A model generated the notes under the pieces. That model was not told the origin of the DNA. It saw only the letters and a program-made list of their open reading frames with translations, and did not search any database. Source: Heptranchias perlo (Eukaryota). Taken from it: DNA of 64,000 bases. The translations under genes and the position numbers were made by a program. Shown here piece after piece: positions 1 through 64,000 of this stretch. Each line of letters opens with the position of its first letter. The stretch's first letter is position 1. The DNA lies in NCBI RefSeq assembly GCF_035084215.1, contig NW_027139328.1, forward strand, positions 248,001-312,000, given 5' to 3'.

Positions 1-970
1 AGGATCAATATGGAAATACAAAGAGGAAGTGAGATGTTGACGGGTGATGGGCATGGCTCACCTGAAGTAGCTGGATCCAGTCAGCGGACATCTGGCAATC
101 AGGGACGGGACGCCTTTCAGTGCAACGTGTGTGGAAGGGGGTTCCGCTGGCCCAGCCTGCTGGACACACACCTGCGTGTTCACACCGGAGAGAAGCCCTT
201 TGAATGTACTGTGTGTAAAATGCGATTTTACACCTCCAGCGAGGTGACTAAACACCAGCGATTTCACACCGGAGAGAAACCGTTTGAATGTACAGTCTGC
301 AAAAAGAGATTTCACACGTCCAGTAACTTGACACAGCATCAGAAAATTCACACTGGAGAGAAACCGTTTGAGTGTACTGTGTGCACAAAGAAATTTTACA
401 GATCTTGCGACTTGACCAAACATCAGCGAATTCACACCGGAGAGAAACCATTTGAATGTACGGTGTGTAAGAAGAGATTTCACACGTCCAGTAACTTGAT
501 CCAGCATCAGCAAATTCACGCTGTTGAGAAACCGTTTGAGTGTACGGTGTGTAGAAAGCGATTTTATACTTCCAGTCTCTTGACGCAGCATCAGAAGATT
601 CACACTGGGGAGAAACCGTTTGAATGTACAGTGTGCAGAAAGCGATTTTACCGATCTGGTTACTTGATTGAGCACCAGCGAATTCACACAGGAGAGAAGA
701 GGTTTGAATGCACAGTCTGTAAAAGAAATTTCACACGTCCAGTAACTTGAATAAACATTTGAAAATTCACACTGGAGAGAAGCCATTTGAATGTTCGGTG
801 TGTAGAAAGCGATTTTACACGTCCAGTAACTTGACACAGCATCAGCAAATTCACACTGGGAGAAAGCATTTCAATGCACAGTGTGTAAAAAGAGATTTAA
901 AAGTTTCCGATACTTGTTACAGCATCAAACAAAGCACACTGGGGAAAGAATGTTGAATCCGCTGGATTAG
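1..970 (+). CDS. C2H2 (Kruppel-type) zinc-finger gene, terminal exon, 10 fingers; frameshifted at ~722 and ~859 (pseudogene or homopolymer errors)
   Basis: ORF 10..750 has 7 complete CxxC-x12-HxxxH fingers with TGEKPF linkers. Adding one A at ~722 and one G at ~859 restores fingers 8-10 ([42 protein letters not shown]) and a TAG at 968-970. The frame is open from base 1, so the exon probably starts upstream. Confidence 0.9.
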
Positions 971-1220
971 ACTGAGGATTGCTGCCTGCACTTTGTGCAT
1001 TTTTGCCTGTCTGATGAGTTGCTTTGCACTGTTTCAATGTTGGAAATTGCTGCAGTAACTTTCCCCGTCCGAGACAATGATTGTGATTATATCCCTGTCA
1101 GACTGACTCACAATCCTGTCACACCACTTCTCATGGTTAAATCCAGAATGCAGTGTTAAATGCCAATAGATTTAAGAACACGGGAGCAGAACAACAGAGA
1201 TTGCTCTTTCAGAGATAATG

Positions 1221-3132
1221 GATAACTGACCAGTTCATTCTACTGTGTCCTCAAACTCGGTGATACTAATAACTGACCGGCCTGTTCCACTCTGTCTCAA
1301 ACTCGGTGATACTGATAACTGACCGGCCTGTTCTACTGTGTCTCAAACTCGGTGATACTGATAACTGACCGGCCTGTTCTACTCTGTCTCAAACTCTGAT
1401 ACTGATAACTGACCGGCCTGTTCTACTGTGTCTCAAACTCTGACACTGATAACTGACCGGCCTGTTCCACTCTGTCTCAAACTCTGATACTGATAACTGA
1501 CCGGCCTGTTTCACTCTGTCTCAAACTCCGTGATACTGATAACTGACCGGCCTGTTCCACTCTGTCTCAAACTCCGTGATACTGATAACTGACCGGCCTG
1601 TTTCACTCTGTCTCAAACTCCGTGATACTGATAACTGACCGGCCTGTTCCACTCTGTCTCAAACTCCGATACTGATAACTGACTGGCCTGTTTCACTCTG
1701 TCTCAAACTCCGTGATACTGATAACTGACCGGCCTGTTCCACTCTGTCTCAAACTCTGATACTGATAACTGACCGGCCTGTTCCACTCTGTCTCAAACTC
1801 TGATACTGATAACTGACCGGCCTGTTCCACTCTGTCTCAAACTCTGATACTGATAACTGACCGGCCTGTTTCACTCTGTCTCAAACTCTGATACTGATAA
1901 CTGACCGGCCTGTTCCACTCTGTCTCAAACTCTGATACTGATAACTGACCGGCCTGTTCCACTCTGTCTCAAACTCTGATACTGATAACTGACCGGCCTG
2001 TTTCACTCTGTCTCAAACTCGGTGATACTGATAACTGACCGGCCTGTTCCACTCTGTCTCAAACTCTGATACTGATAACTGACCGGCCTGTTCCACTCTG
2101 TCTCAAACTCTGATACTGATAACTGACCGGCCTGTTTCACTCTGTCTCAAACTCTGATACTGATAACTGACCGGCCTGTTCCACTCTGTCTCAAACTCTG
2201 ATACTGATAACTGACCGGCCTGTTCCACTCTGTCTCAAACTCTGATACTGATAACTGACCGGCCTGTTCCACTCTGTCTCAAACTCTGATACTGATAACT
2301 GACCGGCCTGTTCCACTCTGTCTCAAACTCGGTGATACTGATAACTGACCGGCCTGTTCCACTCTGTCTCAAACTCGGTGATACTGATAACTGACCGGCC
2401 TGTTCCACTCTGTCTCAAACTCTGATACTGATAACTGACCGGCCTGTTTCACTCTGTCTCAAACTCTGATACTGATAACTGACCGGCCTGTTTCACTCTG
2501 TCTCAAACTCTGATACTGATAACTGACGCGGCCTGTTCCACTCTGTCTCAAACTCCGTGATACTGATAACTGACCGGCCTGTTTCACTCTGTCTCAAACT
2601 CTGATACTGATAACTGACCGGCCTGTTTCACTCTGTCTCAAACTCTGATACTGATAACTGACCGGCCTGTTTCACTCTGTCTCAAACTCTGATACTGATA
2701 ACTGACCGGCCTGTTTCACTCTGTCTCAAACTCCGTGATACTGATAACTGACCGGCCTGTTCCACTCTGTCTCAAACTCTGATACTGATAACTGACCGGC
2801 CTGTTCCACTCTGTCTCAAACTCTGATACTGATAACTGACCGGCCTGTTCTACTGTGTCTCAAACTCTGATACTGATAACTGACCGGCCTGTTTCACTCT
2901 GTCTCAAACTCTGATACTGATAACTGACCGGCCTGTTTCACTCTGTCTCAAACTCTGATACTGATAACTGACCGGCCTGTTCCACTCTGTCTCAAACTCT
3001 GATACTGATAACTGACCGGCCTGTCCACTCTGTCTCAAACTCTGATACTGATAACTGACCGGCCTGTTTCACTCTGTCTCAAACTCCGTGATACTGATAA
3101 CTGACCGGCCTGTTCCACTCTGTCTCGAACTC
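1221..3132. repeat. Minisatellite, 44-46 bp unit (TGATACTGATAACTGACCGGCCTGTTCCACTCTGTCTCAAACTC), ~42 copies
   Basis: Directly visible tandem array with a degenerate first unit at ~1221-1260. Confidence 0.97.
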
Positions 3133-3572
3133 TCTGAAGCGGTGGAGTTTGCAGCCGGTATCTCTGCCACCTCTTCGCTTGAGGAAGTCCCAGACTTCTC
3201 CATGGCTCTCCCCATAGCCCTGCATCGTGCTCTGCTTCAGATATTCTGATTAGTTTCCCTAAGAAAGATGCAAGTCTCTGCCTCAAATACCCACAGTAGC
3301 AAAGCAGTCTGCCCTGAAACCACCCTCTGTGTAAAGCAATGTCACCTAACCCCCTGCTTGATCTCTTTAAATAGATGACCCGACACATCTTTCTGTGCTT
3401 AATTCCACAAGTGTACATGATTGGATCACAGAATGTGTATACCGGAGAGATACAATATTCACTTCACAATGTTCCAGTGTGATTTATCTCTCCATGTCTG
3501 CAGCCCTCGTCTGTGCTGTGGACTGATTCCAGGGGTGAACTGGGATTGCTCAGTGTCCCTGTGGATGGTTCC

Positions 3573-6500
3573 ACAGTCCTGTATTATCAGTGCCCCCCCT
3601 TTCTCTGCTGTATTATCAGTGCCCCCCCTTTCTCTGTGCTGTATTATCAGTGCCCCCCCTTTCTCTGTCCTGTATTATCAGTGCCCCCCTTTCTCTGTGC
3701 TGTATTATCAGTGCCCCCCCTTTCTCTGCTGTATTATCAGTGCCCCCCCTTTCTCTGTGCTGTATTATCAGTGCCCCCCCTTTCTCTGTGCTGTATTATC
3801 AGTGCCCCCCCTTTCTCTGTGCTGTATTATCAGTGCCCCCCCTTTCTCAGTCCTGTATTATCAGTGCCCCCCCTTTCTCTGTCCTGTATTATCAGTGCCC
3901 CCCTTTCTCTGTCCTGTATTATCAGTGCCCCCCCTTTCTCTGTGCTGTATTATCAGTGCCCCCCCTTTCTCTGCTGTATTATCAGTGCCCCCCTTTCTCT
4001 GTCCTGTATTATCAGTGCCCCCCCTTTCTCTGTCCTGTATTATCAGTGCCCCCCCTTTCTCTGCTGTATTATCAGTGCCCCCCCTTTCTCTGTGCTGTAT
4101 TATCAGTGCCCCCCCTTTCTCTGTGCTGTATTATCAGTGCCCCCCCTTTCTCTGTGCTGTATTATCAGTGCCCCCCCTTTCTCTGTGCTGTATTATCAGT
4201 GCCCCCCCTTTCTCTGTGCTGTATTATCAGTGCCCCCCCTTTCTCTGTGCTGTATTATCAGTGCCCCCCCTTTCTCTGTCCTGTATTATCAGTGCCCCCC
4301 CTTTCTCAGTCCTGTATTATCAGTGCCCCCCTTTCTCTGTGCTGTATTATCAGTGCCCCCCCTTTCTCTGTGCTGTATTATCAGTGCCCCCCCTTTCTCT
4401 GTGCTGTATTATCAGTGCCCCCCTTTCTCTGTCCTGTATTATCAGTGCCCCCCCTTTCTCTGTGCTGTATTATCAGTGCCCCCCCTTTCTCAGTCCTGTA
4501 TTATCAGTGCCCCCCCTTTCTCTGTGCTGTATTATCAGTGCCCCCCCTTTCTCAGTCCTGTATTATCAGTGCCCCCCCTTTCTCTGTGCTGTATTATCAG
4601 TGCCCCCCCTTTCTCAGTCCTGTATTATCAGTGCCCCCCCTTTCTCTGTGCTGTATTATCAGTGCCCCCCCTTTCTCAGTCCTGTATTATCAGTGCCCCC
4701 CCTTTCTCTGTGCTGTATTATCAGTGCCCCCCCTTTCTCAGTCCTGTATTATCAGTGCCCCCCCTTTCTCTGTGCTGTATTATCAGTGCCCCCCCTTTCT
4801 CTGTGCTGTATTATCAGTGCCCCCCCTTTCCCTGTGCTGTATTAGCAGTGCCCCCCCTTTCTCAGTCCTGTATTATCAGTGCCCCCCCTTTCTCAGTCCT
4901 GTATTATCAGTGCCCCCCCTTTCTCTGTCCTGTATTATCAGTGCCCCCCTTTCTCTGTCCTGTATTATCAGTGCCCCCCTTTCCCTGTGCTGTATTATCA
5001 GTGCCCCCCCTTTCCTGTGCTGTATTATCAGTGCCCCCCCTTTCTCTGTCCTGTATTATCAGTGCCCCCCCTTTCTCTGTCCTGTATTATCAGTGCCCCC
5101 CCTTTCCCTGTGCTGTATTATCAGTGCCCCCCCCTTTCTCTGTCCTGTATTATCAGTGCCCCCCCCTTTCTCTGTCCTGTATTATCAGTGCCCCCCCCTT
5201 TCTCTGTCCTGTATTATCAGTGCCCCCCTTTCTCTGTCCTGTATTATCAGTGCCCCCCCCTTTCTCTGTCCTGTATTATCAGTGCCCCCCCCTTTCTCTG
5301 TCCTGTATTATCAGTGCCCCCCTTTCTCTGTCCTGTATTATCAGTGCCCCCCCCTTTCTCTGTCCTGTATTATCAGTGCCCCCCCTTTCCCTGTGCTGTA
5401 TTATCAGTGCCCCCCCCTTTCTCTGTCCTGTATTATCAGTGCCCCCCCCTTTCTCTGTCCTGTATTATCAGTGCCCCCCCCTTTCTCTGTGCTGTATTAT
5501 CAGTGCCCCCCCTTTCTCTGTGCTGTATTATCAGTGCCCCCCCTTTCCCTGTGCTGTATTATCAGTGCCCCCCCCTTTCTCTGTCCTGTATTATCAGTGC
5601 CCCCCCCTTTCTCTGTCCTGTATTATCAGTGCCCCCCCTTTCTCTGTCCTGTATTATCAGTGCCCCCCCTTTCTCTGTGCTGTATTATCAGTGCCCCCCC
5701 TTTCTCTGTGCTGTATTATCAGTGCCCCCCCTTTCTCTGTCCTGTATTATCAGTGCCCCCCCTTTCTCTGTCCTGTATTATCAGTGCCCCCCCCTTTCTC
5801 TGTGCTGTATTATCAGTGCCCCCCCTTTCTCTGTGCTGTATTATCAGTGCCCCCCCTTTCTCTGTCCTGTATTATCAGTGCCCCCCCCTTTCTCTGTGCT
5901 GTATTATCAGTGCCCCCCCTTTCTCTGTGCTGTATTATCAGTGCCCCCCCTTTCCCTGTGCTGTATTATCAGTGCCCCCCCTTTCTCTGTCCTGTATTAT
6001 CAGTGCCCCCCTTTCTCTGTGCTGTATTATCAGTGCCCCCCCTTTCTCTGTGCTGTATTATCAGTGCCCCCCCTTTCTCTGTGCTGTATTATCAGTGCCC
6101 CCCCTTTCTCTGTGCTGTATTATCAGTGCCCCCCCTTTCTCTGTCCTGTATTATCAGTGCCCCCCCTTTCTCTGTGCTGTATTATCAGTGCCCCCCCCTT
6201 TCTCAGTCCTGTATTATCAGTGCCCCCCCTTTCTCTGTGCTGTATTATCAGTGCCCCCCCTTTCTCTGTGCTGTATTATCAGTGCCCCCCTTTCTCTGTC
6301 CTGTATTATCAGTGCCCCCCCTTTCTCTGTCCTGTATTATCAGTGCCCCCCCTTTCTCTGTGCTGTATTATCAGTGCCCCCCCTTTCTCTGTGCTGTATT
6401 ATCAGTGCCCCCCCTTTCTCTGTGCTGTATTATCAGTGCCCCCCCTTTCCCTGTGCTGTATTATCAGTGCCCCCCCCTTTCTCTGTGCTGTATTATCAGT

Positions 6501-9500
6501 GCCCCCCCTTTCTCTGTGCTGTATTATCAGTGCCCCCCCCCTTTCTCTGTGCTGTATGATCAGTGCCCCCCTTTCTCAGTCCTGTATTATCAGTGCCCCC
6601 CCTTTCTCTGTGCTGTATGATCAGTGCCCCCCCTTTCTCAGTCCTGTATTATCAGTGCCCCCCCCTTTCTCAGTCCTGTATTATCAGTGCCCCCCCTTTC
6701 TCAGTCCTGTATTATCAGTGCCCCCCCTTTCTCTGTCCTGTATTATCAGTGCCCCCCCCTTTCTCAGTCCTGTATTATCAGTGCCCCCCCTTTCTCTGTC
6801 CTGTATTATCAGTGCCCCCCCTTTCCCTGTGCTGTATTATCAGTGCCCCCCCTTTCTCTGTGCTGTATTATCAGTGCCCCCCCTTTCTCTGTGCTGTATT
6901 ATCAGTGCCCCCCTTTCTCTGTGCTGTATTATCAGTGCCCCCCCTTTCTCTGTGCTGTATTATCAGTGCCCCCCCTTTCTCTGTCCTGTATTATCAGTGC
7001 CCCCCCCTTTCTCTGTGCTGTATTATCAGTGCCCCCCCTTTCTCTGTGCTGTATTATCAGTGCCCCCCCTTTCTCTGTCCTGTATTATCAGTGCGCCCCC
7101 CCTTTCTCTGTGCTGTATTATCAGTGCCCCCCCCTTTCTCTGTGCTGTATTATCAGTGCCCCCCCTTTCTCTGTGCTGTATTATCAGTGCCCCCCTTTCT
7201 CTGTCCTGTATTATCAGTGCCCCCCCCCTTTCTCTGTGCTGTATTATCAGTGCCCCCCCTTTCTCTGTGCTGTATTATCAGTGCCCCCCTTTCTCTGTCC
7301 TGTATTATCAGTGCCCCCCCCTTTCTCTGTGCTGTATTATCAGTGCCCCCCCTTTCTCTGTGCTGTATTATCAGTGCCCCCCCTTTCTCTGTGCTGTATT
7401 ATCAGTGCCCCCCCTTTCTCTGTCCTGTATTATCAGTGCCCCCCCCTTTCCCTGTGCTGTATTATCAGTGCCCCCCCTTTCTCTGTCCTGTATTATCAGT
7501 GCCCCCCCTTTCTCTGTCCTGTATTATCAGTGCCCCCCCTTTCTCTGTCCTGTATTATCAGTGCCCCCCCCTTTCTCTGTGCTGTATTATCAGTGCCCCC
7601 CCTTTCTCTGTGCTGTATTATCAGTGCCCCCCCTTTCTCTGTGCTGTATTATCAGTGCCCCCCTTTCTCTGTGCTGTATTATCAGTGCCCCCCCTTTCTC
7701 TGTCCTGTATTATCAGTGCCCCCCCTTTCTCTGTCCTGTATTATCAGTGCCCCCCCCTTTCTCTGTGCTGTATTATCAGTGCCCCCCCTTTCTCTGTCCT
7801 GTATTATCAGTGCCCCCCCTTTCTCTGTGCTGTATTATCAGTGCCCCCCCTTTCTCTGTCCTGTATTATCAGTGCCCCCCCCCTTCTCAGTCCTGTATTA
7901 TCAGTGCCCCCCTTTCTCTGTGCTGTATTATCAGTGCCCCCCCCTTTCTCTGTGCTGTATTATCAGTGCCCCCCTTTCTCTGTCCTGTATTATCAGTGCC
8001 CCCCCTTTCCCTGTGCTGTATTATCAGTGCCCCCCCTTTCTCTGTCCTGTATTATCAGTGCCCCCCCTTTCCCTGTGCTGTATTATCAGTGCCCCCCCTT
8101 TCTCTGTCCTGTATTATCAGTGCCCCCCCTTTCTCTGTGCTGTATTATCAGTGCCCCCACTTTCTCAGTCCTGTATTATCAGTGCCCCCCTTTCTCTGTG
8201 CTGTATTATCAGTGCCCCCCCCTTTCTCTGTGCTGTATTATCAGTGCCCCCACTTTCTCAGTCCTGTATTATCAGTGCCCCCCCTTTCTCTGTGCTGTAT
8301 TATCAGTGCCCCCCCTTTCTCTGTGCTGTATTATCAGTGCCCCCCCCCTTTCTCTGTGCTGTATGATCAGTGCCCCCCCTTTCTCAGTCCTGTATTATCA
8401 GTGCCCCCCCTTTCTCTGTGCTGTATGATCAGTGCCCCCCCTTTCTCAGTCCTGTATTATCAGTGCCCCCCCTTTCTCAGTCCTGTATTATCAGTGCCCC
8501 CCCTTTCTCAGTCCTGTATTATCAGTGCCCCCCTTTCTCTGTCCTGTATTATCAGTGCCCCCCCTTTCTCAGTCCTGTATTATCAGTGCCCCCCCTTTCT
8601 CTGTCCTGTATTATCAGTGCCCCCCCTTTCCCTGTGCTGTATTATCAGTGCCCCCCCTTTCTCTGTGCTGTATTATCAGTGCCCCCCCTTTCTCTGTGCT
8701 GTATTATCAGTGCCCCCCTTTCTCTGTGCTGTATTATCAGTGCCCCCCCTTTCTCTGTGCTGTATTATCAGTGCCCCCCCTTTCTCTGTCCTGTATTATC
8801 AGTGCCCCCCCCTTTCTCTGTGCTGTATTATCAGTGCCCCCCCTTTCTCTGTGCTGTATTATCAGTGCCCCCCCTTTCTCTGTCCTGTATTATCAGTGCC
8901 CCCCCCCTTTCTCTGTGCTGTATTATCAGTGCCCCCCCTTTCTCTGTGCTGTATTATCAGTGCCCCCCCTTTCTCTGTGCTGTATTATCAGTGCCCCCCT
9001 TTCTCTGTCCTGTATTATCAGTGCCCCCCCCCTTTCTCTGTGCTGTATTATCAGTGCCCCCCCTTTCTCTGTGCTGTATTATCAGTGCCCCCCCTTTCTC
9101 TGTGCTGTATTATCAGTGCCCCCCCTTTCTCTGTCCTGTATTATCAGTGCCCCCCCTTTCTCTGTGCTGTATTATCAGTGCCCCCCCTTTCTCTGTCCTG
9201 TATTATCAGTGCCCCCCCCCTTTCTCTGTGCTGTATTATCAGTGCCCCCCCTTTCTCTGTCCTGTATTATCAGTGCCCCCCCCTTTCTCTGTGCTGTATT
9301 ATCAGTGCCCCACTTTCTCAGTCCTGTATTATCAGTGCCCCCCCTTTCTCTGTCCTGTATTATCAGTGCCCCCCCCTTTCTCTGTGCTGTATTATCAGTC
9401 CCCCCCTTTCTCTGTGCTGTATTATCAGTCCCCCCCTTTCTCTGTCCTGTATTATCAGTGCCCCCCCTTTCTCTGTCCTGTATTATCAGTGCCCCCCCTT

Positions 9501-12500
9501 TCTCTGTGCTGTATTATCAGTGCCCCCCCTTTCTCTGTGCTGTATTATCAGTGCCCCCCCTTTCTCTGTGCTGTATTATCAGTGCCCCCCCTTTCCCTGT
9601 GCTGTATTATCAGTGCCCCCCCTTTCTCTGTGCTGTATTATCAGTGCCCCCCCTTTCTCTGTGCTGTATTATCAGTGCCCCCCCTTTCTCTGTGCTGTAT
9701 GATCAGTGCCCCCCCTTTCTCAGTCCTGTATTATCAGTGCCCCCCCTTTCTCTGTCCTGTATTATCAGTGCCCCCCCTTTCTCTGTGCTGTATGATCAGT
9801 GCCCCCCCTTTCTCAGTCCTGTATTATCAGTGCCCCCCCTTTCTCTGTGCTGTATGATCAGTGCCCCCCTTTCTCAGTCCTGTATTATCAGTGCCCCCCC
9901 TTTCTCTGTCCTGTATTATCAGTGCCCCCCCTTTCTCAGTCCTGTATTATCAGTGCCCCCCCTTTCTCAGTCCTGTATTATCAGTGCCCCCCCTTTCTCA
10001 GTCCTGTATTATCAGTGCCCCCCCTTTCTCTGTCCTGTATTATCAGTGCCCCCCTTTCTCAGTCCTGTATTATCAGTGCCCCCCCTTTCTCTGTCCTGTA
10101 TTATCAGTGCCCCCCCTTTCCCTGTGCTGTATTATCAGTGCCCCCCCTTTCTCTGTCCTGTATTATCAGTGCCCCCCCTTTCTCAGTCCTGTATTATCAG
10201 TGCCCCCCCTTTCTCTGTCCTGTATTATCAGTGCCCCCCCTTTCTCTGTGCTGTATTATCAGTGCCCCCCCCTTTCTCTGTCCTGTATTATCAGTGCCCC
10301 CCCCTTTCTCTGTCCTGTATTATCAGTGCCCCCCCTTTCTCTGTGCTGTATTATCAGTGCCCCCCCTTTCTCTGTGCTGTATTATCAGTGCCCCCCCTTT
10401 CTCTGTCCTGTATTATCAGTGCCCCCCCCTTTCTCTGTGCTGTATTATCAGTGCCCCCCCTTTCTCTGTGCTGTATTATCAGTGCCCCCCCTTTCTCTGT
10501 GCTGTATTATCAGTGCCCCCCCTTTCTCTGTCCTGTATTATCAGTGCCCCCCCCTTTCTCTGTGCTGTATTATCAGTGCCCCCCCTTTCTCTGTGCTGTA
10601 TTATCAGTGCCCCCCCTTTCTCTGTGCTGTATTATCAGTGCCCCCCCTTTCTCTGTGCTGTATTATCAGTGCCCCCCCCTTTCCCTGTGCTGTATTATCA
10701 GTGCCCCCCCCTTCTCTGTGCTGTATTATCAGTGCCCCCCCTTTCTCTGTGCTGTATTATCAGTGCCCCCCCTTTCTCTGTCCTGTATTATCAGTGCCCC
10801 CCCTTTCTCTGTCTGTATTATCAGTGCCCCCCCTTTCTCTGTGCTGTATTATCAGTGCCCCCACTTTCTCAGTCCTGTATTATCAGCCCTAGGCCCCCCC
10901 TTTCTCTGTCCTGTATTATCAGTGCCCCCCCTTTCTCTGTGCTGTATTATCAGTGCCCCCCTTTCTCTGTGCTGTATTATCAGTGCCCCCCCTTTCTCTG
11001 TCCTGTATTATCAGTGCCCCCCCTTTCTCTGTCCTGTATTATCAGTGCCCCCCCCTTTCTCTGTGCTGTATTATCAGTGCCCCCCCTTTCTCTGTGCTGT
11101 ATTATCAGTGCCCCCCCTTTCTCTGTGCTGTATTATCAGTGCCCCCCCTTTCCCTGTGCTGTATTATCAGTGCCCCCCCCTTTCTCTGTGCTGTATTATC
11201 AGTGCCCCCCCTTTCTCTGTGCTGTATTATCAGTGCCCCCCCTTTCTCTGTGCTGTATGATCAGTGCCCCCCCTTTCTCTGTGCTGTATTATCAGTGCCC
11301 CCCCTTTCTCTGTCCTGTATTATCAGTGCCCCCCCTTTCTCTGTCCTGTATTATCAGTGCCCCCCCTTTCTCTGTGCTGTATTATCAGTGCCCCCCCCTT
11401 TCTCTGTGCTGTATTATCAGTGCCCCCCCTTTCTCTGTGCTGTATTATCAGTGCCCCCCCTTTCTCTGTGCTGTATTATCAGTGCCCCCCCCTTTCTCTG
11501 TGCTGTATTATCAGTGCCCCCCCTTTCTCTGTGCTGTATTATCAGTGCCCCCCTTTCTCTGTCCTGTATTATCAGTGCCCCCCCTTTCTCTGTCCTGTAT
11601 TATCAGTGCCCCCCCCTTTCTCTGTGCTGTATTATCAGTGCCCCCCCTTTCTCTGTCCTGTATTATCAGTGCCCCCCCTTTCTCTGTCCTGTATTATCAG
11701 TGCCCCCCCTTTCTCTGTGCTGTATTATCAGTGCCCCCCCTTTCTCTGTCCTGTATTATCAGTGCCCCCCCTTTCTCTGTCCTGTATTATCAGTGCCCCC
11801 CCTTTCTCTGTGCTGTATTATCAGTGCCCCCCCTTTCTCTGTGCTGTATTATCAGTGCCCCCCCTTTCTCTGTCCTGTATTATCAGTGCCCCCCCCTTTC
11901 TCTGTGCTGTATTATCAGTGCCCCCCCTTTCTCTGTGCTGTATTATCAGTGCCCCCCCTTTCTCAGTCCTGTATTATCAGTGCCCCCCTTTCTCTGTGCT
12001 GTATTATCAGTGCCCCCACTTTCTCAGTCCTGTATTATCAGTGCCCCCCCTTTCTCTGTGCTGTATTATCAGTGCCCCCCCTTTCTCTGTGCTGTATTAT
12101 CAGTGCCCCCACTTTCTCTGTCCTGTATTATCAGTGCCCCCCCCTTTCTCTGTCCTGTATTATCAGTGCCCCCCCTTTCTCTGTCCTGTATTATCAGTGC
12201 CCCCCCTTTCTCTGTCCTGTATTATCAGTGCCCCCCTTTCTCTGTCCTGTATTATCAGTGCCCCCCTTTTCTCTGTCCTGTATTATCAGTGCCCCCCTTT
12301 CTCTGTCCTGTATTATCAGTGCCCCCCCCTTTCTCTGTCCTGTATTATCAGTGCCCCCCCTTTCTCTGTGCTGTATTATCAGTGCCCCCCCTTTCTCTGT
12401 CCTGTATTATCAGTGCCCCCCCTTTCTCTGTGCTGTATTATCAGTGCCCCCCTTTCTCAGTCCTGTATTATCAGTGCCCCCCCTTTTCTCTGTCCTGTAT

Positions 12501-15500
12501 TATCAGTGCCCCCCCTTTCTCTGTCCTGTATTATCAGTGCCCCCCCTTTCTCTGTGCTGTATGATCAGTGCCCCCCCTTTCTCTGTCCTGTATTATCAGT
12601 GCCCCCCCTTTCTCAGTCCTGTATTATCAGTGCCCCCCTTTCTCTGTCCTGTATTATCAGTGCCCCCCCTTTCTCTGTCCTGTATTATCAGTGCCCCCCC
12701 TTTCCCTGTCCTGTATTATCAGTGCCCCCCCTTTCTCTGTGCTGTATTATCAGTGCCCCCCCTTTCTCTGTGCTGTATTATCAGTGCCCCCACTTTCTCA
12801 GTCCTGTATTATCAGTGCCCCCCCTTTCTCTGTGCTGTATTATCAGTGCCCCCCTTTCTCTGTGCTGTATTATCAGTGCCCCCACTTTCTCTGTCCTGTA
12901 TTATCAGTGCCCCCCCTTTCTCTGTCCTGTATTATCAGTGCCCCCCCTTTCTCAGTCCTGTATGATCAGTGCCCCCCCTTTCTCTGTCCTGTATTATCAG
13001 TGCCCCCCTTTTCTCTGTCCTGTATTATCAGTGCCCCCCCTTTCTCTGTCCTGTATTATCAGTGCCCCCCCTTTCTCTGTCCTGTATTATCAGTGCCCCC
13101 CCTTTCTCTGTGCTGTATTATCAGTGCCCCCCCTTTCTCTGTCCTGTATTATCAGTGCCCCCCCTTTCTCTGTGCTGTATTATCAGTGCCCCCCCTTTCT
13201 CAGTCCTGTATTATCAGTGCCCCCCCTTTTCTCTGTCCTGTATTATCAGTGCCCCCCCTTTCTCTGTCCTGTATTATCAGTGCCCCCCCTTTCTCTGTGC
13301 TGTATGATCAGTGCCCCCCCTTTCTCTGTCCTGTATTATCAGTGCCCCCCCTTTCTCTGTGCTGTATTATCAGTGGCCCCCTTCTCTGTGCTGTATTATC
13401 AGTGCCCCCCCTTTCTCTGTGCTGTATTGTCAGTGCCCCCCTTTCTCTGTCCTGTATTATCAGTGCCCCCCTTTCTCTGTCCTGTATTATCAGTGCCCCC
13501 CCTTTCTCTGTCCTGTATTATCAGTGCCCCCCCTTCTCTGTCCTGTATTATCAGTGCCCCCCCTTTCTCTGTCCTGTATTATCAGTGCCCCCCCTTCTCT
13601 GTGCTGTATTGTCAGTGCCCCCCTTTCTCTGTCCTGTATTATCAGTGCCCCCCTTTCTCTGTCCTTTATTATCAGTGCCCCCCCTTTCTCTGTCCTGTAT
13701 TATCAGTGCCCCCCTTCTCTGTCCTGTATTATCAGTGCCCCCCTTTCTCTGTCCTGTATTATCAGTGCCCCCCCTTCTCTGTCCTGTATTATCAGTGCCC
13801 CCCCTTTCTCTGTGCTGTATTATCAGTGGCCCCCTTCTCTGTGCTGTATTATCAGTGCCCCCCTTTCTCTGTCCTGTATTATCAGTGCCCCCCCTTTCTC
13901 TGTGCTGTATTATCAGTGGCCCCCTTCTCTGTGCTGTATTATCAGTGGCCCCCTTTCTCTGTGCTGTATTATCAGTGCCCCCCCTTTCTCTGTGCTGTAT
14001 TATCAGTGCCCCCCTTTCTCTGTCCTGTATTATCAGTGCCCCCCCTTTCTCAGTCCTGTATTATCAGTGCCCCCCCTTTCCCTGTCCTGTATTATCAGTG
14101 CCCCCCCTTTCTCTGTGCTGTATTATCAGTGCCCCCCCTTTCTCAGTCCTGTATGATCAGTGCCCCCCCCTTTCTCTGTGCTGTATGATCAGTGCCCCCC
14201 CTTTCTCTGTCCTGTATTATCAGTGGCCCCCCTTTCTCTGTGCTGTATTATCAGTGCCCCCACTTTCTCTGTGCTGTATTATCAGTGCCCCCCCTTTCTC
14301 TGTGCTATATTATCAGTGCCCCCCTTTCTCTGTCCTGTATTATCAGTGCCCCCCCTTTCCCTGTGCTGTATTATCAGTGCCCCCCTTTCTCTGTCCTGTA
14401 TTATCAGTGCCCCCCCTATTCTCTGTCCTGTATTATCAGTGCCCCCCCTTTCTCTGTCCTGTATTATCAGTGCCCCCCTTTCTCTGTCCTGTATTATCAG
14501 TGCCCCCCTTTCTCTGTCCTGTATTATCAGTGCCCCCCCTTTCTCTGTGCTGTATTATCAGTGCCCCCCTTTCTCTGTCCTGTATTATCAGTGCCCCCCC
14601 TTTCTCTGTGCTGTATTATCAGTGCCCCCCCTTTCTCTGTGCTGTATTATCAGTGCCCCCCCTTTCTCTGTGCTGTATTATCAGTGCCCCCCCTTTCTCT
14701 GTGCTGTATTATCAGTGCCCCCCTTTCTCTGTCCTGTATTATCAGTGCCCCCCCTTTCTCAGTCCTGTATTATCAGTGCCCCCCCTTTCCCTGTGCTGTA
14801 TTATCAGTGCCCCCCCTTTCTCTGTGCTGTATTATCAGTGCCCCCCCTTTCTCTGTGCTGTATTATCAGTGCCCCCCCTTTCTCTGTGCTGTATTATCAG
14901 TGCCCCCCCTTTCTCTGTGCTGTATTATCAGTGCCCCCCCTTTCTCTGTGCTGTATTATCAGTGCCCCCCCTTTCTCTGTGCTGTATTATCAGTGCCCCC
15001 CCTTTCTCTGTGCTGTATTATCAGTGCCCCCCTTTCTCTGTCCTGTATTATCAGTGCCCCCCCTTTCCCTGTGCTGTATTATCAGTGCCCCCCTTTCTCT
15101 GTGCTGTATTATCAGTGCCCCCCCTTTCCCTGTGCTGTATTATCAGTGCCCCCCCTTTCTCTGTGCTGTATTATCAGTGCCCCCCTTTCTCTGTGCTGTA
15201 TTATCAGTGCCCCCCCTTTCTCTGTCCTGTATTATCAGTGCCCCCCCTTTCCCTGTGCTGTATTATCAGTGCCCCCCTTCCCTGTGCTGTATTATCAGTG
15301 CCCCCCCTTTCCCTGTGCTGTATTATCAGTGCCCCCCCTTCCCTGTGCTGTATTATCAGTGCCCCCCCTTTCCCTGTGCTGTATTATCAGTGCCCCCCCT
15401 TTCCCTATCCCTGTGCTGTATTATCAGTGCCCCCCCTTTCCTTGTGCTGTATTATCAGTGCCCCCCCTTTCCCTGTGCTGTATTATCAGTGCCCCCCCTT

Positions 15501-18500
15501 TCCCTGTCCTGTATTATCAGTGCCCCCCCTTTCCCTGTGCTGTATTATCAGTGCCCCCCCTTTCCCTGTGCTGTATTATCAGTGCCCCCCCTTTCCCTGT
15601 CCTGTATTATCAGTGCCCCCCCTTTCTCAGTCCTGTATTATCAGTGCCCCCCCTTTCCCTGTGCTGTATTATCAGTGCCCCCCCTTTCCCTGTCCTGTAT
15701 TATCAGTGCCCCCCCTTTCCCTGTCCTGTATTATCAGTGCCCCCCCTTTCTCTGTCCTGTATTATCAGTGCCCCCCCTTTCTCTGTGCTGTATTATCAGT
15801 GCCCCCCCTTTCCCTGTGCTGTATTATCAGTGCCCCCCCTTTCCCTGTCCTGTATTATCAGTGCCCCCCCTTTCCCTGTGCTGTATTATCAGTGCCCCCC
15901 CTTTCCCTGTGCTGTATTATCAGTGCCCCCCCTTTCCCTGTGCTGTATTATCAGTGCCCCCCCTTTCCCAGTGCTGTATTATCAGTGCCCCCCCTTTCTC
16001 TGTCCTGTATTATCAGTGCCCCCCCTTTCTCAGTCCTGTATTATCAGTGCCCCCCCTTCCCTGTGCTGTATTATCAGTGCCCCCCCTTTCTCAGTCCTGT
16101 ATTATCAGTGCCCCCCCTTTCCCTGTGCTGTATTATCAGTGCCCCCCCCCCTTTCCCTGTGCTGTATTATCAGTGCCCCCCCCCTTTCCCTGTGCTGTAT
16201 TATCAGTGCCCCCCCCCTTTCCCTGTCCTGTATTATCAGTGCCCCCCCCCTTTCCCTGTGCTGTATTATCAGTGCCCCCCCCCTTTCCCTGTCCTGTATT
16301 ATCAGTGCCCCCCCCCTTTCCCTGTGCTGTATTATCAGTGCCCCCCCTTTCCCTGTCCTGTATTATCAGTGCCCCCCCTTTCTCTGTGCTGTATTATCAG
16401 TGCCCCCCCTTTCTCAGTCCTGTATTATCAGTGCCCCCCTTTCTCTGTGCTGTATTATCAGTGCCCCCCCTTTCTCAGTCCTGTATTATCAGTGCCCCCC
16501 CTTTCCCTGTGCTGTATTATCAGTGCCCCCCTTTCTCTGTCCTGTATTATCAGTGCCCCCCCTTTCTCTGTGCTGTATTATCAGTGCCCCCCCTTTCCCT
16601 GTGCTGTATTATCAGTGCCCCCCTTTCTCTGTGCTGTATTATCAGTGCCCCCCCTTTCCCTGTCCTGTATTATCAGTGCCCCCCTTTCCCTGTCCTGTAT
16701 TATCAGTGCCCCCCCTTTCTCTGTGCTGTATTATCAGTGCCCCCCCTTTCTCTGTGCTGTATTATCAGTGCCCCCCCTTTCTCTGTGCTGTATTATCAGT
16801 GCCCCCCCTTTCTCTGTGCTGTATTATCAGTGCCCCCCCTTTCTCTGTGCTGTATTATCAGTGCCCCCCTTTCCCTGTGCTGTATTATCAGTGCCCCCCC
16901 TTTCTCTGTGCTGTATTATCAGTGCCCCCCTTTCTCTGTGCTGTATTATCAGTGCCCCCCCTTTCTCTGTGCTGTATTATCAGTGCCCCCCTTTCTCTGT
17001 GCTGTATTATCAGTGCCCCCCCTTTCTCTGTGCTGTATTATCAGTGCCCCCCCTTTCTCTGTGCTGTTTTATCAGTGCCCCCCTTTCTCTGTCCTGTATT
17101 ATCAGTGCCCCCCCCTTTCTCTGTCCTGTATTATCAGAGCCCCCCCCTTTCCCTGTCCTGTATTATCAGTGCCCCCCCTTTCCCTGTCCTGTATTATCAG
17201 TGCCCCCCCTTTCTCTGTGCTGTATTATCAGTGCCCCCCCTTTCTCTGTCCTGTATTATCAGTGCCCCCCTTTCTCTGTGCTGTATTATCAGTGCCCCCC
17301 CTTTCTCTGTGCTGTATTATCAGTGCCCCCCCTTTCTCTGTGCTGTATTATCAGTGCCCCCCCTTTCTCTGTGCTGTATTATCAGTGCCCCCCCTTTCTC
17401 TGTCCTGTATTATCAGTGCCCCCCCTTTCTCTGTCCTGTATTATCAGTGCCCCCCCTTTCTCTGTGCTGTATTATCAGTGCCCCCCCTTTCTCTGTGCTG
17501 TATTATCAGTGCCCCCCTTTCTCTGTCCTGTATTATCAGTGCCCCCCCCTTTCTCTGTGCTGTATTATCAGTGCCCCCCCTTTCTCTGTGCTGTGTTATC
17601 AGTGCCCCCCCTTTCTCAGTCCTGTATTATCAGTGCCCCCCTTTCCCTGTGCTGTATTATCAGTGCCCCCCCCTTTCTCTGTGCTGTATTATCAGTGCCC
17701 CCCCTTTCTCTGTGCTGTATTATCAGTGCCCCCCTTTCCCTGTGCTGTATTATCAGTGCCCCCCCCTTTCTCTGTGCTGTATTATCAGTGCCCCCCCTTT
17801 CTCTGTGCTGTATTATCAGTGCCCCCCCCTTTCTCTGTGCTGTATTATCAGTGCCCCCCCCTTTCCCTGTCCTGTATTATCAGTGCCCCCCCTTTCTCTG
17901 TGCTGTATTATCAGTGCCCCCCCTTTCCCTGTGCTGTATTATCAGTGCCCCCCCTTTCTCTGCTGTATTATCAGTGCCCCCCCTTTCCCTGTGCTGTATT
18001 ATCAGTGCCCCCCCTTTCCCTGTGCTGTATTATCAGTGCCCCCCCTTTCTCTGTGCTGTATTATCAGTGCCCCCCCTTTCCCTGTGCTGTATTATCAGTG
18101 CCCCCCCTTTCTCTGTGCTGTATTATCAGTGCCCCCCCTTTCTCTGCTGTATTATCAGTGCCCCCCCTTTCCCTGTGCTGTATTATCAGTGCCCCCCCTT
18201 TCTCTGTGCTGTATTATCAGTGCCCCCCCTTTCCCTGTGCTGTATTATCAGTGCCCCCCCTTTCCCTGTCCTGTATTATCAGTGCCCCCCCTTTCTCTGC
18301 TGTATTATCAGTGCCCCCCCTTTCTCAGTGCTGTATTATCAGTGCCCCCCTTTCTCAGTCCTGTATTATCAGTGCCCCCCTTTCTCTGTCCTGTATTATC
18401 AGTGCCCCCCCTTTCTCAGTCCTGTATTATCAGTGCCCCCCCTTTCTCTGTCCTGTATTATCAGTGCCCCCCCTTTCCCTGTGCTGTATTATCAGTGCCC

Positions 18501-21500
18501 CCCCTTTCCCTGTGCTGTATTATCAGTGCCCCCCTTTCTCTGTCCTGTATTATCAGTGCCCCCCCTTTCTCTGTCCTGTATTATCAGTGCCCCCCCTTTC
18601 TCTGTCCTGTATTATCAGTGCCCCCCTTCTCTGTGCTGTATTATCAGTGCCCCCCCTTTCTCTGTCCTGTATTATCAGTGCCCCCCCTTCTCTGTGCTGT
18701 ATTATCAGTGCCCCCCCTTTCTCTGTGCTGTATTATCAGTGCCCCCCTTTCTCTGTGCTGTATTATCAGTGCCCCCCCTTTCTCTGTGCTGTATTATCAG
18801 TGCCCCCCCCCTTTCTCTGTGCTGTATTATCAGTGCCCCCCCTTTCTCTGTGCTGTATTATCAGTGCCCCCCTTTCTCTGTGCTGTATTATCAGTGCCCC
18901 CCCTTTCTCTGTGCTGTATTATCAGTGCCCCCCCTTTCTCTGTGCTGTATTATCAGTGCCCCCCCCCTTTCTCTGTCCTGTATTATCAGTGCCCCCCCTT
19001 TCTCTGTGCTGTATTATCAGTGCCCCCCTTTCTCTGTGCTGTATTATCAGTGCCCCCCCTTTCTCTGTGCTGTATTATCAGTGCCCCCCTTTCTCTGTGC
19101 TGTATTATCAGTGCCCCCCCTTTCCCTGTGCTGTATTATCAGTGCCCCCCCTTTCTCTGTGCTGTATTATCAGTGCCCCCCCCTTTCTCTGTGCTGTATT
19201 ATCAGTGCCCCCCCTTTCTCTGTCCTGTATTATCAGTGCCCCCCTTCTCTGTGCTGTATTATCAGTGCCCCCCCTTTCTCTGTGCTGTATTATCAGTGCC
19301 CCCCCCTTTCTCTGTGCTGTATTATCAGTGCCCCCCTTTCTCTGTGCTGTATTATCAGTGCCCCCCTTCTCTGTGCTGTATTATCAGTGCCCCCCCTTTC
19401 CCTGTGCTGTATTATCAGTGCCCCCCCTTTCTCTGTGCTGTATTATCAGTGCCCCCCCTTTCTCTGTCCTGTATTATCAGTGCCCCCCCTTCTCTGTGCT
19501 GTATTATCAGTGCCCCCCCTTTCTCTGTGCTGTATTATCAGTGCCCCCCCTTTCTCTGTCCTGTATTATCAGTGCCCCCCCTTTCTCTGTGCTGTATTAT
19601 CAGTGCCCCCCCTTTCTCTGTGCTGTATTATCAGTGCCCCCCGTTTCTCAGTGCTGTATTATCAGTGCCCCCCCTTTCCCCGTGCTGTATTATCAGTGCC
19701 CCCCCTTTCCCTGTGCTGTATTATCAGTGCCCCCCTTTCTCTGCTGTATTATCAGTGCCCCCCCTTTCTCTGTGCTGTATTATCAGTGCCCCCCCTCTCT
19801 CTGTGCTGTATTATCAGTGCCCCCCTTTCTCTGTGCTGTATTATCAGTGCCCCCCCTTTCTCTGTGCTGTATTATCAGTGCCCCCCCTTTCTCTGTCCTG
19901 TATTATCAGTGCCCCCCCTTTCTCTGTGCTGTATTATCAGTGCCCCCCCTTTCCCTGTGCTGTATTATCAGTGCCCCCCCCTTTCTCTGTGCTGTATTAT
20001 CAGTGCCCCCCCTTTCTCTGTGCTGTATTATCAGTGCCCCCCCTTTCTCTGTGCTGTATTATCAGTGCCCCCCCTTTCTCTGTGCTGTATTATCAGTGCC
20101 CCCCCTTTCTCTGTGCTGTATTATCAGTGCCCCCCCTTTCTCTGTCCTGTATTATCAGTGCCCCCCCCTTTCTCTGTGCTGTATTATCAGTGCCCCCCCT
20201 TTCTCTGTGCTGTATTATCAGTGCCCCCCCTTTCTCTGTCCTGTATTATCAGTGCCCCCCCCTTTCTCTGTGCTGTATTATCAGTGCCCCCCCTTTCTCT
20301 GTGCTGTATTATCAGTGCCCCCCCTTTCTCAGTCCTGTATTATCAGTGCCCCCCCCTTTCCCCGTGCTGTATGATCAGTGCCCCCCCTTTCTCTGTGCTG
20401 TATTATCAGTGCCCCCCTTTCTCTGTGCTGTATTATCAGTGCCCCCCCTTTCCCCGTGCTGTATGATCAGTGCCCCCCCTTTCTCTGTGCTGTATTATCA
20501 GTGCCCCCCCTTTCTCTGTCCTGTATTATCAGTGCCCCCCCTTTCTCTGTCCTGTATTATCAGTGCCCCCCCTTTCTCTGTGCTGTATTATCAGTGCCCC
20601 CCCTTTCTCTGTGCTGTATTATCAGTGCCCCCCCTTTCTCTGTCCTGTATTATCAGTGCCCCCCCTTTCTCTGTCCTGTATTATCAGTGCCCCCCCTTTC
20701 TCTGTGCTGTATTATCAGTGCCCCCCTTTCTCTGTGCTGTATTATCAGTGCCCCCCTTTCTCTGTGCTGTATTATCAGTGCCCCCCTTTCTCTGTGCTGT
20801 ATTATCAGTGCCCCCCCTTTCTCTGTCCTGTATTATCAGTGCCCCCCCTTTCTCTGTGCTGTATTATCAGTGCCCCCCCTTTCTCTGTCCTGTATTATCA
20901 GTGCCCCCCCTTTCTCTGTGCTGTATTATCAGTGCCCCCCTTTCTCTGTGCTGTATTATCAGTGCCCCCCCTTTCTCTGTGCTGTATTATCAGTGCCCCC
21001 CGTTTCTCAGTGCTGTATTATCAGTGCCCCCCCTTTCTCAGTGCTGTATTATCAGTGCCCCCCCTTTCCTTGTGCTGTATTATCAGTGCCCCCCCTTTCC
21101 CTGTGCTGTATTATCAGTGCCCCCCCTTTCTCTGCTGTATTATCAGTGCCCCCCCTTTCTCTGCTGTATTATCAGTGCCCCCCCTTTCTCTGCTGTATTA
21201 TCAGTGCCCCCCCTTTCTCTGTGCTGTATTATCAGTGCCCCCCCTTTCCCTGTGCTGTATTATCAGTGCCCCCCCTTTCTCTGCTGTATTATCAGTGCCC
21301 CCCCTTTCTCTGTGCTGTATTATCAGTGCCCCCCCTTTCTCTGTCCTGTATTATCAGTGCCCCCCCTTTCTCTGCTGTATTATCAGTGCTCCCCCCTATC
21401 TCTGTGCTGTATTATCAGTGCCCCCCCTTTCTCTGTGCTGTATTATCAGTGCCCCCCTTTCCCTGTCCTGTATTATCAGTGCCCCCCCTTTCTCAGTGCT

Positions 21501-21950
21501 GTATTATCAGTGCCCCCCCTTTCCTTGTGCTGTATTATCAGTGCCCCCCCTTTCCCTGTGCTGTATTATCAGTGCCCCCCTTTCTCTGCTGTATTATCAG
21601 TGCCCCCCCTTTCTCTGTGCTGTATTATCAGTGCCCCCCCTTTCCCTGTCCTGTATTATCAGTGCCCCCCCTTTCTCTGTCCTGTATTATCAGTGCCCCC
21701 CCTTTCTCTGCTGTATTATCAGTGCTCCCCCCTATCTCTGTGCTGTATTATCAGTGCCCCCCCTTTCCCTGTGCTGTATTATCAGTGCCCCCCCTTTCTC
21801 TGTGCTGTATTATCAGTGCCCCCCTTTCTCTGTGCTGTATTATCAGTGCCCCCCCTTTCTCTGTGCTGTATTATCAGTGCCCCCCCTTTCTCTGTGCTGT
21901 ATTATCAGTGCCCCCCCTTTCTCTGTGCTGTATTATCAGTGCCCCCTTTT
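3573..21950. repeat. Giant minisatellite, ~31 bp unit (CTGTATTATCAGTGCCCCCCCTTTCTCTGTG), roughly 600 copies
   Basis: Uninterrupted 18.4-kb tandem array; variation is in C-run length and a few variant positions. Confidence 0.99.
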
Positions 21951-23351
21951 TCCATGGGAGGGAGCCAGCCCGCTGCTGCTGCCTCCAGTTTCTACTCTGA
22001 AATGGTGTCAGGTTTCTGTTCCCCATGCCTCTCTCCAGGAGTCAGTTCGATCTGTCAATGTGCTGAACTTCCTCACATCAGTCCTGGATTTGCTTTTTAT
22101 TAGTTTTAACCTCTGATCTCGTCCTGCTGTCGCAATTTAATTTCAAGTTTTATTTCCCACATTTCCATTTCTTTAACGATCTCACACGTCTCTGAGATCA
22201 CCTCTCTGGACTTTCCTCACCACTCAGTCCTTTGGCCCGAGAGATCAGCCTGCACTTTCTCAACTGCTTCTGTCTCAACCATCCGATTTGGATTTCTCAA
22301 GCTGTGATCTCCCCAGAGCACTCGACTGTTTGATCGCAGCCGCTACCCCACTGCTTTGGCCGGTGCAGTTCACCATCCTGTTGGCTCTGCATAGGTTGGA
22401 CATGGTGAATGTTCAGTCTACTGAGACTCTTCGACCGTCTCTGAAGACGGATGAAGATTTCACTGGAGGCGATCACTCGTTCATTGTGAAAATCAATTGC
22501 AATGTTTTGTATTTGCTAAAACCCAACTGGCAGTGTTGCAGCAGAAAGTGTCTGTGTGCCGATCATTATATCCAGTGTGTTGGGTATACAGGTCAGTGAA
22601 TCAAGGGATTATAGCAAATACTAATTACTTAACACTCTTATTGTGAAATGCTGCATTGAGCATAAAAAGTACTAACTTTATTTATTTCCAATGTAATAAG
22701 TGTTAATAGGAATTCAGTGATTGAATTGATAGGGGTGTCTGTCTATAAAAGATTGTATTAAATGTATTTATGCCTATTTATTACCAGGACCTATCTATCC
22801 TAATCTTGCAATGTAACCACGCCTCTGTAACTTGAGTTTCTCTGTGTCCGCCGCTCCGGACCTGAGCCCATTGCTTCTATTTCCCTCTTTTTTATCATCT
22901 TTCCTCTTCACCCCTCCTGGGCCCCTCTCTCCTGTCCTTTCATATCTCCCCTCTCGAGTACTCTGCCCCCTCCCAAATCCCTATCCCAACCCTTCAGCAT
23001 TCCTCGACCTTCCTACTCTCCTGTCGTCGTCCCAGGCTTGATTCCCTCTTAGATAATCCCACAGCGTCCCTCTGTGCCTCTCTTGGCATCTTCCGAAGGG
23101 CCCATCCCGGCACTCGTCGCTGCCTCCTTACGAGCAGCAACCCCGACTGTCCCACCCCACTCTCTCACCGACCTTCCCACCCAGTGTGCCTGCTGGGGGC
23201 TAATCTTGCCCATCTCCTTCCTGTCCCACTCACCCCTCCCAGCGCTGACCCTGTGGATTCTGTCAGTGGATCAGCCATGATCTGATTGAATGGCAGAGCA
23301 GGCTCGAGGGGCCGATTGGCCTACTCCTGCTCCTATTTCTTATGTTCTTGT

Positions 23352-24645
23352 ACGGCCCCTCGAGCCTGCTCCGCCATTCAGTAAGATCATGGCTGATTTT
23401 CAACCTCAACTCTATTTCCCACCTGATCCCCATATCCCTCGATTCCCCAAGAGTCCAAAAATCTATCGATCTCAGCCTTGAATATATTCAACGACTGAGC
23501 ATCCACAGCCCTCTGGGGTAGAGAATTCAAAAGATTCACATCCCTCTGAGTGAAGAAATTCCTCCTCATCTCAGTTTTGAATGGCCGACCCCTTATCCTG
23601 AGACTATGCCCCCTAGTTCTAGACTCTTCAGCCAGGGGAAACAATCTCTCAGCATCTACCCTGTCGAGCCCCCTCAGAATCTTATGTTTCAATGAGATCA
23701 CCTCTCATTCTTCTAAACTCCAGAGAGTATCGGCCCATTCTACTCACCCTCTCATCCCAGGAATCAATCTGGTGAACCTTTGTTGCACCGCCTCTAAGGC
23801 AAGTATATCCTTCCTTAGATAAGGAGACCAAAACTGTACACGGGTCTCACCGAAGCTCTATACAATTGTAGCAAGATTTCCTTACTCTTGTACTCCAATC
23901 CCCCTTGCAATAAAGGCCAACATTAGAATCATAGAAGTTTACAACATGGAAACAGGCCCTTCGGCCCAACATGTCCATGTCGCCCAGTTTATACCACTAA
24001 GCTAGTCCCAATTGCCTGCACTTGGCCCATATCCCTCTATACCCATCTTACCCATGTAACTGTCCAAATGCTTTTTAAAAGACAAAATTGTACCCGCCTC
24101 TACTACTGCCTCTGGCAGCTCGTTCCAGACACTCACCACCCTTTGAGTGAAAAAATTGCCCCTCTGGACCTTTTTGTATCTCTCCCCTCTCACCTTAAAT
24201 CTATGCCCCCTTGTTATAGACTCCCCTACCTTTGGGAAAAGATTTTGACTATCTACCTTATCTATGCCCCTCATTATTTTATAGACTTCTATAAGATCCC
24301 CCCCAAAACCTCCTACTCTCCAAGGAGAAAAGCCTCAGTCTATCCAACCTCTCCCTATAAGTCAAACCATCAAGTCCCAGTAGCATCCTAGTAAATCTTT
24401 TCTGCACTCTTTCTAGTTTAATAATATCCTTTCTATAATAGGGTGACCAGAACTGGACACAGTAAACATTCCATTTGTCTCCCTAATTGCCTGCTGTCCC
24501 TGCATGTACGAGGACACGCAGATCTCTCTAAACACCAGCATTTAATTGTTTCTCACCATTTAAAAAAAATTCTGCTTTTCTATTCTTCCTACCAAAGTGA
24601 ATAACCTCACATTTCCCCACATTATATTCCATCTGCCACCTTCTT
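23352..24645 (-). mobile_element. 5'-truncated CR1 LINE (host of the 23925-24464 insertion)
   Basis: ORF 23387..23701 gives the CR1 ORF2 C-terminus (RTRGHSLRI..MRRNFFTQR). The sequence resumes after 24470. Confidence 0.85.
23925..24464 (-). mobile_element. 5'-truncated CR1 (CATAGAAT-tail family) with 6-bp TSD AACATT
   Basis: ORF 24002..24274 is a CR1 C-terminus. AACATT occurs at 23919-23924 and 24465-24470. Same family as the 61116 element. Confidence 0.9.
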
Positions 24646-25774
24646 GCCCATTCATTGTGTTCACTGAAATTGAGGCCATCCGTCCAGCTCCCTCCCTCCC
24701 CCTAGCCCACCGAGCCAAACTTCCTCTCCGGTTCCTCCCAGCCCTGGCCCTGAACTCTCATCTTTCTCTCGTTTCTCTCCTATCTCCCCTCATGCCCTCT
24801 CTGAGCTCATCTTGACCATGAGACCCACCTCCTGCTCCCTCGACCCTATTGGCACCAATCTGCTGACCACCCAACTTCCCTTCCTGACCCCCATGTTAGC
24901 TGATATTGTTAACGGTTCCCTCTCCTCAGGTACTGTCCCCCTCCCCATCAAATCTGCCATCATCACCCCCTCCTCAAAAAACCCACCCATGAACCCTCTG
25001 ATCCTGCAAACTCCCGCCCCATCTCCACCCTCCCTTTCCTCTCCAAAGTCCTTGAATGTTTTGTCACCTCCCAAATCCATGCCCATCTTTCCCACAACTC
25101 CATGTTTGAATCCCTCCAATCAGGTTTCCACCCCTGTCACAGTACTGAAACGGCCCTGATCGAAGTCACAAATGACATCCTCTGTGACTGTGACCGTGGT
25201 AAACGATCCCTCCTCATCCTTCTCCACCTGTCTGCAGCCGTTGACCACACCATCCTCCTCCAACACCTCTCCTCCATCGTCCAGCTGGGTGGGACTGCGC
25301 TCACCTGGTTCCATTCTTATCTATCCAGTCGTAGCCAGAGAATCACCTGCAATGGCTTCTCTTCCCACTCCCGCACCTACATTGGCTCCCGGTCCGGTAA
25401 CGCCTCGATTTTAAAATTCTCATCCTTGTTTTCAAATCCCTCCCTATCTCTGTGACCTCCTCCAGCCGTACAACGCTCCGAGATCTCTGCTCTCCTCCAA
25501 TTCTTGCCTCTTGCGCATCCCTGATTTTAACTGCTCCACCATTGGCGGCCATGCCTTCAGCTGCCTAGGCCATAAGCTCTGGAATTCCCTCCCTAATCCT
25601 CTTTACCTCTCTCTCCTCCTTTAAGACGCTCCTTAAAACCTACCTCTTTGACCAAGGCAATGGTCCTTATGTGGTTTGGTGTCATATGTTTGATAATCGC
25701 TCCTGTGAAGCGTCTTGGGAAGTTTTACTACGCTAAAGTCACTATATAAATGCAAGTATTACTTTTCAGTCGCA

Positions 25775-25965
25775 CGGCCGTTAAAGTTGAATGTGTTTTT
25801 GATCTTCACAACCACAGAGGGCAGTGTGGCCGGATAACTGTGGCGTGACGAGATGGCAGAGGTCTCCGACTGCCTCGTTGATGAACTGCATCTTCCAGCA
25901 GAGCTCCTCATTAAGCCCTTCCGAAGTCCATATGTTTGTCATATTTTGAAGGGCACCATCCTCCT
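25775..25965 (-). mobile_element. Possible PIF/Harbinger (HARBI1-like) transposase N-terminal relic
   Basis: Minus-strand translation LNEELCWKMQFINEAVGDLCHLVTPQL..TAL/(frameshift)VVVKIKNTFNF resembles the HARBI1-type HTH region; recognised from memory only. Confidence 0.4.
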
Positions 25966-26760
25966 CCATTCCTGCCTCATCCTTCCTCTGTTCTCTCTTC
26001 CTTATCCTCCTCCTCTTCCAGGTCTGACTAAAGGAATCCCGAACCTCCGGCTGAGAAGCTGTGTGTGTGGGTGAAGGCAAAGTAGCCCAGAGCCCTCACA
26101 GTCACAGGCAATCGCAAAGCTGTCCAGGCTGAAAGCAAAAAAAAGAACCTTTCAGAAGCTGATTTGCAGCTGCGTTAATTGGTGTTCAAAACTTTCAACA
26201 ATCTTCAGGCTCAAAAGCTTTTCCTTTTGACCAGTCGCGGCTGTTCTTGACAACAGCCCCTAGACTGTTTGCCGTTCCAATTTACCGCCAGAATGGGAGC
26301 TTACCTCCCGCAAATGAGGAGCACCAGGCAGGGCCGCTCACTGGAGTTAATCTCCCCGGGTTTCTCCCATGAAGATCCTGCAGAATGACTGGGGTTGCCC
26401 TGCCGCTTGAGTTACAGGGGTTGTACTGGGTGACTCACTGAACACAAGTGAGCAGGAGCAAGTACTGGAAACAGCTCCCTGAAGGGCAAGCTCGGGGGCA
26501 ATCTGCTGAAGACAAGAGATGCAGATTTTAGGGGCCCAGCCTTTAAACGAAAGATGTGCACCCGCAATTGCTGTATGCAATGGGCTGCCTGCGAGGCAGC
26601 TTCCCGCATGTTGGAGAGTGTGAAGGACTTCACTACCAACTAGTGTGGTGTTATGGTGCATGGCCTCAACACCGTGTGGCCACCTCCATGGAAGCTGCAG
26701 CTGAGCCCTCCAGTACCAGGAGTCTGAGGCACCAGCAATAGTATCTCTCAGGGATATCTT

Positions 26761-27041
26761 TCACTGGGGATGTGGAGGCACTGGGCTCTCACTGGGGATG
26801 TGGAGGCACTGGGCTCTCACTGGGGATGTGGAGGCACTGGGCTCTCACTGGGGATGTGGAGGCACTGGGCTCTCACTGGGGATGTGGAGGCACTGGGCTC
26901 TCACTGGGGATGTGGAGGCACTGGGCTCTCACTGGGGATGTGGAGGCACTGGGCTCTCACTGGGGATGTGGAGGCACTGGGCTCTCACTGGGGATGTGGA
27001 GGCACTGGGCTCTCACTGGGGATGTCGAGGCACTGGGCTCT
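26761..27041. repeat. Minisatellite, 28 bp unit (TCACTGGGGATGTGGAGGCACTGGGCTC), 10 copies
   Basis: Direct tandem array. Confidence 0.97.
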
Positions 27042-27091
27042 TCCATACCCACTGCCTTGGAAAGACTGGGAAACTTCCTCTCTGCTTCACG

Positions 27092-30000
27092 AGAACATAA
27101 GAAATAGGAGCAGGAGTAGGCCAATCGGCCCCTCGAGCCTGCTCCGCCATTCAATAAGATCATGGCTGATCTGATCCTAACTCAAATCTAAATTCATGTC
27201 CAATTTCCTGCCCGCTCCCCGTAACCCCTAATTCCCTTTACTTCTAGGAAACTGTCTATTTCTGTTTTAAATTTATTTAATGATGTAGCTTCCACAGCTT
27301 CCTGGGGCAGCAAATTCCACAGACCTACTACCCTCCGAGTGAAGAAGTTTCTCCTCATCTCAGTTTTGAAAGAGCAGCCTCTTATTCGAAGATTATGCCC
27401 CCTAGTTCTCGTTTCACCCATCCTTGGGAACATCCTTACCGCATCCACCCGATCAAGCCCCTTCACAATCTTATATGTTTCAATAAGATTGCCTCTCATT
27501 CTTCTGAACTCCAATGAGTAGAGTCCCAATCTACTCAACCTCTCCTCATATGTCCGCCTCCTCATCCCCGGGATTAACCGAGTGAACCTTCTTTGTACTG
27601 CCTCGAGAGCAAGTATGTCTTTTCTTAAGTATGGACACCAAAACTGTACGCAGTATTCCAGGTGCGGTCTCACCAATACCTTATATAACTGCAGCAATAC
27701 CTCCCTGTTTTTATATTCTATCCCCCGAGCAATAAAAGCCAACATTCCGTTGGCCTTCTTGATCACCTGCTGCACCTGCGTACTAACTTTTTGATTTTCT
27801 TGCACTCGGACCCCCAGATCCCTTTGTACTGCAGTACTTTCCAGTTTCTCGCCATTAAAATAATAACTTGCTCTCTGATTTTTCCTGCCAAAGTGCATAA
27901 CCTCACATTTTCCAATATTGTATTGCATCTGCCAAATCTCCGCCCACTCACCCAACCTTGTCTATATCCCCTTGTAGGTTTTTTATGTCCTCCTCACTCT
28001 CCACTTTCCCTCCCATCTTTGTATCATTTGCAAACTTTGATATGTTACACTCGGTCCCCTCCTCCAAATCGTTAATATAGATTGTAAAGAGTTGGGGACC
28101 CAGCACCGACCCCTGAGGAACACCACTGGCTACTGGTTGTCAGTCCGAGAATGAACCATTTATCCCAACTCTCTGCTTCCTGTTAGATAACCAATCCTCC
28201 ACCCATGCCAGAATATTACCCCCAATCCAGTGATTCTTTATCTTGAGCAATAATCTTTTATGTGGCACCTTGTCAAATGCCTTCTGGAAGTCTAAATACA
28301 CTACGTCCACTGGTTCCCCTTTATCCACCCTGTACATTATGTCCTCAAAGAACTCAAGCAAATTTGTCTGACATGACTTCCCCTTCGTAAAGCCATGCTG
28401 ACTTTGTCCTATTAAATTATGTTTATCCAAATGTTCTGCTGCTGTTTCCTTAATAATCGACTCCAAAATTTTACCCACCACAGATGTTAGGCTAACTGGT
28501 CTATAATTTCCAGCCTTCTGCCCTTTTTAAATAAGGGTGTTACATTAGCAGTTTTCCAATCTGCCGGGACCTTTGCCGAGTCCAGAGAATTTTGGAAAAT
28601 TATTACTAAAGCATCCACAATCCCTACTGCCACTTTCCTCAAGACCCGAGGATGTAAGCCATCAGGTCCAGGGGATTTATCCGCCTTGAGTCCCATTAAT
28701 TTACTGAGTACCAATTCCTTAGTGATTTTAATCGTATTTAGCTCCTCCCCCCCAGAGCCCCCTGTTTGTCCAGTGTTGGGATATTCTTAGTGTCCTCTAC
28801 CGTAAAGACTGAAACAAAATATTTGTTCAGCATTTTTGCCATCTCCATGTTTCCCACCATTAATTTCCCGGTCTCATCCTCTAAGGGACCCACGTTTGCC
28901 TTAGCCACCCTTTTTCTTTTTATATAACTGTAGAAACTCTTGCTATCTGTTTTTATATTTTTTGCTAATTTATTTTCATAATCTATCTTCCCTTTCTTAA
29001 TCAATCCTTTAGTTACTTTTTGCTGTCTTTTGAAGTCTTCCCAATCTTCTATCCTCCCACTAAGTTTGGCTACCTTATATGTCCTTGTTTTTAGTCGGAT
29101 ACTATCCTTAATTTCTTTACTTAGCCATGGATGGCTGTCATTTCTTTCACACCCTTTTTTCCCTCAGTGGAATATATATTTTTTGAAAGTTGTAAAATAA
29201 CTCCTTGAATGAACACCACTGCTCATGTACCGTCTTACCCTTTAATCTATTTTCCCAGTCCACTTTAATCAATTCCGCTCTCATACCATCATAGTCTCCT
29301 TTATTCAAGCTCAGTACGCTTGTTTGAGAACCAACAGTCTCACCCTCTAATTGGATATGGAATGTAACCATGTTATGGTCACTCGTTCCAAGGGGATCCT
29401 TAACTAGGACATTATTAATTAATCCTGGCTCATTACACAGGACCAGGTCCAAGGTTGCTTTCCCCCTTGGAGGATCAGTTACATACTGCTCAAGAAATCC
29501 ATCCCTAATACACTCAATAAACTCTTCCTCAAGGCTGCCCTGCCCAATTTGATTTGTCCAGTTAATATGATAGTTAAAATCCCCCATAATTATAGCTGTT
29601 CCCTTATTACATGCTCCGACTATTTCCTGATTAATACTTCTTCCAGCAGAGTTGCAACTATTAGGAGGCCTATATACTACGCCCACTAGTGTTTTTTTCC
29701 CCTTATTATTCCTGACCTCTACCCAAACTGTTTCATTATCCTGATCCTTTGTCCCAATATCATTTCTCTGTATTACAGTGATTCCTTCCTTTATTAACTT
29801 AGCCACCCCACTTCCCCTTCCTTCCTGCCTGTCCTTCCTGATTGTTAAATACCCTGGCATATTTAATTCCCAGTCGTTGTAACCCTGCAGCCATGTTTCT
29901 GTAATGGCCACAAGATCATACCCGTACGTAGTTATTTGTGCCGTTAACTCATCCATTTTGTTACGAATGCTACGTGCATTCAGATAAAGAACTTTCAAAT

Positions 30001-31560
30001 ATGTTTTGTGACACTTAGTTCCTGCTTTTTCCTTTTTTAACACTTTACCTTTTACTACAAACCTTCTGTCCCTTCCTGACAGGCTTTCCTCTGTCTCCCT
30101 GCTCAGGTTCCCAACCCCCTGCCACAGCTTTGATGCTGGGTTAATCGCCTTACGCCTTCTAGTTTTTGGTTTATCTGTCGTGCCTAAAGTACACTTTCTT
30201 TCTGCTGCTCTACGCTTTTCCCTTTCACTTGTTCTTGAACAACTGTTTGTACTATTTGTATTGTAGATTTCCCCTGGGTCTTCCCCACTCTTGCTGCTCT
30301 CAATTTTATTTCCTTCTGACTCCCCGCTCAGGTTCCCATCCCCCTGCCACTCTAGTTTAAACCTTCCCCAACAGCACTAGCAAACACCCCCGCGAGGACA
30401 TTGGTCCCGGTCCTGCTCGGGTGTAACCCGTCACGCTTGTACAGGTCCCACCTTCCCCAGAACCGGTCCCAATGTCCCAGGAATCGAAATCCCTCCCTCC
30501 TACACCATCCCTGCAGCCACGCATTCATCCGGTCTATTCTCCTGTTCCTATACTCACTAGCACGTGGCACTGGTAGTAATCCTGAGATCACTACCTTTGA
30601 AGTCCTGCTTTTTAATTTATCTCCTAACTCCTTAAATTCACCTTGCAGGACCTCATCCCTTTTTTCACCTATGTCGTTGGTACCAATATGGATCACGACT
30701 ACTGGCTGTTCACCCTCCCCCTCCAGAATGCCCTGCAGCCGCTCCGTGACATCCTTGACCCTAGCACCAGGGAGGCAACATACCATCCTGGAGTCACGTT
30801 TGCGGCCGCAGAAACACCTATCTGTTCCCCTTACAATTGAATCCCCTATCACTATAGCCCTGCCACTCCTCTTCCTCCCCTCCTGTGCAGCAGAGCCACC
30901 CGTGGTGCCCCGAACCTGGCTCCTGCTGCTTTTCCCTGATAAGCCATCTCCCCCAACAGCATCTAAAGCAGAATATCTGTTTGAGAGGGAGATGGCCCCA
31001 TGGGACTCCTGCTCTACCTGCCTTGTCCTTTTACTCTGCCTGGCGGTCACCCATTTCCTTTCTGCCTGCGTAATCTTTACCTGCGGTGTGACCACCTCAC
31101 TGAACGTGCTATCCACGATAGTCTCAGCATCGAGGATGCTCCACAGTGAATCCACCCGCAGCTCCAGCTCCGAAAGACGGTTAGCCAATAGCTGCAGCTG
31201 GACACACTTCCTGCACACATGGTCGCCAGGGACACTGGTAGTGTCCATGACTTCCCACATAGTGCAGGAGGAGCATATCACGGGTGCGAGCTGTGCTGCC
31301 ATGACTTGCCTTAGACTCTCAGACTCTCCTCCCGCTCTAGGTCTCTCCTTTAATACTGTGCTTGCCTCTCGGTCTCTCCTGCCTCACCTGTGACGTCGCA
31401 CAGTAGTTGTCTCTTGTTGCAGGTCTGCTGCTGCTTTTATTCCCCAATCTCAGTCTTCTACTCTCAGGTCCACTGCTGCTCTGGGGAAAAAGTTAGGAAA
31501 AGCAAGGCAAAGCAGCACCACCTTCCCCCAACTCCCTCACATACCAAACTCTCCTTCACA
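27092..31560 (-). mobile_element. Near full-length CR1 LINE (ORF1 intact, ORF2 disrupted)
   Basis: 3' tail AGAACATAAGAA at ~27092. ORF2 is in pieces (29147..30043 APE endonuclease; 28738..29004; 28487..28714; 28140..28481; 27194..27955). ORF1 is 30352..31302. The 5' end is approximate. Confidence 0.93.
30352..31302 (-). CDS. CR1 ORF1p (zinc-finger/leucine zipper plus SGNH esterase-like domain), 316 aa
   Basis: CSSC..CRKC motif, coiled coil, VIGDSIVRG, HIGTND and DGLH motifs. Confidence 0.88.
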   Translation of the reverse strand: MAAQLAPVICSSCTMWEVMDTTSVPGDHVCRKCVQLQLLANRLSELELRVDSLWSILDAETIVDSTFSEVVTPQVKITQAERKWVTARQSKRTRQVEQESHGAISLSNRYSALDAVGGDGLSGKSSRSQVRGTTGGSAAQEGRKRSGRAIVIGDSIVRGTDRCFCGRKRDSRMVCCLPGARVKDVTERLQGILEGEGEQPVVVIHIGTNDIGEKRDEVLQGEFKELGDKLKSRTSKVVISGLLPVPRASEYRNRRIDRMNAWLQGWCRREGFRFLGHWDRFWGRWDLYKRDGLHPSRTGTNVLAGVFASAVGEGLN

Positions 31561-31589
31561 CTGTGTTGTCCGCACACCATGCTGTTCGC

Positions 31590-31680
31590 ACTGTTTCACT
31601 CCTCTCTTTCACTCTCCCTGTTTCACACTCTTTCACTCCCCCTGTTTCGCTCCCCCCCCGCCCTCTCCCTGTTTCACTCC
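31590..31680. repeat. Short CT-rich repeat (TTTCACTCTCCCTG/TTTCACTCCTCTC)
   Basis: Same motif as 41795-42355. Confidence 0.7.
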
Positions 31681-32339
31681 ATATTAGCACAGAGGTTGGG
31701 AAAAACAGAGAGGGTCCCACTGACGGATTGATGTGCTGACGCAGTGAGGTCTTTCAACTGGGAATTTGGTGACTGTGGGAATTCATTGGTCAGTAGTACG
31801 TGTGTTTTATTTTAAACTGAAATTTATCTTAGTTTAAGCCGCAAGTCAGTGCTGCAAACAGTGGCAGTGATTAACAGACAGTCAGCTGTGAGTTGGCTCC
31901 TGACTAGGTCTTAATTATTGTGGTGGAAGTTGACTAACCGATTGTAACTCGAGTGTGGGAAAGGTATATGGTATATGGTACCTGGTATATGGTACCTGGT
32001 ACCTGGACCTTGCAAAAGCCCAGAGGCGGGGAAAGACTAGGAGTGAACCTCTAACGGAGTGAAGTGCGGACAGAGTGAGGACTTTCAACTGGGAATTAGG
32101 TGAGTGTGGGAATTAGATGCTGAGGGGAAGGAGGTGCAGAGTGATTTAAACCAAATGACTATAGACTGAGGGGAGCAGAGAGGAGAACGCAGGAGGAATC
32201 AAAAATCAAGAAAAAGTCAAAAAGTGACGTCATAAGACAAGGAGGAGCTCCGGGGATAAGTCAGTAAGGATTTAGTTCATTGGAGGGTATTTTCAGTGGT
32301 TATTGGGAATAAAAAGGAGTGAGAGAGGAGGCCGAGAGC

Positions 32340-33293
32340 AGAGAGGGAATATAAAGGAGAGGGACCAGTGACCGAGGGCAGGACGGGGATATAAAGGAGA
32401 GGGACCAGTGACCGAGGGCAGGACGGGGATATAAAGGAGAGGGACCAGTGACCGAGGGCAGGACGGGGATATAAAGGAGAGGGACCAGTGACCGAGAGCA
32501 GGGCGGGGATATAAAGGAGAGGGACCAGTGACCGAGAGCAGGGCGGGGATATAGAACATAAGAACATAAGAAATTGGAGCAGGAGTAGGCCAATCGGCCC
32601 CTCGAGCCTGCTCCGCCATTCAATAAGATCATGGCTGATCTGATCCCAACCACAAATCTAAAGAACACAAGAAGTCGGAGCAGGACCCGGCCACATAGCC
32701 CCTGGGCCCTCTCCGCCACCCACAGGGCATTGACCGATCCGAACTCAGCTTCATGTCCAATTTCCTGCCCGCTCTCCATAACCCCTAATTCCCTTTACTT
32801 CTAGGAAACTGTCTATTTCTGTTTTAAATTTATCTAATGATGTAGCTTCCACAGCTTCCTGGGGCAGCAAATTCCACAGACCTACCACCCTCTGAGTGAA
32901 GAAGTTTCTCCTCATCTCAGTTTTGAAAGAGCAGCCCCTTATTCTAAGATTATGCCCCCTAGTTCTAGTTTCACCCATCTTTGGGAACATCAAGGAGAGG
33001 GAGCAGTGACCGAGAGCAGGGCGGGGATATAAAGGAGAGGGACCAGTGACCGAGAGCAGGACAGGGATATAAAGGAGAGGGACCAGTGACCGAGAGCAGG
33101 GCGGGGATATGAAGGAGAGGGACCAGTGACTGGGGGCAGGGCGGGGATATAAAGGAGAGGGAGCAGTGACCGAGAGCAGGACGGGGATATAAAGGAGAGG
33201 GACCAGTGACCGAGAGCAGGACAGGGATATAAAGGAGAGGGACCAGTGACCGAGAGCAGGGCGGGGATATAAAGGAGAGGGAGCAGTGACCGA
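32340..33293. repeat. Minisatellite, 40 bp unit (ATAAAGGAGAGGGACCAGTGACCGAGAGCAGGGCGGGGAT), ~13 copies, split by a CR1 insertion
   Basis: Arrays at 32340-32553 and 32992-33293 continue in register across the insert. Confidence 0.95.
32554..32991 (-). mobile_element. Short 5'-truncated CR1 (double-tail subfamily), nearly identical to 37308-37750
   Basis: (ATAAGAAC)n tail and ORF2 end MFPKMGETRTRGHNL...GNWT. Confidence 0.93.
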
Positions 33294-33915
33294 ATGGAAC
33301 AGCTCCCTCTTTCCCCAGTACTGGTGCCAGTGCCTCATGAATTGAAACCCCTGCCTCCCACACCACTCTCAGCCACACATTTAACCATCTAATCTGTTTG
33401 TCCCGAAGCCAATTCGCACGTGGCTCAGGTAGTAATCCAGAGATTATTACCTTTGAGCTTCAGCTTTTCAATTTGGACCCGAGCTCCTCAAACTCCCTCA
33501 GCAGAAACTCATTCCTCGTTCTCCCGATGTCATTGGTTCCTACGTGGACAACAACAACTGGATCCTCCCCCTCATTCTCCAAGTTCTTCTCCAGCCGTGA
33601 GGAGATGTCCTTAACCCCGGCACCGAGCAGGTAACACGGCCTTCGGGACTCCTGGTCACACCTGCAGAGAACAGTATCTATCCCCCTGACTATACTATCC
33701 CCTAACACTAACCCACTTGAATGGCCTCCTGTCCATGTTGCCGTGGTCAGTTTGCCCATCCTCCCTGCAGTCTTTGTTCTCATCCACACAGGTAGCAAGT
33801 ACCTCGTACCTGTTGGACAAGGTCAAAGGCTGAGGCTCCTCCATCACTGCCTCCTGGGTCCCCAGACCTGCCTGACTCACAGTCACACCCTCCTGTCCCT
33901 GACCACTGAACGAAT
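33294..33915 (-). mobile_element. CR1 ORF1 fragment (inverted relative to host)
   Basis: VLGDSIVRG, VHVGTND and HWHQYWGKRELF motifs on the minus strand. Confidence 0.8.
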
Positions 33916-34567
33916 GAGGTGGTTAAAAAGGCATACGGAATACTTTCCTTTATTAGCCGAGGCATAGACTATAAGAGCAGGGAGGTTATGCTGGAACTGT
34001 ATAAAACACTGGCTAGGCCACAGCTTGAGTACTGTGTACAGTTCTGGTCACCACATTACAGGAAGGATGTGATTGCACTAGAGAGGGTACAGAGGAGATT
34101 TACGAAGATGTTGCCAGGAGTGGAGAATTTTAACTATGATGACAGATTGGATAGGCTGGGGTTGTTCTCTTTGGAACAGAGGAGGCTGAGGGGAGATTTA
34201 ATTGAGGTATATAAAATTATGAGGGGCCGAGATAGAGTGGATAGGAAGGACCGATTTCCCTTAGTGGAGGGGTCAATAACCAGGGGGCATCGATTTAAAG
34301 TGATTGATCGAAGGATTAGAGGGGAAATGAGGAAAAAAATTTTCACCCAGAGGGTGGTCGGAGTCTGGAACTCACTGCCTGAGAGGGTGGGAGAGGCAGA
34401 AACCCTCAACTCATTTAAAAAGTACCTGGATGTGCTCCTGAAGACCTGCAGGGCTACGGACCAAGTGCGGGAAAGTGGGATTAGGCTGGGTGGCTCGTTT
34501 CTCAGCCGGTGCAGACACGATGGGCCGAATGACCTCCTTCTGTGCCGTAAATTTTCTATGGTTCTAT
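33916..34567 (+). mobile_element. 5'-truncated CR1 3' end
   Basis: ORF 33919..34605: RPQLEYCVQFWSP...RRLRGDLIE; tail TTCTATGGTTCTA. Confidence 0.88.
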
Positions 34568-36431
34568 CTAACCTAATAAGAGGGGGTGCGTTCAGGGAAG
34601 GGTAAATTTATCAGTCTAAAGAGAAAAGTCAAGGCTGTAGAACAGAGCAGCGATTTGGGTAAAAACAAGCAGAGGAAGGGATAGAGAGATTAACAAAGGT
34701 AACAGGACATTAGTGACATCAGGTCACATCAGGGAAAAATCTGAAAAAGTTAAAATTAACGGCACTGTATCTGAATTCGTAACAAGATAGATGAATTAAT
34801 GGCACAAATAGAGATAAATGGGTTTGATCCAGTAACCATTACTGAGACATGGCTGCAGGGTGACCAAGGTTGGGAACGAAATATTCCAGGGTACTGGATG
34901 TTTAGAAAAAAATAGGCAAAATGGAAAAGCAATGTAAGGATCAGGGTTGTAACCCTGATAATAAAGGATAAGATAAAGTCAGGAATGAGAAAGGGTGTTA
35001 GCTCAGAAAATCAGGATGTAGAATCAGTCTGGGTGGAGCTAAGAAATAACAAGGGGCAGAAATCACTGGCAGTAGTTTACAGGCCCCCGAACAGTAGTGA
35101 CAGTGTTGGACAGAGGATAATTCAGGAAATGAGAGGAGCATATAACAAGGGTAATGCAATAACCGTGGGGGACTTTAATCTTCATATGGACCGGGCAAAC
35201 CAAATTGGCAAAAGTCGTTTGGAGGATGAGTTCATGGAATGCATTCGGGACAGTTTCCGAGAGCAATGCATCGTGGAACCAACCAGGGAACAGGCTATTT
35301 TAGATTGAGTATTGTGTAATGAGAGGGTTAATTAGTAATCTTATAGTTCAGGATCCTCTGGGGCAGAGTGATCATAAAATGATAGAATTTCATATTGAGT
35401 TTGAGTGATGTGGTTAAGTCCGAAATTAGGGTCTTAAATTTAAACACAGCCAATTACGTAGGTATGGGGGGTGAGTTGGCTGAGGTAGATTGGGAAATGA
35501 GATTAAAAGATATGATGGTAGATAAGCAATGGTGAACATTTAAAGAAATAATTCATAATTCTCAATGAATATACATTCCCTTGAGGAATAAAAATGCCAC
35601 AATAACTAAAGAAATTAAAGAGAGTATTAGATTAAAAGAAGAGGCTTATAATGTTGCCAAGAAGAGTAGTAAGCCTGAGGATTGGGAGAGTTTTCGAAAC
35701 CAGCAAAGGAAGACCAAAAAATTGATAGAGGGAGAAAATAGAATGAGAGTAAACGAACAAGAAATATAAAAACGGATTGTAAAGCTTCTACAAGTATATA
35801 AAAAGAAGAGATTAGCTAAAGTAAATGTGGATCCCTTAGAGGCTGAGACAGGAGGAATTATAATAGGGAATAAGGAAATGGCAGAGATGCTAAACAAATA
35901 TTTTGTATCTGTCTTCACAGTGGAAGACACAAAAAAACATATTGGAAATAGTGGGGGACCAAGGGTCTAATGAGAGTGAGGAACTTAAAGTAATTAATAT
36001 TAGTAAAGAAAAAGTACTGGAGAAATTAATGGGACTAAAAGCCATTAAATCTCCTGGACCTGATGGCCGACATTCTAGCGTTCTAAGAGAGGTGGATGCA
36101 GAGATTGTGGATGCATTGGTTATGATCTTACAGAATTCCCTAGATTCTAGAGCGGTCCCCATGGATTGGAAGGTGGCAAATGTAAACCTGCTTTTCAAGA
36201 AAGGAGGGAGAGAGAAAACCGGGAACTACAGGCCAGTTAGAAAATAGAAAATTTACGGCACAGAAGGAGGCCATTCGGCCCATTGTGTCCGCGCTGGCCT
36301 GATACCAGTAGTATGGAAAATGCTAGAATCTATTATTAAGGACGTATAAAACTATAAAAATAATTATCTATATTAAGTAACCACTGCCCCATTTTTGTCC
36401 AATACTAACTTTTAAAAATCACAATATGATT

Positions 36432-36640
36432 AGAGTCATAGAGTCATAGAGTCATAGAGTTATACAGCACGGATAGAGGCCCTTCGGCCCATCGTGTCCG
36501 CGCCGGCCATCAGCCCAGTCTACTCTAATCCCATATTCCAGCATTTGGTCCGTAGCCTTGTATGCTATGGCATTTCAAGTGCTCATCCAAATGCTTCTTG
36601 AATGTTGTGAGGGTTCCTACCTCCACAACCCTTTCAGGAA
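36432..36640 (-). mobile_element. Short CR1 3' end, (CATAGAGT)n tail family
   Basis: Reverse complement of the 44060-44268 tail region; AGAGTCA occurs on both sides. Confidence 0.85.
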
Positions 36641-37307
36641 GAGTCAGCACGGATTTATGGAAGGGAAATCGTGTTTGACAAATTATTAGAGTTTTTTGAG
36701 GATGTAACTAGCAGGGTAGACAAAGGGGAACCAGTGGATGTCGTACATTTGGATTTTCAAAAGGCATTCGATAAGGTGCCACATAAAAGGTTGTTACACA
36801 AGATCAGGGCTCATGGGGTTGGGGGAAATACAGTAGCATGGATAGAGGATTGGTTAATGGACAGAAAACAGAGAGTAGGAATAAACAGGTCATTCTCAGG
36901 CTGTCAGGCTGTAACGAGTGGGGTACCACGAGGATCAGTGCTTGGGCCTCAGCTATTTACAATCTATATTAATGACTTAGATGAAGGGACTGAGTGTAAT
37001 GTATTTAAGTTTGCTGACGATACAAAGCTAGGTGGGAAAGTAAGCTGTGAGAAGGACACAGAGTCTGCAAAGGGATATAGACAGGTTAAGTGAGTGGGCA
37101 AGAAGGTGGCAGATGGAGTATAATGTGGGGAAATGTGAAATATAATAGAAAAGCAGAATATTTTTTTAAAAGGTGAGAGATTAAGAAATCTTGGTGTTCA
37201 GAGAGAGTTCAGTGTCCTTGTACACAAATCACAAAGTTAACATGCAAGTACAGCAAACAATTAGGAAGGGAAATAGTCTGTTAGACTTTATTGCAAGGGG
37301 TTTGGAG

Positions 37308-40300
37308 CATAAGAACATAAGAACATAAGAAATTGGAGCAGGAGTAGGCCAATCGGCCCCTCGAGCCTGCTCCGCCATTCAATAAGATCATGGCTGATCT
37401 GATCCCAACCACAAATCTAAAGAACACAAGAAGTCGGAGCAGGACCCGGCCACATAGCCCCTGGGCCCTCTCCGCCACCCACAGGGCATTGACCGATCCG
37501 AACTCAGCTTCATGTCCAATTTCCTGCCCGCTCCCCATAACCCCTAATTCCCTTTACTTCTAGGAAACTGTCTATTTCTGTTTTAAATTTATCTAATGAT
37601 GTAGCTTCCACAGCTTCCTGGGGCAGCAAATTCCACAGGCCGACCACCCTCTGAGTGAAGAAGTTTCTCCTCATCTCAGTTTTGAAAGAGCAGCCCCTTA
37701 TTCTAAGATTATGCCCCCTAGTTCTAGTTTCACCCATCTTTGGGAACATCCTTACTGCATCCACCCGATCAAGACCCTTCACAATCTTATATGTTTCAAT
37801 AAGATCGCCTCTCATTCTTCTGAACTCCAATGAGTAGAGTCCCAATCTACTCAACCTCTCCTCATATGTCCGCCCCCTCATCCCCGGGATTAACCGAGTG
37901 AACCTTCTTTGTACTGCCTCGAGAGCAAGTATGTCTTTTCTTAAGTATGGAGACCAAAACTGTATGCAGTATTCCAGGTGCGGTCTCACCAATACCTTAT
38001 ATAACTGCAGCAATACCTCCTTGTTTTTATATTCTATCCCCCTAGCAATAAAAGCCAACATTCCATTGGCTTTCTTGATCACCTGCTGCACCTGCATACC
38101 AACTTTTTGATTTTCTTGCACGAGGACCCCCAGATCCCTTTGTACTGCAGTACTTTCCAGTCTCTCGCCATTAAGAAAATAACTTGCTCTCTGATTTTTC
38201 CTGCCAAAGTGCATAACCTCACATTTTCCAATATTATATTGCATCTGCCAAATCTCCGCCCACTCACCCAGCCTGTCCATATCCCCTTGCAGGTTTTTTA
38301 TGTCCTCCTCACTCTCTACTTTCCCTCCCATCTTTGTATCATCTGCAAATTTTGATATGTTGCACTCGGTCCCCTCCTCCAAATCGTTAATATAGATTGT
38401 AAAGAGTTGGGGACCCAGCACCGACCCCTGTGGAACACCACTGGTTACTGGTTGCCAGTCCGAAAATGAACCATTTATCCCAACTCTCTGCTTCCTGTTT
38501 GATAACCAATCCTCCACCCATGCCAGAATATTACCCCCAATCCCGTGATTTTTTATCTTAAGTAATAATCTTTTATGTGGCACCTTGTCGAATGCCTTCT
38601 GGAAGTCTAAATACACTACCTCCACTGGTTCCCCTTTATCCACCCTATACGTTATATCCTCGAAGAACTCAAGCAAATTTGTCAGACATGACTTCCCCTT
38701 CATAAAGCCATGCTGACTTTGTCCTATTAAATTATGCTTATCTAAATGTTCCGTTACTGTCTCCTTAATAATAGACTCCAAAATTTTACCCACCACAGAT
38801 GTTAAGCTAACTGGCCTATAATTTCCAGCCTTCTGCCTACTACCCTTTTTAAATAACGGTGTTACATTAGCAGTTTTCCAATCTGCCGGGACCTCTCCTG
38901 AGTCCAGGGAATTTTGGAAAACTATCACCAAAGCATCCACAATCCCCACTGCCACTTCCCTCAAGACCCTAGGATCGAAGCCATCAGGTCCAGGGGATTT
39001 ATCCGCCTTGAGTCCCATTATTTTACTGAGTACCATCTCTTGAGTGATTTTAATCGTATTTAGCTCCTCCCCCCCGAGAGTCCCCTGTTTGTCCAGTGTT
39101 GGGATATTCTTAGTGTCCTCTACTGTAAAGACTGAAACAAAATATTTGTTCAGCATTTTTGCCATCTCCATGTTTCCCACCATTAATTTCCCGGTCTCAT
39201 CCTCTAAGGGACCTATGTTTGCCTTAGCCACCCTTTTTCTTTTTATATAACTATAGAAACTCTTGCTATCTGTTTTTATATTTTTTGCTAATTTCTTTTC
39301 ATAATCTAACTTCCCTTTCTTAATCAATCCTTTAGTTACTTTTTGCTGTCTTTTGAAGAATTCCCAATCTTCTATCCTCCCACTAAGTTTGGCTACCTTA
39401 TATGTCCTTGTTTTTAGTCGGATACTATCCTTGATTTCTTTACTTAGCCACGGGTGGCTGTCATTTCTTTTACACCCTTTTTTCCTCAGTGGAATATATT
39501 TATTTTGAAAGTTGTAAAATAACTCCCTAAATGAACACCACTGCTCATGTACCGTCTTACCCTTTAATCTATTTTCCCAGTCCACTTTAATCAATTCCGC
39601 TCTCATACCATCATAGTCTCCTTTATTCAAGCTCAGTACGCTTGTTTGAGAATCAACCTTCTCACCCTCTAATTGGATATGGAATTCAACCATGTTGTGG
39701 TCGCTCGTTCCAAGGGGATCCTTAACTAGGACATTATTAATTAATCCTGACTCATTACACAGGACCAGGTCCAAGGTTGCCTGCCCCCTTGTAGGATCAG
39801 TTACATACTGCTCAAGAAATCCATCCCTGATGCACTCAATGAACTCGTCCTCAAGGCTGCTCTGCCCAATTTGATTTGTCCAGTTAATATGATAATTAAA
39901 ATCCCCCATAATTATGGCTGTTCCCTTATTACATGCCCCGACTATCTCCTGATTAATACTTCTTCCAGCAGAGTTGCAACTATTAGGAGGCCTATATACT
40001 ACGCCCACTAATGTTTTTTTTCCCTTATTATTCCTTATCTCCACCCAAACTGTTTCATTATCTTGATGCTTTGTCCCAATATCATTTCTCTGTATTACAG
40101 TGATTCCTTCCTTTATTAACATAGCCACCCCACCTCCCCTTCCTTCCTGCCTGTCCTTCCTGATTGTTAAATACCCTGGCATATTTAATTCCCAGTCGTT
40201 GTCACCCTGCAGCCATGTTTCTGTAATGGCCACAAGATCATACCCATACGTAGTTATTTGTGCCGTTAACTCGTCCATTTTATTACGAATGCTACGTGCA

Positions 40301-41214
40301 TTCAGATAAAGAACTTTCAAATCTGTTTTGTGACGCTTAGTTCCTGCTTTTTCCTTTTTTAACACTTTACCTATTACTCCATACCTTCTGTCCCTTCCTG
40401 TTACGCTTTCCTCTCTCTCCCTGCTCAGGTTCCCAACCCCCTGCCACTTTAGTTTAAACCCTCCCCAACAGCACTAGCAAACACTCCTCCTAGGACAGCG
40501 GTCCCGGCCCTGCCCAGGTGCAGACCGTCCGGTTTGTACTGGTCCCACCTCCCCCAGAACCGTTTCCAGTGTCCCAGGAATTTGAATCCCTCCCCCTTGC
40601 ACCATTCCTCTAGCCACGTATTCATTTGAAATATCCTCCTATTTCTACTCTGACTAGCACGTGGCACTGGCAGCAATCCTGAGATTACTACCTTTGAGGT
40701 CCTATTTTTTAATTTACCTCCTAACTCCCTATATTCTGCTTTTAGGACCTAATCCCCTTTTTTACCTATATCGTTGGTGCCTATGTGCACCACGACAGCT
40801 GGCTGTTCGCCCTCCCCCTCCAAAATGTTCTGTAGCCGCTCCGAGACATCCTTGATCCTTGCACCAGGGAGGCAACACACCATCCTGGAGTCTCGGTTGC
40901 GGCCGCAGAAACGCCTGTCTATTCCCCTTACAATTGAGTCCCCTATCACTATAGCTCTGCCACTCTTTTTCCTCCCAGCCTGTGCAGCAGAGCTACCCGT
41001 GGTGCCAGGAAGTTGGCTGCTGCTGCCTTCCCCTGATAAGTCATCCCCCCCAACAGCATCCAAAGTGGCATATCTGTTTGAGAGGGGGATGGACACAGGG
41101 GACCCCTGCACTACCTGCCTGCATCTCTTACTCTTCCTGGTGGTCACCCATTCACTTCCTGCCTGTATACCCTTTACCTGCGGTGTGACCAACTCGCTAA
41201 ACGTGCTATCCACG
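37308..41214 (-). mobile_element. Young CR1 LINE, 5'-truncated in ORF1, ORF2 intact
   Basis: Tail (ATAAGAAC)n; ORF2 37510..40365; ORF1 remnant 40449-41214 with one frameshift. The host reading frame rejoins across it (GGAGCATAAGA|GTAAGGAG). Confidence 0.95.
37510..40365 (-). CDS. CR1 ORF2p: APE endonuclease plus reverse transcriptase, 951 aa, uninterrupted
   Basis: YLNARS, ITETW, GDFN, SDH (EN); [29 protein letters not shown] (RT). The true start codon is uncertain. Confidence 0.95.
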   Translation of the reverse strand: MLKKEKAGTKRHKTDLKVLYLNARSIRNKMDELTAQITTYGYDLVAITETWLQGDNDWELNMPGYLTIRKDRQEGRGGGVAMLIKEGITVIQRNDIGTKHQDNETVWVEIRNNKGKKTLVGVVYRPPNSCNSAGRSINQEIVGACNKGTAIIMGDFNYHINWTNQIGQSSLEDEFIECIRDGFLEQYVTDPTRGQATLDLVLCNESGLINNVLVKDPLGTSDHNMVEFHIQLEGEKVDSQTSVLSLNKGDYDGMRAELIKVDWENRLKGKTVHEQWCSFRELFYNFQNKYIPLRKKGCKRNDSHPWLSKEIKDSIRLKTRTYKVAKLSGRIEDWEFFKRQQKVTKGLIKKGKLDYEKKLAKNIKTDSKSFYSYIKRKRVAKANIGPLEDETGKLMVGNMEMAKMLNKYFVSVFTVEDTKNIPTLDKQGTLGGEELNTIKITQEMVLSKIMGLKADKSPGPDGFDPRVLREVAVGIVDALVIVFQNSLDSGEVPADWKTANVTPLFKKGSRQKAGNYRPVSLTSVVGKILESIIKETVTEHLDKHNLIGQSQHGFMKGKSCLTNLLEFFEDITYRVDKGEPVEVVYLDFQKAFDKVPHKRLLLKIKNHGIGGNILAWVEDWLSNRKQRVGINGSFSDWQPVTSGVPQGSVLGPQLFTIYINDLEEGTECNISKFADDTKMGGKVESEEDIKNLQGDMDRLGEWAEIWQMQYNIGKCEVMHFGRKNQRASYFLNGERLESTAVQRDLGVLVQENQKVGMQVQQVIKKANGMLAFIARGIEYKNKEVLLQLYKVLVRPHLEYCIQFWSPYLRKDILALEAVQRRFTRLIPGMRGRTYEERLSRLGLYSLEFRRMRGDLIETYKIVKGLDRVDAVRMFPKMGETRTRGHNLRIRGCSFKTEMRRNFFTQRVVGLWNLLPQEAVEATSLDKFKTEIDSFLEVKGIRGYGERAGNWT

Positions 41215-41794
41215 TAAGGAGATCTTGCTGCAATTATATAGGGCTCTGGTGAAACCAAACCTGGAGTACTGTGTATAGTTTTGGTCTCCTGACCTAAGGA
41301 AGGACAAACTTGCCTTAGAGACGGTGCAGCGAAGGTTCACTAGATTGATTCCTGGAATGAGAGGGTTGTCCTATGAGGGGAGATTGAGTAGAATGGGCCT
41401 ATACTCTCTGGAGTTTAGAAGAATGAGAAGTGATCTCATTGAAAAGTATAATATTCTTAGAAGGCTTCACAGGGTAGATGCTGAAAGGCTGTTACCCTGA
41501 CTGGAGAGTCTAGAACCAGGGGGCATAGTCTCAGGATAAGGGGTCGGCCATTTAGGACTGAGATGAGGAGGAATTTCTTCACTCAGAGGGTTGTGAATCT
41601 TTTGAATTCTCTCCCCCAGAGGGCTGTGGATGCTCAGTCGTTGAGTATATTCAAGGCTGAGATCGATAGATTTTTGGACTCTAGGGGAATCGAGGGATAT
41701 GGGGATCGGCGTGAAAGTGTTGAATGGCGGAGCAGGCTCGAGGGGACGTACCGCCTACTCCTGCTCCTATTTCTTATGTTCTTATATTCATTGT

Positions 41795-42355
41795 CCCTGT
41801 TTCACTCCTCTCTTTCACTCTCCCTGTTTCTCTCCTCTCTTTCACTCTCCCTGTTTCTCTCCTCTCTTCCACTCTCCCTGTTTCTCTCCTCTCTTTCACT
41901 CTCCCTGTTTCTCTCCCCTCTTTCACTCTCCCTGTTTCACTCTCCCTGTTTCTCTCTCCTCTCTTTCTCTCCTCTCTTTCACTCTCCCTGTTTCACTCCT
42001 CTCTTTCACTCTCCCTGTTTCACTCCTCTCTTTCACTCTCCCTGTTTCACTCCTCTCTTTCACTCTCCCTGTTTCACTCCTCTCTTTCACTCTCCCTGTT
42101 CACTCCTCTCTTTCACTCTCCCTGTTTCACTCCTCTCTTTCACTCTCCCTGTTTCACTCCTCTCTTTCACTCTCCCTCTTTCACTCCTCTCTTTCACTCT
42201 CCCTCTTTCACTCTCCCTCTTTCACTCTCCCTCTTTCACTCTCCCTCTTTCACTCTCCCTCTTTCACTCTCCCTCTTTCACTCCCCCTCTTTCACTCCCC
42301 CTCTTTCACTCCCCCTCTTTCACTCCCCCTCTTTCACTCCCCCTCTTTCACTTTC
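41795..42355. repeat. CT-rich minisatellite (27-bp unit grading into 13-14-bp TTTCACTCTCCCTC)
   Basis: Direct tandem array. Confidence 0.95.
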
Positions 42356-42639
42356 CACTTCTTTCCATGGAATGAGCTGGGTGACAGATTTAAACATTGC
42401 CTGGTTATTCTGCCTGATAACAATGACATCCTGCTGAGTATAATTCTCATCGGACAGTCCCATTCAGTCAGCCTCCACGCCCCCCCCGACCACCATTTAT
42501 CCCCAGACTGGGGGGTGACGTCGTCTCTTAGCAACAGGGGGCTGAATCATTTCTTCCCCAGTCTGTTCAACTGGGGTCAGCAGGTCAGGAGGAAGTGGGG
42601 CCGAGAGGGGGTTAAAGTGCAGCACAGGAGCCTCCTCCC

Positions 42640-42800
42640 TCCCTCCCTCCATCGTCTCCCCCTATCAGCATATCCTTCGATTCCTTTCTCCCTCATGTGT
42701 TTATCAAGCTTCCCCTTCAATATATCCATGCTCGTCGCCTCAACTGCTCCTTGTGGCAGCGAGTTCCACATTCTCACCACTCTCTGGGTAAAGATCTCCA
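42640..42800 (-). mobile_element. Small CR1 3' fragment
   Basis: FTQRVVRMWNSLPQGAVEA..LDKHM in ORF 42577..42801. Confidence 0.75.
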
Positions 42801-43715
42801 TGAATTCCCCTCCATTAATATGTAGAGCAGAGCGTTTACCCCAATGTTACATCAGGAGCAGGTTTTGTGAAGTCGGTGAACAGCGTTCCCAATAATACAA
42901 CAGGGACTTCCTGTCCTTCCATTCTCTGGTCCTTTTCCCATTTTTTCCTTGTGATATTTTGTCTTGTATCTCAGACTGCTCTCATCAGTGATCCCCAGCT
43001 CCTTCCACCCTTGACGGTGTTTACACTGCTCTTGTATTGAGGGAAGTTTCATCGAGTGCCCAGGATAATGAACAGAAAGCCCTTTCTCTTTTGCTTTAGC
43101 TGTTGCTCCAATCCCGTGTCCCATCAGACCCTCCTTGTCTTTGAGAAGTGACAGATTGACACTGCACTGGGGCCAACTGAGAAAGACATTTATTGCTGGA
43201 CAAGGACATCAGTCAGTGAAACCTGACATTTTTACAGCAGCTTTTCACCTCTCTGGATTAAACACGTTTTTAATCCCCAGTATAATTAACCCTTTATTTG
43301 TTCTCTCGATGAGGGGTTTCTAAATCTGGGGAGAGTACGGCAAATCCTGAATTGTGCTGCCTGGTCAGACATTGTGCAGCACAAATCCATCAAAGCTGAG
43401 AGTTGGAGAGAGGAAGGTGTAGAGTAAATGGAGCAGTGATTCCAGGCCCATCTCCCAGTACCGGGCAATCTGAGACCGTTCCGATTGCTGATTCCCCTCT
43501 CTCATGACCCCTTGATCCAGGTGCTTTCGTGCAACGTTTGAAGCCACAACAGGAGAAGTGGAGCAAAAGTGGCAGAAAATAAATATTGATTAAAAATGGG
43601 AGATTGAACCGAAAGTAACAGGAAAGGAAGAGATTGAAATCAGAGAGGTTCAGCACTCTGAGGAAAAGTGGACATTTTATTTGAAAGGTGAAAGTTCAGT
43701 GAATGTGACCCTCAA

Positions 43716-44922
43716 TAGAATCATAGAATCGGACAGCACTGGAGGAGGCCATTCAGCCCATCGTGCCTGTGCCGGCTCTTTGAAAGAGCTCTCCAATTAG
43801 TCCCACTCCTCTGCCTTTTCCCCATAGCCCTGCAAAGTTTTCCCTTTCAAATATTTATCCAATTCCCTTTTGAAGTGTACAAAATTATGAGGGGCAGTGT
43901 ACAAAATTATGAGGGGCACAGATAGGATGGATACTAAGGAGCTTTTTCCCTTTGTTGAGGTTTCTATAACAAGGGGACATAGATTCAAGGTAAAAGGCGG
44001 GAGGTTGAGAGGGGATTTGAGAAAGAACTTTTTCACCCAGAGGGTGGTTGGAGTCTGGAACTCACTGCCTGAAAGGGTTGTGGAGGCAGGAACCCTCACA
44101 ACATTCAAGAAGCATTTGGATGAGCACTTGAAATGCCATAGCATACAAGGCTACGGACCAAATGCTGGAATATGGGATTAGATTAGACAGGGCTTGATGG
44201 CCGGCGCGGACACGATGGGCCGAAGGGCCTCTATCCGTGCTGTATAACTCTATGACTCTATGACTCTATGAAAGTTATTGAATCTGCTTCCACCGCCCTT
44301 TCAGGAAGTGGATTCCAGATCAGAACAACTCACTGCACGAAAATATTTCTCCTCATCTCCCCTCTGGCTCTTTTGCCAATTACCTTAAATCTGTGTCCTC
44401 TGGTTACTGACCCTCCTGCCACTGGAAACAGTTTCTCCTTATTTACTCTATCAAAACCCTTCATGATTTTGAACACCTCTATTAAATCTCCCCTTAACCT
44501 TCTCTGTTCTAAGGAGAACAATCCCAGCTTCTCCAGTCTCTCCACATAACTGAAGTCCCTCATCCCTGGAACCATTCTAGTAAATCTCCTCTGCACCCTC
44601 TCTAAGGCCTTCACATCCTTCCTAAAGTGCGGTGCCCAGAATTGAACACAATACTCCAGCTGAGGCCGAACCAGTGTTTTATAAAGGTTCAACATAACTT
44701 CCTTGCTTTTGTAGTCTATCCTCTATTTATAAAGCCCAGGATCCCATTTGCTTTTTTAACAGCTTTCTCAACCTGTCCTGCCACCTTCAATGATTTGTGT
44801 ACATACACCCCCAGGTCTCTCTGTTCCTGAACCCTCTTTAAAATTGTACCATTTATTTCTATCGCCTCTCCTCATTCTTCCTTCCAAAATGTATCACTTC
44901 ACACTTCTCTGTGTTAAATCTC
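43716..44922 (-). mobile_element. CR1 3' part containing a + strand CR1 insertion (43876-44268)
   Basis: Tail TAGAATCATAGAATC; ORF 44330..44695. The nested copy has ORF 43897..44181 and a (TATGACTC)n tail. Confidence 0.88.
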
Positions 44923-45316
44923 AGTAAAACCTCACGAACACTGTGCATAAACTCTCCCGGATTATTCAAGTCCAAACTGAGTGAAACTGCAGATTAACAG
45001 TGGGAATAGAATGCCGTTTATTCAGTGGCATTTTTACCTTCAGTGTTTATTGTTTCACCTCAGATACTCCAGGTTGTACTGAATTCTCTAATTTTCTAAT
45101 CCATGTGGAACTGACGTGATTTCGGATGATGTCACCGAGGGGCAGCATGTAGATGGGAAATAGGAGGGGGCCGAGGAACGATTCCTGGGGGGACTCCAGA
45201 GGTAAAGGTGCAGGGACACATCCCCAAGAATAGATTTTACACCATCAGAGCTCGTTTCATCATTCAGAATCTGTTTAAATTCACCACTGTAAAATTGTCA
45301 TTCTGTGTAATCCAGT

Positions 45317-46432
45317 CATAGAATCATAGAATGATACAGCGCAGAAGGAGGCCATTCGGCCCATTGCACCTGTGCCGACTCTTTGATAGAGCTAGCCAAT
45401 TAGCCCCATTCCCCCCTGCTCTTTCTCCAATTCCCATTTGAAATTATTATTGAACCTATCAGGCAGCGCATTCCAGATCACAAGTCGCTGCTTAAAAAAT
45501 ACCAATTACCTTAAATCTGTGTCCTCTGGTTACTGACCGTCTTGCCACTGGAAACAGTTTCTCCTTATTTACTCTTCATAATTTTGAATACTTCTATTAA
45601 ATCTCCCCTTAACCTTCTCTGCTCTAAGGAGAACAATCCCAGCTTCTCCAGTCTATCCACGTAACTGAAGTGCCTCATCCCTGGAACCATTCTAGTAAAT
45701 CTACCATTTACTTTCTATTGCCTCTCCTCATTCTTCCTTCCAAAATACATCACTCCACACTTCTTTGTGTTAAATTTGATCTGCCGTCTGTCTGCCCATT
45801 TCACCAGTCTGTCTAATGGAATGTTGGTCTTTATCTCGAGGGGGCTGGATTACAAAGGGGAGGAAGTTATGATTCAGTTGTACAGAGTCCTGGTCAGACC
45901 CCATCTGGAGACTGTGTTCAGTTCTGGGCACCGCACCTCAGGAAAGATAGATTGGCCTTGGAGGGAGTGCAGTGCAGATTCACCAGAATGATCCCGGGGT
46001 TTAAAGGGAGGGTGGAGAAACTTGTCTTGTATTCCCTTGAGTATCGAAGGTTGAGGGGTGATCTGATTGAGGGGTTTATAATGTTCACAGGATTCGATAG
46101 GGTGAGACGGAGAAACTATTTCCTCTGGTGGGGGAGTCAAGAACGAGGGGACATCATCTTAAAATTAGAGTGAGGTCATTTTGGAGAGAAATCAGGAATC
46201 CCATTTTCACACAGAGGGAAGTGGAAATCTGGAACTCTCTCCCCCAAAAGGCTGTGGATGTCGGGACAATTGGAGCTTTTAAGACTGCGATTGATCAGAG
46301 TTTTGTTGGGGAACGGGATCAAGGGACACGGAGCAAAGCGGGAAAATGGAGATGAGGTACAGATCAGCCATGATCTGATTGAATGGGGGAGCAGGCTCGA
46401 GGGGCTGAATGGCCTCCTCCTGTTCCTATGTT
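45317..46432. mobile_element. Two CR1 fragments (minus 45317-45812; plus 45813-46432)
   Basis: CR1 tails and C-terminal ORF2 motifs on both strands. Confidence 0.82.
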
Positions 46433-46461
46433 CTTCCCTCTGTCACTTTCTGCAACAAACT

Positions 46462-46550
46462 ACTTTCAGTTCCTTGTTTAATGATCAAATCCTGTTCAGT
46501 TCATTCTCCCTGGCAACTGAACGTGTGACGAGCAGTATTTCTCTGATTGG
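46462..46550 (+). promoter_or_regulatory. MHC promoter: ISRE-like element and X1-X2-Y module
   Basis: ACTTTCAGTTCC (46462-46473), X1-like CCCTGGCAACTG (46508-46519), CRE half-site TGACG (46526-46530) and Y box CTGATTGG (46543-46550), ~310 bp upstream of the class I ATG. Confidence 0.8.
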
Positions 46551-46859
46551 ACGGTTCAGGATATTTGGACAGTTTATTTTTACACCGACACAAACTCTCT
46601 GGGACTCCTTTGGCCGGAGTTTGCTGATTCACAGGCTGCTTTCATTCTGATTGGGCACAAACTGACTGTCCAACCAATCAATATGGAGGTGACTGAGTGA
46701 CCAGGAACATCTACTGGTTTAATCCAATCAGTGAGGAGGTGACTGAGTGACCAGGGACATCTCCTGGTTTAATACAATCAGCACAGGGACAGAGGAGACC
46801 GTCTCCTGGAAAAGGATTTCCCACAAACTGCTCATCCCAGCCTGTCGAGGGAAGCAGCA

Positions 46860-46908
46860 ATGATTGGACTGATAGTTCTGGTCGTTCTGTGTGGAGGGGT
46901 CTCTGCAG
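46860..46908 (+). CDS. UAA: MHC class I heavy chain exon 1 (signal peptide MIGLIVLVVLCGGVSA)
   Basis: ATG at 46860, hydrophobic 16-aa leader, phase-1 donor G|GTGAGT; joins exon 2 as G-SHSLRY. Confidence 0.88.
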
Positions 46909-47547
46909 GTGAGTAATGGGGTCTGAGAGGGGCTCAGTGCCAGGCTGGGTATTGGGGCATTAACCCTCGGTCAGTGGGTAATGGGGTCTGAGAGGGGCTC
47001 AGTGCCAGGCTGGGTATTGGGGCATTAACCCTCGGTCAGTGGGTAATGGGGTCTGAGAGGGGCTCAGTGCCAGGCTGGGTATTGGGGCATTAACCCTCGG
47101 TCAGTGGGTAATGGGGTCTGAGAGGGGCTCAGTGCCAGGCTGGGTATTGGGGCATTAACCCTCGGTCAGTGGGTAATGGGGTCTGAGAGGGGCTCAGTGC
47201 CAGGCTGGGTATTGGGGCATTAACCCTCGGTCAGTGAGTAATGGGGTCTGAGAGGGGCTCAGTGCCAGGCTGGGTATTGGGGCATTAACCCTCGGTCAGT
47301 GGGTAATGGGGTCTGAGAGGGGCTCAGTGCCAGGCTGGGTATTGGGGCATTAACCCTCGGTCAGTGAGTAATGGGGTCTGAGAGGGACTCAGTGCCAGGC
47401 TGGGTATTGGGGCATTAACCCTCGGTCAGTGGGTAATGGGGTCTGAGAGGGGCTCAGTGCCAGGCTGGGTATTGGGGCATTAACCCTCGGTCAGTGGGTA
47501 TTGGTGTCTGAGAGGGACTCAGTGCCAGGCTGGGTATTGGGGCATTA
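46909..47547. repeat. Minisatellite, 65 bp unit starting exactly at the intron-1 donor, ~10 copies
   Basis: Unit GTG(A/G)GTAATGGGGTCTGAGAGGGGCTCAGTGCCAGGCTGGGTATTGGGGCATTAACCCTCGGTCA. Confidence 0.97.
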
Positions 47548-47639
47548 AGAGACCGGGTTGGGGAGCGGGGAGCTGGAGAGAGAGAGAGACGTACAGGGGC
47601 ACAGGGCTGGAGAGTGGGAGTGGAGAGAGCAGCATCGCA

Positions 47640-49415
47640 GGCCATTCAGCCCCTCGAGCCTGTTCCTCCATTCAATTGGATCAAGGCTGATCTGTACCAC
47701 AACTCCATTTTCCCCCTTTGCTCCATATCCCTTGATGTCCTGACCCAACAAAAATCGATCAATCTCAGTTTTGAAAGCTCCAGTGAACCCCCAGAATGCT
47801 CAGCCTTTTGGGGGAGAGAGTTCCAGATTCCCACCACCCTTTGTGTGAAGAAATGCTTCCTGGTTTCACCCCTGAACGGCCTGGCTCGAATTTTAAGATT
47901 CCGTCCTCTTGTTCTTGTCTCCCCGACTGGACGAAGTAGTTTCTCCGTATCTACCCTATCAAATCCTTTTAACATTTTAAACACCCTCGATCAGATCACC
48001 CCTCAATCTTCTAAACTCGAGAGAATACAAGCCTAGTCTGTACAACCTGTCCTCGTAATTTAACCCTTTTAGCCCCGGGATCATTCTGGTGAATCTGGGC
48101 TGCACCCCCTCCAAGGCCAATCTATCCTTCCTGAGGTGCGGTGCCCAGAACTGAACACAGTCTCCAGATGTGGTCTGACCAGAGCTCTGCACAGCTGGAA
48201 CATAACTTCCTCCCCTTTGTATTCCAGCCCCCGAGATAAAGGCCAACGTTCCATTAGCCTTTCCCAATCCTTTTTGTATCTCTCCACTGGCTTTTAATGA
48301 TTTCTGTACTTGGACTCCCAAATCTCTCTGTTCCTCTCCAGTTCCTAGTTTCTCACCGTGTAGAAAATACTCTGATTTATCTTTCTTAGGTCTAAAGTCG
48401 ATGACCTCACACTTTCCCACATTGAACTCCATTTGCCACAGTTTTGCCCACTCACTTAATCTGTCTCTGTCCCTTCACAACTCCCTGCTCCCGTCTACAC
48501 TATTTCCTGTCCCTCCTAATTTAGTGTCGTCAGTAAACTTGGATATCCAGCTCTCTATTCTTCATCCAAGTCATGACCAGTACAGATCCCTGGGGGACAC
48601 CACTGGTCACCTCCTGCCAATCAGAGGACATCCCCTTTCTCCCCACTCTCTGTCTCCAACCTCCCAGCCAATGTTCAACCCAGGTCTAAATGGTGAGAAG
48701 CTGGGAACTGGGTGAGCAGAGAGATTTAGGGGTCTAAGTACAGAAATCACTAAAAGGTCGTAGACAGGTACGGAAAATAATTAAAAAGGCTAATGGAACG
48801 TTGGTCTTTATCTCGGGGGCTGGAATACAAAGGGGAGGAAGTTATGTTCCAGCTGTGCAGAGCTCTGGTCAGACCACATCTGGAGACTGTGTTCAGTTCT
48901 GGGCACCGCACCTCAGGAAGGATAGATTGGCCTTGGAGGGGGTGCAGCCCAGATTCACCAGAATGATCCCGGGGTTTAAAGGGTTAAATTACGAGGACAG
49001 GTTGTACAGACTAGGCTTGTATTCCCTCGAGTTTAGAAGATTAAGGGGTGATCTAATTGAGGTGTTTAAAATGATTAAAGGATTTGATAGGGTAGATCGA
49101 GAGAAACTATTTCCTCTGGTTGGGGAGTCCAGAACAAGGGGGCATAACCTTAAAATTCGAGCTCGGCCGTTCAGGGTGATGTCAGGAAGCATTTCTTCAC
49201 ACAAAGGGGAGTGGAAATCTGGAACTCTCTCCCCCAAAAAGCTGTTGAGACTGGGGGTCAATTGAAAATGACAAAACTGAGATTGATCGATTTTTGTCAG
49301 ACACGGGTATTAAGGGTTACGGAACCAAGGCGGGAGATGGAGTTAAGATACAGATCAGCCATGATTGAATGATGGAACAGGCTCGAGGGGCTGAATGGCC
49401 TCCTCCTGTTCCTAT
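47640..49415. mobile_element. Inverted pair of CR1 3' regions (minus ~47640-48680; plus ~48685-49415)
   Basis: ORFs 47977..48432(-) and 48801..49265(+) share the same frameshifted peptide. Confidence 0.9.
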
Positions 49416-49419
49416 GCTC

Positions 49420-50160
49420 CTAAAAGACTGCCTCCAATTCCATGCGCTCTCATTTTTGGAAACAGTCTCTTGTGTGGAACCTCATCGAATGCCTCTGGAA
49501 GTCCATCGAAATAACATCCATCGACACTCCCTTATCGACATTATGAGTGAGCTCCTCAAAATATTCAACTAGATTATTCACACAATTCACCCTTAACAAA
49601 TCCATGGCTCTCTCCGATCAGCTCATACTTGTTCAAGTGCTCACTCACTCTGTCCCTAATGACAGATTCGAGTAGCTTCCCCACAACTAACGTTAAACTG
49701 ACTCCCTCGAACTCCAGCCTTTCTGTTCTGCTCCTCCCCCCTTGGACTGCCTCCTGCTCCATGGTGCCTTGGTGAACATTGTGACTGTCCCTCCCCCAGC
49801 CTTTCTCCTTACCCCCACAGGTAGCAAGTACATCGTACCTGTTGGACAGGACCAGACTCTGCGGACCCTCCTTCCCTGCCTCCACTAGATTCCCCAACCC
49901 TGCTGACTGTCAGTCACACTCTCCTCTTCCTGTACCTGTACCTCTCGACTTGGTGGGACTGAGTTCTGGAGTAAACTATCCAGATATTCCTCCCCCTCCC
50001 TCATGTGTCAGAGAGTCTCGAACTCGCACTCCAGCTCAACGACTCTGAGCCGGAGTGAGTCAAGGCAGAGACATTTCCTGTAGTGTGACAATCCGGGACA
50101 GTCTCACTGTCCACAAACTCCCACATACTGCAGTCCCAACACACTGACTATGCTGACATT
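49420..50160 (-). mobile_element. Deleted/degenerate CR1 (ORF1 and RT fragments)
   Basis: LSNRYDVLA..., VSLTLVVGKLLESVIRD and ..HGFVKG motifs. Confidence 0.7.
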
Positions 50161-50390
50161 TCTATTCTATATTTATTTCCCTATTTAATGATTATATAGC
50201 AGTTATTTATATATCTCCAGTGCCAACTGAATCCCCATAAATGGTCATTCACTTTCCTCTAACACTCAGCTCAGAAATTTCACCCTATTGGGTCAATTTA
50301 AAGTTGATGGATTGCTTTTTACCCGTGTATTGTACGTGTTATTTTAAGATAATTAGTCCTGTAATCAAATATAATCAACTATATATACCC

Positions 50391-50946
50391 CTGTCAGGGG
50401 GTGTGTTACCCCAGGCCCCTCTCCCTCAGTCTGTCAGTGGGTGTGTTACCCCAGGCCCCTCTCCCTCAGTCTGTCAGTGGGTGTGTTACCCCAGGCCCCT
50501 CTCCCTCAATCTGTCAGGGGGTGTGTTACCCCAGGCCCCTCTCCCTCAGTCTGTCAGGGGGTGTGTTACCCCAGGCCCCTCTCCCTCAGTCTGTCAGGGG
50601 GTGTGTTACCCCAGGCCCCTCTCCCTCAGTCTGTCAGTGGGTGTGTTACCCCAGGCCCCTCTCCCTCAATCTGTCAGGGGGTGTGTTACCCCAGGCCCCT
50701 CTCCCTCAGTCTGTCAGGGGGTGTGTTACTCCAGGCCCCTCTCCCTCAGTCTGTCAGTGGGTGTGTTACCCCAGGCCCCTCTCCCTCAGTCTGTCAGGGT
50801 GGGTGTTACCCCAGGCCCCTCTCCCTCAGTCTGTCAGGGGGGGTGTTACCCCAGGCCCCTCTCCCTCTGTCTGTCAGTGGGTGTGTTACCCCAGGCCCCT
50901 CTCCCTCAGTCTGTCAGGGGGGGTGTTACCCCAGGCCCCTCTCCCT
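50391..50946. repeat. Minisatellite, 40 bp unit (CTGTCAGGGGGTGTGTTACCCCAGGCCCCTCTCCCTCAGT), 14 copies
   Basis: Direct tandem array. Confidence 0.97.
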
Positions 50947-51009
50947 CTTGTATTGGGGTTTATTTACAGGGGATCTGTGTTGGTTTGGATTTGTTTGGGG
51001 ATTTGGCAT

Positions 51010-51900
51010 GTGTTTGGGGTTCATGCCCTGATCTCTCTCTCTCTGGGGTTGGTGTTTTGGGGTTCATGCCCTGATCTCTCTCTCTCTCTGGGGTTGATGT
51101 TTTGGGGTTAATACCCTGATCTTCCTCTCTGTGGGGTTGGTGTTTTTGCGGTTCATGCCCTGATCTCTCTCTCGGGTTGGTGTTTTGGGGTTCATGCCCT
51201 GATCTCTCTCTCTCGGGTTGGTGTTTTGGGGTTCTTGCCCTGATCTCTCTCTCGGGTTGGTGTTTTGCGGTTCATGCCCTGTTCTCTCTCTCTCTCTCTC
51301 TCTCTCTCGGGTTGGTGTTTTGGGGTTCATGCCCTGATCTCTCTCTCTCTCTGGGGTTGTTGTTTTGGGGTTCATGCCCTGATCTCTCTCTCTCTGGGGT
51401 TGGTGTTTTGGGGTTCATGCCCTGATCTCTCTCTCTCTCTGGGGTTGTTGTTTTGGGGTTCATGCCCTGATCGCTCTCTGGGGTTGGTGTTTTGGGGTTC
51501 ATGCCCTGATCTCTCTCTCTGGGGTTGGTGTTTTGGGGTTCATGCCCTGATCTCTCTCTCTCTGGGGTTGGTGTTTTGGGGTTCATTCCCTGATCTCTCT
51601 CTCTGGGGTTGGTGTTTTAGGGTTCATGCCCTGATCTCTCTCTCTATGGGGTTGGTGTTTTGGGGTTCATGCCCTGATCTCTCTCTCTCTCTGGGGTTGG
51701 TGTTTTGGGGTTCATGCCCTGATCTCTCTCTCTGGGGTTGGTGTTTTGGGGTTCATGCCCTGATCTCTCTCTCTGGGGTTGGTGTTTTGGGGTTCATGCC
51801 CTGATCTCTCTCTCTGGGGTTGGTGTTTTGGGGTTCATTCCCTGATCTCTCTCTCTGGGGTTGGTGTTTTGGGGTTCATGCCCTGATCTCTCTCTCTCTG
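51010..51900. repeat. Minisatellite, ~38-50 bp unit (GGGGTTCATGCCCTGAT(CT)nGGGGTTGGTGTTTT), ending at the exon-2 acceptor
   Basis: About 21 units; the last unit runs into TGTGTTTCAG|. Confidence 0.95.
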
Positions 51901-51908
51901 TGTTTCAG

Positions 51909-52169
51909 GCTCTCACTCTCTCCGGTATTTCTTTACCTCAATGACCCCGATCCCTGGTTTTCCGGAGTTTGTTGTTGTCGGTTATGTGGACGAGGCCCAG
52001 TTTGTTGAATATAACAGCGAGCGGAGGACGATGATCCCGCGGCAGCGCTGGATGGAGGAGCGTGAGGGGCCCGAGTACTGGGAACGGGAGACACGGGCTG
52101 TGCAGAGCTCGGAACAGATCGGGAAAGATGCGATTGAGATCCTCTGGAAACGGACCAACCAATCGGGCA
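51909..52169 (+). CDS. UAA: MHC class I exon 2 (alpha1 domain)
   Basis: TTTCAG| acceptor; GSHSLRYFFTSMTPIPGFPEFVVVGYVDEAQF...GPEYWERET...LWKRTNQSG; 261 bp; donor A|GTGAGT. Confidence 0.96.
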
Positions 52170-52882
52170 GTGAGTCTTCGGCCTCATCCGGGGCTCGGGG
52201 TCGGTCCCCCCGCCCCCCCCCCGTGAGCGAGCAGCCATTCGGGAGTGTCCTTACACCGGCCGGTACTCCACCCCCACCCCGAAACACACTCTAAATCATC
52301 AACAGCGTTCCCGGCGCCGATCCCCGGTGAACGCGGCGTTCCCGGCGCCGATCCCCGGTGAACGCGGCGTTCCCGGCGCCGATCCCCGGTGAACACAGTG
52401 GGGGAAATGTTCGATCGGGGCCGTTTTTGGGCGCGGGCAGCGTGATGGGCTATTACCCCGGGCCCAATGACCCCGGCGCAGGCAGGACGTGAGTTTGGAC
52501 CCACCGGGGCACTTTCCTGCAATCAGCGTTCCATCCCAGGCCTCGCACCTGGAATCAATGCAATTCACACCTTCCAACACCAGGGGGAGCGCCATCTCTT
52601 AAAGGGAGGATGTTTCTTAGAAATCTCTTAAAGGGAGCTGGTACCTGTTCTTTGCTGAAAATAACAGTCTCCTGTCCGCATGGAGTCTGAACGGAGATCA
52701 GATATCGCACACGTAAAACACAGATGCAGGTCCCATCCCTATGTTTACACAATGATGAGTTATGTTAAAACATTGAATAAAGGTTGTGCACTACTGAATC
52801 CCACATCCTCCAATCTGCACACCAGACCTCACCGATCTGCCGATCTGAGTTGGTACCAGGCCTGTGAGAGTGCATGCACCAA

Positions 52883-53998
52883 GGTGAACACAGCGTTCCC
52901 GGCACTGATCCCCGGTGAGCACAGCGTTCCCGGCGCTGATCCCCGGTGAGCACAGCGTTCCCGGCGCTGATCCCCGGTGAGCACAGCGTTCCCGGCGCTG
53001 ATCCCCGGTGAGCACAGCGTTCCCGGCGCTGATCCCCGGTGAGCACAGCGTTCCCGGCGCTGATCCCAGGTGAACACAGCGTTCCCGGCGCTGATCCCCG
53101 GTGAGCACAGCGTTCCCGGCGCTGATCCCCGGTGACCACAGCGTTCCCGGCGCTGATCCCAGGTGAGCACAGCGTTCCTGGCGCTGATCCCCGGTGAACA
53201 CAGCGTTCCCGGCGCTGATCCCAGGTGAGCACAGCGTTCCCGGCGCTGATCCCAGGTGAGCACAGCGTTCCCGGCGCTGATCCCCGGTGAACACAGCGTT
53301 CCCGGCGCTGATCCCCGGTGAGCACAGCGTTCCCGGCGCTGATCCCCGGTGAGCACAGCGTTCCCGGCGCTGATCCCCGGTGAGCACAGCGTTCCCGGCG
53401 CTGATCCCCGGTGAACACAGCGTTCCCGGCGCTGATCCCCGGTGAACACAGCGTTCCCGGCGCTGATCCCCGGTGAGCACAGCGTTCCCGGCGCTGATCC
53501 CAGGTGAACACAGCGTTCCCGGCGCTGATCCCCGGTGAGCACAGCGTTCCCGGCGCTGATCCCAGGTGAACACAGCGTTCCCGGCGCTGATCCCAGGTGA
53601 GCACAGCGTTCCTGGCGCTGATCCCCGGTGACCACAGCGTTCCCGGCGCTGATCCCAGGTGAGCACAGCGTTCCCGGCGCTGATCCCCGGTGAACACAGC
53701 GTTCCCGGCGCTGATCCCAGGTGAGCACAGCGTTCCCGGCGCTGATCCCAGGTGAGCACAGCGTTCCCGGCGCTGATCCCCGGTGAACACAGCGTTCCCG
53801 GCGCTGATCCCCGGTGAGCACAGCGTTCCTGGCGCTGATCCCCGGTGAGCACAGCGTTCCCGGCGCTGATCCCCGGTGAGCACAGCGTTCCTCGGCGCTG
53901 ATCCCCGGTGAGCACAGCGTTCCCGGCGCTGATCCCCGGTGAGCACAGCGTTCCCGGCGCTGATCCCCGGTGAGCACAGCGTTCCCGGCACTGATCCC
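52883..53998. repeat. CpG-rich minisatellite, 31 bp unit (GCACAGCGTTCCCGGCGCTGATCCCCGGTGA), ~36 copies; 3 detached copies at 52300-52398
   Basis: Direct tandem array. Confidence 0.97.
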
Positions 53999-54175
53999 TG
54001 TTGGACGACACTTCCCACTTCCTGCCAGTCTGAGAAACTTCCCTTAACTCTGACCCTCTGTTTTCTGTTCTGTCGCCATCTTTTAATCCATTCTGCTCTC
54101 TGACCCCTGACCCCACGCACCCTGACTTCTCACGAGTCTCTCACATGGCACCTTATCCGAGGCCTCCTGAAAGTC
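53990..54175 (-). mobile_element. Degenerate CR1 RT fragment
   Basis: ..WIKRWRQNRKQRVRVKGSFSDWQEVGSVVQQGSV.. Confidence 0.8.
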
Positions 54176-54304
54176 CCTCAGGCCGATTCTAACCTGCCCG
54201 CCCTGGGGAAACCGGGCAGGTCAAATGGCCAATGGGACTCGCCCTCCCTGATCTCACTGCCCTCACGGGTCACCATCTTAACCCGCTATTCTGAGCAGGC
54301 GAGA

Positions 54305-55065
54305 GGGTCCGGGGGGTCCTTTAAATACACTGATCGGGGTCCGGGGGGTCCTTTAAATACACAGATCAGGGTCCGGGGGTCCTTTAAATACACAGATCGG
54401 TGTCGGGGGGGGGGTCCTTTTAAATACACAGATCGGGGTCCGGGGGTCCTTTAAATACACAGATCAGAGTCCGGGGGTCCTTTAAATACACAGATCGGGG
54501 TCCGGGGGTCCTTTAAATACCCTGATCGGGGTCCGGGGGGTCCTTTAAATACACAGATCAGGGTCCGGGGGTCCTTTAAATACACAGATCGGGGTCCGGG
54601 GATCCTTTTAACACACAGATCGGTGTCCGGGGGTCCTTTAAATACACAGATCGGTGTCCGGGGGTCCTTTAAATACACAGATCGGGGTCCGGGGGTCCTT
54701 TAAATACACAGATCAGAGTCCGGGGGTCCTTTAAATACACAGATCGGGGTCCGGGGGTCCTTTAAATACCCTGATCGGGGTCCGGGGGGTCCTTTAAATA
54801 CACAGATCAGGGTCCGGGGGTCCTTTAAATACACAGATCGGGGTCCGGGGATCCTTTTAATACACAGATCGGTGTCCGGGGGTCCTTTAAATACACAGAT
54901 CGGGGTCCGGGGATCCTTTAAATACACAGATCGGTGTCCGGGGGTCCTTTAAATACACAGATCGGTGTCCGGGGGTCCTTTAAATACACAGATCGGTGTC
55001 CAGGGGTCCTTTAAATACATAGATGGGGGGTTGGAGGTCCCTTTAAGCACACAGATCAGGGTCCG
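54305..55065. repeat. Minisatellite, ~31 bp unit (GGGTCCTTTAAATACACAGATCGGGGTCCGG), ~24 copies
   Basis: Direct tandem array with an internal ~249-bp duplication (ORFs 54451..54678 and 54700..54927 are near-identical). Confidence 0.96.
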
Positions 55066-55494
55066 ATAATTGATTAGAGGGGGGTCCAGGGGACAGTGGT
55101 TGTCCGAGGGAGGAGGGGTTTGGGGAGCAGGGGCGGGGTCCGAGTGGGGGTGTGAGGGTGGTCCGGGGCAAGGGGGCGAGGGTGGTCCGGAGGAGGGAAG
55201 GTCCAGGGGTGGCGGGGTCGGGGGGAGGCGGAGTCTGGAGGGAGGTGGAGTCTGGGGGGGTATGAGGGCGGTCTGTGGGAGGGGCGAGGGTGGTCTGGGG
55301 GAGGCGGGGTCTGGGGGAGGGTGGTCTGGGGGTGTGTGATGGCGATCCAGGGGAGGGTGGGGTCCAGGGGGGAGGGTGGGGTCCAGGGGGGAGGGGTTCC
55401 GGGGTCTGGGGGTTGAAGGATCACTCCTTCACTCTGACCCCTGACCCTGGGCGGGGGGTGTGGGTCTGACTGACCCCCTGTGTTTGATTGACAG

Positions 55495-55767
55495 GAATCC
55501 ACACGGTCCAGATGATGTACGGCTGTGAGCTGGGGGATGATGGGACCACGAGAGGATTCGTTCAGTTCGCCTGGGACGGGGAGGATTTGATCAACTTCGA
55601 TAAGGATCAGATGGTGTGGGTAACACCGGTACAGTGGGGAGAGATCACCAAGAACAAGTGGGACCAGAACAAGGCCAGGAACCAAGGGGTGAAGGGATAC
55701 CTGGAGGGGACCTGCATCGAGTGGCTGAGGAAATACCTCGAGTACGGAAAGAGGGAACTGAGGGCCG
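55495..55767 (+). CDS. UAA: MHC class I exon 3 (alpha2 domain)
   Basis: GACAG| acceptor; IHTVQMMYGCEL...AWDGEDLINFD...EITKNKWD...GYLEGTCIEWLRKYLEYG; 273 bp; donor G|GTGAGT. Confidence 0.97.
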
Positions 55768-56428
55768 GTGAGTGAGGGGGGAATGAGAGTCGGTGAGTGA
55801 GGGGGGAGTGAGAGTCGGTGAGTGAGGGGGGGACTGAGAGTCGGTGAGTGAGGGGGGGACTGAGAGTCGGTGAGTGAGGGGGGGAGTGAGAGTCGGTGAG
55901 TGAGGGGGGAGTGAGAGTCGGTGAGTGAGGGGGGGGAGTGAGAGTCGGTGAGTGAGGGGGGGGAGTGAGAGTCAGTGAGTGAGGGGGGAGTGAGAGTCGG
56001 TGAGTGAGGGGGGAGTGAGAGTCGGTGAGTGAGGGGGGGACTGAGAGTCGGTGAGTGAGGGGGGGAGCGAGAGTCGGTGAGTGAGGGGGGGACTGAGAGT
56101 CGGTGAGTGAGGGAGGGGGAGTGAGAGTCAGTGAGTGAGGGGGGAGTGAGAGTCGGTGAGTGAGGGGGGAGTGAGAGTCGGTGAGTGAGGGGGGGGAGTG
56201 AGAGTCGGTGAGTGAGGGGGGGGAGTGAGAGTCGGTGAGTGAGGGGGGGAGTGAGAGTCGGTGAGTGAGGGGGGGAGTGAGAGTCGGTGAGTGAGGGGGG
56301 GAGTGAGAGTCGGTGAGTGAGGGGGGGAGTGAGAGTCGGTGAGTGAGGGGGGGAGCGAGAGTCGGTGAGTGAGGGGGGAGTGAGAGTCGGGGAGTGAGGG
56401 GGGAGTGAGTCTGTGAGTGAGGGGGGGA
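55768..56428. repeat. Minisatellite, 25-27 bp unit (GTGAGTGAGGGGGGAGTGAGAGTCG) starting at the intron-3 donor, ~25 copies
   Basis: Direct tandem array. Confidence 0.96.
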
Positions 56429-56430
56429 AT

Positions 56431-56635
56431 GGGGTCTAATCCCCAGTTTAAAGGGGTTTGTCCCGTTCCCTGGGGTCTAATCCCCAGTTTAAAGGGGTTT
56501 GTCCCGTTCCCTGGGGTCTAATCCCCAGTTTAAAGGGGTTTGTACCGTTCCCTGGGGTCTAATCCCCAGTTTAAAGGGGTTTGTCCCGTTCCCAGGGGTC
56601 TAATCCCCAGTTTAAAGGGGTTTGTACCGTTCCCT
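56431..56635. repeat. Minisatellite, 41 bp unit (GGGGTCTAATCCCCAGTTTAAAGGGGTTTGTCCCGTTCCCT), 5 copies
   Basis: Direct tandem array. Confidence 0.96.
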
Positions 56636-56674
56636 GTCTCACACTGACTCGGCTCTGATCTGTTTTACTCTCAG

Positions 56675-56950
56675 TTACTCCCCAAGTGTTTCTTTCTGTG
56701 GACAAGGCCTCAGACACTAAACCGGCCCAACTCTCCTGCCTGGTCACGGGGTTTTACCCTCGAGATATCGAACTCACCCTCCTGAGAAATGGACGGCCGA
56801 TCTCAGACACTGATTCCACTGGCATCCTGCCCAACCACGATGGCACCTACCAGATCAAGAGATGGGTTGAGATCGGGCCCGAGGACGGAGCCACCTACTC
56901 CTGTCAGGTGGATCACAGCAGCAAAGCAGGAGTGGAGACCCGAGACTGGG
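56675..56950 (+). CDS. UAA: MHC class I exon 4 (alpha3 C1-set Ig domain)
   Basis: CTCTCAG| acceptor; LSCLVTGFYPRDI...LPNHDGTYQ...YSCQVDHSS...DW; 276 bp; donor G|GTAAGA. Confidence 0.96.
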
Positions 56951-56999
56951 GTAAGAGGATCAGTGAGTGCAGGGGGAGAGTCTGAGGCTGAGGATTAAA

Positions 57000-58550
57000 G
57001 ATGTTTCTATCGCCTCTCCTCATTCTTCCTTCCAAAATACATCACTTCACACTTCTCTGTGTTAAATTTCATCTGCCATGTGTCTGCCCATTTCACCAGT
57101 CTGTCTGTGTCCTCCTGAACTCTGTTACTATCCTCCACATTGTTTACTACATTTCCGAGTTTCATGTCAGCTGCAAACTTTGAAATTATACCCTCTATAC
57201 CCAAGTCCAGGTCATTAATATCTCTCAAAAAGAGCAGTGGTCCTAATACTGACCCCTGGGGAACCCCACTGTAAACTTCCCTCCAGTCTGAGAAACAACC
57301 CTTCACCACTGCTCTCTGCTTTCTGTCCCTGAGCCAATTTGCCACTGTCCCTTTAATCCCATGGCTTTAATTTTACTGACAAGTCTATTATGTGGCACTT
57401 TATCAAATGCCTTTTTGAAAGTCCATATACACAACATCCACCTCACTGCCCTCATGAACCCTCTCCGTTACTTCATCAAAGAACTCAATCAAGTTGATCA
57501 AACACGATTTGCCTTTAACAAATCCGTGCTGACTTTCTTTTATTAACCCAGACTTTTCCAAGTCTCAATTAATTTTGTCCCAGATTATTGTCTTAAAGTT
57601 TCCCCTCCACTGACGTTAGACTGACTGGCCTGGATTTCCCGGGTTTATCCCTCTCCCCTTTTTTGAACAGTGTGTAACATTTACAATCCTCCAGTCCTCT
57701 GGCACCGTCCCCATATCTAAGGAGGATTGGAAGATTGTGGCCAGAGTCTCCGCAATTTCCACCCTTACTTCCCTCAGTGACCCAGGATGCATCTCATCCC
57801 GACCGGGTGACTTTTCTACTTTGAGCTCTGCCAAGCTTTTAAGCTCCTCCTCTTTATCTATTTTAATCCTCTCCAATTTCTCTCCCCCTCCTCCTTTACA
57901 TCATCCTCTCCTTTAGTGAAGATCGATGTGAAGGATTCATTTAGTATCTCGGCCGTACCCTCTGCCTCCACAAGAAAATCTCCCTTTATGTCTCGAATCG
58001 GCCCCACCCTTCCTTTGACGATCCTTTTACTATTTCTCTGTTTATAAAAGGCTTCAGTGTTACCTTTCTGTTCTCCACTAATCTATTCTCATACACTCTC
58101 TCAGCCCCTCTTATTTCTGTTTTCAGTTCCCCTCTGGACTCTCTGGATTGGGATAGATTCCCTCCTGTATTATGAGGGACATTTATCATAAGCCTCCTTT
58201 TCCTGTTTTATTTTAATCTCGAGATCTTTAGTCATCCAGGGAGCTCCAGCTCACCAGTATTCAGTACTGGAAACCGGTTTGAGAGTGGCCACACTCCCGG
58301 ACGATTGCTGCACTGCCTGCCCCTTCCTACCCTGCCAGATGGTCACCCACTTACTCTCCTCCTGAACACTCTGTATCTGCGGAGTGACCACCTCCTGGAA
58401 CGTGTGCTGCCTCCCGTACGCCCTGCAGTGACTCCAGCCGCTCCTCAAACTCAGAAACCCTGAGCTCGAGCTCGAGCAGCCGGAGACACTTCCTGCACAC
58501 GTGGTTACCCAGGAAACACGGAGCGGCCTGGACTTCCCACATGGCCCATT
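57000..58550 (-). mobile_element. Degenerate CR1 (RT region plus ORF1 fragment)
   Basis: [18 protein letters not shown] (57007..57345) and HVCRKCLRLLELELRV (58351..58542). Confidence 0.85.
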
Positions 58551-58984
58551 CTGCAGAGCTGGAGATTGAGGCTCAGTTAAACCAGAGATTCTGTTCTGTC
58601 TGAAATGAAGGAAAGTGAGAATATCGTGAGTTTCAGCCCACGGTGACGGGGAAATTTTATTCAGAAATACAAGAGATTTCCAAACCTGCCTGTCTATAAT
58701 GAGCAGCACCATATATCTGGGTTACACTGAGTTATTGACTGGCTGGGATCTGTGTGTCAGGTGAAGGAGGCCGTTAGTCCATTGAACTCCTCAACCTTCC
58801 ATAGAAAGGCCGTATCACCCATCACTATACTTCCACCAGCCGACTCTGAGACTGTGCTGGGGATTCATCACTTGTGGAGGGGACTAGTAATGACTTTGGA
58901 CTGATGGGTAATTCCAATAGCTGCAGACAAGCAACAACTTGTATTTATAAAGTGCCTTTAATGGAGATAAACGTCCCAAAGTGC

Positions 58985-60342
58985 TTTTTTTTTATTCGTT
59001 CACGGGATGTGGGCGTCGCTGGTGAGGCCAGCATTTATTGCCCATCCCTAATTGCCCTTGAGAAGGTGGTGGTGAGCCACCTTCTTGAACCGCTGCAGTC
59101 CGTGTGGTGACGGTTCTCCCACAGTGCTGTTCGGAAGGGAGTTCCAGGATTTTGTCCCATCGACAATGAAGGAACGGCGATTTATTTCCAAGTCGGGATG
59201 GTGTGTGACTTGGAGGGGAACGTGCAGGTGGTGTTGTTCCCATGTGCCTGCTGCTCTTGTCCTTCTAGGTGGTAGAGGTCGCGGGTTTGGGAGGTGCTGT
59301 CGAAGAAGCCTTGGCGAGTTGCTGCAGTGCATCCTGTGGATGGTACACACTGCAGCCACAGTGCGCCGGTGGTGAAGGGAGTGAATGTTTAGGGTGGTGG
59401 ATGGGGTGCCAATCAAGCGGGCTGCTTTGTCCTGGATGGTGTCGAGCTTCTTGAGTGTTGTTGGAGATGCACTCATCCAGGCAAGTGGAGAATATTCCAT
59501 CACACTCCTGACTTGTGCCTTGTAGATGGTGGAAAGGCTTTGGGGAGTCAGGAGGTGAGTCACTCGCCGCAGAATACCCAGCCTCTGACCTGCTCTCGTA
59601 GCCACAGTATTTATATGGCTGGTCCAGTTAAGTTTCTGGTCAATGGTGACCCCCAGGATGTTGATGGTGGGGGATTCGGCGATGGTAATGCCGTTGAATG
59701 TCAAGGGGAGGTGGTTAGACTCTCTCTTGTTGGAGATGGTCATTGCCTGGCACTTATCTGGCGCGAATGTTACTTGCCACTTATGAGCCCAAGCCTGGAT
59801 GTTGTCCAGGTCTTGCTGCATACGGGCTTGGACTGCGTCATTATTTGAGGGGTTGCGAATGGAACTGAACACTGTGCAGTCATCAGCGAACATCCCCATT
59901 TCTGACCTTATGATGGAGGGAAGGTCATTGATGAAGCAGCTGAAGATGGTTGGGCCTAGTACACTGCCCTGAGGAACTCCTGCAGCAATGTCCTGGGGCT
60001 GAGATGATTGGCCTCCAACAACCACTACCATCTTCCTTTGTGCCTGGTATGACTTCAGTCACTGGAGAGTTTTCCCCCTGATTCCCATTGACTTCAATTT
60101 TACTAGGGCTCCTTGGTGCCACACTCGGTCAAATGCTGCCTTGATGTCAAGGGCAGTCACTCTCACCTCACCTCTGGAATTCAGCTCTTTTGTCCATGTT
60201 TGGACCAAGGCTGTAATGAGGTGTGGAGCCGAGTGGTCCTGGCGGAACCCAAACTGAGCATCGGTGAGCAGGTTATTGGTGAGTAAGTGCCGCTTGATAG
60301 CACTGTCGACGACACCTTCCATCACTTTGCTGATGATTGAGA
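58985..60342 (-). mobile_element. Poly(A)-tailed non-LTR retrotransposon (CR1/L2/Jockey-group RT), interrupted at its 5' side by the Penelope-like element
   Basis: [28 protein letters not shown] and FADD motifs; one in-frame stop at ~60059; T-run at 58985-58993. Confidence 0.88.
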
Positions 60343-60431
60343 TGATGTGGAGATGCCGGTGATGGACTGGGGTGGACAAATGTAAGGAATCTTACAACAC
60401 CAGGTTATAGTCCAACAAATTTATTTTAAAA

Positions 60432-60468
60432 TCACAAGCTTTCGGAGATTATCCCCTTCGTCAGATGA
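60432..60468 (-). ncRNA. Minimal type I hammerhead ribozyme (PLE type), minus-strand copy
   Basis: Exact reverse complement of 61027-61063. Confidence 0.75.
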
Positions 60469-61026
60469 ATGAGTGAAAAGGTTCTCAAATCGCATATCTT
60501 ATACTATGCTGGGACAGCATCACACCAATCAAAAGGTGTCGTTGTTATTCAAACATGGCAGTCACGGAGAACAGCACGTCCCAGTACACTGGATATACAT
60601 TGTGTCAATTACACAGACAGGCAGAAAGAAACCCAAAATGGCAGAGAGAGAGAGAGAATATTAAAAAACATAATTTTTTTCCCCCTTTTTGCTGGTGGGG
60701 TTACGTGTAGCGTGACATGAACCCAAGATCCCAGTTGAGGCCATCCTCATGGGTGCGGAACCGGGATCTTGGGTTCATGTCACGCTACACGTAACCCCAC
60801 CAGCAAAAAGGGGGAAAAAAATTATGTTTTTTAATATTCTCTCTCTCTCTCTGCCATTTTGGGTTTCTTTCTGCCTGTCTGTGTAATTGACACAATGTAT
60901 ATCCAGTGTACTGGGACGTGCTGTTCTCCGTGACTGGCCTGTTTGAATAACAACGACACCTTTTGATTGGTGTGATGCTGTCCCAGCATAGTATAAGATA
61001 TGCGATTTGAGAACCTTTTCACTCAT

Positions 61027-61063
61027 TCATCTGACGAAGGGGATAATCTCCGAAAGCTTGTGA
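61027..61063 (+). ncRNA. Minimal type I hammerhead ribozyme (PLE type)
   Basis: UCAU-CUGACGA-A-GGGG AUAAU CUCC-GAA-AGCU-U-GUGA: core CUGAnGA/GAAA, stem II GGGG/CUCC, palindromic AGCU stem III, stem I UCAU/GUGA. Confidence 0.78.
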
Positions 61064-61112
61064 TTTTAAAATAAATTTGTTGGACTATAACCTGGTGTTG
61101 TAAGATTCCTTA

Positions 61113-64000
61113 CATAGAATCATAGAATCATAGAAGTTACAACATGGAAACAGGCCCTTCGGCCCAACATGTTCATGTCGCCCAGTTTATACCACTAAGC
61201 TAGTCCCAATTGCCTGCACTTGGCCCATATCCCTCTATACCCATCTTACCCATGTAACTGTCCAAATGCTTTTTAAAAGACAAAATTGTACCCGCCTCTA
61301 CTACTGCCTCTGGCAGCTCGTTCCAGACACTCACCACCCTTTGAGTGAAAAAATTGCCCCTCTGGACCCTTTTGTATCTCTCCCCTCTCACCTTAAATCT
61401 ATGCCCCCTCGTTATAGACTCCCCTACCTTTGGGAAAAGATTTTGACTATCGACCTTATCTGTGCCCCTCATTATTTTATAGACTTCTATAAGATCACCC
61501 CTTAACCTCCTACTCTCCAGGGAAAAAAGTCCCAGTCTGTCTAACCTCTCCCTGTAAGTCAAACCATCAAGTCCCGGTAGCATCCTAGTAAATCTTTTCT
61601 GCACTCTACCAGCCTTGCCCTTCACTTTATAAGGAATGTGCTTACCCTGAACCCTGGTTAACACACTTTTGAAAGCCTCCCACTTACCAGACGTCCCTTT
61701 GCCTGCCAACAGACTCTCCCAATCAACTTCTGAAAGTTCCTGTCTAATACCATCAAAATTGGCCTTTCCCCAATTTAGAATTTTAACTTTTGGGCCAGAC
61801 CTATCCTTCTCCATAGCTATCTTAAAACTAATGGAATTATGATCACTTGTCCCAAAGTGATCCCTCACCAACACTTCTGTCACCTGCCCTTCCTTATTTC
61901 CCAAGAGGAGGTCAAGTTTTGCCCCCTCTCTAGTCGGGCCATCCACATACTGAATGAGAAATTCCTCCTGAATACACTCAACAAATTTCTCTCCATCCAA
62001 GCCCCTAATGCTATGGCTGTCCCAGTCAATGTTGGGAAAGTTAAAGTCCCCTACTATTACCACCCTATTTTTCTTGCAGCAGTCTGTAATCTCCTTACAT
62101 ATTTGCTCCTCAATTTCCCGTTGACTATTTGGGGGTCTGTAGTACAATCCTATCAAAGTGATCTCTCCCTTCTTATTTTTCAGTTCTACCCATATGGACT
62201 CAGTGGGCGAACCCTCGGATATATCCCCTCTCACTACCGCCGTGATGTTCTCCCTAATCAAGAACGCAACTCCCCCTCCTCTCTTACCTCCTGCTCTATC
62301 TTTCCTATAGCATCTGTACCCTGGAACATTGAGCTGCCAGTCCTGCCCCTCCCTCATCCATGTTTCAGTAATAGCTATAACATCCCAGTCCCATGTACCC
62401 ATCCATGCCCTGAGTTCATCTGCCTTGCCCATCAGACTTCTTGCATTGAAATAAATGCAGTTTAATCTAGACTTCCCTTGGTCTTTGCCCTGCTTTCTCA
62501 GACCATCTGTCCGGTCATGTTCTGTACACTCTCCCTTACTGCCTTTTGTTTCTGTCACCATTTTATTTCCCACTGACTTCCTGCATCGGTTCCCATCCCC
62601 CTGCCACATTAGTTTAAACCCTCCCCAACAGCACTGGCAAACACTCCCCCTAGGACATTGGTTCCAGTCCTGCCCAGATGCAGACCGTCCAATTTGTACT
62701 GGTCCCACCTCCCCCAGAACCGGTTCCAATGGCCCAGGAATTTGAATCCCTCCCTCTTGCACCATCTCTCAAGCCACGTATTCATCTTAGCTATCCTGTC
62801 ATTCCTACTCTGACTAACCCGTGGCACTGGTAGCAATCCTGAGATTACTACCTTTGAGGTCCTACTCTTTAGTTTAATTCCTAACTCCCTAAATTCAGCT
62901 TGTGGGACCTCATCCTGTTTTTTACCTATATCGTTGGTGCCTATACGCACCACGACAACTGGCTGTTCACCCTCCCCCTCCAGAATGTCCTGCAGCCGCT
63001 CCGAGACATCCTTGACCCTTGCACCAGGGAGGCAACATACCATCCTGGAGTCTCGGTTGCGTCCGCAGAAACGCCTGTCTATTCCCCTTACAATCGAGTC
63101 CCCTATCACTATAGCTCTGCCACTCTTTTTCCTGCCCTCCTGTGCAGCAGAGCCAGCCACGGTGCCATGAACCTGGCCACTGCCACCTTCCCCTGGTGAG
63201 CCATCTCCCCCAACAGTATCCAAAACGGTATACCTGTTTTGGAGGGAGATGACCGCAGGGGACCCCTGCACTGCCTTCCTACTCTTCCTCTGTCTGTTGG
63301 TCACCCATTCACTATCTCCCTCAGTAATTTTTATCTGCGGTGTGACCAACTCACTGAACGTGCTATCCACGACTTTCTCAGCATCGCGGATGCTCCAAAG
63401 TGAGTCCATCCGCAGCTCCAGAGCCGTCAAGCGGTCAAACAATAGCTGCAGCTGGACACACTTCCCGCAGGTGAAGGAATCAGGGATACAGGAAGGAGCC
63501 CTGAATTCCCACATCCCACAAGAGGAACATGACACGGCTCTGGGATCTCCTGCCATGACTTAACCCTTAAGTTAGCTTAACAACAACTGCAATGTCAAGA
63601 GAAAAAAAAGGAAAGAAAAACTACTTACCACTCCCTTTAAGGAGTTTACTCCTTTAAATTGTTCTCAATTTAGAGAATGTTAACTACACTAGGGACCTTG
63701 ATTCACTAAAAAATAAACGCTACTTCCTATAAGACCTGCAGACCTTCCCTTTCCTTTTACTTCAGTTACTGTCGATAAGTAGAAATACTCACCTGAACCT
63801 ACTCACCAATCAGGTGCCTCCCCTGTGTCGCGTCCCGATCTGATTCCTGACGTCACTTCGAACTCGGTCGCAGCTCCGCTCGGCTCCTCTCAGCTGTTCT
63901 CAGCGCTCTGAAATCCCGCCTTTTATCGGACGCTCCCTCAAATTAAATGAATCCCACCAATTTCACTTCAATTAAAAAGGTATACTCAAGGGCCCTTGCT
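61113..64000 (-). mobile_element. CR1 LINE with intact ORF1 and an ORF2 lacking the RT domain
   Basis: (CATAGAAT)n tail; ORF 61200..62765 joins EN directly to the C-terminal domain; ORF1 62609..63556; 5'UTR runs toward the window end. Confidence 0.92.
62609..63556 (-). CDS. CR1 ORF1p (zinc-finger plus SGNH esterase-like), 315 aa
   Basis: CSSC..CGKC, VIGDSIVRG, IGTND and DGLHL motifs. Confidence 0.88.
   Translation of the reverse strand: MAGDPRAVSCSSCGMWEFRAPSCIPDSFTCGKCVQLQLLFDRLTALELRMDSLWSIRDAEKVVDSTFSELVTPQIKITEGDSEWVTNRQRKSRKAVQGSPAVISLQNRYTVLDTVGGDGSPGEGGSGQVHGTVAGSAAQEGRKKSGRAIVIGDSIVRGIDRRFCGRNRDSRMVCCLPGARVKDVSERLQDILEGEGEQPVVVVRIGTNDIGKKQDEVPQAEFRELGIKLKSRTSKVVISGLLPVPRVSQSRNDRIAKMNTWLERWCKREGFKFLGHWNRFWGRWDQYKLDGLHLGRTGTNVLGGVFASAVGEGLN

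What the first reader, a model, noticed from the sequence alone, without database searches (positions are those of the whole stretch)
46909..56674. Splice signals of the MHC gene are themselves amplified into minisatellites
Seen: four different arrays abut exon boundaries and each unit contains the adjacent type of splice signal (intron-1 donor, intron-1 branch point/pyrimidine tract, intron-3 donor, intron-3 branch/AG-like). Intron 3 is almost entirely such arrays. Inference: a mutational bias for slippage at exon edges, or VNTR 'splice-signal arrays' that tune splicing or promote exon-wise recombination of the polymorphic alpha1/alpha2 exons. I do not know of a description of this as a system.
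Basis: partly seen in the sequence, partly recalled or inferred. Interest (0 to 1): 0.72.

Follow-up and report, generated by a model that had tools for sequence, protein, structure and literature searches.

The report
Splice-site minisatellites in shark MHC gene
A shark immune (MHC class I) gene has short tandem repeats that copy some of its own splice signals, but its assembled transcripts are joined at the normal sites, neighbouring and unrelated genes carry the same kind of repeat, and human genes with this oddity are known, so it is most likely a tolerated by-product of a repeat-crowded region rather than a control system.

Summary
The arrays are real. In this TAP1-linked shark class I gene, a 26-mer spans the exon 3 donor, a 65-mer starts on the exon 1 donor, and an almost AG-free 41-43-mer ends 8 nt before exon 2. 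The fourth array stops 38 nt short of exon 4 and lacks the real acceptor. The contig is 69% tandem array; TAP1, COL4A, a myosin and a kinase gene show the same anatomy. In a blind set outside the MHC core, arrays on splice sites were not enriched (3 of 173 donors, 4.1 expected; 1 of 183 acceptors, 4.6 expected). In the MHC core, donors show a 2- to 8-fold excess depending on the null. RNA-like contigs join exons 1-2-3-4 at the first donors and true acceptors, and any decoy donor meets a stop within three codons. Copy number ranges from 10 to over 300; one array is missing in 2 of 9 copies. Exons 1, 4 and 5 are near-identical across copies, but exchange looks like patchwork inside exon 3, not exon-wise. 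Human F7 and ABCA7 are close precedents, and this scan noted the pattern before on other DNA of this genome.

The parts
46860..46908 (+). MHC class I exon 1 (leader)
   Evidence: joined to exon 2 in RNA-like contigs
46909..47548 (+). 65-bp minisatellite x9.8 starting on donor 1; downstream units are weak donors
   Evidence: absent in 2 of 9 copies with exon 1
50391..50947 (+). 40-bp minisatellite x13.9 inside intron 1, about 960 nt before exon 2, with 19 acceptor-like positions (up to 4.2 bits); not at an exon edge
51013..51900 (+). 41-43-bp minisatellite x20.8; last unit holds the likely branch point and the pyrimidine tract of acceptor 1; 1 AG in 891 nt
51909..52169 (+). exon 2 (alpha-1)
52883..53998 (+). 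31-bp minisatellite x36 deep in intron 2 with donor look-alikes (7 units at 6.6 bits, 17 at 4.1); not at an exon edge
54305..55065 (+). 31-bp minisatellite x24 in intron 2; no donor look-alike
55440..55494 (+). branch-point region of acceptor 2; a 32-bp unit that is single here and amplified x12 in copies on C1438 and C1057
55495..55767 (+). exon 3 (alpha-2)
55750..56428 (+). 25-28-bp minisatellite x26 amplified from the exon 3 / intron 3 junction; 21 strong pseudo-donors
56430..56636 (+). 41-bp minisatellite x5 ending 38 nt before exon 4; does not hold the real acceptor
56675..56950 (+). exon 4 (alpha-3); 0-1 base differences among 9 copies

Best explanation
These are variable-number minisatellites in a classical-type shark MHC class I gene; three overlap real splice signals, and they are likely neutral by-products that the spliceosome ignores. 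The region makes arrays at a very high rate (69% of the contig). Seeds likely arise throughout the introns, including at junctions (inferred). A junction array would survive only when harmless (inferred). On the donor side, the first donor is used (shown at contig level), as in human F7, and any slip would be removed by a stop within three codons (stop shown; decay inferred). On the acceptor side, the units here lack AG, so the real AG remains the first after the last branch point (AG loss shown; selection inferred). Exons and signals likely act as walls that arrays crowd against, which fits the excess of array ends 11-50 nt from splice sites. A moderate extra tendency for donors to seed or keep arrays in the MHC core is possible but unproven.
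For: C1161 is 68.6% array over 332 kb, with 55 merged arrays; 88 of 157 control regions have none. The same anatomy occurs in TAP1 (donors of exons 8, 9 and 10; acceptors of exons 3 and 5), COL4A on C6, a myosin on C976, a kinase on C34 and a protease on C45. Outside the core there is no enrichment on the sites: 3 of 173 donors against 4.1, and 1 of 183 acceptors against 4.6. There is an excess at 11-50 nt: 6 against 2.7 and 8 against 3.1. RNA-like contigs join exon 3 to exon 4 at the first donor (8 contigs each in X1 and X3); depth past it is 0-4.2 against about 1e5 in the exon. Exon 1 joins exon 2 at the first donor. Both donors read through to a stop within three codons. The donor-3 array has 10 to over 310 units, the donor-1 array is absent in 2 of 9 copies, and the acceptor-2 array has 1 against 12 units. 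Precedent: F7 IVS7 (PMC1557585, abstract and Discussion read).
Against: Core donors are hit more often than either null predicts. Within 50 nt, 9 of 18 are hit, against about 1.1 expected or 4.1 with interspersed repeats masked (P 0.01). TAP genes alone, chosen by linkage, give 7 of 13 against 0.9. The 26-mer keeps G|GT in most units of all 11 stretches. Contigs drop rare forms, pool all copies and cannot see NMD-degraded RNA; RNA status is a guess by the tool, and 16 plus 6 loose-end rows were not shown. In ABCA7, such an array does change splicing with length (PMC5954066, passages). The near-identical 3' half of the gene begins exactly at the donor-3 array. TAP1's exon-3 acceptor array keeps an AG in every unit, so AG loss is not a general rule.
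Confidence: 0.68

Rival explanations
1. Donor sites in the MHC core seed or retain minisatellites more often than other intron DNA, through a mutational or survival bias, with no function.
For: 5 of 18 core donors are overlapped, against 0.6 or 2.35; 9 of 18 lie within 50 nt, against 1.1 or 4.1. A TAP2-like array looks like a decayed junction copy. A fifth signal region, before acceptor 2, was amplified independently in two copies.
Against: No excess in 173 donors and 183 acceptors outside the core, including 62 and 68 in array-rich regions. The core sample is small, includes the gene picked for the pattern, and gives P 0.075 under the masked null. Core acceptors show no excess (2 against 2.1).
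Confidence: 0.3
2. The arrays on either side of the exon 2-3 block serve as exchange points that keep the promoter, exon 1 and exons 4-5 identical among class I copies while the peptide-binding block stays diverse.
For: Exon 1 differs by 0-2 bases, exon 4 by 0-1 and exon 5 by 0-1 among 7-9 copies. Exon 2 is 75-93% and exon 3 89-96% identical to the window's copy. The 26-mer begins exactly at the border, and all copies share it and the intron-1 3' array.
Against: The arrays abut the exons, so an array border cannot be told from an exon border. Selection on exons 2-3 plus conversion elsewhere gives the same picture: a stork class II pair shows it in Table 1 of PMC5314415 (passages). Exchange is patchwork inside exon 3 (0.42 against 0.39). 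Fish alpha-1/alpha-2 shuffling is credited to a long intron 2 (PMC6523485, passages), and donor 2 has no junction array here. TAP1 has the same arrays with no polymorphic block.
Confidence: 0.12
3. Array length tunes class I output by diverting some transcripts to decoy donors and decay, as proposed for ABCA7.
For: 21 decoys score above the median real donor (4.3 against 3.3 bits, n=66). Copy number varies more than 30-fold. ABCA7 uses its second-unit donor and skips an exon as length rises (PMC5954066, passages).
Against: No decoy join appears among the rows shown, and depth past the first donor is 0-4.2. The 65-mer units are poor donors. No new protein can result. F7 pseudo-sites stay silent (PMC1557585).
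Confidence: 0.07

Closest known systems
Human F7 intron 7 37-bp VNTR (PMC1557585; abstract and Discussion read)
   Same: The first unit spans the exon-intron junction, tandem pseudo-donors follow, and only the most upstream donor is used.
   Different: F7 has 5-9 identical sites. Here there are 10 to over 300 slightly weaker ones, several signals in one gene are affected, and acceptor-side arrays occur too.
Human ABCA7 intron 18 25-bp VNTR (PMC5954066; passages read)
   Same: The array starts at the donor GT, as the 65-mer does; 12-427 units; use of a later unit is out of frame.
   Different: A length-dependent splicing effect is shown there. None was seen or testable here.
Tandem-repeat-rich small chromosomes and chromosome ends of sharks (PMC10620051, abstract and passages; 10.1101/2025.06.08.657570, passages)
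   Same: GC-rich compartments with high simple tandem repeat content.
   Different: Neither main text contains the word 'splice', so neither addresses splice-site position.
Intron-2 recombination of teleost classical class I (PMC6523485; passages read)
   Same: Diverse alpha-1/alpha-2 exons with signs of exchange between sequences.
   Different: There, whole domains are swapped across a long intron 2. Here exchange looks patchy within exon 3, and the junction arrays flank the exon 2-3 block instead of separating it.

Membership tests
Junction-spanning donor VNTR (F7 IVS7 type) | First unit spans or starts at the authentic donor | tested here: met
   26-mer: 12 of 15 exon bases plus 7 intron bases match. 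65-mer starts on the GT.
Junction-spanning donor VNTR (F7 IVS7 type) | Downstream units carry credible pseudo-donors | tested here: met
   Met for the 26-mer (21 units at 4.3 bits); not met for the 65-mer (none above 1.5) (matrix from recalled vertebrate frequencies).
Junction-spanning donor VNTR (F7 IVS7 type) | Variable copy number | tested here: met
   10 to over 310 units among 11 stretches of G000; alleles and paralogues not separated.
Junction-spanning donor VNTR (F7 IVS7 type) | Only the most upstream donor is used | tested here: met
   At contig level only, pooled over copies.
Junction-spanning donor VNTR (F7 IVS7 type) | Pseudo-donors become active when the first is lost | not testable with these tools
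   Needs a minigene.
Splicing-regulating VNTR (ABCA7 type) | Use of a second-unit donor | tested here: inconclusive
   None among the rows shown; contigs drop rare forms and NMD would hide it.
Splicing-regulating VNTR (ABCA7 type) | Isoform ratios change with array length | not testable with these tools
   Needs allele-resolved RNA.
[quoted passage not shown]
   PF00129 and C1-set hits; TAP1 on the same contig.
Classical MHC class I | Conserved peptide-terminus residues (Y7, Y59, R84, T143, K146, W147, Y159, Y171; list recalled) | tested here: met
   Read by eye from the translation; no formal alignment.
Classical MHC class I | Allelic polymorphism at one locus | tested here: inconclusive
   Copies differ in exons 2-3, but haplotypes and paralogues cannot be told apart in this assembly.

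The most novel reading that the evidence does not exclude
In the shark MHC core, splice donors seed minisatellites several times more often than other intron DNA, and the arrays bracketing exons 2-3 act as exchange points that keep the promoter, leader and alpha-3/membrane exons identical across at least nine class I copies while the peptide-binding block stays diverse.
Probability: 0.1. Interest if true: 0.68.

Novelty: new member of a known kind. Interest (0 to 1): 0.3.

Why it matters
As it stands, this is a large natural example of first-donor choice: a class I gene family carries 10 to over 300 decoy donors, and only first-donor joins were seen. It also warns annotators and aligners about shark MHC contigs. 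If the donor excess in the MHC core held up in a full test, it would point to an undescribed link between splice junctions and minisatellite birth or survival. If the arrays proved to be exchange points, they would explain how several class I copies share one promoter and one alpha-3 exon while their grooves differ.

Tried and rejected
An assembly or exon-calling artefact was rejected: the frame is open, the arrays recur in 10 other stretches, and contigs join at the called sites. MHC class I specificity was rejected. In the five stretches of distant class I lineages inspected, arrays lay 120 nt or more from the matched exons. New isoforms from decoy donors were rejected because of immediate stops. 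Exon-wise alpha-1/alpha-2 shuffling was not seen among 7 copies and 62 informative sites; recurrent mutation could also raise incompatibility. A class II beta search found nothing, which is uninformative. No RNA holder was on record as RNA. Rows left out of the enrichment test: single-exon hits, likely duplicate haplotigs (L051-L055, L063, L064, L076, L083, L102, L103, L226), multi-domain Sushi exons (L022, L027, L029, L038), 19 of the 30 kinase loci L131-L160, L227, 6 of 24 collagen loci, and junctions with weak protein support. Sites from single HMM hits were placed by a weight matrix; the L095 donors look mis-called, which would add up to 2 events at 11-50 nt. Literature: nine searches listed no genome-wide test of minisatellite starts at splice sites and no description of these shark arrays. 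The library lacks most subscription papers, and no supplements were opened. PMC10078293 (passages) catalogues human splicing-linked repeats and credits protein binding or branch-point spacing. CBS and IFI6 precedents are recalled or come from a scan note, and were not read.
Full report
Gene. The stretch holds exons 1-4 of an MHC class I gene on the + strand (46860-46908, 51909-52169, 55495-55767, 56675-56950), with one open 286-aa frame. Exon 5 lies just beyond the window. The closest named proteins are shark class I chains, 82-92% identical over exon 3 for the Heptranchias entries. The window lies on G000:C1161, which also carries TAP1, so this is a classical-type locus.

Observation. Three of the four arrays overlap real signals. 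The 65-mer starts on donor 1. The 41-43-mer ends 8 nt before exon 2, and its last unit holds the likely branch point and pyrimidine tract. The 26-mer is an amplified exon 3/intron 3 junction, matching 12 of the last 15 exon bases. The fourth ends 38 nt before exon 4 and lacks the real acceptor. Intron 3 is 96% array, and introns 1 and 2 are 42% and 59%. With a weight matrix built from recalled vertebrate frequencies, 21 units of the 26-mer score 4.3 bits (real site 5.8; median of 66 mapped donors 3.3). No 65-mer unit reaches 1.5 (real site 8.3), and the intron-1 3' array has 1 AG in 891 nt. Three further arrays lie deep in the introns; one has donor look-alikes up to 6.6 bits, 713 nt from exon 2.

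Other copies. A family search listed 43 class I exon matches. I read 10 close stretches besides the window. The donor-3 array has 10 to over 310 units. The donor-1 array is deleted in 2 of 9 copies with exon 1. A 32-mer over the acceptor-2 branch region is x12 in two copies and single in the window. Exons 2 and 3 are open in all 10 copies that have both. Whether each copy is expressed was not tested.

Local background. Of 332 kb of C1161, 68.6% is tandem array, in 55 merged arrays. TAP1 shows the same anatomy. Arrays span the donors of exons 9 and 10, start at +4 of the exon 8 donor, copy the exon 3 acceptor and hold the pyrimidine tract of exon 5. Outside the MHC, I saw a donor-spanning 34-mer in a COL4A gene (lead from note e1-9902702), a donor-spanning 56-mer in a myosin, an acceptor-spanning 31-mer in a kinase and a branch-point 42-mer in a protease. 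High tandem repeat content of small shark chromosomes is published (PMC10620051, abstract and passages).

Enrichment test. I scored 191 donors and 199 acceptors in 157 regions chosen by protein family or position, not by repeats; the rows left out are listed under Tried and rejected. The null used each region's own array density after collapsing arrays to one unit. Outside the MHC core, arrays overlapping or starting within 10 nt were not enriched: 3 of 173 donors (4.1 expected) and 1 of 183 acceptors (4.6). Ends at 11-50 nt were in excess: 6 against 2.7 (P 0.05) and 8 against 3.1 (P 0.013). In the core (this gene, TAP1 and a TAP2-like gene), 5 of 18 donors were overlapped against 0.6, and 9 of 18 lay within 50 nt against about 1.1. 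Masking interspersed repeats, which removes 67-77% of collapsed intron and is probably too strict, raises the expectations to 2.35 (P 0.075) and 4.1 (P 0.01); acceptors then show no excess, 2 against 2.1 and 5 against 3.7. Arrays therefore crowd up to exons in array-rich regions, and a donor-specific excess in the core is possible but unsettled.

Splicing. Four runs per call were laid as Logan contigs, from two samples and two studies; RNA status is the tool's guess. Exon 3 continues directly into exon 4 after 55767 in 8 contigs each of X1 and X3. Summed depth beyond the first donor is 0 in X1, X2 and X5, and at most 4.2 in X3, against about 1e5 in the exon for X1 and X3. Exon 2 joins exon 3 at the called acceptor in all four runs. 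Exon 1 joins exon 2 at the first donor in X1 (1 contig) and X3 (4 contigs). Contigs pool all copies, drop rare forms and cannot show decayed RNA, and 16 and 6 loose-end rows were not shown. Reading past either first donor meets a stop within three codons, so decoy use could only lower output.

Recombination. Exon 1 differs by 0-2 bases, exon 4 by 0-1 and exon 5 by 0-1 among 7-9 copies, while exons 2 and 3 are 75-93% and 89-96% identical to the window's copy, and intron 2 differs in structure. The 3' border of the diverse block is the donor-3 array. However, array and exon borders coincide, a stork class II pair shows a similar profile (PMC5314415, Table 1 passage), and among 7 copies incompatible site pairs are 0.16 within exon 2, 0.42 within exon 3 and 0.39 between them. 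This points to patchy exchange or recurrent change, not exon-wise swaps at the arrays.

Mechanism. Shown: the anatomy, copy-number range, dispensability of one array at DNA level, first-donor joins, immediate stops, AG scarcity, and the same anatomy in unrelated genes. Inferred: a high regional birth rate, filtering by selection on splicing, first-donor choice as in F7 (PMC1557585) and decay of rare slips.

Known systems and verdict. F7 is the direct model, and ABCA7 shows that such an array can affect splicing (PMC5954066, passages). Nine literature searches listed no genome-wide test and no account of these shark arrays; the library is incomplete and no supplements were read. Earlier notes of this scan report the same thing at other loci of this genome. 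It is a new member of a known kind, unusual in scale and density, with no evidence of a function.

Noticed in passing
G000:C1161 21335-21572 (L207): The TAP1 exon 10 donor lies in a 57-bp junction array whose unit is 19 codons and open for at least one unit; the public model P0068 ends in it. This is the one case where decoy use could lengthen a protein.
   Followed up: partly
G000:C1161 87530-87724 and G000:C1057 about 43016-43204: A TAP1 exon and the matching exon of a TAP2-like gene are about 92% identical in protein and are followed by the same 35-36-bp array, suggesting conversion between the two genes.
   Followed up: partly
G000:C1050, C1057, C1161, C526: At least nine class I copies share an exon 4 with 0-1 base differences and a 97-98% identical promoter, while exon 2 differs by up to 25%.
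   Followed up: partly
window 46674-46800 and copies: A 50-bp promoter unit with CCAAT-like boxes is x2 here and x8 in one copy. A 43-bp unit ending about 66 nt before the ATG is amplified x23-84 in 7 other copies but is not an array in the window.
   Followed up: no
G000:C1161 39399-87529, 151616-218077; window 3579-21946: Very long minisatellites of 48 kb (inside a TAP1 intron), 66 kb and 18 kb.
   Followed up: no
C1654 and C1050b, first units after donor 3: The nearest decoy donors have GT changed to AT (two in C1654, one in C1050b), but not in the window or most other copies.
   Followed up: partly
window about 60375-61115: An inverted duplication of about 370 bp with almost no spacer inside intron 4, seen by eye.
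   Followed up: no
P0003 (longest contig has the length of C1438): This public model joins alpha-1/alpha-2 exons of this lineage to a different alpha-3 and tail; it may be a true chimera or an annotation join across the long array.
   Followed up: no
window 168-898: C2H2 zinc-finger tandem (84-bp period) on the + strand, followed by 44-bp and 31-bp arrays.
   Followed up: no

What the first reader, a model, noticed from the sequence alone, without database searches (positions are those of the whole stretch)
60343..61115. 357-bp near-perfect Penelope palindrome carrying twin hammerhead ribozymes inside the presumed MHC intron 4
Seen: arms 60380-60736 and 60759-61115 (about 3 mismatches, 22-nt loop). 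Each arm has CUGACGA..GAAA with palindromic stem III (AGCU, predicted cleavage after CUU) followed by AATAAA, and the centre is the last codons of a PLE ORF. Established: PLE pseudo-LTRs carry minimal hammerheads thought to act as dimers, and PLEs can insert as inverted ends. Inference: transcription from either strand yields one ribozyme plus its full antisense, a self-masking hairpin and long dsRNA in an immune gene's pre-mRNA, and a cruciform-prone DNA site.
Basis: partly seen in the sequence, partly recalled or inferred. Interest (0 to 1): 0.72.

Follow-up and report, generated by a model that had tools for sequence, protein, structure and literature searches.

The report
Ordinary mirror-image Penelope insertion, MHC intron
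This 0.75-kb mirror-image sequence is real, but it is one of roughly a thousand (extrapolated) back-to-back insertions of a young Penelope-type jumping gene; it sits in an intron of one of 11 near-identical immune genes, is absent from the other 10 and is likely a passenger, while its sibling copies suggest that the element copies its RNA from both cut DNA strands.

Summary
Observation confirmed: 357-bp arms, 3 mismatches, 22-nt spacer, one minimal hammerhead per arm on opposite strands, ORF end at the centre, intron between MHC class I alpha3 and transmembrane exons. It is the published Penelope insertion form: a tailed 5'-truncated copy plus a tailless inverted copy. An 11-bp target duplication encloses it and a CR1 sitting at its tailless end; a paralogous MHC gene shows the empty site. 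The family is young and abundant (2,835 exact ribozyme copies, an intact 891-aa RT/GIY-YIG ORF); 36 of 80 sampled sites are head-to-head. The insertion is absent from 10 of 10 paralogous introns, so a host role is unlikely. Self-masking is a sound folding prediction, not shown in vivo; the two ribozymes cannot share one RNA. Of more interest is the family pattern: 33 of 34 simple inverted units have exactly one tailed and one tailless end, and 4 of 21 tailless solo copies carry a tiny inverted tail stub, which favours priming from both nicks at two RNA start sites. The scan noted such shark palindromes before (37 notes, at least 8 genomes).

The parts
60343..60760 (-). 5'-truncated Penelope copy with tail (last 19 codons of ORF, 3' UTR/pLTR, hammerhead, 37-nt tail)
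   Evidence: 97-99% identical over 418 nt to 39 other top genomic copies; siblings carry RT/GIY-YIG ORF upstream
60343..60379 (-). 37-nt Penelope tail, on this arm only; in a natural tandem it is the stretch just upstream of the ORF start codon
   Evidence: L118 tandem junction; end classes in 80 sites
60759..61115 (+). Inverted, tailless, 5'-truncated second copy (last 11 codons, pLTR, hammerhead)
60737..60760 (.). Spacer (extra ORF codons of the left copy) and 3-nt microhomology at the inversion junction
   Evidence: junction unique in the assembly
61027..61063 (+). Minimal type I hammerhead motif, sense to the MHC pre-mRNA; predicted cut between 61059 and 61060
   Evidence: activity untested
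60432..60468 (-). Minimal type I hammerhead motif on the other strand
61070..61075 (+). AATAAA inside the pLTR; lies 82 nt upstream of the next unit's ATG in a tandem, so not shown to be a poly(A) signal
60332..60342 (+). Left copy of the 11-bp target-site duplication; the right copy lies just outside the window (G000:C1161:312124-312134)
   Evidence: single copy at the empty site in paralog L216
61116..64000 (-). Young CR1-type LINE (3.0 kb, 5'-truncated, about 1.5-kb internal deletion; runs 123 bp beyond the window) between the tailless arm and the right TSD, 3-nt microhomology at each end
58985..60342 (-). Older host LINE (ORF2 RT region) that the Penelope interrupts; its other half resumes after the right TSD
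56676..56951 (+). MHC class I alpha3 exon (upstream boundary of the host intron)
   Evidence: Pfam C1-set E 1.3e-17; splice sites seen
55495..55770 (+). MHC class I alpha2 exon
   Evidence: Pfam MHC_I E 7.7e-29
51911..52168 (+). MHC class I alpha1 exon (segment tested)
   Evidence: Pfam MHC_I E 3.6e-25

Best explanation
It is a single, young, doubly 5'-truncated insertion of an endonuclease-bearing Penelope-like element in the standard head-to-head form, likely a passenger in the MHC intron and likely made by priming reverse transcription from both cut DNA strands. Shown: family membership, one tailed and one tailless arm, target duplication, empty site. Inferred steps: the GIY-YIG domain nicks both strands about 11 bp apart; one 3' end primes at the tail site next to the ORF start codon, the other 37 nt upstream, on RNA from one source element; both cDNAs stop early and join through a 3-nt microhomology; a CR1 later inserts at the tailless end. 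If the intron is transcribed, the antisense arm is made first on either strand, so the ribozyme would be trapped in a 357-bp duplex (predicted), a plausible ADAR substrate with no selected role.
For: 2,731 first-look candidates at 97-99% for the top 40; 2,835 exact ribozyme copies; 11,126 exact terminal 31-mers. Intact 891-aa ORF with RVT_1 (E 1.5e-10), GIY-YIG (E 1.6e-4, 22.3 bits against a cut-off of 22.6) and a C-x4-C-x2-C linker. 36 of 80 sites on C1 are simple head-to-head units; 33 of 36 have a TSD (control 36 of 1,332 mismatched pairs); 33 of 34 non-tandem units have one tailed and one tailless end, none two tails (p 2e-9 against 50%). Tailless ends also occur alone with a TSD, and 4 of 21 such copies have a 7-12-nt inverted tail stub right after the TSD (chance 0.5% each); a tailless arm cannot template that stub. 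Arms of one unit differ 0.74% against 2.1% between loci, with 120 shared and 13 discordant minor polymorphisms: one source. Empty site in L216; 10 of 10 paralogous introns have no Penelope end. Two in vitro RT start sites flank the tail and both strands are cut and extended (PMC11167929, parts 1-2 of 4 read).
Against: Near-symmetric junctions are in excess (13 of 36 within 30 nt against 3.3 by permutation; 6 of 27 against 1.3 without the shortest arms), as fold-back copying predicts. No tailless stub was found in 10 tailed solo copies. PMC11167929 saw no difference in start site between strands in vitro. This locus has no TSD directly at its right end; a later CR1 insertion exactly there is an assumed coincidence. 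No listed contig bridged the central junction. The 80 sites were chosen by an exact ribozyme match on one contig.
Confidence: 0.78

Rival explanations
1. Same passenger insertion, but the second arm is a fold-back copy: one priming event, the truncated cDNA snaps back on a short microhomology, copies itself, and the endonuclease trims the tail off the second end.
For: Excess of near-symmetric junctions, including this locus (25-nt offset, 3-nt overlap); arms share source variants; self-priming proposed in PMC3846280 (Discussion read) and EN-mediated resolution in PMC8557442 (passages).
Against: Inverted tail stubs on tailless copies (4 of 21); tailless solo ends with TSDs (21 of 26); either arm can be the longer one, whereas a fold-back copy of the tailed arm cannot exceed its template.
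Confidence: 0.15
2. The CR1 and the palindrome arrived together: a read-through transcript of a CR1 lying next to an older palindrome was reverse transcribed by the Penelope protein from the tail site, or the CR1 RNA was captured at the free tailless end during integration.
For: One TSD encloses both elements and the CR1 tail abuts the canonical tailless end to the base; CR1 and Penelope are both about 99% identical to siblings.
Against: Central and CR1 junctions are each unique in the assembly; the CR1 is truncated at least 230 nt short of the family 5' region and none of 20 siblings shares its deletion; both CR1 ends show the microhomology expected of an ordinary later insertion.
Confidence: 0.1
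3. The hairpin or its ribozyme regulates this MHC class I gene (intronic cleavage, premature polyadenylation giving a secreted form, dsRNA signalling).
For: The + ribozyme and an AATAAA are sense to the pre-mRNA, upstream of the transmembrane exon. Penelope repeats are heavily A-to-I edited in lizard (PMC5625713, passage).
Against: Absent from 10 of 10 near-identical paralogs; predicted fully masked; minimal hammerheads show no monomer activity and low dimer activity (PMC4209133, parts 1-2 read); two more AATAAA occur in the same intron.
Confidence: 0.04
4. Read fold-back or assembly artefact.
For: Small contig (333 kb) rich in repeats; no listed Logan contig bridged the junction (tables cut, uninformative).
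Against: The inversion stops at the family's tailless end, flanks differ, the host LINE resumes in frame register after a TSD, the TM exon follows in the right orientation, and a paralog shows the empty site; arms differ at 3 sites.
Confidence: 0.02

Closest known systems
Endonuclease-positive Penelope-like elements with inverted pLTR, 30-40-bp tail and TSD (Pen2a_Av, PMC3846280; general scheme PMC8557442; D. virilis Penelope, PMC2377424)
   Same: Inverted 5'-truncated copy head-to-head, tail on one end only, TSD around the whole unit, short overlap at the junction, tandem needed for a full ORF
   Different: Both arms here are truncated almost equally, so the unit is a near-perfect 736-bp palindrome; a CR1 separates the right end from its TSD
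Minimal type I hammerheads of metazoan PLEs (PMC4209133)
   Same: CUGANGA/GAAA core, extra unpaired base before stem II, 4-bp stem I, palindromic minimal stem III; that paper also notes dual motifs 100-700 bp apart on opposite strands
   Different: Stem II is 5 bp; predicted cut follows U; activity of this variant untested
Anolis Poseidon PAc (PMC11167929)
   Same: Element ends at two internal sites that flank the tail; ribozyme not at the element end
   Different: Here the tail ends at the start codon and the ribozyme lies upstream of it, not in the ORF; the linker motif points to Neptune/Nematis rather than Poseidon; the two sites are used one per end
L1 twin priming (recalled, no call)
   Same: Inversion with TSD and junction microhomology made by two target-primed events
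   Different: L1 arms cover non-overlapping parts of one RNA; here both arms repeat the same 357 nt

Membership tests
EN+ Penelope-like element | Single ORF with RT followed by GIY-YIG endonuclease | tested here: met
   In sibling L118, not at this truncated locus: 891 aa, RVT_1 E 1.5e-10; GIY-YIG E 1.6e-4, 0.3 bit under the curated cut-off; no NCBIfam hit
EN+ Penelope-like element | Partial tandems forming pLTRs; inverted 5'-truncated copy | tested here: met
   L118, L080 tandems; 36 of 80 inverted units
EN+ Penelope-like element | 30-40-bp tail at one end | tested here: met
   37 nt on left arm only; 33 of 34 simple units alike
EN+ Penelope-like element | Target-site duplication around the unit | tested here: met
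   11 bp, displaced by a CR1; empty site
EN+ Penelope-like element | RT groups with PLE/telomerase RTs in a tree | not tested
   No reference PLE proteins were fetched; PDB sequence search gave no relevant hit
Neptune (or Nematis) clade | CX2-5CxxC motif in the RT-EN linker (PMC8557442 passage) | tested here: met
   CHGNLCKTC in sibling ORFs; does not separate Neptune from Nematis
Neptune (or Nematis) clade | Phylogenetic placement | not tested
   No tree built
Minimal type I hammerhead | Conserved core, stems I and II, extra base after A9, palindromic stem III | tested here: met
   the five commonest variants (166 of 216 copies) keep 4 of 4 stem I and 4-5 stem II pairs through one-sided changes
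Minimal type I hammerhead | Match to an Rfam hammerhead model | tested here: not met
   No hit at E<=10; whether those models can detect minimal variants was not controlled
Minimal type I hammerhead | Self-cleavage as dimer | not testable with these tools
   No pile-up of genomic 5' ends at the predicted cut (0 of 81 at -53 to -59)
Non-LTR retrozyme | Head-to-tail tandem ribozyme repeats without ORF remains | tested here: not met
   Copies are head-to-head and carry the ORF end
MITE or other non-autonomous palindromic element | The palindrome moves as a unit (same centre at many loci) | tested here: not met
   Central junction occurs once; junctions differ among units

The most novel reading that the evidence does not exclude
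Penelope elements integrate by coordinated twin priming: the two nicks of one staggered cut are each assigned a different RNA start site, 37 nt apart, possibly on two RNAs held by a protein dimer and the ribozyme's palindromic stem III; this would explain the inverted pLTR, the one-sided tail and the TSD together, and this young shark-type family offers thousands of datable products plus an intact ORF to test it.
Probability: 0.5. Interest if true: 0.6.

Novelty: new member of a known kind. Interest (0 to 1): 0.27.

Why it matters
As a locus it matters little: a copy-specific insertion useful as a marker among near-identical MHC class I genes. As a sample of its family it bears on an open question, how Penelope elements build inverted, one-tailed insertions (left open in PMC8557442 and PMC11167929). 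The strict tail/tailless pairing and the tail stubs give a sharp prediction for the existing in vitro system. On the extrapolated numbers (about 1,000 head-to-head units, about 170 long near-perfect palindromes) the family would also be a large source of intronic dsRNA.

Tried and rejected
Rfam: only chance miRNA/snoRNA hits caused by the hairpin, no hammerhead. Sequencing runs: no RNA holder listed; Logan contigs were swamped by repeat copies, no listed piece bridged the junction, tables were cut, so neither authenticity nor expression or editing could be read. Mobile CR1-Penelope chimera: junction patterns unique. A degenerate pattern for CR1 tails at tailless ends was malformed (it does not match this locus either), so its zero says nothing. 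CR1 as maker of the TSD: not testable, my stretches did not include the CR1 5' ends. Genomic trace of ribozyme cleavage: none at the predicted site. One versus two RNA templates: arm variants cannot decide. PDB search unhelpful; protein atlas unavailable. PMC5785218 (Lunse et al.) and PMC522041 (Pyatkov et al.) are not held; I saw them only as cited by others. No supplements were read; supplementary figures of PMC11167929 may bear on start-site use per strand. No complex or structure prediction was run.

Full report
Observation. The inverted repeat is as described: arms 60380-60736 and 60759-61115, 357 nt, 22 nt apart, the only long inverted repeat in 55-64 kb, with three mismatches. Each arm has CUGACGA, an extra A, a 5-bp stem II, GAAA and GCUU, on opposite strands. 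Alone, the motif folds into the hammerhead stems but is not more stable than shuffles, and Rfam finds no hammerhead. The centre reads as the last codons of an ORF on both arms.

Identity. The 418-nt minus-strand copy has 2,731 first-look candidates in the genome; the 40 scored are 97-100% identical. Upstream of that sequence, siblings encode an RT and a GIY-YIG-like domain. Locus L118 holds a natural tandem with an intact 891-aa ORF: RVT_1 E 1.5e-10, GIY-YIG E 1.6e-4, just under the curated cut-off, no NCBIfam hit, and a C-x4-C-x2-C linker that PMC8557442 (passages) ties to Neptune and Nematis. No tree was built. The 37 nt at 60343-60379 are the stretch just upstream of the start codon in that tandem, that is the Penelope tail. 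Exact counts: 2,835 copies of the ribozyme 34-mer and 11,126 of a terminal 31-mer shared with older subfamilies. That the host is a shark rests on recall of its repeats and on earlier AI notes, not on a test.

Anatomy of the site. The unit interrupts an older LINE ORF2. Its other half resumes 123 bp beyond the window, after a second copy of an 11-bp sequence found at 60332-60342. Between the right arm and that copy lies a 3.0-kb CR1, about 99% identical to siblings, 5'-truncated, with a 1.5-kb deletion that none of 20 siblings shares, and with 3-nt microhomology at both ends. The MHC class I exons are confirmed by Pfam and the transmembrane exon follows downstream. The alpha3 exon has 11 copies at 99-100% protein identity. 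I fetched all 10 others: none has a Penelope end in this intron; one (L216) has the host LINE uninterrupted with a single copy of the 11-mer, and nine lack the LINE. This is the empty site, and with the family-typical ends it argues against a fold-back artefact. Read-level proof was not obtained.

How common. Among the 29 closest siblings, 21 show an inverted arm within 1.5 kb. For a sample not selected for the tail, I took the first 100 listed ribozyme matches on contig C1, which form 80 sites. 36 of 80 are head-to-head units; the other 44 are single-arm or complex. 33 of 36 have a TSD (12-16 nt with my permissive measure that includes microhomology and one mismatch; control 36 of 1,332); the three without are two tandems and one odd unit. 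Six of 80 have arms of 350 nt or more and offsets of 30 nt or less. Scaling to 2,835 matches gives about 1,000 head-to-head units and about 170 comparable palindromes; this is an extrapolation from 118 Mb of one contig.

How it was likely made. Leaving out two tandem complexes (L080, L118), 33 of 34 units have one tailed and one tailless end, one has two tailless ends (L074, no TSD, discordant markers) and none has two tails (p 2e-9). Among the 44 others, 26 end tailless and 18 tailed. Of 21 tailless ones with a TSD, 4 carry a 7-12-nt inverted piece of the tail directly after the TSD (chance 0.5% each); of 10 tailed ones none has the converse stub. A tailless arm cannot template tail sequence, so both target ends seem to prime on RNA, at two sites. 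This fits PMC11167929 (parts 1-2 of 4 read): both strands cut and extended, two start sites flanking the tail; but that paper saw no strand difference in start site. Arms within a unit come from one source (0.74% against 2.1%; 120 shared, 13 discordant polymorphisms), which cannot separate one RNA from two. Against pure twin priming, near-symmetric junctions are in excess (13 of 36 against 3.3 expected), as the self-priming idea of PMC3846280 (Discussion read) predicts. I put twin priming first and fold-back second; both may operate.

What it does. Folding 60301-61180 gives -714 kcal/mol, with the ribozyme paired to the other arm at probability 0.999. On either strand the antisense arm is transcribed first, so masking is expected. 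The two ribozymes never share a transcript. Minimal hammerheads were inactive as monomers and weak as dimers (PMC4209133, parts 1-2 of 4 read; PMC6765202 passages). Genomic 5' ends do not pile up at the predicted cut (0 of 81 at -53 to -59) but just upstream of the ribozyme (45 of 81 at -83 to -99, of which 11 are a diverged subfamily rather than truncations). Editing of such hairpins is plausible (lizard Penelope, PMC5625713 passage) and untested. With 10 of 10 paralogs lacking it, a selected host role is unlikely.

Known or new. Inverted pLTR, one-sided tail and TSD are described (PMC3846280, PMC8557442, PMC2377424 passages), as are opposite-strand ribozyme pairs (PMC4209133). The preprint 10.64898/2026.07.22.740005 (passages) concerns tandem retrozymes, which this is not. 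Searches for Penelope with twin priming, sharks and palindromes, tail/TSD mechanism and 2024-onward two-site initiation listed no paper whose title or abstract start states twin priming for PLEs; the library lacks most subscription journals. The scan has 37 similar notes in at least 8 genomes, none near this place; I looked only after forming my reading.

Verdict. Real, ordinary, a new member of a known kind. Interest 0.27, nearly all from the family-level mechanistic pattern and not from the MHC location.

Noticed in passing
G000 C526, C1050 (7 copies), C1057, C1654, C1161: Eleven MHC class I genes with alpha3 exons 99-100% identical; the alpha3-TM intron ranges from 774 to 7,843 bp through nested insertions, a ready marker series for the duplication history. 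Classical or non-classical lineage not determined.
   Followed up: partly
L118 (G000:C1:75172707-75180330): Inverted arm plus partial tandem plus intact 891-aa Penelope ORF; a candidate source element.
   Followed up: partly
family-wide, L146-L215: 5' truncation hot spot at -83 to -99, just upstream of the ribozyme in a TCAYT-rich stretch, and none at the predicted cut; may mark the RNA 5' end.
   Followed up: partly
window 61116-64000 and 123 bp beyond: CR1 inserted to the base at the tailless Penelope end, inside the TSD; unexplained coincidence.
   Followed up: partly
L074 (G000:C1:16341524-16344582): The only unit with two tailless ends; no TSD and four discordant subfamily markers, possibly two events.
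   Followed up: no
L216:4599-4984: In the empty-site paralog the host LINE is shorter on its 5' side and followed by a 193-bp repeat of upstream intron sequence.
   Followed up: no
window 37510-40473 (-): Uninterrupted 987-codon CR1-type ORF2.
   Followed up: no
window about 4000-22000: 18-kb block with extreme, constant strand skew, probably a tandem satellite.
   Followed up: no
window 55750-56640: 26-bp and 41-bp minisatellites fill the alpha2-alpha3 intron.
   Followed up: no
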